Assembly (NCBI GenBank): GCA_016840855.1
Contig: JAEORO010000198.1
Span: forward strand, 1-44,497
Direction of reading: 5' to 3'
DNA length: 44,497 nt
From: Candidatus Thorarchaeota archaeon
GTDB taxonomy: Archaea; Asgardarchaeota; Thorarchaeia; Thorarchaeales; Thorarchaeaceae
The notes beneath the pieces were generated by a model. It worked only from the letters and a program-made list of their open reading frames with translations. It was not told where the DNA came from and did not search any database. Both the position numbers and the translations under genes were made by a program. Position 1 is the first letter of the stretch. The number at the start of each line of letters is the position of its first letter. Below are positions 1 through 44,497 of the stretch, piece by piece.

Positions 1-152
1 AGTTTGAGACACTGTTTGAATGCATCTTCTGCCTTGTCTGCCTCATTCAATGATAGGTATGTTACTCCAAGGATGTGCCATTTTTTAGAATCTTTAGGAT
101 TCACTCCCAAGTCTTCTATAAGCTTCTGCACATCATCTTCTGCATTTGACAT
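1..152 (-). CDS. TPR-repeat protein, N-terminal part (runs off the left edge; not in ORF track)
   Basis: Minus-strand ATG at 152 after AGGTCA. Reads MSNAEDDVQKLIEDLGVNPKDSKKWHILGVTYLSLNEADKAEDAFKQCLK, which fits the TPR consensus (W..LG..Y......A...F...L). Confidence 0.8.
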   Translation of the reverse strand, partial: MSNAEDDVQKLIEDLGVNPKDSKKWHILGVTYLSLNEADKAEDAFKQCLK

Positions 153-212
153 AGTGACCTTTTCCTCGACAGTCGTGTTGGTATGTATATGTATCACTGA
201 TTAGTATTGTCT

Positions 213-1013
213 TCAAAACTCATCTAGTCCCTCATGGTCGATCCACGTCTTATAATAAGGATCAAATGAGCCTCTAATACCACGAGATGCGATCAAACCA
301 TCTACAAACTCACTCAAGCTTTCAGAAAACTGCAGATACCTTGATCCTTTCTTTATTAATTTCATTCTTTCTTCTGATAGCTTTATTACATCAACTTTCA
401 TTTCTCTTGCCAACAGGTCTCTTATTTCCTTGTATTCCTTAATATGAATATGAATTCCAAGTTCTCTTGCTTTTAGCAATCGAAATCCATTGCCTGTCCT
501 CCAGAGTCGAGACACATCTACCCATTCTTTTGTTAGAGTAGGAAGTTTCTCATCAATCTCGCCTAAAACGAGAATCGTTTCCCTGTATCTTGCTTGAATC
601 AAATCCGATGCAATGATTGCGGAACGAGTCGATGATATAGCTGCAATATCAAGAAAAAGAGTCGATCCTCCATTTTTTAGCTGGGTACTTATCCTTTCTA
701 TTAAGCCATCAAAGAGAAGCCTAGATGCATGATTGATGTTCTTTGGGGTTTCGATTGAGCGTAGCTCATCGAAGACTGTGCAATCAACACCTGCAAGTTC
801 TGACATTCCAAATATTGAAAGTATGATGTGATGAGTTTTCAGCCAATGTTTTTGATAGACTTCCCTACAAGCTATCTGCAGTGTTGTCACTAGATTTTCC
901 CAGTCCTCTCTAGACTTTACATCATTGTTCAGAGATTCGTCAATTAAAGATACCAATCCTTTGGAGTCATCCATTATTAGTAAAGTGTCTATTACTTCTT
1001 TTTTAATCTCCAT
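213..1013 (-). CDS. Hypothetical helical protein
   Basis: Long ORF with no recognisable motif. ATG at 1013 (MEIKKE) preferred over the track start at 1034. Confidence 0.7.
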   Translation of the reverse strand: MEIKKEVIDTLLIMDDSKGLVSLIDESLNNDVKSREDWENLVTTLQIACREVYQKHWLKTHHIILSIFGMSELAGVDCTVFDELRSIETPKNINHASRLLFDGLIERISTQLKNGGSTLFLDIAAISSTRSAIIASDLIQARYRETILVLGEIDEKLPTLTKEWVDVSRLWRTGNGFRLLKARELGIHIHIKEYKEIRDLLAREMKVDVIKLSEERMKLIKKGSRYLQFSESLSEFVDGLIASRGIRGSFDPYYKTWIDHEGLDEF

Positions 1014-1131
1014 TGCTAGAAAAAAAGATGTCAAAAGACTACTTCTGATTTTTGTTCTTTGACGTTGAGAAATATTAGAACACTTATTAGAAGACTTTAT
1101 GATAATTCAGACATAATATTGGGGTAGTACA

Positions 1132-1776
1132 TTGCCTGAGAGAGGAGGCGAGACTGAGCGTCCCACCCCGCTTGAGTTAGATATAATGAGATCCTTTGGG
1201 TGGGCTATAGTAGAAACCGAAGATGCACTGTATCAAAGGTATCTCAATCTTTCTGCAAGTAGGTCACTAATGCTTCAAGATGAATTTAGATCTCATCTCA
1301 AAGCATTGGAGGCTAAAGGATATCTTGCTCCCATGGACTTTCATGGAAAACGTGCCTATCGTAGATTGCTAATCTCTAACGATATTGGGAAAGAGATACT
1401 ACCAAAGGACCCGCTCGATGAAATGCGATTAGCACTTGGAAGTCGAAAAGTTCAACCTACACGTCTTCAAAAATCAACACGAATAACTCCTGAGCTCATC
1501 CAAGAATCAGAACTTGTAGGGACTGAAATTCAGAATGCTTTGGAAAGATGGTTAAAGAAAGAAGTTGGACGAATCAGCAAAGGTATGTTGCATGCCCACA
1601 TGGTCAATATGCAAGCAGCACTAAAGGAGTCAGAGGAAGCACTATTTGATTACATCCGAAGAGAAATACCCGGCGTTCTATCTGAGGTTGGTGTTGCCCT
1701 CCGTATGTATGGGCCTGATTTCATGATGCTTACTCTGAAACTAACAGAAGCTAATGTTAAAAAATATCGTTTCTGA
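1132..1776 (+). CDS. Hypothetical protein, possible N-terminal winged helix
   Basis: 214-aa ORF with TTG start. The segment FRSHLKALEAKGYL...RAYRR resembles a wHTH recognition helix and wing. Confidence 0.65.
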   Translation: MPERGGETERPTPLELDIMRSFGWAIVETEDALYQRYLNLSASRSLMLQDEFRSHLKALEAKGYLAPMDFHGKRAYRRLLISNDIGKEILPKDPLDEMRLALGSRKVQPTRLQKSTRITPELIQESELVGTEIQNALERWLKKEVGRISKGMLHAHMVNMQAALKESEEALFDYIRREIPGVLSEVGVALRMYGPDFMMLTLKLTEANVKKYRF

Positions 1777-1833
1777 TTGCAATTTAAAATTCTCTGAAAT
1801 AGAATTGCAGAACCTTATGTGCACTATTCTCAC

Positions 1834-1868
1834 CACCTTGATGGAAAGCCACCAGAGTGGTAAAGGTG
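1834..1868. other. Two-stem hairpin between convergent genes (possible terminator or 3' UTR structure)
   Basis: Lower stem CACCTT/AAGGTG, upper stem GCCAC/GTGGT, CAGA loop, asymmetric internal loop. Confidence 0.3.
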
Positions 1869-1886
1869 CAACGATGACTTCGACCT

Positions 1887-2285
1887 TCAGGACTTCCTAT
1901 ATTGATAATATGAAATGAAGAACAGGATGAAGAACAGAGCCATAATTATCATGTAGATATATAGAAACCACGCCGGGTAGCTACCAGCCACTAATGAGAT
2001 GATTCCACCAATTATTGCTAATGGCGTATAAATAAGCTCCATCTCAACCAAAATCTTGACGCTTTTCCAGCTTCCTGCTCTGAAACCTAAAAACGAAGTC
2101 AGTCCAATGCCTATGAGTAGTGCGCCATAGGCGATATTCACTGCATCTGCAGGAGTAGTATGACCAATGAATGTATTGAATGAATCTGGTAAAACAAATA
2201 ACCATATTCCAAATAACCATCCCACTAACCAGTGAAGCAGAAATGTGTACTTCAGTATAGTTGGATACTCATTTTCAGTTCCCAT
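1887..2285 (-). CDS. Small 4-TM membrane protein
   Basis: Four hydrophobic segments; GAGGTAGG RBS upstream of the ATG. Confidence 0.8.
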   Translation of the reverse strand: MGTENEYPTILKYTFLLHWLVGWLFGIWLFVLPDSFNTFIGHTTPADAVNIAYGALLIGIGLTSFLGFRAGSWKSVKILVEMELIYTPLAIIGGIISLVAGSYPAWFLYIYMIIMALFFILFFISYYQYRKS

Positions 2286-2433
2286 TATTACCTACCTCGC
2301 GACTCAAAGAGCCTTTTTTTCCTCTACCCAACTCATCTAAAAATCTTTTGACCAAATGATGAATCTTGAACAATATACTGCTAGTTCCAACTGATTCATA
2401 ACTAATTACAAAAATAACTTGATTAGATGTTAA

Positions 2434-3201
2434 ATGATAATAGAATGGCTTGATGAAGACCGTAGCAAACTTCGCAAACTTTTTGATTCACACACTCGCG
2501 CTCGTGCTATAATATTTCCAGCTCTTGATCAAGGAAGAGGAAATATTTGGTCGAACTCACTTGAAGCGCCGACAGTTGCTAGACTTCAACTTGCTATAAT
2601 TAATGCAGTAGCTGGAGACCCTACAATTGCTGATGCTTCAGAACTGATTCAAATGATTCAACCGCTGCAGCTAGTCATCGGGCCTAATGATGATTGGAAT
2701 CGACTAATCAAGGATTTGTGGGGTGAACAGCTGGGAATCCAAGAACGGACATTACTTTCTCCTGAATCTCTTGATATTGACCATTTAAAGTGGCTTCGAA
2801 GTCAGCTGCCTGATGGTTATAGATTAGAGCGTATGGATCTTGAAACGATAAAACATGTAGACAAAAGAATCGCTATGCACATTCCTACCTTCTTTGGGAG
2901 TTCAACAGAATTCCATAAAATGGGTGTAGGATATTGTATCAAATTTGAAGATGAGGTTGTCAGTATGGCATCAACTTTCACGCCATATACGAATGAGTTC
3001 GAAATTCAAGTTGATACAATGAATCCCAGTCATCAGCGAAAAGGTCTAGCGACTGTAGCTTCATCAGCTCTAATCATCCACGCTCTTGAGAACGGAATTG
3101 TTCCTCATTGGGATGCGGCAAATGAAATTTCAATTAATCTTGCTTTGAAGCTTGGCTATACTAATCCGAAACACTGGGAAGCTTACTATCTAAAGCCATA
3201 G
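2434..3201 (+). CDS. GNAT family N-acetyltransferase
   Basis: C-terminal EIQVDT..HQRKGLAT (acetyl-CoA motif A) and WDAAN..S..LALKLGY. Confidence 0.9.
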   Translation: MIIEWLDEDRSKLRKLFDSHTRARAIIFPALDQGRGNIWSNSLEAPTVARLQLAIINAVAGDPTIADASELIQMIQPLQLVIGPNDDWNRLIKDLWGEQLGIQERTLLSPESLDIDHLKWLRSQLPDGYRLERMDLETIKHVDKRIAMHIPTFFGSSTEFHKMGVGYCIKFEDEVVSMASTFTPYTNEFEIQVDTMNPSHQRKGLATVASSALIIHALENGIVPHWDAANEISINLALKLGYTNPKHWEAYYLKP

Positions 3202-3215
3202 AACATGAGATTTTT

Positions 3216-4298
3216 CTATTTCTTCTTGACCAACGCAGCGACTAGGACAAGGATGAGAATACCTCCTCCAGTTACAGCAAATACTAGAACAGCATCCATC
3301 TGCTTTGTCGGATCTGGCCCCACACTGAAGGTTTCTATTTCTTTCACGATCTCAAAAGTTGAATTACTGTCTTCTACTTCAATGTCTATGACAAATTCAC
3401 CATCATCATTAGCTATTAAGTAACCAGTATAGTTCCCATCATGATTCCTGTCAGTTAGTTGAACGGTATTGACCAGTGTCCTGTTACCGAAACCATAGAT
3501 TAGCGCGGTCACCTGTTCGATTTCTGTTGATAATATCTCCCCTAATGTATCATTCAAATTATCAATAGTTGCGCACAGAGAGAAATTAGTGCCATAGGGT
3601 CCGCTTGCAGGACTTATGGCGCATAGTCCTACTCGAGAGAGTCCCAAAGACTCTCTAACAATCTCTGCACAGACTTCTGAGGTTGGTGCCTCAAGATACC
3701 CACCACCAGTTGGTCCTCCTCCACGTCCTCCTGTAATTATAGAACCATCTGCAACTGCTTCAGCTCCCAAGACTGTTGTGGCTCCTGCAACTACCATTTG
3801 TGGACTACTTAGAGTGAAATCTATCACCTTACATCCATTCACAATTCCATTTGCTTCTGCAACGACCCTAGTACCAGTACAGATGGAGGCAACAATTAGA
3901 CCCAAATCAAATGAATCAGATATGAAATTTAACACCAACGGACTATTACTTAATCCTGCCCATTGACCACCCGAAGTGAGGAGCAAGCAATTGAACTCTT
4001 GGACCATATCTGGAGTCATTTCAGACATTAAGAGGTCCGCAGTTATTGGTCTTGGTTCTCTATTTAGACAAGAATCAATCTCATAATCAATTGCATATGC
4101 TACAGTCGTAACATTGACTCCCCATGACTCCAAACATTCCTTTGCATCAAAATAGTTCCAGCCAAATCCATCACAGATTAGAATCAATACCTTCACATCA
4201 GATACATCTGCAGCTTCGATTGGCTGAACAATCGTGGGATTGGAAATGGCTATTGTCAGTGCAAGTAGTGAAACAACCAGGATGAACTTGAATCTCAT
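3216..4298 (-). CDS. Exported, membrane-anchored DJ-1/PfpI family protein
   Basis: N-terminal signal peptide; KVLILICDGF, LLLTSGG and nucleophile elbow ASICTG; beta-rich C-domain; C-terminal TM helix followed by KKK. Confidence 0.85.
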   Translation of the reverse strand: MRFKFILVVSLLALTIAISNPTIVQPIEAADVSDVKVLILICDGFGWNYFDAKECLESWGVNVTTVAYAIDYEIDSCLNREPRPITADLLMSEMTPDMVQEFNCLLLTSGGQWAGLSNSPLVLNFISDSFDLGLIVASICTGTRVVAEANGIVNGCKVIDFTLSSPQMVVAGATTVLGAEAVADGSIITGGRGGGPTGGGYLEAPTSEVCAEIVRESLGLSRVGLCAISPASGPYGTNFSLCATIDNLNDTLGEILSTEIEQVTALIYGFGNRTLVNTVQLTDRNHDGNYTGYLIANDDGEFVIDIEVEDSNSTFEIVKEIETFSVGPDPTKQMDAVLVFAVTGGGILILVLVAALVKKK

Positions 4299-4412
4299 AT
4301 TAATCGTGAAATGGTTGCTTATGCTCTATATTAGATGTAGGTTTGGCGTAATTGATTAGAAGGAAAGAATACTGTCTTCTGGATTCAAAAGTTCTCTAAT
4401 CTCTCAATTGGT

Positions 4413-5168
4413 TCACTTTTCAAGTATTCGATACCAATAGGTGTACATGGTCTTAAATCCCATTGACTCGTAGAGTTTCAGAGCTGGAAAGTTATCTGCC
4501 TCCACCTGAAGGAAAACCTGTTTTGCTCCATGGTCTTCTCCCCATGTTGCGAGTGCACAATTCACAGACCAAGCAACTCCTTTTCGTCTGAACTCCGGCA
4601 AGGTTCTAATAGAGAACAGACCAAGCCAATCTCTTTCAACAACTCCAAGCCCCATCCCTGCAATCTTACCGTGTAGTAGAACTCTTGCTATGTTCTTAGC
4701 ACCAGCAATTCGCTTAATGATTTCCTTTCTCACTTCAATTGCTCGCTTCTCTCTCTCTGATTGATGCATTAAAATGTCCAGTGATTCATCAGTGACTTTA
4801 AACAAGTCGACCGGTAGATGTGGATCCAAACATGATATTTCTTCAATTGGTATTGTTTGTACATGGGTAACCATTCTCTGTTCAAAGCCTCTATCTTCAA
4901 GTAACTCATCCAGTCCTTTTGGTTTACTTGCTTTAGATATCTTGAAAGCAGGTGGAGTATTCCTTTCATTGTAGAGGTCAATTATGTAATCTAAAACTTG
5001 TTCGACACTGACATTACTTTCCCACTCATTTGGAAGTACACTGTTCGCTCTCCAAGTGACGCCATCATTCCAATGGATTATCCATCCTTTGTATTTTACA
5101 ATCTCTCTAGCAGGCCAGCAATATGAAGCAACCATCTCTAGCTCCGCAATCTCTTTCTCACTCACCAT
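4413..5168 (-). CDS. GNAT family N-acetyltransferase
   Basis: TWRANSV near the N-terminus; TLPEFRRKGVA and LQVEADNFPALKLYESMGF. Confidence 0.9.
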   Translation of the reverse strand: MVSEKEIAELEMVASYCWPAREIVKYKGWIIHWNDGVTWRANSVLPNEWESNVSVEQVLDYIIDLYNERNTPPAFKISKASKPKGLDELLEDRGFEQRMVTHVQTIPIEEISCLDPHLPVDLFKVTDESLDILMHQSEREKRAIEVRKEIIKRIAGAKNIARVLLHGKIAGMGLGVVERDWLGLFSIRTLPEFRRKGVAWSVNCALATWGEDHGAKQVFLQVEADNFPALKLYESMGFKTMYTYWYRILEK

Positions 5169-5259
5169 AGCTAATTAGAAATCATAACTGCCTAAAATAT
5201 TCAGACTTTTGAAACGCAACACTAATATTCACTATAGTTAAAAAAATCCTGTGATTGCT

Positions 5260-5628
5260 TTGGGACGAGTGATTCATTTCGAAATAGTCGCTGACGATGC
5301 TGAGCGCATCTCTAAATTCTATGAACAGGTCTTTGGATGGCGAGTTCAAAAATGGGATGGACCTATGGATTACTGGTTTCTGATGACAGGTGATGAGAAA
5401 GAACCTGGAATCGATGGTGCATTTGGAATTCGACAAAACAAAGATGATGTCACAGTTAATACAATAGATGTTTCGTCTGTTGATGAAACTATAGAGAAGA
5501 TCAAAACCAATGGAGGCGAAATTGTGAGACCCAAACAAGCAATTCCTGGTGTCGGATTTCTTGCCTACTTCAGGGATACTGAAGGGAATCTTTGGGGTAT
5601 CATGCAGAATGATACGAACGCTAAATAG
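5260..5628 (+). CDS. VOC/glyoxalase family protein
   Basis: (M)GRVIHFEI..DD.ER...FY..VFGW and YFRDTEGNLWGI. TTG at 5260 is the likely start (track gives 5251). Confidence 0.9.
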   Translation: MGRVIHFEIVADDAERISKFYEQVFGWRVQKWDGPMDYWFLMTGDEKEPGIDGAFGIRQNKDDVTVNTIDVSSVDETIEKIKTNGGEIVRPKQAIPGVGFLAYFRDTEGNLWGIMQNDTNAK

Positions 5629-5649
5629 ACACCGTAGCAAAACATCTTT

Positions 5650-7896
5650 GTGACACTTCCTCTCTGGTTAATTGAGGATGTTGTTGTGAGACCAAGTCTC
5701 CATGAAATAGCATGGTCGATTGTGAGAGGTTTCCATCAAGCTCTTAGCAACAACCTTTCACTTACATCCTACAAACCTCTTGAGATTTCTGAAGCTACTC
5801 GGCTTGCTGGACTCACATATGTGATGGCATCAAGGAAATTAAATGAAACATACTTTTTCTCGAAACTTTCATACGAAGCAGAAAGAGTAGGTATCTCTCC
5901 AAAGTACATCAATAATCTTGCTCGCGAGGTCTTGGAAACTTTTAGATATCCAATTCCTGAGAACCTATCCTCAGAGGATCTTGCCACTCTTCTGGGTTTA
6001 ATACATTCTATTGGCTGCTATGTTCTCCCTCTCTCTTATAATCGGGGGACATCCCAGAGACCTTTGGGTGCCTACTACACACCTCCATGGTTGGCTGATT
6101 ATATCGTATCATTGACTATTTCTCCTAGGCTTGAAAAATTGGCTGAGCTTGCCTCAGACAAAGGCCTTTCACCGTTGAAGGGTATTCTCGCACTAAAAAC
6201 TCTGGATCCAGCTTGCGGAACAGGGGTATTTCTTGTTTCTGCAATATATGCATTTGAACGAGCTTTGAAGAAAGGGATTGATAATGCTCTTGAACATGGG
6301 ACAAGTCAGTCCGAGCTTGATGCTGCTGGTGTTCTAAACTACAGACAAACTATTCACGAAAACATGTTCGGAGTAGATATTGATCCTGGTGCTCTTGAAG
6401 TTACTGATGTTTCATTGCGTCTAATCTCACAAACAAATTCTCAAAAACTTGGAAACTCAGCACTGGGTAGAACTTTGAAGCGAGGGAACTCTCTTATTTC
6501 ATTAAAGGGATTAGCAGGAAATGCGAATCACAAAGCTTTCTTTGAGAATCCATCCTCTCGTTTCCCATTTGAGTGGCAAGATGAATTCAGTAATATTTTG
6601 ACTGAAGGTGGATTTGACTTCTTAGTAATGAACCCTCCATATGAACGCTTGAAAGCAAACCTTTCTGAATTCCTCCGAGAGCGTCTCCTTACTGGAGAAC
6701 GTGAAATACACATAGACAATTATTCGAAACACAAAGAAAGAATGAATGAAGATATTCTTTATTTCCGAAATTCCGGTGAGTACATTCAGAGTAGTAAATA
6801 TACAGTTGATATTCATAGATTGTTCATTGAACGAGCTCTTCAATTAACAAGCAATGGTAGTAGAATCGGTTTTATCGTTCCTTCAACAATCCTGGGTGAT
6901 CTTTCTTCATACCCTCTAAGAAGGAATATTCTTGAAGAGAATACGCTCTTAACAATTGATGACTTTCCTGAAACTTCACGACTATTTGATAGTGTCACCC
7001 AGTCTGTGACAGTCATGACCTTGGAAAGAGGTGGAAGTACAAAATCGATAATAGCTCGATTTGGTCTTCGCGACATTGCTGAAGTTAAATCTCGCAAGCC
7101 AATACGTATTCCTGCTAATCAAATAAAACGAACTGGTGGACCATTACTCACCATTCCTCAGGTAGACAAAATAGGATGGAAGTTAGTTTCTAAAATGCAC
7201 AGGAATCCTTCTGTGTTCGATCTGAAATATTTGGCTGTACATCGGGGTGAATTGGATCTTACATTAAATCGTGAATGTATAACATCCAAACCAACGAAGT
7301 TTCGTCTAATACGTGGTTCAGATATCTCCCGGTTTTCATTAGAAGATTGGAAAAAAGCACGGGTTGAGTACGTTGATGTAAAACGGCTAAAGCAACAGCT
7401 TGGTAAATCAAAACGAATAGGGCACATTAACCAACCCAGAATTGTTGGTCAGCAAATTTCAAACAGAACACAAAGATGGCGATTGAAATTCTCACTTGTT
7501 CCTGACAATGCCATCTTGGCAAATTCATGTAACTACATATTAGATCAAGGCAATCCTAATAATTCTTGTAGATTGTTTCTCTTGGGGATATTGAATTCTG
7601 AGTTGATGAACTGGAGGTTTAATCTCACAAATACTAACAATCATGTATCTACTCGCGAATTATTACAACTTCCAATAGCAAAGACCGAATCTCGTGATTC
7701 CTTGAACTTCAGATCATTACTTATTGATGAAGTTAGGAAGATTGAATCAAAGCGAAATTCACCTTTAGTTGAAGCTCTTATTTTTACTTTGTACGACTTT
7801 TCAATTAGTGAATCAAGAGATGTTCTAAAGATGCGTTTCTCTCCTGAGAGAGAATCTACTGCAATATTGACTGAGTTAAGGAATTTAATCCATTGA
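5650..7896 (+). CDS. N6-adenine DNA methyltransferase (gamma class, Alw26I/Eco31I/Esp3I-like)
   Basis: GAYYTP, LDPACGTGVFL (motif I), GVDID, MNPPY (motif IV); C-terminal TRD with QQISN, LANSCNY, LLGILNS and TNNHV. Confidence 0.9.
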   Translation: MTLPLWLIEDVVVRPSLHEIAWSIVRGFHQALSNNLSLTSYKPLEISEATRLAGLTYVMASRKLNETYFFSKLSYEAERVGISPKYINNLAREVLETFRYPIPENLSSEDLATLLGLIHSIGCYVLPLSYNRGTSQRPLGAYYTPPWLADYIVSLTISPRLEKLAELASDKGLSPLKGILALKTLDPACGTGVFLVSAIYAFERALKKGIDNALEHGTSQSELDAAGVLNYRQTIHENMFGVDIDPGALEVTDVSLRLISQTNSQKLGNSALGRTLKRGNSLISLKGLAGNANHKAFFENPSSRFPFEWQDEFSNILTEGGFDFLVMNPPYERLKANLSEFLRERLLTGEREIHIDNYSKHKERMNEDILYFRNSGEYIQSSKYTVDIHRLFIERALQLTSNGSRIGFIVPSTILGDLSSYPLRRNILEENTLLTIDDFPETSRLFDSVTQSVTVMTLERGGSTKSIIARFGLRDIAEVKSRKPIRIPANQIKRTGGPLLTIPQVDKIGWKLVSKMHRNPSVFDLKYLAVHRGELDLTLNRECITSKPTKFRLIRGSDISRFSLEDWKKARVEYVDVKRLKQQLGKSKRIGHINQPRIVGQQISNRTQRWRLKFSLVPDNAILANSCNYILDQGNPNNSCRLFLLGILNSELMNWRFNLTNTNNHVSTRELLQLPIAKTESRDSLNFRSLLIDEVRKIESKRNSPLVEALIFTLYDFSISESRDVLKMRFSPERESTAILTELRNLIH

Positions 7897-7944
7897 AATC
7901 TATCATTGTCATACAAACATTTTACATTCAAACAAGAAAATTGA

Positions 7945-9183
7945 TTGTTTGTGACCTCGGTATCGCTCGCAGCAGTTGACTCTGAAACATGTGAAGCATC
8001 AAAGCTTCTTTACAACCATTTATGCGCTCCACTCAGTGAGCTTGATATGCAGATGGTTCAATCAATTCCAGAAGGCGGGAATTGGAAAGATATTCCTCCC
8101 TCAATTGTTCAGAAATCTGCACGTCTTATTCAAATACACAAATCTGGAGGTCGAACAACGTATTATGGCAGATTAAACAAGGACCTGCCAAGCTACACAA
8201 TTAATACATACTTTAATCGTCCTGGAAATGGCACTTTCATCCATCCTGAACAGAATCGTTTGATTTCATTGCGAGAAGCAGCTCGTCTACAATCATTCCC
8301 AGATCACTTTCGTTTCCTCGGTAGTCTTAGCTCACGATACAAGCAGATAGGAAATGCAGTACCACCATTACTAGCTCGTGCAGTTGCATCAATCTTGAAA
8401 TCCGGTCGTGTAATAGATCTCTTCTCTGGAGCAGGTGGTCTCTCAGAAGGATTTCAGCAAGCTGGAAATGAAATTATCCTCGCATCTGATTGTAATTCGA
8501 ATATGTGTAAAACTTTTGCACATAACCATCCTAACTCTGCAGTCATTAAAGCAGATCTCCATCATGACAAACATGCGAATCAACTTCTTGAAGCAATTGA
8601 AAACACTCTTTCTGGAAGAACTCTGAATTCACTCATTGGAGGTCCTCCATGCCAAGGATTCTCAACTGCAGGCAATAGAGATACATATGATTCCAGAAAT
8701 AATCTTGTTTTTCAAATGCTGGATTTTGTACGGGTCCTTATGCCTGATACTGTTGTGATTGAGAATGTTCCTGGATTGAAGTGGATACAACATGGTAAGA
8801 TTTTGGGAATAATCCTGAAGACACTAGAAGAGATGGGATATTCGGTATGCAAACTTCATTTGCGTGCTGAGGAATATGGTGTTCCACAGCGGCGAAGAAG
8901 AATTTTCATTATTGGCTCAAGGTATGCACTTACTGAAGAATTTCCAGTGGGTTATTTTGCACCTATTATCCATGGGAGGAAAAAGAATATGGTCAATCAG
9001 AGTTGTGACAACTTGTTTCCCCCTGTGAATGTCAGGGACGCCGTCTCTGATCTCCCTCAGATTTCCTCGGGTAGTGGCGACGATTTAGTTGAATACGATT
9101 GGTGTTGGATTAAAACTGACTATCAAAGACTTATGCGGGATTCGATGACCTTGGAGGATTTCATTATAAAGAGAACCAAGTAA
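7945..9183 (+). CDS. Circularly permuted C5-cytosine DNA methyltransferase
   Basis: TRD, motif IX (REAARLQSFPD) and motif X (QIGNAVPP) precede motifs I (DLFSGAGG), IV (GGPPCQGFS), VI (ENVPG) and VIII (QRRRRIF). Confidence 0.92.
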   Translation: MFVTSVSLAAVDSETCEASKLLYNHLCAPLSELDMQMVQSIPEGGNWKDIPPSIVQKSARLIQIHKSGGRTTYYGRLNKDLPSYTINTYFNRPGNGTFIHPEQNRLISLREAARLQSFPDHFRFLGSLSSRYKQIGNAVPPLLARAVASILKSGRVIDLFSGAGGLSEGFQQAGNEIILASDCNSNMCKTFAHNHPNSAVIKADLHHDKHANQLLEAIENTLSGRTLNSLIGGPPCQGFSTAGNRDTYDSRNNLVFQMLDFVRVLMPDTVVIENVPGLKWIQHGKILGIILKTLEEMGYSVCKLHLRAEEYGVPQRRRRIFIIGSRYALTEEFPVGYFAPIIHGRKKNMVNQSCDNLFPPVNVRDAVSDLPQISSGSGDDLVEYDWCWIKTDYQRLMRDSMTLEDFIIKRTK

Positions 9184-9261
9184 GGTTGATTAGTGAAATA
9201 TGACAAGTGCGACTGGAGTGCATATGCCAATTCCTACGTAATAAAATAGGATGTTCCTGAT

Positions 9262-10956
9262 ATGATTCTAAATGCTGTACTCTTTGACCTATTGGGGTCT
9301 AAAGCATTAGCATCCATATCATTTAGTAAAGAGAAATTCGAAGACGAATTTCTCCAACACGTAGTTGATGCGTACTATCATCTTATGCAGGAAGACTCTG
9401 CTCGAGAATTTGTGACCACTAAGATCCAAGGAAACAGTACCTGTATCTGCAGAGTGAGCGAGGTCACAATCATTGTGGGTATTTCTGATGCTGATACAAT
9501 CCCTCCAGAAGACATTGAACGAATGAAAAGAATTCAAGAAGTGTCACGAAAGGAAATCAAACAATCATCAGTACGTGATTTCAAAGATGAGTTTTCAGAA
9601 TTTGCCGAAGAGCTCCTCAGAGAACGAATTAGAATTTGTTTCATCACTGGTGAGAACCCCTCATATGAGGACAAATCAGGAACTGCAGTTGATTTGATAC
9701 TTCAAGCTCGGAGTCGAAAAGGTCGATCCTATTCGAATTCGCTCCGAATAGGTCCATTTGGAGTAGAAGTAATGCGAGTTTCGCAAGAAGATATTACACG
9801 TGGTACATGGTCAGAGGACCTTTCAAGCGCTTCCCTATTTGTTTTAGTTATATCTCCGCCGCTTCCAACAGCTGATACAGTGGAACAGATTGTGATGAGA
9901 ATTCGGGAAGAGTCATCTGCAAAGCTAATAGTTGTTCCTGGTTCCGATAGCCAACTTGAGTTAGCTCGAGAATATGAAGAGCTATATGGATTGGAGCTCT
10001 CTGATGTGTCTTCAAAGCCAACGCACTTACTCCTTTCGTCAATGGCTATTGCTGGTTTTATGGATATGCACCCTGAATTAGCATACCAGCGATGGGATAT
10101 TGAAACATCGATTGACAAAGTTTCAACTAGCGAAGCACCCGTAGAGGAAGATGTAGGTCATCAGGCATTCTTTGTGGTAGATCGTCGGACTGGCGAAGCA
10201 GCATATAGCTACTATTATGAGGAACGGTCAAAATTACTGGAAATGGCTCCAAATATTGTGGCTGCAATCTCAGCCTTCAAATTCGATCCCAATAATCCTA
10301 CAGAGACCTCTGTGTTTAGAACAGGTGATTTGAATTACATCACTATAGAAAGGGGCCATTATGTTTACACATTAATTACAGGAACTCGTGTAGATGTTGA
10401 AGCTCTGAGGGAGAAATTCTCAGTCCTTCCTGATCTTTTCATGGATGAAGTGCCCGATTTGGTTGACGATCCAACAGATCTGTTTCGTTCACCACCTTTT
10501 ACTCTCAAGCTACTAGCAATACTTCCCCCTCAGTTAATACCAGCAAGAATGGCGCCTAAACAAAACAGAACACTACTTTGGGAACGGTTTGAAAATACAC
10601 CTCTAAGGGATTTTATCGAAGCTGTCTGGAATCGTCTTGATGGATCAATAACAATGTCTCTCTTAGCTCCTAGTAAGGGAACTGAGATGACTCTAGGTGC
10701 AATCCAACTTCTTCATAGAATGGGCGCTATTCATTTTGAGCTCAAGATTGGACCAGATGACATTCCAATATTACTAAAAGAACCAGACGATGAAGTATTA
10801 TCGCTCTACTCTCGTGTGGACAAAATCGTCAAACTAGTTAATGGGAAAAGGACTATTGTGAATATAGCAAAAGAACTTGGAATACAACCAAGTGTTTTGG
10901 TAACAGTCTTTGCTGAATTGCATAGACGTGACGTAATTTCGATTAAAGAAAGGTGA
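9262..10956 (+). CDS. Longin-like / pseudo-GTPase / longin-like / tandem wHTH protein (paralogue of 11062-13029)
   Basis: Collinear similarity by eye to the downstream GTPase gene along its length, but the G1, G3 and G4 motifs are absent. Confidence 0.7.
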   Translation: MILNAVLFDLLGSKALASISFSKEKFEDEFLQHVVDAYYHLMQEDSAREFVTTKIQGNSTCICRVSEVTIIVGISDADTIPPEDIERMKRIQEVSRKEIKQSSVRDFKDEFSEFAEELLRERIRICFITGENPSYEDKSGTAVDLILQARSRKGRSYSNSLRIGPFGVEVMRVSQEDITRGTWSEDLSSASLFVLVISPPLPTADTVEQIVMRIREESSAKLIVVPGSDSQLELAREYEELYGLELSDVSSKPTHLLLSSMAIAGFMDMHPELAYQRWDIETSIDKVSTSEAPVEEDVGHQAFFVVDRRTGEAAYSYYYEERSKLLEMAPNIVAAISAFKFDPNNPTETSVFRTGDLNYITIERGHYVYTLITGTRVDVEALREKFSVLPDLFMDEVPDLVDDPTDLFRSPPFTLKLLAILPPQLIPARMAPKQNRTLLWERFENTPLRDFIEAVWNRLDGSITMSLLAPSKGTEMTLGAIQLLHRMGAIHFELKIGPDDIPILLKEPDDEVLSLYSRVDKIVKLVNGKRTIVNIAKELGIQPSVLVTVFAELHRRDVISIKER

Positions 10957-11061
10957 TGCACGCACACATAAGGTTCATAGATGGAATTCAACATGAGAAA
11001 TGTAAGAAAAGTAGATAACTCATCACGAAATAACAAGATGATAGACAGAGTGTGATAACCA

Positions 11062-13029
11062 GTGATACACAACGTATTGTTGATAGAAAAGGCGAATGGT
11101 AACGTTGTGGTTAAGACTAGATTCTGGAAGATAGATTTCTTAGAACATGATATACATGATTTCTTAGCAGGTTATATGGATCTAAAGACAACCGAGGGTC
11201 TTGCTGAGGACACACCTGTCTTTGTTGCAGAGAAGCACAAGGTATTCCACGGATCTGTTGATGGAGACATGGTTCTTCTATTCGTTACAGATGGCCGTGA
11301 TGAGGACCGTGTGATTCAACATCGTGTGCGTGAGGGGGCTTCACGGATCTCTACAGCACTTCGAGGGAACAGTATTGGTTACATTCGAGATAACCTCGAT
11401 GATATCCTTGGTGAGCTCATCTTTACACGATTCAAGGTCAGCTTTGTGGGAAGCGGTGGTGTTGGAAAGAGCACCCTACTTAGACTCCTTTTTGGGAAAG
11501 AGCCTGCTCCTGGAGGTTATGTGCCCACTATCAATGTCGCGGTTGATTCATCTGAAACGATACAGTTTGGTACGTTCTTGGTCACTGTCTGGGACTTCGC
11601 TGGACAGGCTGTGTTCCAAGACCTCTGGAGTTTTTACTTCTCTGGGACAGATGTAATCTTTCTAATTACTGATTCAAGTTTCCGGAATGTCATGCAAACC
11701 AAGTCTCTCTTACGGAATATTCGTAAGGAAGCACCTGCAGTGCCGCTATTCATCATAGCCAATAAACAAGACCTTCCAGAGTCAATGAAAGCTGAGAAGA
11801 TCAAGCGTTTATTGGGTGCTCCGACCTTTGCTATGGTTGCCACAGACAAGTCGAGACGTGAAGAGTTCATCAGACTTATGTTAGAAGTCGCTGCAAAGAC
11901 AGTGGGAGTCACACTTCCTGACTTGCCAATTAGTGAAATGATCACAGTACGAAGAGGAACTCAGGAAATTGACCAGCCAGGTGCACAATCGGCAGCAGCT
12001 GCAACAACTCAGGAAACAGCTACTGAAACCGGATTTGAAACAGTGCCTTATGCGGATGGGAGCATAGAAGCAATAAGTGAAACTCCAATCCCAACAAATA
12101 CTCAAGCTGTGAAAATGGCTGAAGCCGCTGAAACGGAAGCTGAAACGCCAGCAGTGCAAAAGGCTGTAGCTAAGCAAATTTATGACAGATCAAAGATACT
12201 CCATCTCCTACTTATTGTACAGAAAGAGGGTATGCCTGATGTTGCTTTCCACTTAAAGTATGGAGATGATGAAATTGATACAAATGCAGTCGCTTCTCTG
12301 ATTTCTGCTCTAGACTCATTTGGTGGGATAGACGCTGAGCCTGCTGATGGATCTAGTGCTACAGATGCATTAGAAACCATAGAGCATGAAGGAAATCTTG
12401 TAATGGTCGAAAAATCAAAGCACTTTGTTCTGGCTCTGATTGTCACAAATGATAGTGAAGAAGATGAACAGAGAAGTATCATAACTTCACTCTTGTTTGA
12501 AATTGAGCAGAAATACGAAGATGTCTGGGACACTTGGAAGGGAGACGCGTCTGTTTTCGAGTCATCCGTCTTTAATGTTATTACTAGGTTACCAGTAAAG
12601 CCAATTAGCTTTGACTATATTATACGTGTACGTGAAGCTGGAAAGCCACTACCATTCAAGAATCGTGAAGTGGGACAGGCGATAGTGGCTGTCAAAAGCG
12701 CGATAGAAAGTAATGATACGATTGGTGGACTAGTCAGGAGTCTAGATTTGCCTCGTGAGACAGTACTTGGCTGTCTTCAAATAATGAATCAGTATGAATG
12801 GATAGATTTCCGAGTAGAAATTGGACCAACAAGCCACTTGAAGAAATTAGGCCAAGTAGACGAGGATACACAAAAAGCCTATGGAAATGTTGTCGTCAAG
12901 TTTGTTGATCTTTGTGATGGGACACTCCCGCTGCAAGATGTCGTTAAGAAACTCAATGTCAGTCTGCCAGCTATGAAGTTTGTGGCTACCAAACTCGTTC
13001 TCGATGGAGTCCTAGAAGTAGTTGCTTAA
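11062..13029 (+). CDS. Multidomain small GTPase (Arf/Rab-like) with longin-like domains and C-terminal tandem wHTH
   Basis: G1 GSGGVGKST, G2 YVPT, G3 WDFAGQ, G4 NKQD, G5 VAT; N-terminal MIHNVLLIEK.NG longin-like start; A/E/T-rich linker; second longin-like domain; DGTLPLQDVVKKLNV..KLVLDGVLEV wHTH. Confidence 0.9.
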   Translation: MIHNVLLIEKANGNVVVKTRFWKIDFLEHDIHDFLAGYMDLKTTEGLAEDTPVFVAEKHKVFHGSVDGDMVLLFVTDGRDEDRVIQHRVREGASRISTALRGNSIGYIRDNLDDILGELIFTRFKVSFVGSGGVGKSTLLRLLFGKEPAPGGYVPTINVAVDSSETIQFGTFLVTVWDFAGQAVFQDLWSFYFSGTDVIFLITDSSFRNVMQTKSLLRNIRKEAPAVPLFIIANKQDLPESMKAEKIKRLLGAPTFAMVATDKSRREEFIRLMLEVAAKTVGVTLPDLPISEMITVRRGTQEIDQPGAQSAAAATTQETATETGFETVPYADGSIEAISETPIPTNTQAVKMAEAAETEAETPAVQKAVAKQIYDRSKILHLLLIVQKEGMPDVAFHLKYGDDEIDTNAVASLISALDSFGGIDAEPADGSSATDALETIEHEGNLVMVEKSKHFVLALIVTNDSEEDEQRSIITSLLFEIEQKYEDVWDTWKGDASVFESSVFNVITRLPVKPISFDYIIRVREAGKPLPFKNREVGQAIVAVKSAIESNDTIGGLVRSLDLPRETVLGCLQIMNQYEWIDFRVEIGPTSHLKKLGQVDEDTQKAYGNVVVKFVDLCDGTLPLQDVVKKLNVSLPAMKFVATKLVLDGVLEVVA

Positions 13030-13032
13030 ATT

Positions 13033-15180
13033 TTAAGTTTCAATCACTATTCTCTGTCTATATTCAGGAATCATTATTCCCTTTGGAGCAACCTTCGTCG
13101 GGGTGTGAACCATGATTTTCTTTCCTGTACATGAGTTGATGAATGTTTGAAGATTTGTCGATGAAGAATGAGCACTAAGTCTAGCATAATCCATTTTGCA
13201 TTGATGAGGTTCGTAGCCGTGAAGAAGGTTCCAACCTGGCGTTCGTGGTGCTAGATATCCGCATAAGATCACTGCAGCCTTGGGATTGTTCCGTTCCTCG
13301 TTGAAATGGTGTCTTGCAAGGCCACCTCCCATCATGCCACCACCAGCTACAAGGACGTCGTCTTTATCGAGATGCACTTTATTCTTCTTGATGCTCTGCC
13401 AATGTCCTTGAACTCCAACAAGGTTAGTAATGTGTTCTGCAAGACCCGCTATCATTACATTCCGATTTTTAGTCACACCCAGATTTTCTAAAATCATGAG
13501 TATTTCTTGGGAACGACCTACTGCGAAGCTTGGAATAATAACTGGTCCAAATTCACTAGCAATTTGACTTATTGATTCATTCACTTGCGTTCGATTGAAA
13601 TCTTCTCTTCCCCAATAAGTGCCGTCGAAGATTACATAATCAGCATTCGTGGGGATAGTTGCACCAGGAAAGAGTACAGACTGGTCTAGGTTGAAATCTC
13701 CTGTATAGAGGATTTTTACACCTTCAATATCGATAGAATATGCAGCGCTGCCGGGGATGTGACAGGCTTCTATAGGAGTAACAACAATGCCTGACCCCAC
13801 CTCATTGCTTTTTCCAAATTCCAAGCGGACATGATTATCTGTAACTTTCTTTATGTTGTCTTCAGTGAAACGTGATATCAAATCCAGTTTATCGAATTTT
13901 CTAGGAGGAAACGGAGTTCCAACTTTGAGTGCATCAACAAGAAGTGCTTTGGCTATTCCTCCGGTTGATCCAACAGAACACCATTTTCCATTAAACGTAT
14001 CAAAAAGAACCGGTAGGCCTCCCAAGTGGTCGAGATGAGCATGACTCACTAGGACTGTGTCAATCATCTCAAGCTCTGGGGTCCATTCTGGAATCATGTG
14101 ATTTGATACAGACAAACCATAGTCAAGCAAAACACCCCCGGTGTCTGTCTTTATCAGAATTCCACTTCTCCCGATTTCTTGCCCTCCTAGAAATATGATC
14201 TCGATTTTTTTCGTCTTGCTTGAATAAGCAACTGAGGGGAGTAGTCCTATTCTAAGTTTCTGAGGGATCAGCTCAAATATCACTGGATCAATAGCTTCTC
14301 CCGGAGGTGGGTTTTCAAGCTCCTGCAAACGTACCGGCAAGACTGCATTCTTGTGACTCTGAAACTTGGATTTTTGAAAGTGCTTTTTCATCACTTCAAT
14401 TGATTCGCTCACACTCATATTCTGACTCACGAATTTTGATGCCTCGGAGTAGACATGTGTCTGTGCTACATTAAGAACCTCTGATAGCAATGCGTCTGGT
14501 GTCCATTCTCGGCATTGCTCCATGACCTCTAACAATGGTCTTCCTTCTACTGCTTCCTGCACATATTCTGGATGCCGAGTAAGTGCATCTACTAATCTGA
14601 AATCTTCTGAATCAAGAATTGAGTTTATATCAACTCCAAAATAATGACCTGCATTTGCAAGCAGTCGAGGGCTAAAAATTTGGGCTCCTAAATATTGAAG
14701 CCACCACCTAACTATTGACAATACATCTCTTGCTGTATCATGTTTAATAGCTGCTAGAAATACAAGCGCCCGCTGAAGCCACTCTTCAATCTGCTTTTGA
14801 TTCCGAATATGCCTTAGCGAGTATCTATAGAGAACTCTGAAATCTTCCTCATTGTAATTCCCAATAATAAACCCGTACAAGCATAAGGTCATTGCTTGAA
14901 TAATATCATTTGAAGTTGGATTATCACGTGCATCCCTGAAAATCTCCATCAAAATAGAATCAGCTGCCACTGCTTTCAAGAGGCCATCTGTTGGAATGGA
15001 GTTAGCCTTAGCAATTTCATATACTATGAACTCTCGAGATTCATCAAATGCTCCACTTCCATCAAGTATCTCCTTTCCTTTCTTCAGAAGTTCAATATCT
15101 GATGCGGCTTGATCGAGTATTTGCCTGATCGCCTTATTCTTTGTCTTTGGAATCCCTTTCAGTGTAGTCATTGTAATCAC
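13033..15180 (-). CDS. Beta-CASP metallo-beta-lactamase ribonuclease (aCPSF-like) with ~320-aa N-terminal extension
   Basis: FLGGQEIGRS, LLDYG, SHAHLDH, CHIPGS, YTGDF, DGTY, PSFAVGRSQE, SAHS and MVH motifs. Confidence 0.88.
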   Translation of the reverse strand: MITMTTLKGIPKTKNKAIRQILDQAASDIELLKKGKEILDGSGAFDESREFIVYEIAKANSIPTDGLLKAVAADSILMEIFRDARDNPTSNDIIQAMTLCLYGFIIGNYNEEDFRVLYRYSLRHIRNQKQIEEWLQRALVFLAAIKHDTARDVLSIVRWWLQYLGAQIFSPRLLANAGHYFGVDINSILDSEDFRLVDALTRHPEYVQEAVEGRPLLEVMEQCREWTPDALLSEVLNVAQTHVYSEASKFVSQNMSVSESIEVMKKHFQKSKFQSHKNAVLPVRLQELENPPPGEAIDPVIFELIPQKLRIGLLPSVAYSSKTKKIEIIFLGGQEIGRSGILIKTDTGGVLLDYGLSVSNHMIPEWTPELEMIDTVLVSHAHLDHLGGLPVLFDTFNGKWCSVGSTGGIAKALLVDALKVGTPFPPRKFDKLDLISRFTEDNIKKVTDNHVRLEFGKSNEVGSGIVVTPIEACHIPGSAAYSIDIEGVKILYTGDFNLDQSVLFPGATIPTNADYVIFDGTYWGREDFNRTQVNESISQIASEFGPVIIPSFAVGRSQEILMILENLGVTKNRNVMIAGLAEHITNLVGVQGHWQSIKKNKVHLDKDDVLVAGGGMMGGGLARHHFNEERNNPKAAVILCGYLAPRTPGWNLLHGYEPHQCKMDYARLSAHSSSTNLQTFINSCTGKKIMVHTPTKVAPKGIMIPEYRQRIVIET

Positions 15181-15216
15181 ATGATTTTGGCATTCGTTCT
15201 TCTAGGGGGCTCCTTC

Positions 15217-16269
15217 TTAGCCTTTATTGGTGACATGATATAGACCTTGTCTGCTATCTCTCAATGAGAGTTTCTTTCTAACCAGACCCTCACTCATTAA
15301 AAGTGAGATTGCATATCTTACAGTACGGGGCGGAAGCATTGTTTCTTCAATAATCTCTCTCTGACTGAGTTGTCCACGATATTCAAGAACCTTGAACACA
15401 AGTTTGGCACTTGGTGGCATTTCATGAGCAACATCTTCTGCTGTTTCAGTCTTTCGTAGAAGCTTGCCACGAAGCTCTTCAACGCGTTCCTCTGAGAATT
15501 TGACAAACATTGCGCTTGAGTCTGATTTCCTTATTCTGACTGGGTGACTATCGACCTTCCTCCTGAGTTGTCCATCAAGGACCGCCTCAATTGCTACAGA
15601 ACTGGTAAGGTCTCTAATCTCTACATTTAGATCGTCTGAAACTACTAAAGGTCGCCGTGCAGGATTGACACTATTCACAGGGATGATAGAAAACACAGGC
15701 GCAGAGGCTAATATGACTGGACCTCCTACACTGAGAGAGTATGCAGTACTTCCTGTAGGAGTAGCAATAATCAGTCCATCACTTCCGTCTTTCCAGAAAT
15801 GTTCCTCATCAATAAGCAGAGAATACCGAATTAGCGTTGCACTTCTCCGGGCAAAGATGCCAATATCGTTGAGGAGTGGTGGAGTATCTTTCCCTGAGAT
15901 CTCAGCAACTAGGCGTCGATGCTCCTCTTTTTTCCAATTATTCTCAAGAAGGTCTCCAATGATTCCATCGAAATTAGTTGTAGATATCTCAAAAAGAAAG
16001 TCTGGCTGTCCCTTTGATGCAAGGGGCAGCAATGGAATATCTGTCTGTCTAAGTTCAAGGAGTTTTCTAAGTAGAACTCTATCTGAACCCACTATTAACA
16101 GAACATCTACATCCATTTTTCTGATTGGGACACAATTATCTTCCTTATGAAATCCCGATAGCTTGTCTTCAACAACTAAATCTACGCCGCTCTTCGCTAA
16201 AATATCTAATACATACTTAGCATCTTCAAGCATGCTTGCTTCCGTTCCTGCAGCGACGCCAATTCTCGT
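15217..16269 (-). CDS. nadK: NAD kinase-like protein with C-terminal winged-helix DNA-binding domain
   Basis: LLND and DGLIIATPTGSTAYSLSVGGP; GSDR at the GGDG position; C-terminal MPPSAKLVFKVLE...SQREIIEET.LPPRTVRYAI wHTH. Start probably ACG at 16269 (track uses ATG 16233). Confidence 0.85.
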   Translation of the reverse strand, partial: TRIGVAAGTEASMLEDAKYVLDILAKSGVDLVVEDKLSGFHKEDNCVPIRKMDVDVLLIVGSDRVLLRKLLELRQTDIPLLPLASKGQPDFLFEISTTNFDGIIGDLLENNWKKEEHRRLVAEISGKDTPPLLNDIGIFARRSATLIRYSLLIDEEHFWKDGSDGLIIATPTGSTAYSLSVGGPVILASAPVFSIIPVNSVNPARRPLVVSDDLNVEIRDLTSSVAIEAVLDGQLRRKVDSHPVRIRKSDSSAMFVKFSEERVEELRGKLLRKTETAEDVAHEMPPSAKLVFKVLEYRGQLSQREIIEETMLPPRTVRYAISLLMSEGLVRKKLSLRDSRQGLYHVTNKG

Positions 16270-16275
16270 TTCTTA

Positions 16276-16282
16276 CACCTCC
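16276..16282 (-). promoter_or_regulatory. Shine-Dalgarno GGAGGTG for the NAD kinase-wHTH gene
   Basis: Strong SD match 6 nt upstream of the in-frame ACG. Confidence 0.7.
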
Positions 16283-16307
16283 ACTAATCTAACTCAAATC
16301 TTCAATT

Positions 16308-16395
16308 AATTCCAATGTACACTTAAATTGCACTGAAAGTTAGGCAAAAGTTGCCATCAGTAATTGCTGCTTGGAATAGATTGCCGATTGGAATT
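16308..16395. promoter_or_regulatory. Nested inverted repeats in the nadK/nadA divergent intergenic region (candidate operator or RNA structure)
   Basis: AATTCCAAT (16308-16) with ATTGGAATT (16387-95); ACTGA (16332-36) with TCAGT (16357-61); GGCAA-N3-TTGCC (16343-55). Confidence 0.4.
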
Positions 16396-16438
16396 TTATT
16401 AAAAGCATAAACAAGGGACCTTCTATACGGTGCATCTG

Positions 16439-17404
16439 ATGTCTAGTGACTGCAAAGCTCTGCAAGAGAAAATTATCAAACTGAAAAAGGAGCGGAAGGC
16501 TCTCATTCTTGCACATAACTACCAAATCATTGAGATACAGGAAATTGCAGATTATGTTGGAGACTCTCTTCAGCTGGCGCGTAAGTCTGCTGAAAGTCGT
16601 GGGTATGATATGATTATCTTTGCAGGTGTGAGATTCATGGCTGAGATGGCTGCAGTACTCTCTCCAACAGTACCCGTCTATATACCAGACCCAGGGGCTT
16701 TGTGTCCCTTGGCTGCATATATTGATGCAGAATCAGTTCGAAAGAAGAAGGAAGAATATCCAGACACACCCGTTGTTGTATATGTGAACACAACTGCTGA
16801 TACAAAAACTGAAACCGATGTCATCTGCACCTCAGGTAGTGCTGTTGAGGTTGTAGAATCACTCGGTGCTGACACTGTTCTTTTTGGACCTGACGCGAAC
16901 TTGGCTGAATATGTTCGAAGACACACTGATGTAAACATTATCGATATTGATTCTCGAGGTAGGTGTTATGTTCACAACATGTTCGATTTGAGTATGCTAC
17001 TTGAACTTAAGGAAAAGTATCCTGATGCAGTTGCCATCGCTCACCCTGAATGTCCAATAGAAGTCCAAGAGGCTGCAGATATGGTCGGTTCCACTGGGAT
17101 GATGGCGAAAACTGTCGCAGAGTCAGATGCAAAGATGTTCATTATTGCCACTGAAATGGGCATGGTTCATCAACTTCAGAAACAACATCCTGACAAGACA
17201 ATCATTCCTCTCTACGAAGGTGCGATCTGTCGCCAGATGAAGAAACATACCTTAGAAAAGATACTCGATGTTCTTGAGAATCTGCCAGAGGCTAATCTCG
17301 TGAAAGTACCCGAATATTCTGCACCTCACATTCGAGGTGTACTTGAAAGGATGAACAAAGTGAAAGGCCAAGGTCCTGCAAAGGCGGTAAGCGCAGAATC
17401 ATAA
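16439..17404 (+). CDS. nadA: Quinolinate synthase
   Basis: ILAHNYQ, VGDSLQLA, GVRFMAE, YVNT, HPEC, VGST; three 4Fe-4S cysteines (ALCPLA, RCYVH, AICRQMK). Confidence 0.97.
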   Translation: MSSDCKALQEKIIKLKKERKALILAHNYQIIEIQEIADYVGDSLQLARKSAESRGYDMIIFAGVRFMAEMAAVLSPTVPVYIPDPGALCPLAAYIDAESVRKKKEEYPDTPVVVYVNTTADTKTETDVICTSGSAVEVVESLGADTVLFGPDANLAEYVRRHTDVNIIDIDSRGRCYVHNMFDLSMLLELKEKYPDAVAIAHPECPIEVQEAADMVGSTGMMAKTVAESDAKMFIIATEMGMVHQLQKQHPDKTIIPLYEGAICRQMKKHTLEKILDVLENLPEANLVKVPEYSAPHIRGVLERMNKVKGQGPAKAVSAES

Positions 17405-17433
17405 TGTAACTCTTCTATAGGTTCTGAATAAGT

Positions 17434-18090
17434 CTAGCCTTGAAGAGTAATGATTTCTAGAATTTCAGAAAGACTAGTAACAACGTAATCTCTATGTCCT
17501 GCATCTCTAAAGTCTTTTTCAGAAAACAATCCAACAAGTCCAATAAAACTGCAAATTCCCTGAGTTCTCTCATAATCTTTCAAGGAGTCTCCGACAAATA
17601 CCATGTCATAGAAACTTATGTTGAATTCATCATGAATATAATTTAAGTGATGAACTCCTTTCTCAAAGCCTGGTCTGTAGCCTAGGATGTGCTTGAATAG
17701 CCCTTTAATTTCACGTTGCTTGAAGTACTCTTCAATAGTAGGCTGGAATGTGGATGAGGAAACAAAGATATCGAGTCCCATTTCCTTGAGCGCTTTAACA
17801 ACATTAATTGCGTCCGGAAAGAGATCCTGTTCAAAAATACGCTCTATTTTTAGTTGTTCAAACTCTTTGATTGCTTCATCATTCCTGGGGTCATCTGGAA
17901 AGTTGATCTTAATTTGATGCTCAAAAGGGAGGCCTGTAGTTGAAACATAGCGATCTGTTGCATCTTCTTTGGATATACCAAAGTGCTTCATCATCATCTC
18001 AACACCAATGCGTTGCAGAAATGGCATACTGTCAGCCAATGTCCCATCGAAATCTAAAACAACTGCACGGCATGGAAGTTTATTCACCAT
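17434..18090 (-). CDS. HAD superfamily hydrolase/phosphatase
   Basis: DFDGTLADS (motif I), VSSS (II), K (III), VGDSLKD (IV). Confidence 0.92.
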   Translation of the reverse strand: MVNKLPCRAVVLDFDGTLADSMPFLQRIGVEMMMKHFGISKEDATDRYVSTTGLPFEHQIKINFPDDPRNDEAIKEFEQLKIERIFEQDLFPDAINVVKALKEMGLDIFVSSSTFQPTIEEYFKQREIKGLFKHILGYRPGFEKGVHHLNYIHDEFNISFYDMVFVGDSLKDYERTQGICSFIGLVGLFSEKDFRDAGHRDYVVTSLSEILEIITLQG

Positions 18091-18153
18091 GAAACCATCT
18101 CAGGAATTTTCATTCTTTGTTACACTTTAGATGCTTTTGGTGTGGCATACAAA

Positions 18154-18699
18154 CTAGAGATTCTTTTGGTAATCATCCATACATCGTTTTATGGTCTGAT
18201 ACGCATCATTTAGCTCTCGGAATTTCTTAATCTCTGTATGACCCCCTTCCTGAATCTTGTACGTTGCGTAGAAGTGACGAAGTTCGTCCATCCTGCTTCG
18301 CGGAAGGTCAATGATGCTCTTCACATCTCGATAGTACGGTTCGTTCATTGGGACAGCTATTATTTTGTCGTCTATTTTACCCGCATCATCCATCTCCATA
18401 ATTCCGATTGGTCGTGCATGAACAACACACGAAGTGAATGTAGGCTCACTAATGAGAAGAATAGCATCTAATGCATCACCATCATAGTCCAGTGTTTGTG
18501 GGATGAATCCATAATCGAATGGCGCAAAAGTATAGAGGACTCTATCCAGTCTGAAGAGATTCAGTTTTGCATCATACTCGTATTTGTTCTTACTTGCTCT
18601 TGTCAGCTCGACAATGACATAGATTTCACTAGGCGGATCAGGACCTGGGGGGATGTCATGAAGGTAGTTTGTCATTCTATCATCTCTTTTCTTTGTCAT
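18154..18699 (-). CDS. ppa: Family I inorganic pyrophosphatase
   Basis: KNKYEYD, LDRVLY, YGFIPQTL, DGDALD, DDKIIAVP, HFYATYK. Alternative start at MTNY (18675). Confidence 0.95.
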   Translation of the reverse strand: MTKKRDDRMTNYLHDIPPGPDPPSEIYVIVELTRASKNKYEYDAKLNLFRLDRVLYTFAPFDYGFIPQTLDYDGDALDAILLISEPTFTSCVVHARPIGIMEMDDAGKIDDKIIAVPMNEPYYRDVKSIIDLPRSRMDELRHFYATYKIQEGGHTEIKKFRELNDAYQTIKRCMDDYQKNL

Positions 18700-18792
18700 A
18701 CCTTTTTCTTATTGAGGTTTGTCACTCAAGACAACAAGTCTTTATGAGGGCTCACAACTAGGAATACGTGCACGCTTTCGGAGGGAATCACA

Positions 18793-19335
18793 CTGACTAC
18801 TGATGAAGAGCTTCTTGATATAGGTTCAATGTTCAGAGGAACCGCCACAATAACCCTTGTAGCCGAGATAGTTTCTGCTATAATGCTCCTTGGCTCAGCA
18901 ACTGCATATGTGCTCAGGGATTACATATCAATCATTGAACTTGACATTGCAATCCTCCTACTGCTAGTCGGAGCTATGCTTACGCTTTTTATCTTCCTTG
19001 CTGCGATTGGTTTCTTTGTTCGATTCAACCGTCGGATTGGACGAATAGTAATCGCAGAAGGGGTCGGCGAGGTCGATCTAAATAGGCCCGGTGTAAAGAC
19101 TGTTGTCATTATCTACGGACTTGCTGTAGGATTTATTCTAATATTGGGAATTTATGGTTATTACCTTATTTGGGTATACTTCCTTTCAGCACAAGCTGCA
19201 ACATCTCTCAGCTTCTTTGGCATGTCAATTTCAGTTGGTATCTTCTTCATTGCTTTACTAGTTCAGATTGTTATCACTGTGATCGGACGAACCGCTACAA
19301 CAATTATTCGCAAAGTACTCGCAGAAGACATATGA
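18793..19335 (+). CDS. 4-TM membrane protein
   Basis: Four hydrophobic helices. GGAGGG SD followed by an in-frame CTG at 18793 suggests a start upstream of the track ATG (18829). Confidence 0.75.
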   Translation: MTTDEELLDIGSMFRGTATITLVAEIVSAIMLLGSATAYVLRDYISIIELDIAILLLLVGAMLTLFIFLAAIGFFVRFNRRIGRIVIAEGVGEVDLNRPGVKTVVIIYGLAVGFILILGIYGYYLIWVYFLSAQAATSLSFFGMSISVGIFFIALLVQIVITVIGRTATTIIRKVLAEDI

Positions 19336-19403
19336 TAATGCTCCACCTATAGGGGAGAAGTTTAATTATATGACTGGTACGCCTCATAAAAGGTGCTGGC
19401 AAA

Positions 19404-20573
19404 ATGAAACTGCATCTCTGGCAATGGTCATACATAATTGGTTTGGCAATTGTAGCTCCTCTCTTATTGATTGAATTTCTAGGACTACATCTGATTCCTG
19501 AAAATATCGCGCCTCTTCTGGAATTGATAGGAGGTATAATGCTCATTGCAGGAGCATGTGAAGCATTCGTTCTTTCAGTAGAAGGTATCGCACATAATAT
19601 GCATCTTACAGATTATGTTTCTGGCATTTATGCAAGCATCGCCAGTACAATTCCAGAGCTCTGTGTACTCCTCTTTCTCATCTTGGGGGGTCAGTATGAG
19701 ATGGCTTGGATTCTTGCTCTTGCAACGATATTCATGAACTCACTCGTATTTGCATTATACACTCTTATACTTCCAAAAGATGAACACGGGAATTACAAGC
19801 TACCGGATGCAATAATGTGGGTTGGGTCCGACTTGCTTGCCATGGGCGCAGTTATTTCGTTGTCAGTTGGTCTCTCTATGATGTTGGTACATCTATTCCC
19901 AATCACACCAACAGGGGGTGAGATTAGACAATACCTTGATGCAGGCGAGTTGCTGCTCTTTGGCTTCTGCTTGGTAATTGTATTCATTGCTTATCTCTAT
20001 CGAATTACCAAGTACTATGGTCGGTGTGATCCAACTTCACAAGATCCCTATATTTCATGTGAAGTAGAATACAAGATTATGCCCAAACAAACAGTCATCA
20101 TTTTTGTTGTCACGGCATCTATTGGTGCTTTGCTTGGTGGAGAAGCCCTTTCATCTTTCGCGCACTATGCAATTAATGAGATTGGCTTGCCAATAATACA
20201 TGCAGCATTGTTGTTGGTTATTTTTGGTGGTACACCTGAATACATCATCGTAGCCAGTAGTCACAGAAAGAATGAGCTTGAGGTTGCTCTTTCCAACGCA
20301 TTTGGAGGGATTGTTCAGGTCTTTTTTGTCATCTTTGGATTTACTATGATTTTCTCAGGACTCATTAGCTTTATCGACCCACTTTACATTGGGGTTGATA
20401 TACTACCTATAGATGTCTACTCAGTGGTCTTGTTGTTGTTTGCATTTCCAACTATGTTCATCTTACGTATCATGATTACAGATGACTCGAAGATAAATGC
20501 GTTAGAGTCTGTAGCAATGATTGCAGTGTTTGTTATGATGTTATACTTGCTTCTAGTTTATGGTGGTATTTGA
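19404..20573 (+). CDS. Ca2+/cation antiporter (CaCA family)
   Basis: About 11 TM segments; alpha-1 repeat ASIASTIPE and alpha-2 repeat FGGTPE...ALSNAFGG. Confidence 0.88.
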   Translation: MKLHLWQWSYIIGLAIVAPLLLIEFLGLHLIPENIAPLLELIGGIMLIAGACEAFVLSVEGIAHNMHLTDYVSGIYASIASTIPELCVLLFLILGGQYEMAWILALATIFMNSLVFALYTLILPKDEHGNYKLPDAIMWVGSDLLAMGAVISLSVGLSMMLVHLFPITPTGGEIRQYLDAGELLLFGFCLVIVFIAYLYRITKYYGRCDPTSQDPYISCEVEYKIMPKQTVIIFVVTASIGALLGGEALSSFAHYAINEIGLPIIHAALLLVIFGGTPEYIIVASSHRKNELEVALSNAFGGIVQVFFVIFGFTMIFSGLISFIDPLYIGVDILPIDVYSVVLLLFAFPTMFILRIMITDDSKINALESVAMIAVFVMMLYLLLVYGGI

Positions 20574-20599
20574 TTAACTTTGCAAACACTGAGGTTGCT

Positions 20600-20836
20600 C
20601 TAGTAGTGACGGTACTCTCCCAGAATCTGGACCTTGATAATGCATTCAATGCAGACGAATTCGTCAGCATCTTCGGTTTTACTATGCTTTAAGCCAACAA
20701 CATCTTTTCCAACAAATGCAATTTGTCCCTCTGCGACAATCATCATTCCTGGTCCATAGAATCTCATTCGTTCTCCCGACTTTGCAGCATCGAGCAAGAC
20801 ACTCCGCAGGGTTGCTTCCTTCTCGAAGTCTGACAT
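20600..20836 (-). CDS. Small protein, possible Sm/Hfq-like beta fold
   Basis: 78 aa; helix followed by GERMRFY..EGQIAFVGKDVVGL...FVCIECIIKV strand pattern. Confidence 0.6.
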   Translation of the reverse strand: MSDFEKEATLRSVLLDAAKSGERMRFYGPGMMIVAEGQIAFVGKDVVGLKHSKTEDADEFVCIECIIKVQILGEYRHY

Positions 20837-20974
20837 GTTCTATAATATTAGCTTCTTGTAACTTAAGCATTAGCAAATGATTCTCTAATCGTTGTATTTC
20901 TCAAGAAACAGCTATGTCACAACTCTCTTAACCTATCCCTACAAAATCTAAGAAAATCTATTGGAGTTAATTAG

Positions 20975-21253
20975 ATGAAATATATCATGTTTTGGGAATA
21001 CGATCCTGCTGACCACAACGTGGTCATGGATAAATTAAAAGAGTTCAGAAGCTTAGTGAAGAAGAATCCTGATCAGCATGCAAAATTCATTTCAAAGAAC
21101 TACACGATGGTTGATGGTCCTGAAGGCTTTCAACTAGTAGAAACCGAGAATCCTGAGCACCTTGTTAAGATCACTCGTCACTATCTTCCGGAAGTCAGTT
21201 TCAGATTTGCGCCTATTGTCGAACTTGAGAAAGTTGATCAGAAGGTCAAGTAA
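20975..21253 (+). CDS. DUF3303-like small alpha/beta protein
   Basis: MKYIMFWE...GFQLVET.NPE.L...Y.PEV.FRFAPI pattern; GGAG RBS. Confidence 0.7.
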   Translation: MKYIMFWEYDPADHNVVMDKLKEFRSLVKKNPDQHAKFISKNYTMVDGPEGFQLVETENPEHLVKITRHYLPEVSFRFAPIVELEKVDQKVK

Positions 21254-21349
21254 TTAACTATTCAAATTCGAAACTTAGTGCTCATTTAGTTACTCGGAAT
21301 ACTTTTATCGCAGAACATCCAGCTCCAATTTCTTGGAGATGGGTTGTTA

Positions 21350-23239
21350 ATGGGCAGAACAATATCTATTCGAAATGTCGAAGTGAGTTATAAAACATTA
21401 ATGAGATTCCTTCCTGCGATAGCGATTTTTGCATATTGGTGCATTGTCAACATCAATCCTGAATGGGTTTATGATTATGTAATGCTAAACACCTTATGCA
21501 TTGCACTGTTTGTATTATCCGTTTCTTATGCATTGGAAGATGGTTACAAATTATTTGGCATACTTTGCTTTGTGATTGGCATTGGACTATACTATGGAAC
21601 ACTCATTATTATTTTGGAAACCCCTACGATAGTTCTAGTACTGCGACCATCCCTTCAAATCGCATTAGCAGTTTTGAATACTACTGGGTCTGCATTTGCT
21701 TTTCTTGGGGCTGCATCTTTTGGTCTTTGGTTAGCTAGTACTCCCCTTGATACTAAACAAACAGACGTTAAGTATGGTGCTCTATTCTTTACTGCCATTG
21801 TAATATTTGTCTGGATTTTCGGAATGAACATGGACTTTCCTATCCCTGGTATTGAGCTACTTTACTCAACAATATTGGTTATTTTGTCAAGTTTATTTGT
21901 GCCTCGTAGGCAATTCATCTCTGCTTTTTATTATGTTCTAGGTTTAGCTCTGGCCTTTTGGGGGCTCCTTGTTATTCAAGAGGTTAGCACATTTTTCCTG
22001 GGTTATTACTTGCGGATTATTGGAACAATCTGTTTCATCTTATTTGCACTCCCTCTTGGCTCGAGTCCAATCTATTCTCAAGATCATCCGGAGAATCCAC
22101 TATACATCATCACTACTCTCTGGATTCTGGTAGAGATTTCTCTAATCCAGCGTTTGTTCATCTTTAGTCCTGCGAGAGTATTTGCCATCTATGCTATGAT
22201 TTACTTCTCCATGAAAATTTTAAAAACCAAACATCCGGTACTTACTGGTATAGGCATCTTAATCGGTTTCGTACTTGCTGTTGGTGGGGTTGTAATATAC
22301 CTCCTTGGTATTTTCATTAACCTTGTAGTAGTATGTGGAGGACTAACGCTTGCAGTCATTGGACATTCTTTGCTTCTCTTCTGTTCATTTTCATTTGGCG
22401 AATCACTAAGAATTCGTTTCAGAGAAAGAACGAGAATAATTTCAGGAATAGGTTTACTTCTTGTTTTTGCAGGACTAATTTCTGGGATGGTAGGTCTGTT
22501 CTCTATCCCCTTGGGCGTGATTGTTATAGATCTGGGACCAATTTCCTTTCTATATCTTGATGTTCTCTTCTTTGTATTAGTAAGCCTTGGATCTATGCTC
22601 ATTGTCCTGAAACCAAGAAATGCTTGGTCCATCATAGGTGCCTTTGGATTCGCAAATGCCCCAATAGTCTTGTTCAGCGATTTCTTTGAAACTGTACAGC
22701 TGTTCTATTATCCTCTATTGGCTCTAATGATTTACTTCACTGTTCAACGACTACGTGTAGATACAGTGAAGATGGACGGCGTTCCACGAAAGAAGAAAGT
22801 TATACCTATGGAAATAACTCCTGAAACCCTAATTAAATCCGGCTTAGAGAAGGAACCAGTCATAAGACCAAAGGAATCTATCGAAACCATAGAACCTGTT
22901 CAATCAACTGACTTTGAGCCTGATATACCAATAGTGAAGCCGCCTCCTGTTGAAGAGGTATCGCTACCAGAACCATCTGAACCTGTTGAGGTAGCTGAAG
23001 TAGCTGAACGAGTGGTTACTGACAAATCGATACAAACAGAACAACAAGTGATTCCAGTGATAGAAGGCGAAATTCTATCAGACGAGAATCGAATGGCTCG
23101 TAACTGGTATAATCGAGCATTTGGATTCCTAGAAGTTGGCGACCTCAAAGCTGCCATTAATGCAGTTGAAACAGCCCTGAAATGGCAACCCGACCTTCCA
23201 CAAGCGCTAGCTTTGAAAAAAGAACTTTCTGAAAAATAA
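21350..23239 (+). CDS. Polytopic membrane protein with acidic Pro-rich linker and C-terminal TPR
   Basis: About 14-15 TM segments, then an E/P/V-rich linker and WYNRAFGFLEVGDLKAAINAVETALKWQP (TPR). Confidence 0.8.
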   Translation: MGRTISIRNVEVSYKTLMRFLPAIAIFAYWCIVNINPEWVYDYVMLNTLCIALFVLSVSYALEDGYKLFGILCFVIGIGLYYGTLIIILETPTIVLVLRPSLQIALAVLNTTGSAFAFLGAASFGLWLASTPLDTKQTDVKYGALFFTAIVIFVWIFGMNMDFPIPGIELLYSTILVILSSLFVPRRQFISAFYYVLGLALAFWGLLVIQEVSTFFLGYYLRIIGTICFILFALPLGSSPIYSQDHPENPLYIITTLWILVEISLIQRLFIFSPARVFAIYAMIYFSMKILKTKHPVLTGIGILIGFVLAVGGVVIYLLGIFINLVVVCGGLTLAVIGHSLLLFCSFSFGESLRIRFRERTRIISGIGLLLVFAGLISGMVGLFSIPLGVIVIDLGPISFLYLDVLFFVLVSLGSMLIVLKPRNAWSIIGAFGFANAPIVLFSDFFETVQLFYYPLLALMIYFTVQRLRVDTVKMDGVPRKKKVIPMEITPETLIKSGLEKEPVIRPKESIETIEPVQSTDFEPDIPIVKPPPVEEVSLPEPSEPVEVAEVAERVVTDKSIQTEQQVIPVIEGEILSDENRMARNWYNRAFGFLEVGDLKAAINAVETALKWQPDLPQALALKKELSEK

Positions 23240-23246
23240 TATTACA

Positions 23247-23278
23247 AGATGTGGAGCTCAAGATTGAGCTCCATATCT
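23247..23278. terminator. 15-bp inverted repeat between convergent genes (probable bidirectional terminator or stabilising hairpin)
   Basis: AGATGTGGAGCTCAA-GA-TTGAGCTCCATATCT with one G:T mismatch, filling the gap between stops at 23239 and 23284. Confidence 0.7.
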
Positions 23279-23283
23279 CAATA

Positions 23284-24471
23284 CTAAATGATACCTACCT
23301 TTTTCCCTACCTTCTCGTATGCTGCCAATGCAATGTCTAGCTGCTCCTTGGTCAGACCCGAGTTCATCATGTTTCGAATTCTTGCCTTGTCACGCGCAAC
23401 CATCGGGAATACGATTGGTAGAGCAAGGATTCCTTCGTTGTAGAGACCATCGCTCAGTGCGACTGCCTTTGAGCTCTCACCAGTCATTGCTGGAATAATT
23501 GGTGTCTGGCTGTTACCAGTATCAAAACCCATCTGCTGGAGTCCCTTCACGAAGTACTCTCTATTATCCCAGAGGGTCTTAACATGCTCCTCCTCAGTTT
23601 CAAGAACATCGATAGCAGCAATGCATGCAGCTGCTGTAGCAGGTGGGTGCGAAGCACTAAGGAGCCAAGAACGACTCTTGTTCAAAGCATAATTTACCAT
23701 GTCGCGACTTCCAGAAACATGCCCACCCATTACGCCAAACGCCTTTGAGAAAGTACCCATCTCGAAATGCACATCTTTGTGAGTTAGGTTGAAGTGCGAA
23801 ACGATACCGCGGCCACCCTTGCCCAAGACTGCCTCCCCATGTGCATCGTCAACATAGATCATCGCGCCGTGTGGTTTTGCGGCCTTGACAATTCCGTCGA
23901 GAGGTGCGATGTCTCCATCCATGCTGAAAACTCCGTCAGTGATGACTAGCATCTTGACAGGATTCTCTTTCTCAGCCTCTGCAAGTACTCTCACTAAGTC
24001 TGCGACATCATTGTGCTTGTATACAAAACGAGTTGCTTTTGTTAAACGAACACCGTCGATGATGCTACCATGATTCAACTCATCTGAGATGATGGCGTCT
24101 CCTTTATCCACAAGTTGTGGAATAAGTCCTTCATTGGTTGTGAAACCTGCACTGTATGTGAGTGAGGCTTCAGCACCTTTGAACTTTGCAAGTCTATGTT
24201 CTAACTCTAGGTGCAGGTCCATGGTTCCTGCGATTGCTCGAACCGAGCCAGAACCAACTCCGTGGGTCTTGATAGCCTGAAGAGCTGCTTCCTTCATCTT
24301 AGGATGGTTGCTCAAGTTGAGGTAATTGTTACTGCAGAGCATGATTACCTCTTTGCCATCAATCTTTGCACGAGGAGTTGAAGGCCCCTGCAACTCCCTG
24401 ATTTTCCAGTCAAAATTCTGTTCCACGAGTTTGTTATACTCGTCTCTCATCCAAGCAATGGGATCTCTCAT
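23284..24471 (-). CDS. kbl: Glycine C-acetyltransferase (2-amino-3-ketobutyrate CoA ligase), class II PLP aminotransferase family
   Basis: CSNNYL, GSGSVR.IAGT, SDELNHGSIIDG, TDGVFSMDGD, DDAHG, GTFSKAFG, ARIR. ATG at 24471 follows a GGTGA RBS. Confidence 0.85.
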   Translation of the reverse strand: MRDPIAWMRDEYNKLVEQNFDWKIRELQGPSTPRAKIDGKEVIMLCSNNYLNLSNHPKMKEAALQAIKTHGVGSGSVRAIAGTMDLHLELEHRLAKFKGAEASLTYSAGFTTNEGLIPQLVDKGDAIISDELNHGSIIDGVRLTKATRFVYKHNDVADLVRVLAEAEKENPVKMLVITDGVFSMDGDIAPLDGIVKAAKPHGAMIYVDDAHGEAVLGKGGRGIVSHFNLTHKDVHFEMGTFSKAFGVMGGHVSGSRDMVNYALNKSRSWLLSASHPPATAAACIAAIDVLETEEEHVKTLWDNREYFVKGLQQMGFDTGNSQTPIIPAMTGESSKAVALSDGLYNEGILALPIVFPMVARDKARIRNMMNSGLTKEQLDIALAAYEKVGKKVGII

Positions 24472-24596
24472 AGTTTTCACCGTGAATATGAACGGTATAG
24501 CGCCACTCAATTGGGGGACGTACACTCAACCGCGCCGCGAATTTTCGAGTATATATGAGCTTCGCTTCGTACTTATTTTCAGGTCAAAATCCGCTA

Positions 24597-25829
24597 TCAG
24601 ATTTTGAGAACGGTTCGGGGCATTAGCCGTGCTACAATTTCACACATTTGGAGATCCAAAGTACGCCTCACAACCTCTCTCCCTCTATAGGTAAATTCAA
24701 GTTCACGCGGACTGGAAAAGATCTTTCTTGATTCATGACCTGTTGCAAGGTCAGTAATGTAATAGCGCGTTCCATTACTTGACTCAATAACCTGCTCGAT
24801 GCCAAGAATCGATTGAAATTTATATCCTCCACCATGAGGCAAAATATTGGCGTTCAATAATCTATGTTTGACATTATGTTTCTCTGCACGTTTTGTAAAT
24901 CCTAAGTGCTCTATAATCTCTTCATTGAAGTTTGGAAGACCTCGAACTAGATATGCTGGAAGATCAGCTCTAAGAGCTATTGGCAAAAGGCTGCTCTTGT
25001 CTTTACCCTGAATATCTTGACAACCGAGAAGATGTTCATTCATGTTCAGAAGTCCTTGGTGAATCGGATTGCATATCTCTGTAAACTCACCGAAAATTGC
25101 TTCAGCAGCCCTCAATCGTTTTTTCTTACTTAACTCACAAGCAAAGTCATTCAATCTTAGATACTCTGATGCATTGTCTTCCATGACAACCCATGTTTTT
25201 CCAAAAGGTGTATCAAACTCTTCAGCCATATTTCCTAGAATTGTACTCTTATGGCGATATAATCCAAAACCAAAACGTGTAGAATTATCTCCTTTCAGCT
25301 CAGGTACTGAACCATGGATTATGAATACATAGTTGAACTTCGAATCTGCAGTATTATCGACTGGTTTGTATCGAAACAGGTCAATGAAATGATTGCTTAC
25401 TGAGAAATCCCATTCAATCGAAACATTGTCAATTATTTCCTTTTCCGCGAGAACAGCACTAATGGATTCAATAAGAGCGTCCATGTCAGGTAATTCTTGT
25501 AAACCACCTACAAGCATTCCACATGCATTGGGCATCGAATCCAGAAACACTATCTTCTGTTTTCCATCTCCCCATGATAGTTTTCCCCCGTATCCAAGCC
25601 CACTTTGCCATCTTCTAAGATTGCGGGTCACAGTCGCGTCTGGCGCACTGATAAATGTGGCATTAGGTTCAAGACCAATTTGATACTGCACCCAGTGAAT
25701 TTTGCTTAATCCATACTTCATATTTGCTATGCATAATGCATTCGCAGAGTCGTGCAAACCACTTGAGAAGATATGCTTCTCTGCTCTCTTTAGCATCTGA
25801 CTTCTTGTCAAATCTTTGAAGTCCGTCAC
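24597..25829 (-). CDS. Divergent RtcB-like (RNA ligase fold) protein
   Basis: Motifs APDA, PNACGM, SNHFID, IIHGS, IHQG, PHGGG and C-terminal P..VLK occur in the same order as RtcB PD, DxxCG, GNHF, HxGS, HN, HGAG and the terminal K. Confidence 0.7.
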   Translation of the reverse strand: MTDFKDLTRSQMLKRAEKHIFSSGLHDSANALCIANMKYGLSKIHWVQYQIGLEPNATFISAPDATVTRNLRRWQSGLGYGGKLSWGDGKQKIVFLDSMPNACGMLVGGLQELPDMDALIESISAVLAEKEIIDNVSIEWDFSVSNHFIDLFRYKPVDNTADSKFNYVFIIHGSVPELKGDNSTRFGFGLYRHKSTILGNMAEEFDTPFGKTWVVMEDNASEYLRLNDFACELSKKKRLRAAEAIFGEFTEICNPIHQGLLNMNEHLLGCQDIQGKDKSSLLPIALRADLPAYLVRGLPNFNEEIIEHLGFTKRAEKHNVKHRLLNANILPHGGGYKFQSILGIEQVIESSNGTRYYITDLATGHESRKIFSSPRELEFTYRGREVVRRTLDLQMCEIVARLMPRTVLKI

Positions 25830-25869
25830 GATTTTCCTCTCCTTCAGAGTTTAATTAGATACTAGTATG

Positions 25870-26544
25870 CTATGTCTTCGATGAAGCCTGCACTAATCCT
25901 TCCTCATCGAATAAGTGTCTTATCGATGCCATTCGTGATTGTAATCTATCTTCAATAATTAGTAGAAATTCTAGGAGTTCGTGATGCAAATTATCTCCCA
26001 TTTTTCTACTATAATCAAAGTTTAATTTGGCATAGTCAAATTTTCGTTTTTCCATGTACTTGGTCAAGATGTTCTCTAAACTTCCGGTTTTCCCAACAAA
26101 TCCCCTCAAAAGTCCCATCAATCCAAGACGATCTAGTGTGTCTGCATCGTAGACAATTTTCTCCTCTGCAGTTTCTGGTGGTATCTTTGAAGTTGGAGTA
26201 TGTCTGATTACCACTCGAGCTACTGTATCACGAATCTTGGGTTTGACTTGTAATCCATCAAGATACTCCTCAGCTAGTGTGCCCCCAAGAAGTCCATGTA
26301 TGTGGTCGAATGCACGATTAGTCTTTCCAATGTCGTGTAATAACGCTCCAGCAAAGCAAATGAAGGGGTCCACTTTTTCTTCTATGTTCTTGGCAATCTC
26401 AATTGTGTAGCGACAGACTGTAAAGACATGAGAATAATCATGGCTGTCGCTAACTGCATGCGCATCCCTGACGAACTCCTGCATCTGAAGTAGCATCTTG
26501 AGCTCTTTTTCAGTTAATAACCGTGAGAAGACCATTTTACTCAA
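25870..26544 (-). CDS. HD-domain metal-dependent phosphohydrolase
   Basis: HDYSH...ALLHDIGK...H...H...VYDADTLD. Confidence 0.92.
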   Translation of the reverse strand: MSKMVFSRLLTEKELKMLLQMQEFVRDAHAVSDSHDYSHVFTVCRYTIEIAKNIEEKVDPFICFAGALLHDIGKTNRAFDHIHGLLGGTLAEEYLDGLQVKPKIRDTVARVVIRHTPTSKIPPETAEEKIVYDADTLDRLGLMGLLRGFVGKTGSLENILTKYMEKRKFDYAKLNFDYSRKMGDNLHHELLEFLLIIEDRLQSRMASIRHLFDEEGLVQASSKT

Positions 26545-26631
26545 AACATTACTGATAATAAATGAGTTAAAGGCATCGCATGCAAATTGAGTGTGGCTAA
26601 GATAATTTATTTTGCTAATCGTTTGAGTCTA

Positions 26632-27486
26632 CTAGTCGTGTTTGATGAACGTACCTTCACGGTACTCACGGAATGCCAAATCTAATTCTTCCCTGTTGTT
26701 CATGACAATTGGTCCATACCACGCAATTGGCTCTCCAATAGGCATTCCTGAAATCAATAGGAATCGGAGTTGCTTGTCTTCTGATTGAGCAACTACTTCC
26801 TCTCCATCCTCAAAAAGCACCAAATGTTCTGATTTGATGAGCCTTTCTTTGTATTCATCAAAATATCCATCGCCCTCGAATACATATGCAAAGACTGTAT
26901 GTCCTTTCTTCACCAAGTGACTGAATTCTTTACCAGGTGGGACAATGACATCCATATATTCTGGATCTGTAACAATCTCACTTACTGGTCCGCAGGTGCC
27001 ATCTAGTCTTCCACAGATGATTCTGACCCTAGCACCTCCTTCTTTAACGACCTCCGGTATCTCTGATGATTTGATGTCTTGATACCTTGGGTGCATCATC
27101 TTGCTCGAACTTGGAAGATTGGCCCATAGCTGGAAACCCATCATAATCCCATTCGAACGATTTGGCATCTCTTGGTGGATGATTCCACTTCCAGCTGACA
27201 TCCATTGCACATCGCCTGATCCGATTGTGCCGCTATTTCCGAGGCTATCTTCGTGTTTTACCTGACCGTCAATCATGTAGGTTATTGTTTCAATTCCTCG
27301 GTGTGGGTGCCATGGAAAGCCCTTCATATAGTCATCTGGATTTTCTGAACCAAAATGGTCCAATAGTAAGAACGGATCCATGAGCTCTGTTTCATAGTAC
27401 CCAAAGACACGCTTTAAGCGGACGCCTGCTCCTTCTATTGTTGGCTTTGCTTTCAAGATTGTCTTGATTTTACGAACCTGTGGCAC
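26632..27486 (-). CDS. Pirin family protein
   Basis: DPFLLLDHF, GFPWHPHRGIETITY, HEDSLGN, AGSGIIHQE, QLWANLP, YGPIVMN. Confidence 0.96.
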   Translation of the reverse strand: MPQVRKIKTILKAKPTIEGAGVRLKRVFGYYETELMDPFLLLDHFGSENPDDYMKGFPWHPHRGIETITYMIDGQVKHEDSLGNSGTIGSGDVQWMSAGSGIIHQEMPNRSNGIMMGFQLWANLPSSSKMMHPRYQDIKSSEIPEVVKEGGARVRIICGRLDGTCGPVSEIVTDPEYMDVIVPPGKEFSHLVKKGHTVFAYVFEGDGYFDEYKERLIKSEHLVLFEDGEEVVAQSEDKQLRFLLISGMPIGEPIAWYGPIVMNNREELDLAFREYREGTFIKHD

Positions 27487-27594
27487 AGTCTTTTCTCCTT
27501 CGTTTCGTCAACTAGAATGATAGATAGTTCACTATATTGAATTTAAGCATTGTATCAGAGGCAAATGTTGAACAGAAGCACTCCTCCAATATCG

Positions 27595-28335
27595 CTATTT
27601 AGTTCCGAATAAAGATGAAATATGAATAGTCATCTGACCGAGAAGGTAGGTAATATTCACAGCATCTGTACCACTGAGAAAACTTGGATCCACTAGTATT
27701 TTGATTCCAAGAATGTAATCGGATATGAAAAACAACATGAAGCCTAGAATTAAGCTGATACTGAAAAATCGAGGACTTTGATCAAACCATTTCGTTATGC
27801 TGAAAACCAGTGATGATGTCAAGAAAATTCCATATCCGAACAGTCCAATACTGATGACCATATTACTTGGATTGTATAATGTGAAGTAGAATAGGATGAA
27901 AACTGCAACGATACTCACAATCCAAATAGCTAGATTTCTTGTTATCAGCCTTGGAGATTCACTCCTTAATAGCAGCGGCGAGCGGTCTCTTAATGCAAGG
28001 AGATAAACAACATGTCCCAAGGCGAAAAACAGTACACCATTAATCAGATTGTCTGCAGGAAGAATCGCAAATACCCCCGCCATTAGGAGGTCAGCTACAA
28101 AGCAAACTAGCATCGCAAAGAACATGATCAGCACAAAACGAGACCAATCAGCATTTGCTCTTTTGTCTATATAGTTGACCAGGGCGAGAACAACAACCAT
28201 TCCAGAACCTGCAAGTAAGATCCAATTTGGTGTTGACTCACCTACAATTATTATGAGAAGCGCAACTGCTGTTAGGATTACTAGAAGTATTAGAAACCTT
28301 AGGATACCAATCGGAGTTTTCAATGAACTTGACAT
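27595..28335 (-). CDS. YhhN/TMEM86 (lysoplasmalogenase-like) membrane protein
   Basis: About 8 TM segments; ADLLM, FFALGHVVY, LFFISD and TYLLGQ motifs. Confidence 0.75.
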   Translation of the reverse strand: MSSSLKTPIGILRFLILLVILTAVALLIIIVGESTPNWILLAGSGMVVVLALVNYIDKRANADWSRFVLIMFFAMLVCFVADLLMAGVFAILPADNLINGVLFFALGHVVYLLALRDRSPLLLRSESPRLITRNLAIWIVSIVAVFILFYFTLYNPSNMVISIGLFGYGIFLTSSLVFSITKWFDQSPRFFSISLILGFMLFFISDYILGIKILVDPSFLSGTDAVNITYLLGQMTIHISSLFGTK

Positions 28336-28452
28336 TCGCTGCTCACCTCTTCAAGATATCCATAAAGTGAACTTCATGCAGATGTTAAAGATTCCGGATT
28401 CAATTCCTTTGCAAAAACCATCTTTATCAGGTAGATAGGTCTAGCAGGAAAT

Positions 28453-29022
28453 ATGTATGAAGGCAAACTCGTTCGTCTGCGTGCTCTTGAAAAATCTGAT
28501 TTAGATGATATTCTAAAGTTCTATAATACCCTAGAGCTTCGGCGACGAAAAGGTCCACCCATCGTACGGTCCAGGAAATATATGGAAGAGTGGCTTGACA
28601 GAGTTAGTGTTTGGGATCCTTGGCGTGATGGACAACTTGTCATGGCTATCGTCGATAAGAATTCAAGTGAATTTCTTGGAATAGCTCGACTTGAGGACAT
28701 TCTACTTCCTCACAAACGTGCAGAACTTGGTATTTCTATATACAACCCTGAAAAACGAGGAAAAGGATTTGGCACCGATGCTACGCTGGTTACGCTTTGG
28801 GTTGGATTCTACATTCTTGGATTGAACAGCATCTATCTTGATACCATGGAAGACAATGAATGGTCCATTCATGTGTACGAGAAGATAGGTTTCAAGAGAG
28901 TTGGTCTTTTACGAGAAACAGAATACATCGACGGTTCACATAAGGGACTTTTAATCATGGATATACTTCGAAAAGAGTTTCAGGAAAAATACTCCTCGAG
29001 TTCTATTATCAACTCAGACTAG
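28453..29022 (+). CDS. RimJ/RimL-type GNAT acetyltransferase
   Basis: VRLRALE..D, AELGI, RGKGFGT, N..SI..YEKIGF..VG.LRE. Confidence 0.92.
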   Translation: MYEGKLVRLRALEKSDLDDILKFYNTLELRRRKGPPIVRSRKYMEEWLDRVSVWDPWRDGQLVMAIVDKNSSEFLGIARLEDILLPHKRAELGISIYNPEKRGKGFGTDATLVTLWVGFYILGLNSIYLDTMEDNEWSIHVYEKIGFKRVGLLRETEYIDGSHKGLLIMDILRKEFQEKYSSSSIINSD

Positions 29023-29152
29023 TTTCAGTTTGTTTCAATCAAGGACTAAATTCCGGTACATTCAAATCATTTCGACTCAAATGAAAACCTGCGCGAGGAG
29101 GTAGGTACAGATTAGTCCACCAAGTGATATTCCTTCAGATTTTGATTCACAA

Positions 29153-30718
29153 ATGTATCTTGATATTCTTCGAAATGATCCTCCCTTGAAACGTTATGTT
29201 TCAAGAGGAGATACTCCCGATGATGTTGATATCCCTGGACCCCATCAAGATGCAGACCGTGCGATCCTTCGAGTGGCAAGATTCACAATGAAAGACCACA
29301 CTCCCAGACTCCAACCAATACTTGGCGATGCTGGGATGGGGAAAACTCATCTCTTCTGGGCAATTAAAGAAAAGGAGTATCTTTTTGCAGCTGGGAATTT
29401 TCTCGTTGTATATGTTCCATCTCCACCATCTCCAGTTCGAATTCCCCTTCATCTTCACGCTTGCATTGTTGATGAAGCTGGAGATGAGCTATTCGAAGAA
29501 ACCGTTGATATGTTAATCACTAAGTTTGGAGGTGTTAGAGGAGTAACACACGAGATTTACGACTATACATATGCAATGGAACGGCTCCTTGTGGATTACC
29601 CGGGTATTTCTTCTGATGCTGTCAAGGCTTTACTACGTTACCGACTAGATCCCGCTTCAAGAGACCTTGCACGACGTTGGCTTCTGGGAGATGCTTTGAA
29701 CGAAGCTGAGCTCGAGCGATTAGGTGTTCGGACTATCCTCGAAGAAGATGACGTCACACTAGCGATGCTGAAGATTTTGACTGAGGGGTCAGAGAAGCCT
29801 ATTGTTATGTTCGTTGATGAGATGGAAGGTCCATTTAATGCATATGGAGAAGAAGCTGAACGTCACTTCCTAGAAGTATTGAAACGACTCTATAATGAAA
29901 CGAAAAATGTCGTGATTATTGCTTCTTGTTTGACTGATATTTGGGATAGAATATACTCTCTAGCTGACGGACCTACAAAATCCAGAATGGAGAGTCCTGT
30001 TCATCTAAAACCTTTCTCGAAAGATGATGTTTTTGCATTTGTAAAAGAAACTATGACTAATTACTGGCTACAACAAAACATTGAACCTCCCTCTGATCCA
30101 TTGTACCCATATACAGAGAATGATGTCACCGCAGCCTTTGATGTGAGCGAGGGAAATCCCCGAGAGGCGATTCGTCATTTAATTCCTCGCCTTGACGAGA
30201 TCCTATTTGACAAGAAAGAGCTTGAAATAATACCCCAAGAAGATTATGTTATCAAATTAACAGCAACAGTTGTTTTGAATTCGATTATAAAAGCTCTAAC
30301 TATAGCTGCAAAGCCACTTGGAATTGATGTTGAACTACAGGTTTCAGGAGCTGGAACACAGAAGCAAGAAGCAACAATTGTACAGTTGACGAGGGACAAC
30401 AAAACTCAATACATTGGCATCGATCTACCCAATGTAAAAGATTGGGATCGAAGTGGAGGCGTAGCTGCTTTCTATTCAGCAAATCGTCTCAAGAAAGTAT
30501 TAGATGTTAATGCTGTGAAAGCAACAATCATCGCAGTTCCTGCAGCGACAAAAGGAGCGAAGTTTGAAGCTCTCGCTGAAGAGATTGGAAGTAACATGCT
30601 AACACTCCGTTTTGATGAGGAAACTGCGACTTTATTCATTCGTGAATCCAATGAGGAAATTCTCCCTCATGGATATGCAGAACACTTCACTGGGCTCATT
30701 GATGGTTTGTTTGACTGA
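29153..30718 (+). CDS. P-loop ATPase (AAA+/BrxD-like) with C-terminal alpha/beta domain
   Basis: Walker A GDAGMGKT, Walker B VMFVDEME, ARRWLLG, SRM arginine-finger-like segment, GNPREAIR. Confidence 0.8.
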   Translation: MYLDILRNDPPLKRYVSRGDTPDDVDIPGPHQDADRAILRVARFTMKDHTPRLQPILGDAGMGKTHLFWAIKEKEYLFAAGNFLVVYVPSPPSPVRIPLHLHACIVDEAGDELFEETVDMLITKFGGVRGVTHEIYDYTYAMERLLVDYPGISSDAVKALLRYRLDPASRDLARRWLLGDALNEAELERLGVRTILEEDDVTLAMLKILTEGSEKPIVMFVDEMEGPFNAYGEEAERHFLEVLKRLYNETKNVVIIASCLTDIWDRIYSLADGPTKSRMESPVHLKPFSKDDVFAFVKETMTNYWLQQNIEPPSDPLYPYTENDVTAAFDVSEGNPREAIRHLIPRLDEILFDKKELEIIPQEDYVIKLTATVVLNSIIKALTIAAKPLGIDVELQVSGAGTQKQEATIVQLTRDNKTQYIGIDLPNVKDWDRSGGVAAFYSANRLKKVLDVNAVKATIIAVPAATKGAKFEALAEEIGSNMLTLRFDEETATLFIRESNEEILPHGYAEHFTGLIDGLFD

Positions 30719-30759
30719 TTAAATCCCCTTCTGAATAGCATTCTCATCAAGAAACTATG

Positions 30760-31329
30760 TTAATCTTCTTCAGATTTTATTTCACTTTGGTCCTCAATAC
30801 CTTGTTTGTCCTTCTTTGGTAACAATTCAGGTGCAACCAATAATAAAATGAGCAAGAATAGCACGACTGGTAATACTCCCGGTGTCTGCAAGAAAAGAGT
30901 AATGTTACCTATCCATGGGATATCAAACACTACAACTCCTACTATGTCATCATATGTTCGATAATCTGGATCTTGTGAATCATTGTTATCTCCCTGAGTA
31001 TAGTATCTGTATTCTCCATCAACGTATTCAATTAGAATAACTCTATGAACCACAGGCGCTGTTGAATGCCATTCAGCATTATACACAATCACATCTCCAA
31101 CATCGATGTCCTCGGGAGATTGGTGCTGAAGAACGAGTAAATAGCCTCGTTCCAAGGCTGGAACCATTGAATCGCTTGTCACGACAACCAAAGGTGTTGA
31201 TGTCCCCATCGCCACCATGAAAATGCCATATCCTCCAAGCGTAATTCCTACCATAAGTAAAATGAAGAAACCTGTTTTTCCATACTCGGGCCATTTGTCC
31301 CATTTCAATTTCTTGCGAATTGTTTCCAA
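30760..31329 (-). CDS. sec11: Signal peptidase I, archaeal/Sec11 type
   Basis: N-terminal TM; VVVTSDSMVP (catalytic Ser), GDVIVY, VVHRV, TQGDNN...D; C-terminal TM. Confidence 0.93.
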   Translation of the reverse strand: METIRKKLKWDKWPEYGKTGFFILLMVGITLGGYGIFMVAMGTSTPLVVVTSDSMVPALERGYLLVLQHQSPEDIDVGDVIVYNAEWHSTAPVVHRVILIEYVDGEYRYYTQGDNNDSQDPDYRTYDDIVGVVVFDIPWIGNITLFLQTPGVLPVVLFLLILLLVAPELLPKKDKQGIEDQSEIKSEED

Positions 31330-31386
31330 TGTTCTCTCGCCTGATGAATTCTTGAAATTGTATGTTTAATAAAACTGACGACCTAT

Positions 31387-31881
31387 TCATGACCACCTTT
31401 TGGTAGCTGTTCCAATTAACCCTAGAACGTCAACAGCTTCACCTTTTAGATCTGGTTTCCAATTGCGAACATCCCGTACATGATCCGCTCCTGCTTCAGC
31501 AACTAGAAAACGCCCCAGAATTCTTAGATTTTTTTCATCCATCTCTGCTGCTTTCATAGCATCTCTTCCAGAGGGATATCCACCTTTTGGTGTTTCAGAA
31601 GTGGCATTAACATACCAGTAGTTTCTGATAATTCTTACAGCAATGATTCTTGCAGGACAATTCTGAATATTTTCTTCGAACAGGACCGTGTCTCCTGTAC
31701 GAATTTCACTACCTTCAGGCAGCTCTTCACCATCCATATCAAAGATTTTTTCGCAAAACTCGTATAATACCTTCTTTGCAGCTTTTCTGAGAATCTCAAG
31801 AGATGTGTCTACGATTATTCCCTCTTTAGAGTCTGTAGTATCACGGCGTTCGTCCATAGCGATACCATATTGGTTTCCCAC
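31387..31881 (-). CDS. Hypothetical protein
   Basis: 164-aa ORF upstream of and co-oriented with sec11; no motif recognised; start may be MDERR. Confidence 0.65.
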   Translation of the reverse strand: MGNQYGIAMDERRDTTDSKEGIIVDTSLEILRKAAKKVLYEFCEKIFDMDGEELPEGSEIRTGDTVLFEENIQNCPARIIAVRIIRNYWYVNATSETPKGGYPSGRDAMKAAEMDEKNLRILGRFLVAEAGADHVRDVRNWKPDLKGEAVDVLGLIGTATKRWS

Positions 31882-31957
31882 AAGTTTAATCTTTGCCTAT
31901 GTGTAGAAAGCTATCTTCACCTTACTTCTTAAAAGATAGTTATCTAGATTTGACATT

Positions 31958-33349
31958 GTGGCTTTTAAGATGAGGATACGAGTGGTAAAATCCGAAGGAC
32001 TTGCAGCACTCTCATATTTCGTGAGTTCAGGGAACGAAGCAATGGTTATTGATCCCCGTCGAGATTCTGACATCTACAAGCACCTTGCTAAAGAAAATGG
32101 AGCTGAAATCGTACATATCTTTGAAACTCATAGAAACGAAGATTATGTGACCGGTTCTCTAGAATTGAAGAGAATAGTTCCTGACGCTCGTGTCGGACAC
32201 TCAAATCAAACCAATTTTGATTATGGTGATGATAGACTAGCAGACAACGAGTCCTTCAATATCGGTAAAATGAGGGTAACATGCATTCAAACTCCAGGAC
32301 ATACAAACGACAGCATCTGCTATGCAGTTGCAGATCTCTCAGTTGGTGCTGAGCCAATAATTGCATTTACTGGTGATACATTGTTCGTCAATGAAGTTGG
32401 CAGAACAGACCTCGTCGATATCAAAAAACACCAGGAAATGTCCCTTAAGCTCTATGACAGCTTACACAATAAGCTTCTACGCATTGGAGATGGAGTCATT
32501 ATCTATCCTGGTCATGGTGCTGGATCTGTCTGCGGAGGCGATATTGGAGAGAGAGAGATTTCAACAATTGGTTTTGAGAAAGCAAATAATTCTTGGTTAA
32601 AGATGACTCAAGAAGAGTTTGTAACATCCAAGATACATCAACGCCTTACAAGAGCGCCATACTTCAAGCATTGTGAACGTTTGAATACAATTGGTCCTCC
32701 AATTTTGGCTGACTTGCCAAAACCAAAAGAGCTTGATGTAGAAGAATTAAGCAGACTACTGTTGGAAGATCGCCACAGAGCTATTGATACGCGTTCTTCC
32801 GACGAGTTTCTTCAAATGCATATACCAAATTCAATAAGTCTGAGCATATCAAACATGGGACGATTAGCAGGATTAGCTTTACGTCATCATCAAATGTTCT
32901 CTATCATCTTGAGGAATGACCATGATAATTTCTTATTGGCATCAGCTATGCTTCATCGTATTGGATTCGATAATATCGTTGGATACATAAAAAATGGTCT
33001 TGCACAATGGATTGCAAGTGGTCGTGAAACTGGCTGTATTGAGGACCTGTCCTTGGAGCAGTTTGGATTAAGGCAAACACGACGTGAAGTGAAAGTGATA
33101 GATGTTAGGGAATCACATGAGTTTGATGAAAAACACGTTGAAGACTCTCTTTCTATCCCTCTCACCAGACTTGAAGAGGATGGAAAGAATCTCAAGATTG
33201 ATGGTCCAATCACAACATTCTGCAACAGCGGTCATAGGAGTACAACCGCAGCTAGCATCCTGAAGCGTCAAGGTCATGAAAACATCACTGTAAGCCTAGA
33301 TGGAATGAAGGTCTGGAAATCTCATGATTTCCCTCTTGAAAAGGAATGA
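31958..33349 (+). CDS. MBL-fold hydrolase/persulfide dioxygenase-like protein fused to two rhodanese domains
   Basis: IDPRRD, ETHRNEDY, TPGHT, FTGDTLF..VGRTD, PGHGAGS.CG; two IDxR..EF...H rhodanese starts; active loop FCNSGHRS. Confidence 0.9.
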   Translation: MAFKMRIRVVKSEGLAALSYFVSSGNEAMVIDPRRDSDIYKHLAKENGAEIVHIFETHRNEDYVTGSLELKRIVPDARVGHSNQTNFDYGDDRLADNESFNIGKMRVTCIQTPGHTNDSICYAVADLSVGAEPIIAFTGDTLFVNEVGRTDLVDIKKHQEMSLKLYDSLHNKLLRIGDGVIIYPGHGAGSVCGGDIGEREISTIGFEKANNSWLKMTQEEFVTSKIHQRLTRAPYFKHCERLNTIGPPILADLPKPKELDVEELSRLLLEDRHRAIDTRSSDEFLQMHIPNSISLSISNMGRLAGLALRHHQMFSIILRNDHDNFLLASAMLHRIGFDNIVGYIKNGLAQWIASGRETGCIEDLSLEQFGLRQTRREVKVIDVRESHEFDEKHVEDSLSIPLTRLEEDGKNLKIDGPITTFCNSGHRSTTAASILKRQGHENITVSLDGMKVWKSHDFPLEKE

Positions 33350-34956
33350 GCTATGGCGGAGTAGATGAAATGTATAAAGTGATACCCACTGGTCGTTCTA
33401 ATGTAATTGCACGCGATGGAGTTGTTGCATCGTCTCAACCTCTTGCAACGCAAGCAGGCTTAGATATCATAAGAATTGGGGGAAATGCCATTGATGCTGC
33501 AGTAGCCACTGCTGCTGTGCTAGATGTGGTTGAACCTTTCAGTACCGGTTGTGGTGGGGATGCTTTCGCTCTCATCCATCTATCTGGTAAATCTAGTCCT
33601 CTGAGCTATAATGGTTCTGGTCGTTCTGGATCACTTGCTTCTCTTGAAGACCTTCTTGCTCTGGGTTGGACACGCATACCCGAACGCGGTGGTCCACCTG
33701 TCACAGTCCCAGGCGCGCTTCATCTTTGGTGTCATGTTATTGAAAAACATGGAACTCTTGAGATGAAGGATATACTTGGCCACGCAATACACTACGCCCG
33801 CTATGGATTTCCGGTTTCTCCACTTATCGCTCAAACTTGGAAAGGGATACTTGGAAATCTCAAGAATGATGCTGCACGTGAGATATATGCTCTAAATGGA
33901 GAGGCTCCCAAAATAGGACAAATTATGAAGAATCCGGACTTGGCAAATACATTTGAGAAGGTCGTTGAAGAGGGACCTTTTGTATTCTATTCTGGGAAAA
34001 TTGCGGAGACAATTATCAATACTGTGCAAAAACATGGTGGATTTTTGACAATGGAAGATTTAGCTTCACACAAGACCACGGAAACTGCTCCTATCTCAGT
34101 TTCATATCGTGGCGTGGATGTTTTTGAACATCCACCAAATGGACAAGGATTTGCCGCTCTCTCTATGTTGAATATAATGGAAACATTTGACCTGTCAAAA
34201 GTATCTCCCCTTAGTGCAGAGAGATACCATTTGATGATAGAAGCAAAAAAATTAGCTTATGCCGATCTGCATCGACATAATGCGGATCCAGAGTTCTATG
34301 AAATACCTTTGCAGAAACTCCTGTCAAAATCATATGCTGAAGAACGCGCAACACTAATCGATAAGAGCCATGCAATGAGCCTTTATGCTCCTGGACTTCT
34401 GTTAGGTCATGATACTGTCTATCTTGCCACTGCTGATGGAGATGGGAACGCAGTTTCTTTCATTAATAGTCTCTATATGGGTTTAGGCAGTGGTCTCGTT
34501 GCACCCGGAACAGGCATAAAATTACAAAATCGCGGTCATTTGTTCTCCCTTGATCCAAAGCACCCAAACCGCTATGCTCCCAAAAAACTACCATTCCATA
34601 CAATTATTCCTGGCGCACTTTACAAAAACAAGAATCTGATAGGTATGTTTGGAATTATGGGTGGTGCTCATCAAGCTCAAGCACACGGTCAATTTGTAAG
34701 TAATATCATTGACTATGGAATGTATCCACAGGAAGCTTTGGATTTTCCAAGATTCAATCATGAACACACAACGAATAAGGTGGGACTCGAAAGTGGGATT
34801 CCAAATCAGGTACAGCAAGAGCTTCGAAATATTGGCCATGTCTTAGTTGATGAAACAACCTCTGGTTTTGGTGGAGGGCAAGCGATTCTAAGACTTGATG
34901 ATGCCTGGATCGCAGGATCTGACCATCGTAAAGATGGGCAAGCTGCCGGCTTCTAA
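33346..34956 (+). CDS. ggt: Gamma-glutamyltransferase
   Basis: GGNAIDAAVA, GGDAF, VTVPG, PPNGQG, HDTVYL (Thr nucleophile), LQNRG, PFHTIIP, GIMGG, SDHRKDG. Confidence 0.96.
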   Translation: MSYGGVDEMYKVIPTGRSNVIARDGVVASSQPLATQAGLDIIRIGGNAIDAAVATAAVLDVVEPFSTGCGGDAFALIHLSGKSSPLSYNGSGRSGSLASLEDLLALGWTRIPERGGPPVTVPGALHLWCHVIEKHGTLEMKDILGHAIHYARYGFPVSPLIAQTWKGILGNLKNDAAREIYALNGEAPKIGQIMKNPDLANTFEKVVEEGPFVFYSGKIAETIINTVQKHGGFLTMEDLASHKTTETAPISVSYRGVDVFEHPPNGQGFAALSMLNIMETFDLSKVSPLSAERYHLMIEAKKLAYADLHRHNADPEFYEIPLQKLLSKSYAEERATLIDKSHAMSLYAPGLLLGHDTVYLATADGDGNAVSFINSLYMGLGSGLVAPGTGIKLQNRGHLFSLDPKHPNRYAPKKLPFHTIIPGALYKNKNLIGMFGIMGGAHQAQAHGQFVSNIIDYGMYPQEALDFPRFNHEHTTNKVGLESGIPNQVQQELRNIGHVLVDETTSGFGGGQAILRLDDAWIAGSDHRKDGQAAGF

Positions 34957-35003
34957 TAGTTATTAATAAAATAAAAGTAAAATGGAATTGTGGTGAGGTT
35001 CTG

Positions 35004-36461
35004 ATGAGTCAGGAAGAACAGCAATTTCGAGAGGAAACAGACCTTTTGGGCGCAAGACAGGTTCCAAAAGATGCCTATTGGGGAATTCAAACACTTCGTG
35101 CTCAGGAGAATTTTGGTGTTTCTCTTGTTCGCTTATTTAACTACTCTACGCTAATTCAATCAATGGCGATGGTCAAGAAAGCGTGCACTCTAGCTAACCA
35201 TGACCTCGGTCATATTATTGATGAGTATGCGGAAGCGATAATCCAGGCGTGTGATGAAATCATCTCCGGAAAACTTGAGGATCAATTCGTAGTTGATATG
35301 ATTCAAGGTGGCGCTGGAACATCAACGAACATGTGTATGAATGAAGTTATTGCCTCTAGAGCAAACGAGATACTTGGCGAGCCTAGAAACACTATGAGTC
35401 CAATTTCTGCACTGGACCATGTTAATCTCTCTCAATCAACAAATGATGTTTATCCCACAGCAATCAAGATTGCTACCATCTATAGTCTTCGAGACCTCTC
35501 AACCAATCTTCGAGGACTAATTAAAGCGCTTGATGAGAAAGCAGAAGAGTTCAAGGACATATTAAAACTAGGTCGGACCGAGATGCAGGACGCTGTCCCA
35601 ATCACTCTTGGACAAGAGTTTGGAGCTTGGTCTGGCGCCCTGAAGAGAGATATCCAGAGAATCGGGTGGGCAATTGATATTCTAAAAACACATAATATTG
35701 GTGCGACTGCAATAGGAACTTCACTAAATGCCGATCCTGAGTATATCGAACTAGCTGAAAATCATCTTCGAAGAGTGACAGGTATTGAAGAACTGACAAC
35801 TTCTGAGAACCTTATTGATGACACTCAAAATTCAGATGAGTTTGTTCATGCATCTGGGCTCCTTAGAGTAATTGCAACGAACCTCTCTAAGATTGCAGGA
35901 GACCTCATTCTCCTCTCTTCTGGACCTATAGGTGGATTTCATGAGATAATCCTTCCTCCCGTGCAACCTGGCTCTTCGATAATGCCTGGAAAAGTAAACC
36001 CTGTGATTCCAGAAATGGTTTTGCAGGTCGGATATCAGGTGATCGGGCATGATGTCGTAATCACAATGGCTGCACAAGCAGGGCAATTAGAGCTAAATGC
36101 CTACGAGCCCATAATCGCCTACAACTTTTTCCAAGCTCTAAAAGTTCTGAAGAACGCAATACCGATATTCGCTGAGAAATGTATCAAGGGTATAAGACCA
36201 AATCATCCTGGGCTGGACATTGTTCATAGAAGTATAGGTCTTGTTACTGCGCTCAATCCAGTGTTAGGATACAAAGCAACATCACAAGTGGCGAAAAAAG
36301 CATTGGAAACAGGCCGACCAATCCGAGAAATTGTCTTAGAAGAGGGTCTCTTGGATGCAGATTGGCTCGATGTCCTGCTTTCACCCAAACGTATGACCCA
36401 AGCGAGCTTTGCTAATCGCGATGATAGGAAATCAGCATCTCATAGTGAATCTAAGGACTGA
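35004..36461 (+). CDS. aspA: Aspartate ammonia-lyase
   Basis: YWGIQTLRA, QGGAGTSTNM, SQSTNDVYPT, GRTEMQDAVP, GSSIMPGKVNP, GQLELN. Confidence 0.92.
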   Translation: MSQEEQQFREETDLLGARQVPKDAYWGIQTLRAQENFGVSLVRLFNYSTLIQSMAMVKKACTLANHDLGHIIDEYAEAIIQACDEIISGKLEDQFVVDMIQGGAGTSTNMCMNEVIASRANEILGEPRNTMSPISALDHVNLSQSTNDVYPTAIKIATIYSLRDLSTNLRGLIKALDEKAEEFKDILKLGRTEMQDAVPITLGQEFGAWSGALKRDIQRIGWAIDILKTHNIGATAIGTSLNADPEYIELAENHLRRVTGIEELTTSENLIDDTQNSDEFVHASGLLRVIATNLSKIAGDLILLSSGPIGGFHEIILPPVQPGSSIMPGKVNPVIPEMVLQVGYQVIGHDVVITMAAQAGQLELNAYEPIIAYNFFQALKVLKNAIPIFAEKCIKGIRPNHPGLDIVHRSIGLVTALNPVLGYKATSQVAKKALETGRPIREIVLEEGLLDADWLDVLLSPKRMTQASFANRDDRKSASHSESKD

Positions 36462-36467
36462 ACTCTT

Positions 36468-38084
36468 TCATGTGTCTGTAATCACATCATATGCGATGTT
36501 ATCTGAGTGGTCTCCTATCCTCTCCAAGTTTCTCAGAGTTTCGATAAAGACAGCATCTGCTTGAGGATCACAAATCCCTTTTCTAACTCGTTCTATATGT
36601 GCTGCTTTCAGCTTTCGTTCGAGCACATCGACTTGGTCTTCAAGTCTCTCAGCAACTTTAGCTAAATCTTTGTTCCTTGTCTTCAGAGCTTTAATTGCAG
36701 TTGAATAGGTGTCTTCAACAAGATCAAACATTTCTGTAATATCATTAGTGCCTTGCTGTGAAAATGTGATTCCGTTCCTCAATTTATCAAGGACAAACTC
36801 AGCAATGTTTGAAGTGAGGTCTCCCACACGTTCAATATCAGTAAGTATTGCCAGTAATTTGATTCTCCAGATTATATCTTCCTCGTTAAGATCCTCTTCT
36901 CTGATTTTATCAATGAAATCTTCAGTACTTCTGCATCTCTCATCAACGTCCTCTTCTAGGTTTATGACCTTTCTAGCATCCTCAAGGTCTTTCTTTAGCA
37001 GGGCTGTCTTACTGAGACTTATCATTTCAATGGTCTTTTCTGCTGTTCTCAGTATTTCTCGCTCAGACTCAAGAAGCGCAGCTTGCGGTAGATTTAGCAT
37101 CTCCTCATCAAAGAAATGTTTTCCAATTATCTCTCCTTCTTTGTCAGGAATTAGTTTTTCACAAAATCGAACCAGTAAGCCAACAAGTGGAATGAATATG
37201 AAGCTCACAATCACATTGAATATTGTGTGAGCATTAGCAATCTGACGGCGAGGATCTACATCGGTGAGTGTTACAAAATCTGAAAATGGAGCTAAAAACG
37301 GAAGAAAAAGCGCTACCCCTATCACATTGATCATTGCTTGTGCTATTGCTGTACGTTTTGCTGGTGAAGTAGCACCGATTCCTGCAAAGAGCTCCAAGAA
37401 ACATGTGCCAATATTCGCACCCATTACTAGCGCTATACCAGGTCCAAGATCAATTGCTCCAGCTCCACTCATAGCAATGACCAAACTCGTTGTTGCAGAA
37501 CTACTCTGAGTTACACCTGCAATGAGCGCACCAATGAGAATGCCAATTATTGGAATTGCGCCATAGTCATTGATGAGATTTCGAAAGAAAGGATAATCTG
37601 TGGTTAGTGGTTTAGCACCCTCTTTCATAAACTCCATTGCCAGAAATAGTAATCCCAAACTGAAAATTACTGTACCAATTAATTGCACTTTCTCTTTCTT
37701 TGAGAACATCTTGAGGAAGAATCCGATTGCGACAAGTGGCCAAAACGCTAAACCTACATCGAATGAAACAAGCTGAGCAGTAACTGTCGTTCCTATCTCA
37801 GATCCTAACATTACGTTGACGGACTGTCTGAACGTCATCATCCCTGCATTAACAAAACCTATCAAGGTAAGAACGGTAATACTTGAGCTCTGAGTCATGA
37901 CAGTCGCAGCAGTTCCTGCAGCCATCCCTTTCACTGGATTATTGCTTACCTTCTCTAGAACTCGCACGACACTCCGACCAGATATTTTTCCAAGTGTTTC
38001 TCGAAGCAGTGTCACACCATACATAAAGAGAGCAAGTCCGCCAATTATGTTGAAGGCGATTGTTAGTTCTTCCCACATAGCCAA
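36468..38084 (-). CDS. Na+/Pi cotransporter (NptA/SLC34 family) with C-terminal PhoU repeats
   Basis: Two QSSS motifs, GSEIGTT/GANIGT, ANAHTIFN; PhoU signatures DIERVGD and NLERIGDH. Confidence 0.95.
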   Translation of the reverse strand: MAMWEELTIAFNIIGGLALFMYGVTLLRETLGKISGRSVVRVLEKVSNNPVKGMAAGTAATVMTQSSSITVLTLIGFVNAGMMTFRQSVNVMLGSEIGTTVTAQLVSFDVGLAFWPLVAIGFFLKMFSKKEKVQLIGTVIFSLGLLFLAMEFMKEGAKPLTTDYPFFRNLINDYGAIPIIGILIGALIAGVTQSSSATTSLVIAMSGAGAIDLGPGIALVMGANIGTCFLELFAGIGATSPAKRTAIAQAMINVIGVALFLPFLAPFSDFVTLTDVDPRRQIANAHTIFNVIVSFIFIPLVGLLVRFCEKLIPDKEGEIIGKHFFDEEMLNLPQAALLESEREILRTAEKTIEMISLSKTALLKKDLEDARKVINLEEDVDERCRSTEDFIDKIREEDLNEEDIIWRIKLLAILTDIERVGDLTSNIAEFVLDKLRNGITFSQQGTNDITEMFDLVEDTYSTAIKALKTRNKDLAKVAERLEDQVDVLERKLKAAHIERVRKGICDPQADAVFIETLRNLERIGDHSDNIAYDVITDT

Positions 38085-38235
38085 CGGGTGTGCTACCCCT
38101 CACATGCTACATATGAATCTTGTGAGCAATCTTGTATGTTGATAGAATACACCTGATTTGATTCGGTAGAATCTCTTCATGGCCTTTCTTTTTTGTTCCA
38201 TAGCTGAAAAATCAAACAATTAATGATAATATTAG

Positions 38236-38369
38236 GTAATGATTACAATATGTAATAGTTTGATTACAAAAAGTAACTCTAATGCACAATTGGAAACATC
38301 AAGTAATCATTAGAATTATTATGAATAAGTGCAATACATTATGATAAGCTTACAATGTGTAACCATTAC
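38236..38369. promoter_or_regulatory. Array of GTAA/TTAC palindromes (candidate operator)
   Basis: TTACAA-N3-GTAA at 38243, 38264 and 38350; GTAA-N3-TTAC at 38236 and 38359, and at 38303 with one mismatch. Confidence 0.55.
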
Positions 38370-38394
38370 CAATTAAGTGTGGAGGAGTGATTAC

Positions 38395-39207
38395 TTGTCA
38401 AAGGCTTTCTCTGTGGCTTCTTGGAATGTGAAACATTTCAAATCCCCGCAAGCGCGAGCTGACAGAGCAGTTGGGTTTCTTCGCAAACAAGATGCAGACA
38501 TAATAGCTTTGTATGAAGTGTTTGGGAAGGACGTTTTTTCTGAGATGGTAAAACAATTTCCTGGGTACTCATTTCATATAACTGAAGGAAAACAATCACA
38601 GCAGATTCTTGTTGGTATTAGGAATTCTCTTGATTCCTTCACGACTCAAAAGCTTGAGTTCACTTCTGGAACCACTCATGTCAGCCCAGGTCTTCTGGTA
38701 ACAGTAATTCACGAAGGAAGTCTCTATCCTATGCTTTTCATGAACATAGATAGTACACCCACCATTCAAGGAATGGGTCTTCGTCACGAGATGATGCTCA
38801 GAGCATTCAAGTATCGCGGACGTTTAGACAAACTTGCATGGGAGCAGGGAGATGCTAAAGTGAATTACATCTTTCTTGGAGACCTCGAGATCATGGGAAT
38901 GAATCATCCTTACGGGCGGAGTATTGATGGTGAAACCGAGCTTCGAAAGTGGGATGATGATGAATGTAAGAAATACAACATGCGCCGGTTAAAGAAGTCA
39001 CATCACCTCACATACAGAAGCTGCAATGGTACCCACGAGGGGGACTATGATCAAGTCTATGTTGCTGAACACCTGAAGTTCACGAAATTTGGCGAATCCG
39101 AAGTGGATGTTAGGGGTTGGATTACAGAACCAGAAAATGCGCAAAAAGAATGGCGAGAGAAATATTCACCACATTCCCTGATTTACTTTGAAGTGAAAAA
39201 GGTTTGA
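38395..39207 (+). CDS. Exonuclease/endonuclease/phosphatase (EEP) family protein, catalytically degenerate
   Basis: VASWNV, DIIALYEV, FLGDLE, YDQV, YSPHSLI; TTG start after GGAGGAG. Confidence 0.8.
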   Translation: MSKAFSVASWNVKHFKSPQARADRAVGFLRKQDADIIALYEVFGKDVFSEMVKQFPGYSFHITEGKQSQQILVGIRNSLDSFTTQKLEFTSGTTHVSPGLLVTVIHEGSLYPMLFMNIDSTPTIQGMGLRHEMMLRAFKYRGRLDKLAWEQGDAKVNYIFLGDLEIMGMNHPYGRSIDGETELRKWDDDECKKYNMRRLKKSHHLTYRSCNGTHEGDYDQVYVAEHLKFTKFGESEVDVRGWITEPENAQKEWREKYSPHSLIYFEVKKV

Positions 39208-39660
39208 TGGTAAAAAGAATTGAATTTACCGTTTAGTTATTCCTCTTGACAACCATTATACTATTCAATTTGCTTTATATCAAACATGTACTTGATATAA
39301 ATTATTAAATAATTATATAAATTTATTAATCTATAATTTACAATAATATTTATTATTAAAACATAGTTCTAACATTTTAATTGTTTGTATATTCTTTATA
39401 CTTATAAAACATCTATTTGACTATATAAAATCATATAGAAATCGAAATTAAGTAAAAATTAACTAATTATTATATTTATTAGTACGTTATCTATGTTAAA
39501 TATGTCAAATAGATATTATAAATTATAAAGGGAATATATAATAATATATTTAGACCAATTTAGATATATATATAATAATTCATTAAATATTTTATAGTAT
39601 AAAAAAATGTTGCACTAAATAGCTCTTATGATATTTAGCTAAAGAAACTCCAAAAGAAAT
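39208..39660. other. Very AT-rich non-coding spacer
   Basis: About 450 bp, visibly far more AT-rich than the flanks (roughly 80%), with no ORF in the track. Confidence 0.85.
39386..39540. repeat. Long imperfect inverted repeat
   Basis: Arms 39386-39421 and 39504-39540 with a perfect 11-bp core ATCTATTTGAC/GTCAAATAGAT. Confidence 0.7.
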
Positions 39661-39708
39661 ATAGGCGAGTGAAGGTAGGTATCTTCGCTTCCAAATTAAG
39701 GGAGAGGG

Positions 39709-42700
39709 ATGCATAAATTGAAGAAAAGAGCCATCTTAGCGATAGCTATATTCTTGGCTGTTTTTATGGTAACAAGTGCAGGTTCTGCACCATATTTTAT
39801 CACACCAGTAAATTCAGTCAGATCTTTTGAAATTGTTGATAATATGTATACAGCCTCTGAGGCTGTGATATGGACCGATAAGCCTGACTATCTACCAGGA
39901 GAAATAGTCACGATATTTGGTTCAGGATTTCTTGCAGATTCGACCATTGAGATAAATGTGACTCGTCCTGATGCAACAATTGACAAAGATGTTGCACCCA
40001 CTAATGGTACTGGGTGTTTTGAGTATTATTATGATCTTGATGGAATTATAGGTCAATACAATGTCACAGCAACTGATGGAATTTCGGTTGCAGCCACATT
40101 TTTCACCGATGGACTCCATGTAGATTTCAGTCAATATGCAAACATTGCTGATCAATGGACTGGAGCAATTTTAGGAAGTTCCAACTCCTTATACTTTGAA
40201 GGAAGGTCAGTTCCACAACGAGTAGCTTTTGTTGATATTTTTGCTACAACAGGAAATGAGCATTGTTTGACCTTCTCACACATGGCAACTAAGGGCGGAA
40301 TACATGCATATGATTGGCTAACAGGATGGAACCAAGGAAATGAACCTCCATTGGATTTCAATCCTTGGGGTGAAGAAATAGGTCCGCATGTGACATCTCA
40401 AATCTGTGAAGATCTATACAATTCTGAATACTATATCTTTGTGGATGTTCCAGATGATAGCTTCACTAGCATGAGTTACGAGGGCAGTGGAAGCTATCAA
40501 GACAGGATAGATGCATATGAAGCAGTAAATGGGAATCGACAAATAAAAATCAGTGGGAATGCGGAAATCAGCTCCGCGTCTTTCACATCCTTCTCTCATA
40601 ACCCACTGAGTGATGACACTGGTGATTCCGATATCGAATACGAACTAACTTGGGTTTCTGCATCTGACCAGATATTGATACAAATGGGTGGACATCTTGC
40701 TGTTTCAGGAAATCCAACTGGTAATCCTGTTGCTTGGGGAACAGGTCTTGGAGCAAGCGTGATATCAGGTGGCTCTTATCACTTTAAGCTCAAACAACTA
40801 GATTGTTACTCTCTCGGGTCTCAAGACAATCAAATTAAGGGTGAAGCAATTGTACCAGCAGAAGCAGATCTTGGAATTGTGAAAACCGGACCTGCATCAG
40901 CTGAGGTTGGGGATGAAATTACCTATGAATTCGAAGTCACCAACTATGGACCTGGTGATGCTCTAAATGTTATAGCTACAGATAATCTACTTGGGTCAAT
41001 AACGCTGTCTGGCCTTACTGATGAAGATGGAGATGGTTTTGCTGATGATCTTGCTTTCGATGCAATTGCAACTGGTACTGCTACCCATATTATCCCTATA
41101 CCAGGAAACGATCCCATAGTAGATACAGTCTTGGTTGAATCATCAACCCTAGATAGTAATACTGAGAATAATCAAGACAGTCATGAAGTTGATGTGCTTC
41201 GAACTGGAGTTTCTATACAGAAGATAGGTCCTACATCAGCAGAGGTTGGAGAACTTATCACATATACGATTACAGTGACCAATACTGGTGAGGTTGACTT
41301 GTATATCACCTCTCTCAATGATAATCTTCTTGGAGATTTAGCTAGCTTCATTAGCGATGGAGTCATTACATTATTAGAGGGCTCAGAAACATTTGATGTC
41401 ACATATACTGTTATGTCCAGTGACCTTGATCCATTGCCAAATGAGGTCACTGTTCACGTAGAAAATCAGTTTGAATGTGATCCAAAAACTGATTCGGCTA
41501 GTTGGGAGGTGGATATTCTTCATCCAGTTATCAGTTTAACAAAAACTGCTACCGATGGATTTGGTTTTGAGATATTTGAAGCCTATATTGGGGATACGAT
41601 TACCTATGTGTTTAAGGTCGAGAATACTGGTGATGTTGATCTAACAGATATCATCCTTTCTGATATTACAGCTATTTGTGATGGTGCGCTGATTCGAGGT
41701 CCTGATGAATTTGGAGATAATGATGATATCCTTGAACCTGGTGAAATTTGGATCTACACCTGCACGCACGTTGTCACACTTACCGACCCAGACCCACTTC
41801 CTAATGTTGCTTCAGTCGAGGGTACTTATGCTCCTGGTAAAACTGTCGACGACACTGATGATGCGACTGTAGATATCCTGCACTATGCAGGCACTCTCCA
41901 CGTCGACAAGACAGGTCCAGCTGAGGTCAATCATGGTGAAACGGTATTCTACTATGTCTATGTATGGTACACAAGTTCAGATGGATCACCAGCTCAGAAC
42001 GTTTTGGTCACTGATAATCACTACACCTTAACCTTTGACGCGGCGAGCGATGATGACAGTGATGGGCAGCTCGATGTTGGCGAAATTTGGATCTACTATG
42101 TAGAGGTGACTATTGCAGATCATTTTGACGGTGAGGAGGACCCAATAGTTAACATTGCCACAGCTTCAGGAGAGGATCTTGATGGTGACCCAGTGGGTCC
42201 GGTGTCTGACAGTGTTTCAACAAATATTCTGCACTATGAAGGCACTCTCCACATTGACAAGTACGGACCGGAAACAGTCTATCACGGTGACACGGTAACA
42301 TACATAGTAGAAGTGTGGTACACCAGTCCTGACAACTCCCCAGCTCAGAACGTCATAGTTACTGATGACCACTACACGCTGGTCTTCATGAGTGGCGATC
42401 TTGACTCAGACAACCTGCTGGATGTGGGAGAGGTCTGGGTCTATCAAGCCACGGTGACCATTTTAGCTCACGATGACCTTGAGGAGGACCCGATAGTCAA
42501 CATAGCAGACGCCACTGGTCAAGACCTAGATAGTGATGCTTTGGCACAAGTTCAGGACAGTTGGACAACAGATATTCTACATGCAGAGGGCACTCTAACT
42601 GTTGTGAAGACCGGTCCTGTCGCCGCATTCCATAATGACCCGGTGACATACACAATTGAGGTGACTTATTCGAGTCCAGATGACTCACCAGCTACTAATG

Positions 42701-44497
42701 TGGAGGTCTTAGATGACCATTACGGACCGGCGACCTATGTAAGTGGGGACTTTGATGGAGATGGATGTCTTGATGTGGATGAAACTTGGGTCTTCCAGGT
42801 GTTTGGTTTCATTGTAGACATTCATGATTATGAAGAAGAAGACCCAATAATCAACACAGCCACTGCGACTGGTCAAGACCTTGATGGTGACGCTGTGACT
42901 CCTGTGTTTGACACATGGGTGACAGACATTCTACACCGAGAGGGCACTCTGACAGTAATGAAGACAGGGCCAGAAACAGCTTATCATGGTGACTCTGTGA
43001 TTTTCTACGTGGATGTGACCTATTCTAGTGACGATGGGTCTCCAGCCCAAAATATTGTGGTCACAGACGACAAGTACACCACCGTGACCCGTGTCCGGAT
43101 TGGTGACGATGATGATGGTGACGCATTACTCGAGCTTGGTGAAGTCTGGCACTACGAGGTATCAGGTACTATTCCAGCCATGCATGTTGAAGGAGAAGAG
43201 GACCCCATAGTCAACACAGCCACTGCGACTGGTCAAGATCTTGATGGCGATACTGTGAATCCTGGGTCTGACACATGGACCACAGACATCTTGCACCGAG
43301 AGGGCACTCTGACAGTGGTGAAGACAGGGCCAGAAACAGCTTATCATGGTGACTCTATGACTTACTATGTAGAGGTGACCTATTCTAGTGACGATGGATC
43401 TCCAGCGCAAAATATTGAGGTCACAGATGACAAGTACGCTATAGTGACTCGTGTGGATATTGGTCTAGAGGATGATAGCGATCTACTCCTCGAGCCTGGT
43501 GAAGTCTGGTACTACGAAGTGTCCGGTACTATCGGAGCTCATGTTGAGGGAGAAGAAGATCCAATTGTCAACACTGCTACTGCGACTGGACAGGACCTTG
43601 ATGGCGATGCAGTGACTCCTGGGTCTGATGACCATTCGACAGACATCTTACACACTGAAGGCACTCTGACAGTGGTGAAGACTGGGCCAGAAACAGCTTA
43701 TCATGGAGCATCAGTGACCTATGAGGTTGCTGTGACTTATACAAGTGTTGATGGGTCTCCAGCTCAGAACATTGTGGTCACTGATGATGAGTATGCCACA
43801 GTAATACGTGTACGAGTTGGTGATAATGATGATGGTGACGCATTCCTCGAATTTGGGGAGATTTGGTACTACGAAGTGTCAGGTACTATTGGAGTCCACG
43901 ACGACGATGAAGAAGACCCAATTGTCAACATTGTTACAGCTACAGGTAAAGATCTTGATGGCGATGCAGTGACTCCTGGATCTGATGACCATTCGACAGA
44001 CATTTTGCACACTGAAGGCACTCTAACAGTAGTGAAAACCGGACCAGAAGCAGCTTATCATGGTGACTCTGTGACCTATTATGTGGATGTAACTTACTGG
44101 AGTTCTGATGGCTCACCAGCTGTTGATATTCATTTAACAGATGACCACTATACTGCGGTAATCTTCACTGGCGGGGATGCTGATGGAGATGGGTATCTTG
44201 ATGTGGATGAGATTTGGCACTATGAAGTGTCAGGTATGATTGAAACTATGCATGTTGAGGGAGAAGAAGACCCAATTGTCAACTTTGCTACAGCTACAGG
44301 TCAAGATCTTGATGGAGATGAAGTGACTCCTGGGTCTGACACATGGACTACAAATATCCTCCACCGAGAAGGCACTCTGACAGTGGTGAAGACCGGGCCA
44401 GAAACAGCTTATCACGGTGACTCTGTGACTTACTACGTGGATGTGACCTATTCTAGTGACGATGGGTCCCCAGCCCAAAACATTGAGGTCACCGATA
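39709..44497 (+). CDS. Giant secreted DUF11-like repeat surface protein/adhesin (partial, >1590 aa; absent from ORF track)
   Basis: Open frame from ATG 39709 (or TTG 39718) to the window end. Signal peptide KKRAILAIAIFLAVFMVTSAGSA; TDKPDYLPGEIVTIFGSGF Ig-like domain; a ~250-aa unique domain; then repeats such as ADLGIVKTGP...GDEITY...VTN.G. Confidence 0.92.
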   Translation, partial: MHKLKKRAILAIAIFLAVFMVTSAGSAPYFITPVNSVRSFEIVDNMYTASEAVIWTDKPDYLPGEIVTIFGSGFLADSTIEINVTRPDATIDKDVAPTNGTGCFEYYYDLDGIIGQYNVTATDGISVAATFFTDGLHVDFSQYANIADQWTGAILGSSNSLYFEGRSVPQRVAFVDIFATTGNEHCLTFSHMATKGGIHAYDWLTGWNQGNEPPLDFNPWGEEIGPHVTSQICEDLYNSEYYIFVDVPDDSFTSMSYEGSGSYQDRIDAYEAVNGNRQIKISGNAEISSASFTSFSHNPLSDDTGDSDIEYELTWVSASDQILIQMGGHLAVSGNPTGNPVAWGTGLGASVISGGSYHFKLKQLDCYSLGSQDNQIKGEAIVPAEADLGIVKTGPASAEVGDEITYEFEVTNYGPGDALNVIATDNLLGSITLSGLTDEDGDGFADDLAFDAIATGTATHIIPIPGNDPIVDTVLVESSTLDSNTENNQDSHEVDVLRTGVSIQKIGPTSAEVGELITYTITVTNTGEVDLYITSLNDNLLGDLASFISDGVITLLEGSETFDVTYTVMSSDLDPLPNEVTVHVENQFECDPKTDSASWEVDILHPVISLTKTATDGFGFEIFEAYIGDTITYVFKVENTGDVDLTDIILSDITAICDGALIRGPDEFGDNDDILEPGEIWIYTCTHVVTLTDPDPLPNVASVEGTYAPGKTVDDTDDATVDILHYAGTLHVDKTGPAEVNHGETVFYYVYVWYTSSDGSPAQNVLVTDNHYTLTFDAASDDDSDGQLDVGEIWIYYVEVTIADHFDGEEDPIVNIATASGEDLDGDPVGPVSDSVSTNILHYEGTLHIDKYGPETVYHGDTVTYIVEVWYTSPDNSPAQNVIVTDDHYTLVFMSGDLDSDNLLDVGEVWVYQATVTILAHDDLEEDPIVNIADATGQDLDSDALAQVQDSWTTDILHAEGTLTVVKTGPVAAFHNDPVTYTIEVTYSSPDDSPATNVEVLDDHYGPATYVSGDFDGDGCLDVDETWVFQVFGFIVDIHDYEEEDPIINTATATGQDLDGDAVTPVFDTWVTDILHREGTLTVMKTGPETAYHGDSVIFYVDVTYSSDDGSPAQNIVVTDDKYTTVTRVRIGDDDDGDALLELGEVWHYEVSGTIPAMHVEGEEDPIVNTATATGQDLDGDTVNPGSDTWTTDILHREGTLTVVKTGPETAYHGDSMTYYVEVTYSSDDGSPAQNIEVTDDKYAIVTRVDIGLEDDSDLLLEPGEVWYYEVSGTIGAHVEGEEDPIVNTATATGQDLDGDAVTPGSDDHSTDILHTEGTLTVVKTGPETAYHGASVTYEVAVTYTSVDGSPAQNIVVTDDEYATVIRVRVGDNDDGDAFLEFGEIWYYEVSGTIGVHDDDEEDPIVNIVTATGKDLDGDAVTPGSDDHSTDILHTEGTLTVVKTGPEAAYHGDSVTYYVDVTYWSSDGSPAVDIHLTDDHYTAVIFTGGDADGDGYLDVDEIWHYEVSGMIETMHVEGEEDPIVNFATATGQDLDGDEVTPGSDTWTTNILHREGTLTVVKTGPETAYHGDSVTYYVDVTYSSDDGSPAQNIEVTD
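41890..44497 (+). repeat. Tandem intragenic repeats of 348-360 nt (7 complete + 1 partial)
   Basis: GGCACTCT unit starts at 41890, 42241, 42589, 42943, 43303, 43660, 44017 and 44371. Each encodes GTL.V.KTGP..A.HG...Y...DGSPA.N..VTDD...E.W.Y...EEDPIVN.ATATGQDLDGD. Confidence 0.92.

Follow-up and report, generated by a model that had tools for sequence, protein, structure and literature searches.

A reading frame of 410 codons in a Candidatus Thorarchaeota archaeon (contig JAEORO010000198.1, positions 1 to 44,497, hereafter the window) carries a series of motifs recalling the RNA ligase RtcB, and it lies beside a gene for an HD-domain phosphohydrolase. An initial annotation, made from the letters of the window, had read the two as a highly divergent RtcB-like protein with a possible partner in RNA or nucleotide repair. 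This raises the question whether the protein belongs with RtcB at all, which parts of the RtcB active site it has retained, and whether the HD protein is a true partner.

Layout of the two genes

The relevant features are given below. The 410-aa protein, the RtcB-like family member encoded by the first of them, is abbreviated FAM.

24597..25829, minus strand: FAM gene, 410-aa RtcB-superfamily protein; open reading frame with GTG start, assigned by hhalign to RtcB and by AF2 and Foldseek
25830..25869, minus strand: spacer of 40 nt from the HD stop to the FAM start, with a Shine-Dalgarno-like (SD-like) GGAGAGG read from the sequence
25870..26544, minus strand: gene for an HD-domain phosphohydrolase of 224 aa, YpgQ/YedJ type; open reading frame with TTG start, Pfam HD

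Every motif listed earlier for the 410-aa frame is present and in order: APDA (residues 62-65), MPNACGM (99-105), SNHFID (145-150), IIHGS (170-174), PIHQG (255-259), LPHGGG (330-335) and VLK (407-409). As to the last, the motif stands but its lysine is not terminal as described; it is penultimate, since the protein ends in VLKI. The HD gene does precede it in the same orientation at a distance of 40 nt, and its product matches Pfam PF01966 (E 1.2e-11). Its true start may be an ATG three codons inside the TTG-started frame, because homologues open with MF.R.LT.

The SD-like GGAGAGG is located 7-9 nt ahead of the FAM GTG, and a scan of the minus-strand spacer with bacterial consensus patterns, the host being archaeal, detected no terminator-like site. 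The FAM and HD genes of the window are probably co-transcribed. Promoter and terminator scans of the window as a whole were uninformative, as their patterns are bacterial consensus sequences and the host is an archaeon; neither Rfam nor tRNA searches of the window gave a match. A Kbl/BioF-like gene on the downstream side and genes for pirin and YhhN on the upstream side were considered as further parts of the module and rejected, being shared only with the two closest relatives (L002 and L008).

FAM is a distant relative of RtcB

Overall similarity to RtcB had been called low, and single-sequence searches bear this out. The 410-aa protein had no match in Pfam even at E<=10, the RtcB model included, none in NCBIfam or PADLOC, none among PDB sequences (phmmer and profile search) and none by tblastn in 50,697 phage records; the best BLASTP match to canonical archaeal RtcB had an E value of 0.6. 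By the Pfam PF01139 and NCBIfam models FAM thus falls outside the RtcB family. PF01139 weakly matches 3 of 45 distant family members (E 0.007-0.02, far under the 27-bit cut-off), and a canonical RtcB HMM matches three members of the family with E values of 4e-5 to 6e-3.

The profile comparison called for beforehand gave a clear result. An alignment of 106 FAM sequences reaching down to 22% identity (A3) was paired by hhalign with an alignment of 13 canonical RtcB sequences (A4) at 98.9% probability and E 2.2e-17 over 286 columns, i.e. family positions 56-397 against RtcB 43-401. The control, an unrelated HD alignment, reached 0.28% and E 0.21, whereas a second FAM alignment (A2) against E. coli RtcB alone gave 95.1% and E 3e-8. 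The RtcB set also takes 25 of the 30 Atlas feature matches of FAM, and with RtcB clusters excluded the Atlas held no usable match. Neither net charge nor pI distinguishes the two families.

The AF2 model of FAM (pLDDT 96.8, pTM 0.94) agrees with the expectation of an RtcB-like structure. In the PDB, Foldseek found 16 matches at E<=1e-3, all of them RtcB/RTCB entries (12 are listed, the other four being further chains of listed entries), with 4dwq_A as the best (E 4.4e-9) and the next match at E 0.06. The top viral match in BFVD is an RtcB-type ligase as well (E 2.9e-10). Superposition on RtcB structures yields TM values of 0.42-0.50 at 10-12% identity and a global rmsd of 8-14 Å. By profile-profile similarity over most of its length and by its predicted fold, FAM is a distant homologue of RtcB and a member of the RtcB superfamily.

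A separate and widespread family

Relatives of FAM form 1318 clusters at 90% identity, all hits being named 'hypothetical protein', and occur in 233 species genomes. Searching 1.84 billion representatives with a profile gave 334 clusters at 50% identity, and among these 334 matches canonical RtcB was never reached. Archaeal and bacterial members have a median identity of about 50%; the family is strongly conserved in sediment archaea and bacteria. Among the carriers are two cultured Asgard archaea, Promethearchaeum syntrophicum MK-D1 (L067) and Lokiarchaeum ossiferum (L049), so that recombinant assays and structures are directly feasible.

A search with the window protein found no longer fused forms of it. 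The only fusions seen among its relatives are P0138, in which a FAM domain with all core residues intact is joined to a kinase domain of the APH type (PF01636, E 3e-20), and P0162, a relative of 565 aa whose tail is unassigned.

The phylogeny confirms the distinct clade that had been suspected: a single branch with SH-aLRT 100 parts 15 canonical RtcBs from the 106 FAM members. Within the RtcB superfamily, FAM is the founding member of a distinct family that lacks annotation. Among the papers listed on RtcB, no title or opening of an abstract describes it.

The catalytic core is retained

Residue equivalences and roles in RtcB from P. horikoshii (Pho) and E. coli (Eco) are taken from PMC9745838 and PMC8051266. 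Metal M1 is bound by Pho Cys98, His234 and His329 and metal M2 by Asp95, Cys98 and His203 (PMC9745838, PMC8051266), with Cys98 (Eco Cys78) bridging both metals (PMC9745838). Pho His404 (Eco His337) is guanylylated, and the guanine-specific contacts come from Lys480, to guanine O6, and Glu206 (PMC9745838, PMC8051266). The codons for the FAM counterparts are as follows.

25521..25523, minus strand: Cys103, aligned by hhalign to Pho Cys98/Eco Cys78; Cys in 103/106
25386..25394, minus strand: Asn146-His147-Phe148 (NHF), aligned by hhalign to Pho Asn202-His203/Eco Asn167-His168
25314..25316, minus strand: His172, equivalent to the M1 ligand Pho His234/Eco His185; 106/106
25056..25061, minus strand: His257-Gln258, equivalent to Pho His329-Asn330/Eco His281-Asn282; His 106/106, Gln 80/106
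24834..24836, minus strand: His332 in PHGGGY, equivalent to the guanylylated Pho His404/Eco His337; 106/106
24603..24605, minus strand: Lys409, the penultimate residue, equivalent to Pho Lys480/Eco Lys407 with its guanine O6 contact

The profile alignment therefore pairs Cys103, Asn146-His147, His172, His257, His332 and Lys409 with exactly those RtcB residues whose equivalents had been thought to be retained. Judged from the alignment, the counterparts of all three M1 ligands (Cys103, His172, His257) are kept in the FAM family, as are two of the three M2 ligands (Cys103 and His147), the phosphate-contacting Asn146 and the predicted nucleophile His332. Conservation in the NHF motif is 104/106, 106/106 and 104/106, respectively. 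Around the nucleophile, which is aligned to SHGAG of RtcB, Pro331 and His332 are invariant (106/106), and Gly333 (102/106) and Gly335 (105/106) are nearly so; Asp64 (103/106), Arg238 (103/106) and Asn101 (98/106) are further conserved positions. The Cys and His side chains would be expected to cluster in three dimensions.

The guanine contacts are predicted to be kept in the subfamily of the window protein, where Lys409 and Asp150 are invariant among 33 close relatives. In the whole alignment they are not universal: position 409 is Lys in 70/106 and Arg in 15/106, and position 150 is Asp in 42/106 and Glu in 12/106 (acidic in 54/106).

The substitutions noted earlier were also found. In place of D-x-x-C the sequence reads PNAC: hhalign pairs Eco Asp75 with Asp97 of FAM across a 3-residue insertion, which moves the Asp away from the RtcB spacing, and position 97 is acidic in 77/106. 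Asn101 or Asp141 (96/106) may stand in for the M2 aspartate. The two-metal site is hence only predicted. The exchange of HN for HQ is seen in the pairing of His257-Gln258 with Eco His281-Asn282, and HGAGR has become HGGGY, position 336 being Tyr in 85/106.

It is highly improbable that FAM is a non-catalytic relic, whether pseudoenzyme or structural protein, or a chance match of motifs without kinship to RtcB. The missing Pfam, NCBIfam and PDB sequence matches and TM values to RtcB of at most 0.50 would suit such an explanation, but the hhalign result (E 2e-17 against E 0.21 for the control) and the restriction of Foldseek matches in the PDB at E<=1e-3 to RtcB/RTCB exclude a chance motif. A random pattern is likewise dismissed by His147, His172, His257 and His332, each present in 106/106 sequences of an alignment that extends to 22% identity; together with Cys103 this conservation also speaks against a relic.

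The substrate-binding shell is altered

Outside the core the picture differs. Six residues invariant in RtcB (Eco His50, Arg189, Asn282, Arg341, Ser344 and Arg345) are not kept in the FAM family. Arg341 and Arg345 follow the nucleophile in RtcB. Pho Arg238/Eco Arg189 is the arginine that holds the 5'-OH strand (PMC8051266), and the corresponding position 176 of FAM is Pro in 42/106, Ser in 17/106 and Arg in only 14/106. With Tyr prevailing at position 336, the place of the HGAGR arginine, the family has given up both the 5'-OH strand arginine and the arginines after the nucleophile. It possesses instead a highly conserved block of its own, TRN..RW.SGFGYGGK (residues 68-83), together with new conserved basic residues (Arg69, Arg73, Lys/Arg179 and Arg382). 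Given the changed strand-holding arginines and the new block, FAM most likely acts on an acceptor or end geometry other than the canonical tRNA-exon pair.

These losses bear on the idea that FAM is simply a fast-evolving orthologue of canonical RtcB with standard ligation of 2',3'>P and 5'-OH ends. The common fold and the common set of catalytic Cys and His residues would agree with it, and so would archease (PF01951, E 1e-43), whose gene adjoins FAM in convergent orientation in 3/81 loci from two phyla (L018, L028 and L030). In L018, however, the archease is part of a neighbouring canonical rtcB operon, and in both L018 and L028 a full-length PF01139 protein (E 1e-165 and 8e-177) is encoded together with archease within 4 kb of the FAM gene. 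The separate canonical rtcB and archease that the initial annotation had proposed to check for therefore exist in at least two genomes. The six lost residues, the shifted counterpart of Asp75 and the SH-aLRT 100 branch argue in the same direction, and with about 50% identity across archaea and bacteria FAM is not fast-evolving. We consider such an orthologue improbable and propose that the FAM-HD pair works beside the canonical RtcB-archease tRNA ligase rather than replacing it.

The HD protein and its conserved adjacency

The HD protein matches the PDB sequences 2pq7, 5dqv and 3gw7 (E 2.6e-9 to 5.5e-6). Its model (pLDDT 89.6) leads Foldseek to YpgQ (5dqw/5dqv, E ~1e-6, TMt 0.75-0.77) and also to YedJ. 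Nine residues, His35, His39, His70, Asp71, His83, His115, Asp133, Asp135 and Arg147, are invariant in 35/35 sequences, and these include the H..HD..D ligand set of the YpgQ/YedJ type (His39, His70-Asp71, Asp135). Judged by motif and modelled fold, the partner is a YpgQ/YedJ-type metal-dependent phosphohydrolase. The nearest solved relative is YpgQ and no end-healing enzyme.

Neighbourhoods were compared at 81 FAM loci, including the window, with flanks extending up to 6 kb in each direction and less at contig ends. HD orthologues, called by their own profile at E<=1e-60, occur in the flanks of 38/81 loci with 39 genes in total, of which 34 lie within 300 bp of FAM and 38 on the same strand; HD precedes FAM in 24 loci and follows it in 14. 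The adjacency extends over Asgard archaea, Bathyarchaeota, Bacillota, Spirochaetota, Thermodesulfobacteriota, Chloroflexota and Planctomycetota and is scattered over most clades of the FAM tree with 14 state changes. Hence the HD gene is conserved beside FAM orthologues in archaea and bacteria, and the two make up a module that recurs in distant lineages. On the basis of this conserved adjacency the HD protein is functionally coupled to FAM. The covered flanks, which reach no further than 6 kb on either side, contain no HD gene at 43/81 loci. Both P. syntrophicum and L. ossiferum have an HD orthologue, which is unlinked to the FAM gene.

The remaining contexts are varied and comprise PolX with an NTPase, a TIGR00375 PHP protein, Metallophos, ATP-grasp/Ddl-like genes and TetR with DksA-like genes. 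PolX and the TIGR00375 PHP protein are each found directly downstream of FAM in 4 loci, and ATP-grasp/Ddl-like and Metallophos neighbours each in 5. None of the RNA-repair markers RtcA, Pnkp and Hen1 recurs in the neighbourhoods.

Proposed function

We regard it as fairly probable that FAM is a metal- and NTP-dependent, His-nucleotidylating relative of RtcB that uses a non-canonical acceptor, is coupled to the HD protein and acts beside canonical RtcB. FAM would bind an NTP, probably GTP, together with two transition-metal ions of the Mn2+ type, and form a covalent His332-NMP. The NMP would then be passed to a phosphate-bearing acceptor to give X-pp-N; a hydroxyl may attack this anhydride in a sealing step. 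Our best guess for the acceptor is a different nucleic-acid end, i.e. a repair or capping substrate; the main alternative is a phospho-substrate that is not a nucleic acid. The HD protein would cleave a nucleotide pyrophosphate bond, perhaps that of the X-pp-N adduct, which it would thereby remove or proofread, or else that of free NTP or product nucleotides.

Several observations weigh against this scheme. Besides the M2 aspartate off the RtcB spacing and the guanine contacts that vary within the family, the structural divergence from RtcB is large, and the function is predicted for a family whose hits all bear the name 'hypothetical protein'. Diagnostic RNA-repair genes do not recur, more than half of the loci lack an HD gene in the covered flanks, and the kinase fusion P0138 hints at small-molecule or protein substrates. 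Furthermore, the closest characterised relative of the HD protein, YpgQ, is a (d)NTP pyrophosphohydrolase that acts on free nucleotides (PMC8177086), not on nucleic-acid ends.

Some of these points would be better explained if FAM had abandoned nucleic acids and served as an RtcB-fold nucleotidyl-transferase or phosphodiesterase that activates or joins the phosphate of a small molecule or protein. X-P would come from a kinase, FAM would turn it into X-pp-N or X-P-O-Y, and hydrolysis of the nucleotide by-product or adduct would fall to the HD protein. The loss of the RtcB residues for the 5'-OH strand (positions 176 and 336), the APH-type kinase of P0138 joined to an intact FAM core, the ATP-grasp/Ddl-like and Metallophos genes and the activity of YpgQ on free nucleotides are all in line with this. 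The kinase fusion is a single representative, however, and archease in three loci as well as PolX and the PHP protein suggest nucleic acids, to which the conserved Arg69, Arg73, Lys/Arg179 and Arg382 could bind. We therefore hold this explanation to be rather unlikely.

Returning to the nucleotidylating relative of RtcB with a non-canonical acceptor, a bolder version may be put forward tentatively. FAM would represent a second RtcB-fold family that performs His-NMP/two-metal chemistry on a substrate new to RtcB, with the HD protein as de-nucleotidylating or clearing partner, in an unrecognised, horizontally shared two-component system. If so, the substrate could be a nucleic-acid end (capping, or repair of DNA/RNA 3'-phosphates without a 5'-OH strand) or alternatively a phosphorylated small molecule or protein, and Asgard archaea, Bathyarchaeia and anaerobic sediment bacteria would have a nucleotidylation system in common through horizontal transfer.

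To our knowledge, RtcB has been treated as a single family with its own fold and GTP/His-guanylylation and has been studied almost solely as a tRNA/XBP1 ligase. A second family of this fold would broaden the known uses of that chemistry. The FAM family combines a retained catalytic core with a rewired substrate-binding shell and a conserved HD partner of its own, and its assignment annotates more than 1000 'hypothetical proteins'. The pairing suggests a repair or nucleotide-transfer reaction that has yet to be explored.

Comparison with known systems

With RtcB (PF01139; P. horikoshii, E. coli and human RTCB) FAM shares the fold and collinear motifs over nearly the full length. Counterparts exist for Pho Cys98, Asn202-His203, His234, His329, His404 and Lys480, and in addition for the NR arginine (Eco Arg247, here Arg238) and the AYK tyrosine (Tyr381). 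Differences concern PD.H.G, which is PDATVT in FAM (Thr66); D-x-x-C, which is D-SMPNA-C or P-N-A-C; HSGSRG, which is HGSVPE and lacks Arg238/R189; HN, which is HQ; and HGAGR..SR, which is HGGGY. Unlike RtcB, FAM has a new N-terminal segment of two helices (residues 1-55) and the GYGGK block, and its usual partner is the HD gene instead of archease or RtcA.

Myxococcus xanthus RtcB1-3 are ordinary PF01139 members, whereas FAM lies outside that model and is changed in the second shell of the active site. These three RtcB-fold paralogues of one genome differ in function, ligation versus DNA/RNA capping, and set a precedent for functional divergence among enzymes of this fold (PMC10630183).

The HD partner resembles YpgQ/YedJ (5DQV/5DQW, 3GW7, 2PQ7) in sequence, in fold (TMt 0.60-0.78) and in the H..HD..D motif, at an identity of only 18-23%. 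YpgQ is mononuclear, but the invariant His83 and His115 of the HD partner extend the pattern to H..HD..H..H..D, associated in a review with dinuclear sites (PMC8177086).

A comparable arrangement is the HD-Pnk/ligase cluster of Runella slithyformis, where the gene for an HD phosphoesterase also stands beside an enzyme of the covalent-nucleotidyl ligase type. The natural substrate of that ligase is described as unknown (PMC6097658). In contrast to FAM, it belongs to the classic lysine-AMP type and depends on ATP, and the Runella HD domain, unlike the HD protein of the window, is fused to a P-loop kinase.

Gene pair and surrounding window

The RtcB-like gene and its HD partner were confirmed as two open reading frames on the same strand, followed by a third gene:

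25870–26544, minus strand: HD-domain phosphohydrolase, 224 aa (Pfam HD domain, E 1.2e-11)
24597–25829, minus strand: RtcB-like protein, 410 aa, GTG start
23284–24525, minus strand: Kbl/BioF-family PLP acyltransferase (TIGR01825, E 1e-151, just under the cut-off)

As described in the initial annotation, the HD gene lies upstream of the RtcB-like gene with a spacer of 40 nt, and an SD-like GGAGAGG precedes the GTG. All seven motifs ascribed to the 410-aa protein are present in the claimed order (residues 62–65, 99–105, 145–150, 170–174, 255–259, 330–335 and 407–409). The lysine of the VLK motif, however, is penultimate rather than terminal because the protein ends in VLKI. The Kbl/BioF-family gene lies 71 nt downstream, across a spacer containing a TATATA box. 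It probably does not belong to the module, since this neighbor is common only to the two closest relatives. Within the 44.5-kb window neither a canonical rtcB (PF01139) nor an archease gene (PF01951) was found.

Elsewhere, an Eco57I/TaqI_C-type N6-adenine methylase (748 aa) and a C5 cytosine methylase (412 aa) form a restriction-modification-like pair at 5650–9183 (plus strand). Residues 122–254 of a 655-aa protein (11062–13029, plus) form an Arf/Roc/Ras small-GTPase domain, typical of Asgard 'eukaryotic signature' GTPases. Overall, the window resembles an Asgard genome of Thorarchaeota type. Weak matches to AAA_16, STAND and NACHT-like domains, none reaching its Pfam cut-off, make a 521-aa protein (29153–30718, plus) a possible STAND NTPase. 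At 38–40 kb GC content falls to 0.347 (region 38001–44496); the ORF that follows, of >1596 aa, encodes a surface protein with DUF11, DUF7507 and CARDB repeats and is cut off by the window end.

A distant family of the RtcB superfamily

Searches with the RtcB-like protein returned nothing from Pfam (up to E 10), NCBIfam or PADLOC, and no PDB sequence was matched by phmmer or the family profile. At E≤1e-3 the protein matches 1318 protein clusters (90% identity); among the 120 listed, none has a Pfam domain, every name given is 'hypothetical protein', and the closest relative (93% identity) is from a Thorarchaeota MAG. The family profile retrieved 334 clusters at E≤1e-3 from 1.84 billion representatives without running on into canonical RtcB. 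A relative is encoded in 233 of 185,579 species genomes scanned, from which 80 loci (L numbers below) were retained. Their sources are Asgard archaea (Thor-, Loki-, Hel- and Hermod-type, including the cultured P. syntrophicum MK-D1 and L. ossiferum), Bathyarchaeia and Methanocellales, and among bacteria Desulfobacteria, Spirochaetota, Planctomycetota, Clostridia, Chloroflexota and Actinomycetota. The median identity between archaeal and bacterial members (49.6%) is close to that within archaea (51.0%), which points to strong constraint and movement between domains. The proteins of L035 ('Bathyarchaeota' MAG) and L036 ('Deltaproteobacteria' MAG) are 99.3% identical, which suggests a binning error or very recent transfer. 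In the open literature, searched by title and abstract start, no description of the family was found; earlier notice elsewhere, as in InterPro/Gene3D superfamily tags, may exist.

The low overall similarity to RtcB noted initially was borne out, as pairwise BLASTP against canonical archaeal RtcB gave a best E of only 0.6, i.e. no significant match. Homology is nevertheless evident from profiles. Comparison by hhalign of the 106-sequence family alignment with a canonical RtcB alignment (E. coli K-12 RtcB and 12 diverse phage and archaeal-virus RtcBs, 23–60% identical) gave 98.9% probability and E 2.2e-17 over 286 columns, spanning positions 56–397 of the family and 43–401 of RtcB. The unrelated HD-partner alignment, used as control, gave 0.28% (E 0.21). 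Even 45 distant members against E. coli RtcB alone reached 95.1% (E 3e-8).

The AlphaFold2 model built on the 106-sequence alignment (pLDDT 96.8, pTM 0.94) had 16 Foldseek matches in the PDB at E≤1e-3. The 12 listed belong to RtcB of P. horikoshii, TTHA1785 of T. thermophilus and RTCB of human and zebrafish, and the remaining four are additional chains of the same entries; the next match has E 0.06 and probability 0.07. In a viral structure library the top match was an RtcB-type ligase (E 2.9e-10). TM-scores of 0.42–0.50 at 10–12% identity mark the modeled protein as a distant relative of RtcB with the same predicted fold. An Atlas language-model search placed 25 of 30 matches inside the RtcB set, and no usable match was left once RtcB clusters were removed. 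In a quick maximum-likelihood tree the 106 family sequences and 15 canonical RtcBs fall on opposite sides of a single branch (SH-aLRT 100, subject to a long-branch warning), as expected of the distinct clade proposed initially. We judge the proteins to be a distinct family of the RtcB superfamily.

Putative active site

In P. horikoshii RtcB (Pho), metal site M1 is described as Cys98, His234 and His329 (C78, H185 and H281 in E. coli RtcB, Eco) and M2 as Asp95, Cys98 and His203 (Eco D75, C78, H168); His404 attacks the GTP α-phosphate, Asn202 and Asn330 contact phosphates, and Lys480 and Glu206 read the guanine (PMC9745838). Asn202 is further placed at the 5'-OH; phosphates 1 and 2 of the strand bearing this 5'-OH are bound by Arg238 (Eco R189) (PMC8051266).

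Table. Residues of the RtcB-like protein paired with E. coli RtcB by profile alignment, with conservation over 106 family sequences.
D64; Eco D48; 103/106
C103; Eco C78; 103/106
N146-H147; Eco N167-H168; N 104/106, H 106/106
H172; Eco H185; 106/106
R238; Eco R247; 103/106
H257-Q258; Eco H281-N282; H 106/106, Q 80/106
H332; Eco H337; 106/106
Y381-R382; Eco Y380-K381; Y 86/106 (F 11), R 98/106
K409; Eco K407; K 70/106, R 15/106

The equivalents of Pho C98, the NH pair, H234, H329 and H404 are thus retained, as had been claimed; for the C-terminal lysine this holds in part, arginine taking its place in some members. The changes of HN to HQ (Q258) and of HGAGR to HGGGY (Y336 at Eco R341, Tyr in 85/106) were likewise found. 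The DxxC aspartate had been read as replaced. The motif is indeed shifted by a three-residue insertion (M99–N101), across which the profile alignment pairs Eco D75 with D97, a position acidic in 77/106; N101 is kept in 98/106 and D141 in 96/106. Eco H50 is not retained (T66), Eco R189 corresponds to P176 (Arg in only 14/106), and Eco S344 and R345 are lost, as is R341. Specific to the family are N-terminal helices (residues 1–55) and a conserved block of R69, N70, R73, W74 and G79–K83.

From this pattern of kept and lost residues, the part of the RtcB site that serves nucleotidylation seems intact, with a doubtful counterpart for one M2 ligand (Eco D75). The residues that hold the 5'-OH strand in RtcB are gone. 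The His/Cys residues are predicted to cluster by homology to RtcB crystal structures. Beside the histidines invariant in all 106 sequences and the profile match, a dead relic or chance match is hardly credible.

Gene neighborhood

The 929 proteins encoded by the 80 loci and the window were clustered, and a profile was built from the HD cluster. At E≤1e-60, HD orthologues occur in 38 of 81 loci (39 genes), 38 of 39 on the strand of the family gene and 34 within 300 bp, which upholds the proposed pairing. Placement is directly adjacent in 33 cases, separated by one short ORF (73–160 aa) in four, and at 1.8 kb in one. The HD gene is upstream in 24 loci (Asgard, Clostridia, some Bathyarchaeia) and downstream in 14 (Spirochaetota, Desulfobacteria, Chloroflexota, one Planctomycetia, one Bathyarchaeota). 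Adjacency is scattered across most clades of the family tree (14 state changes) and present in 14/14 members of the Thorarchaeota-type clade. The flanks of 43/81 loci (up to 6 kb per side, shorter at contig ends) contain no HD gene; P. syntrophicum and L. ossiferum encode HD orthologues (~62% identity) away from the family gene.

Archease adjoins the family gene convergently in three loci (L018:4215-7995, L028:1735-7777, L030:2880-4629). In Spirochaetota L018 an archease-rtcB operon is met convergently by the family gene and HD. In L028 (Bathyarchaeia) the family gene has archease directly downstream, an arrangement repeated in L030, and a canonical rtcB 2.8 kb upstream. Full canonical RtcBs (PF01139, E 1e-165 and 8e-177) occur within 4 kb in two of the three. 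Hence the family coexists with the canonical ligase, whose separate presence with archease had been named as a check. That its members are ordinary RtcB orthologues, although they share the RtcB fold, is unlikely. Proximity to archease/rtcB, seen in two phyla, hints at a link, yet by a rough estimate it does not exceed chance (~0.2–0.3 such loci expected, two independent ones seen).

Eight Planctomycetota loci (L047, L048, L052, L057, L058, L060, L064, L065) have TetR and DksA/YteA-like zinc-finger genes upstream and no HD gene in their flanks; PolX follows in four and a THEP1-type NTPase in three, this NTPase family being near the family gene in five loci overall. In Clostridia-type L039, L040, L055 and L070 a 410-aa PHP-like zinc-ribbon protein (TIGR00375, E 2.6e-58), presumably of the EndoQ family, is directly downstream, in a stretch ETF / HD / RtcB-like gene / ProRS / NusA / IF-2. 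In L033:2748-4409, L054, L043, L026 and L066 the pair or the family gene is flanked by a gene for a calcineurin-like phosphoesterase (Metallophos), up to 553 aa long, with weak resemblance to CpdA/YfcE phosphodiesterases and an 'anti-phage phosphoesterase' model. Ddl-like ATP-grasp genes occur in five loci. P0138, a distant relative of 743 aa retrieved in the representative search, carries an APH-type kinase domain (PF01636, residues 57–268) ahead of an RtcB-like domain in which every core residue is kept. This fusion may hint at a substrate that is phosphorylated but not RNA; that the family acts on something other than nucleic acid seems doubtful overall, if less so than ordinary orthology.

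Proposed mechanism

On balance, we favor a two-metal, NTP-dependent enzyme that would form a His332-NMP intermediate and transfer the NMP to a phosphate acceptor unlike that of canonical RtcB, with or without later sealing. Substrates of the HD hydrolase would be the pyrophosphate-linked adduct or nucleotides. What is established is the homology with its conserved residues, the fold and the genetic linkage; metals, NTP, covalent intermediate, substrate and HD function are inferred.

HD protein sequence matches in the PDB are 2pq7, 5dqv (B. subtilis YpgQ) and 3gw7 (YedJ), and the best fold match of its model (pLDDT 89.6) is YpgQ (E ~1e-6, TMt 0.75–0.77), described as a Mn-dependent (d)NTP pyrophosphohydrolase (PMC8177086). 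H83 and H115 are also invariant, giving an H..HD..H..H..D pattern that the same source associates with dinuclear sites. The Runella HD-Pnk cluster, in which an HD phosphoesterase is likewise grouped with a ligase-type enzyme, provides a precedent (PMC6097658).
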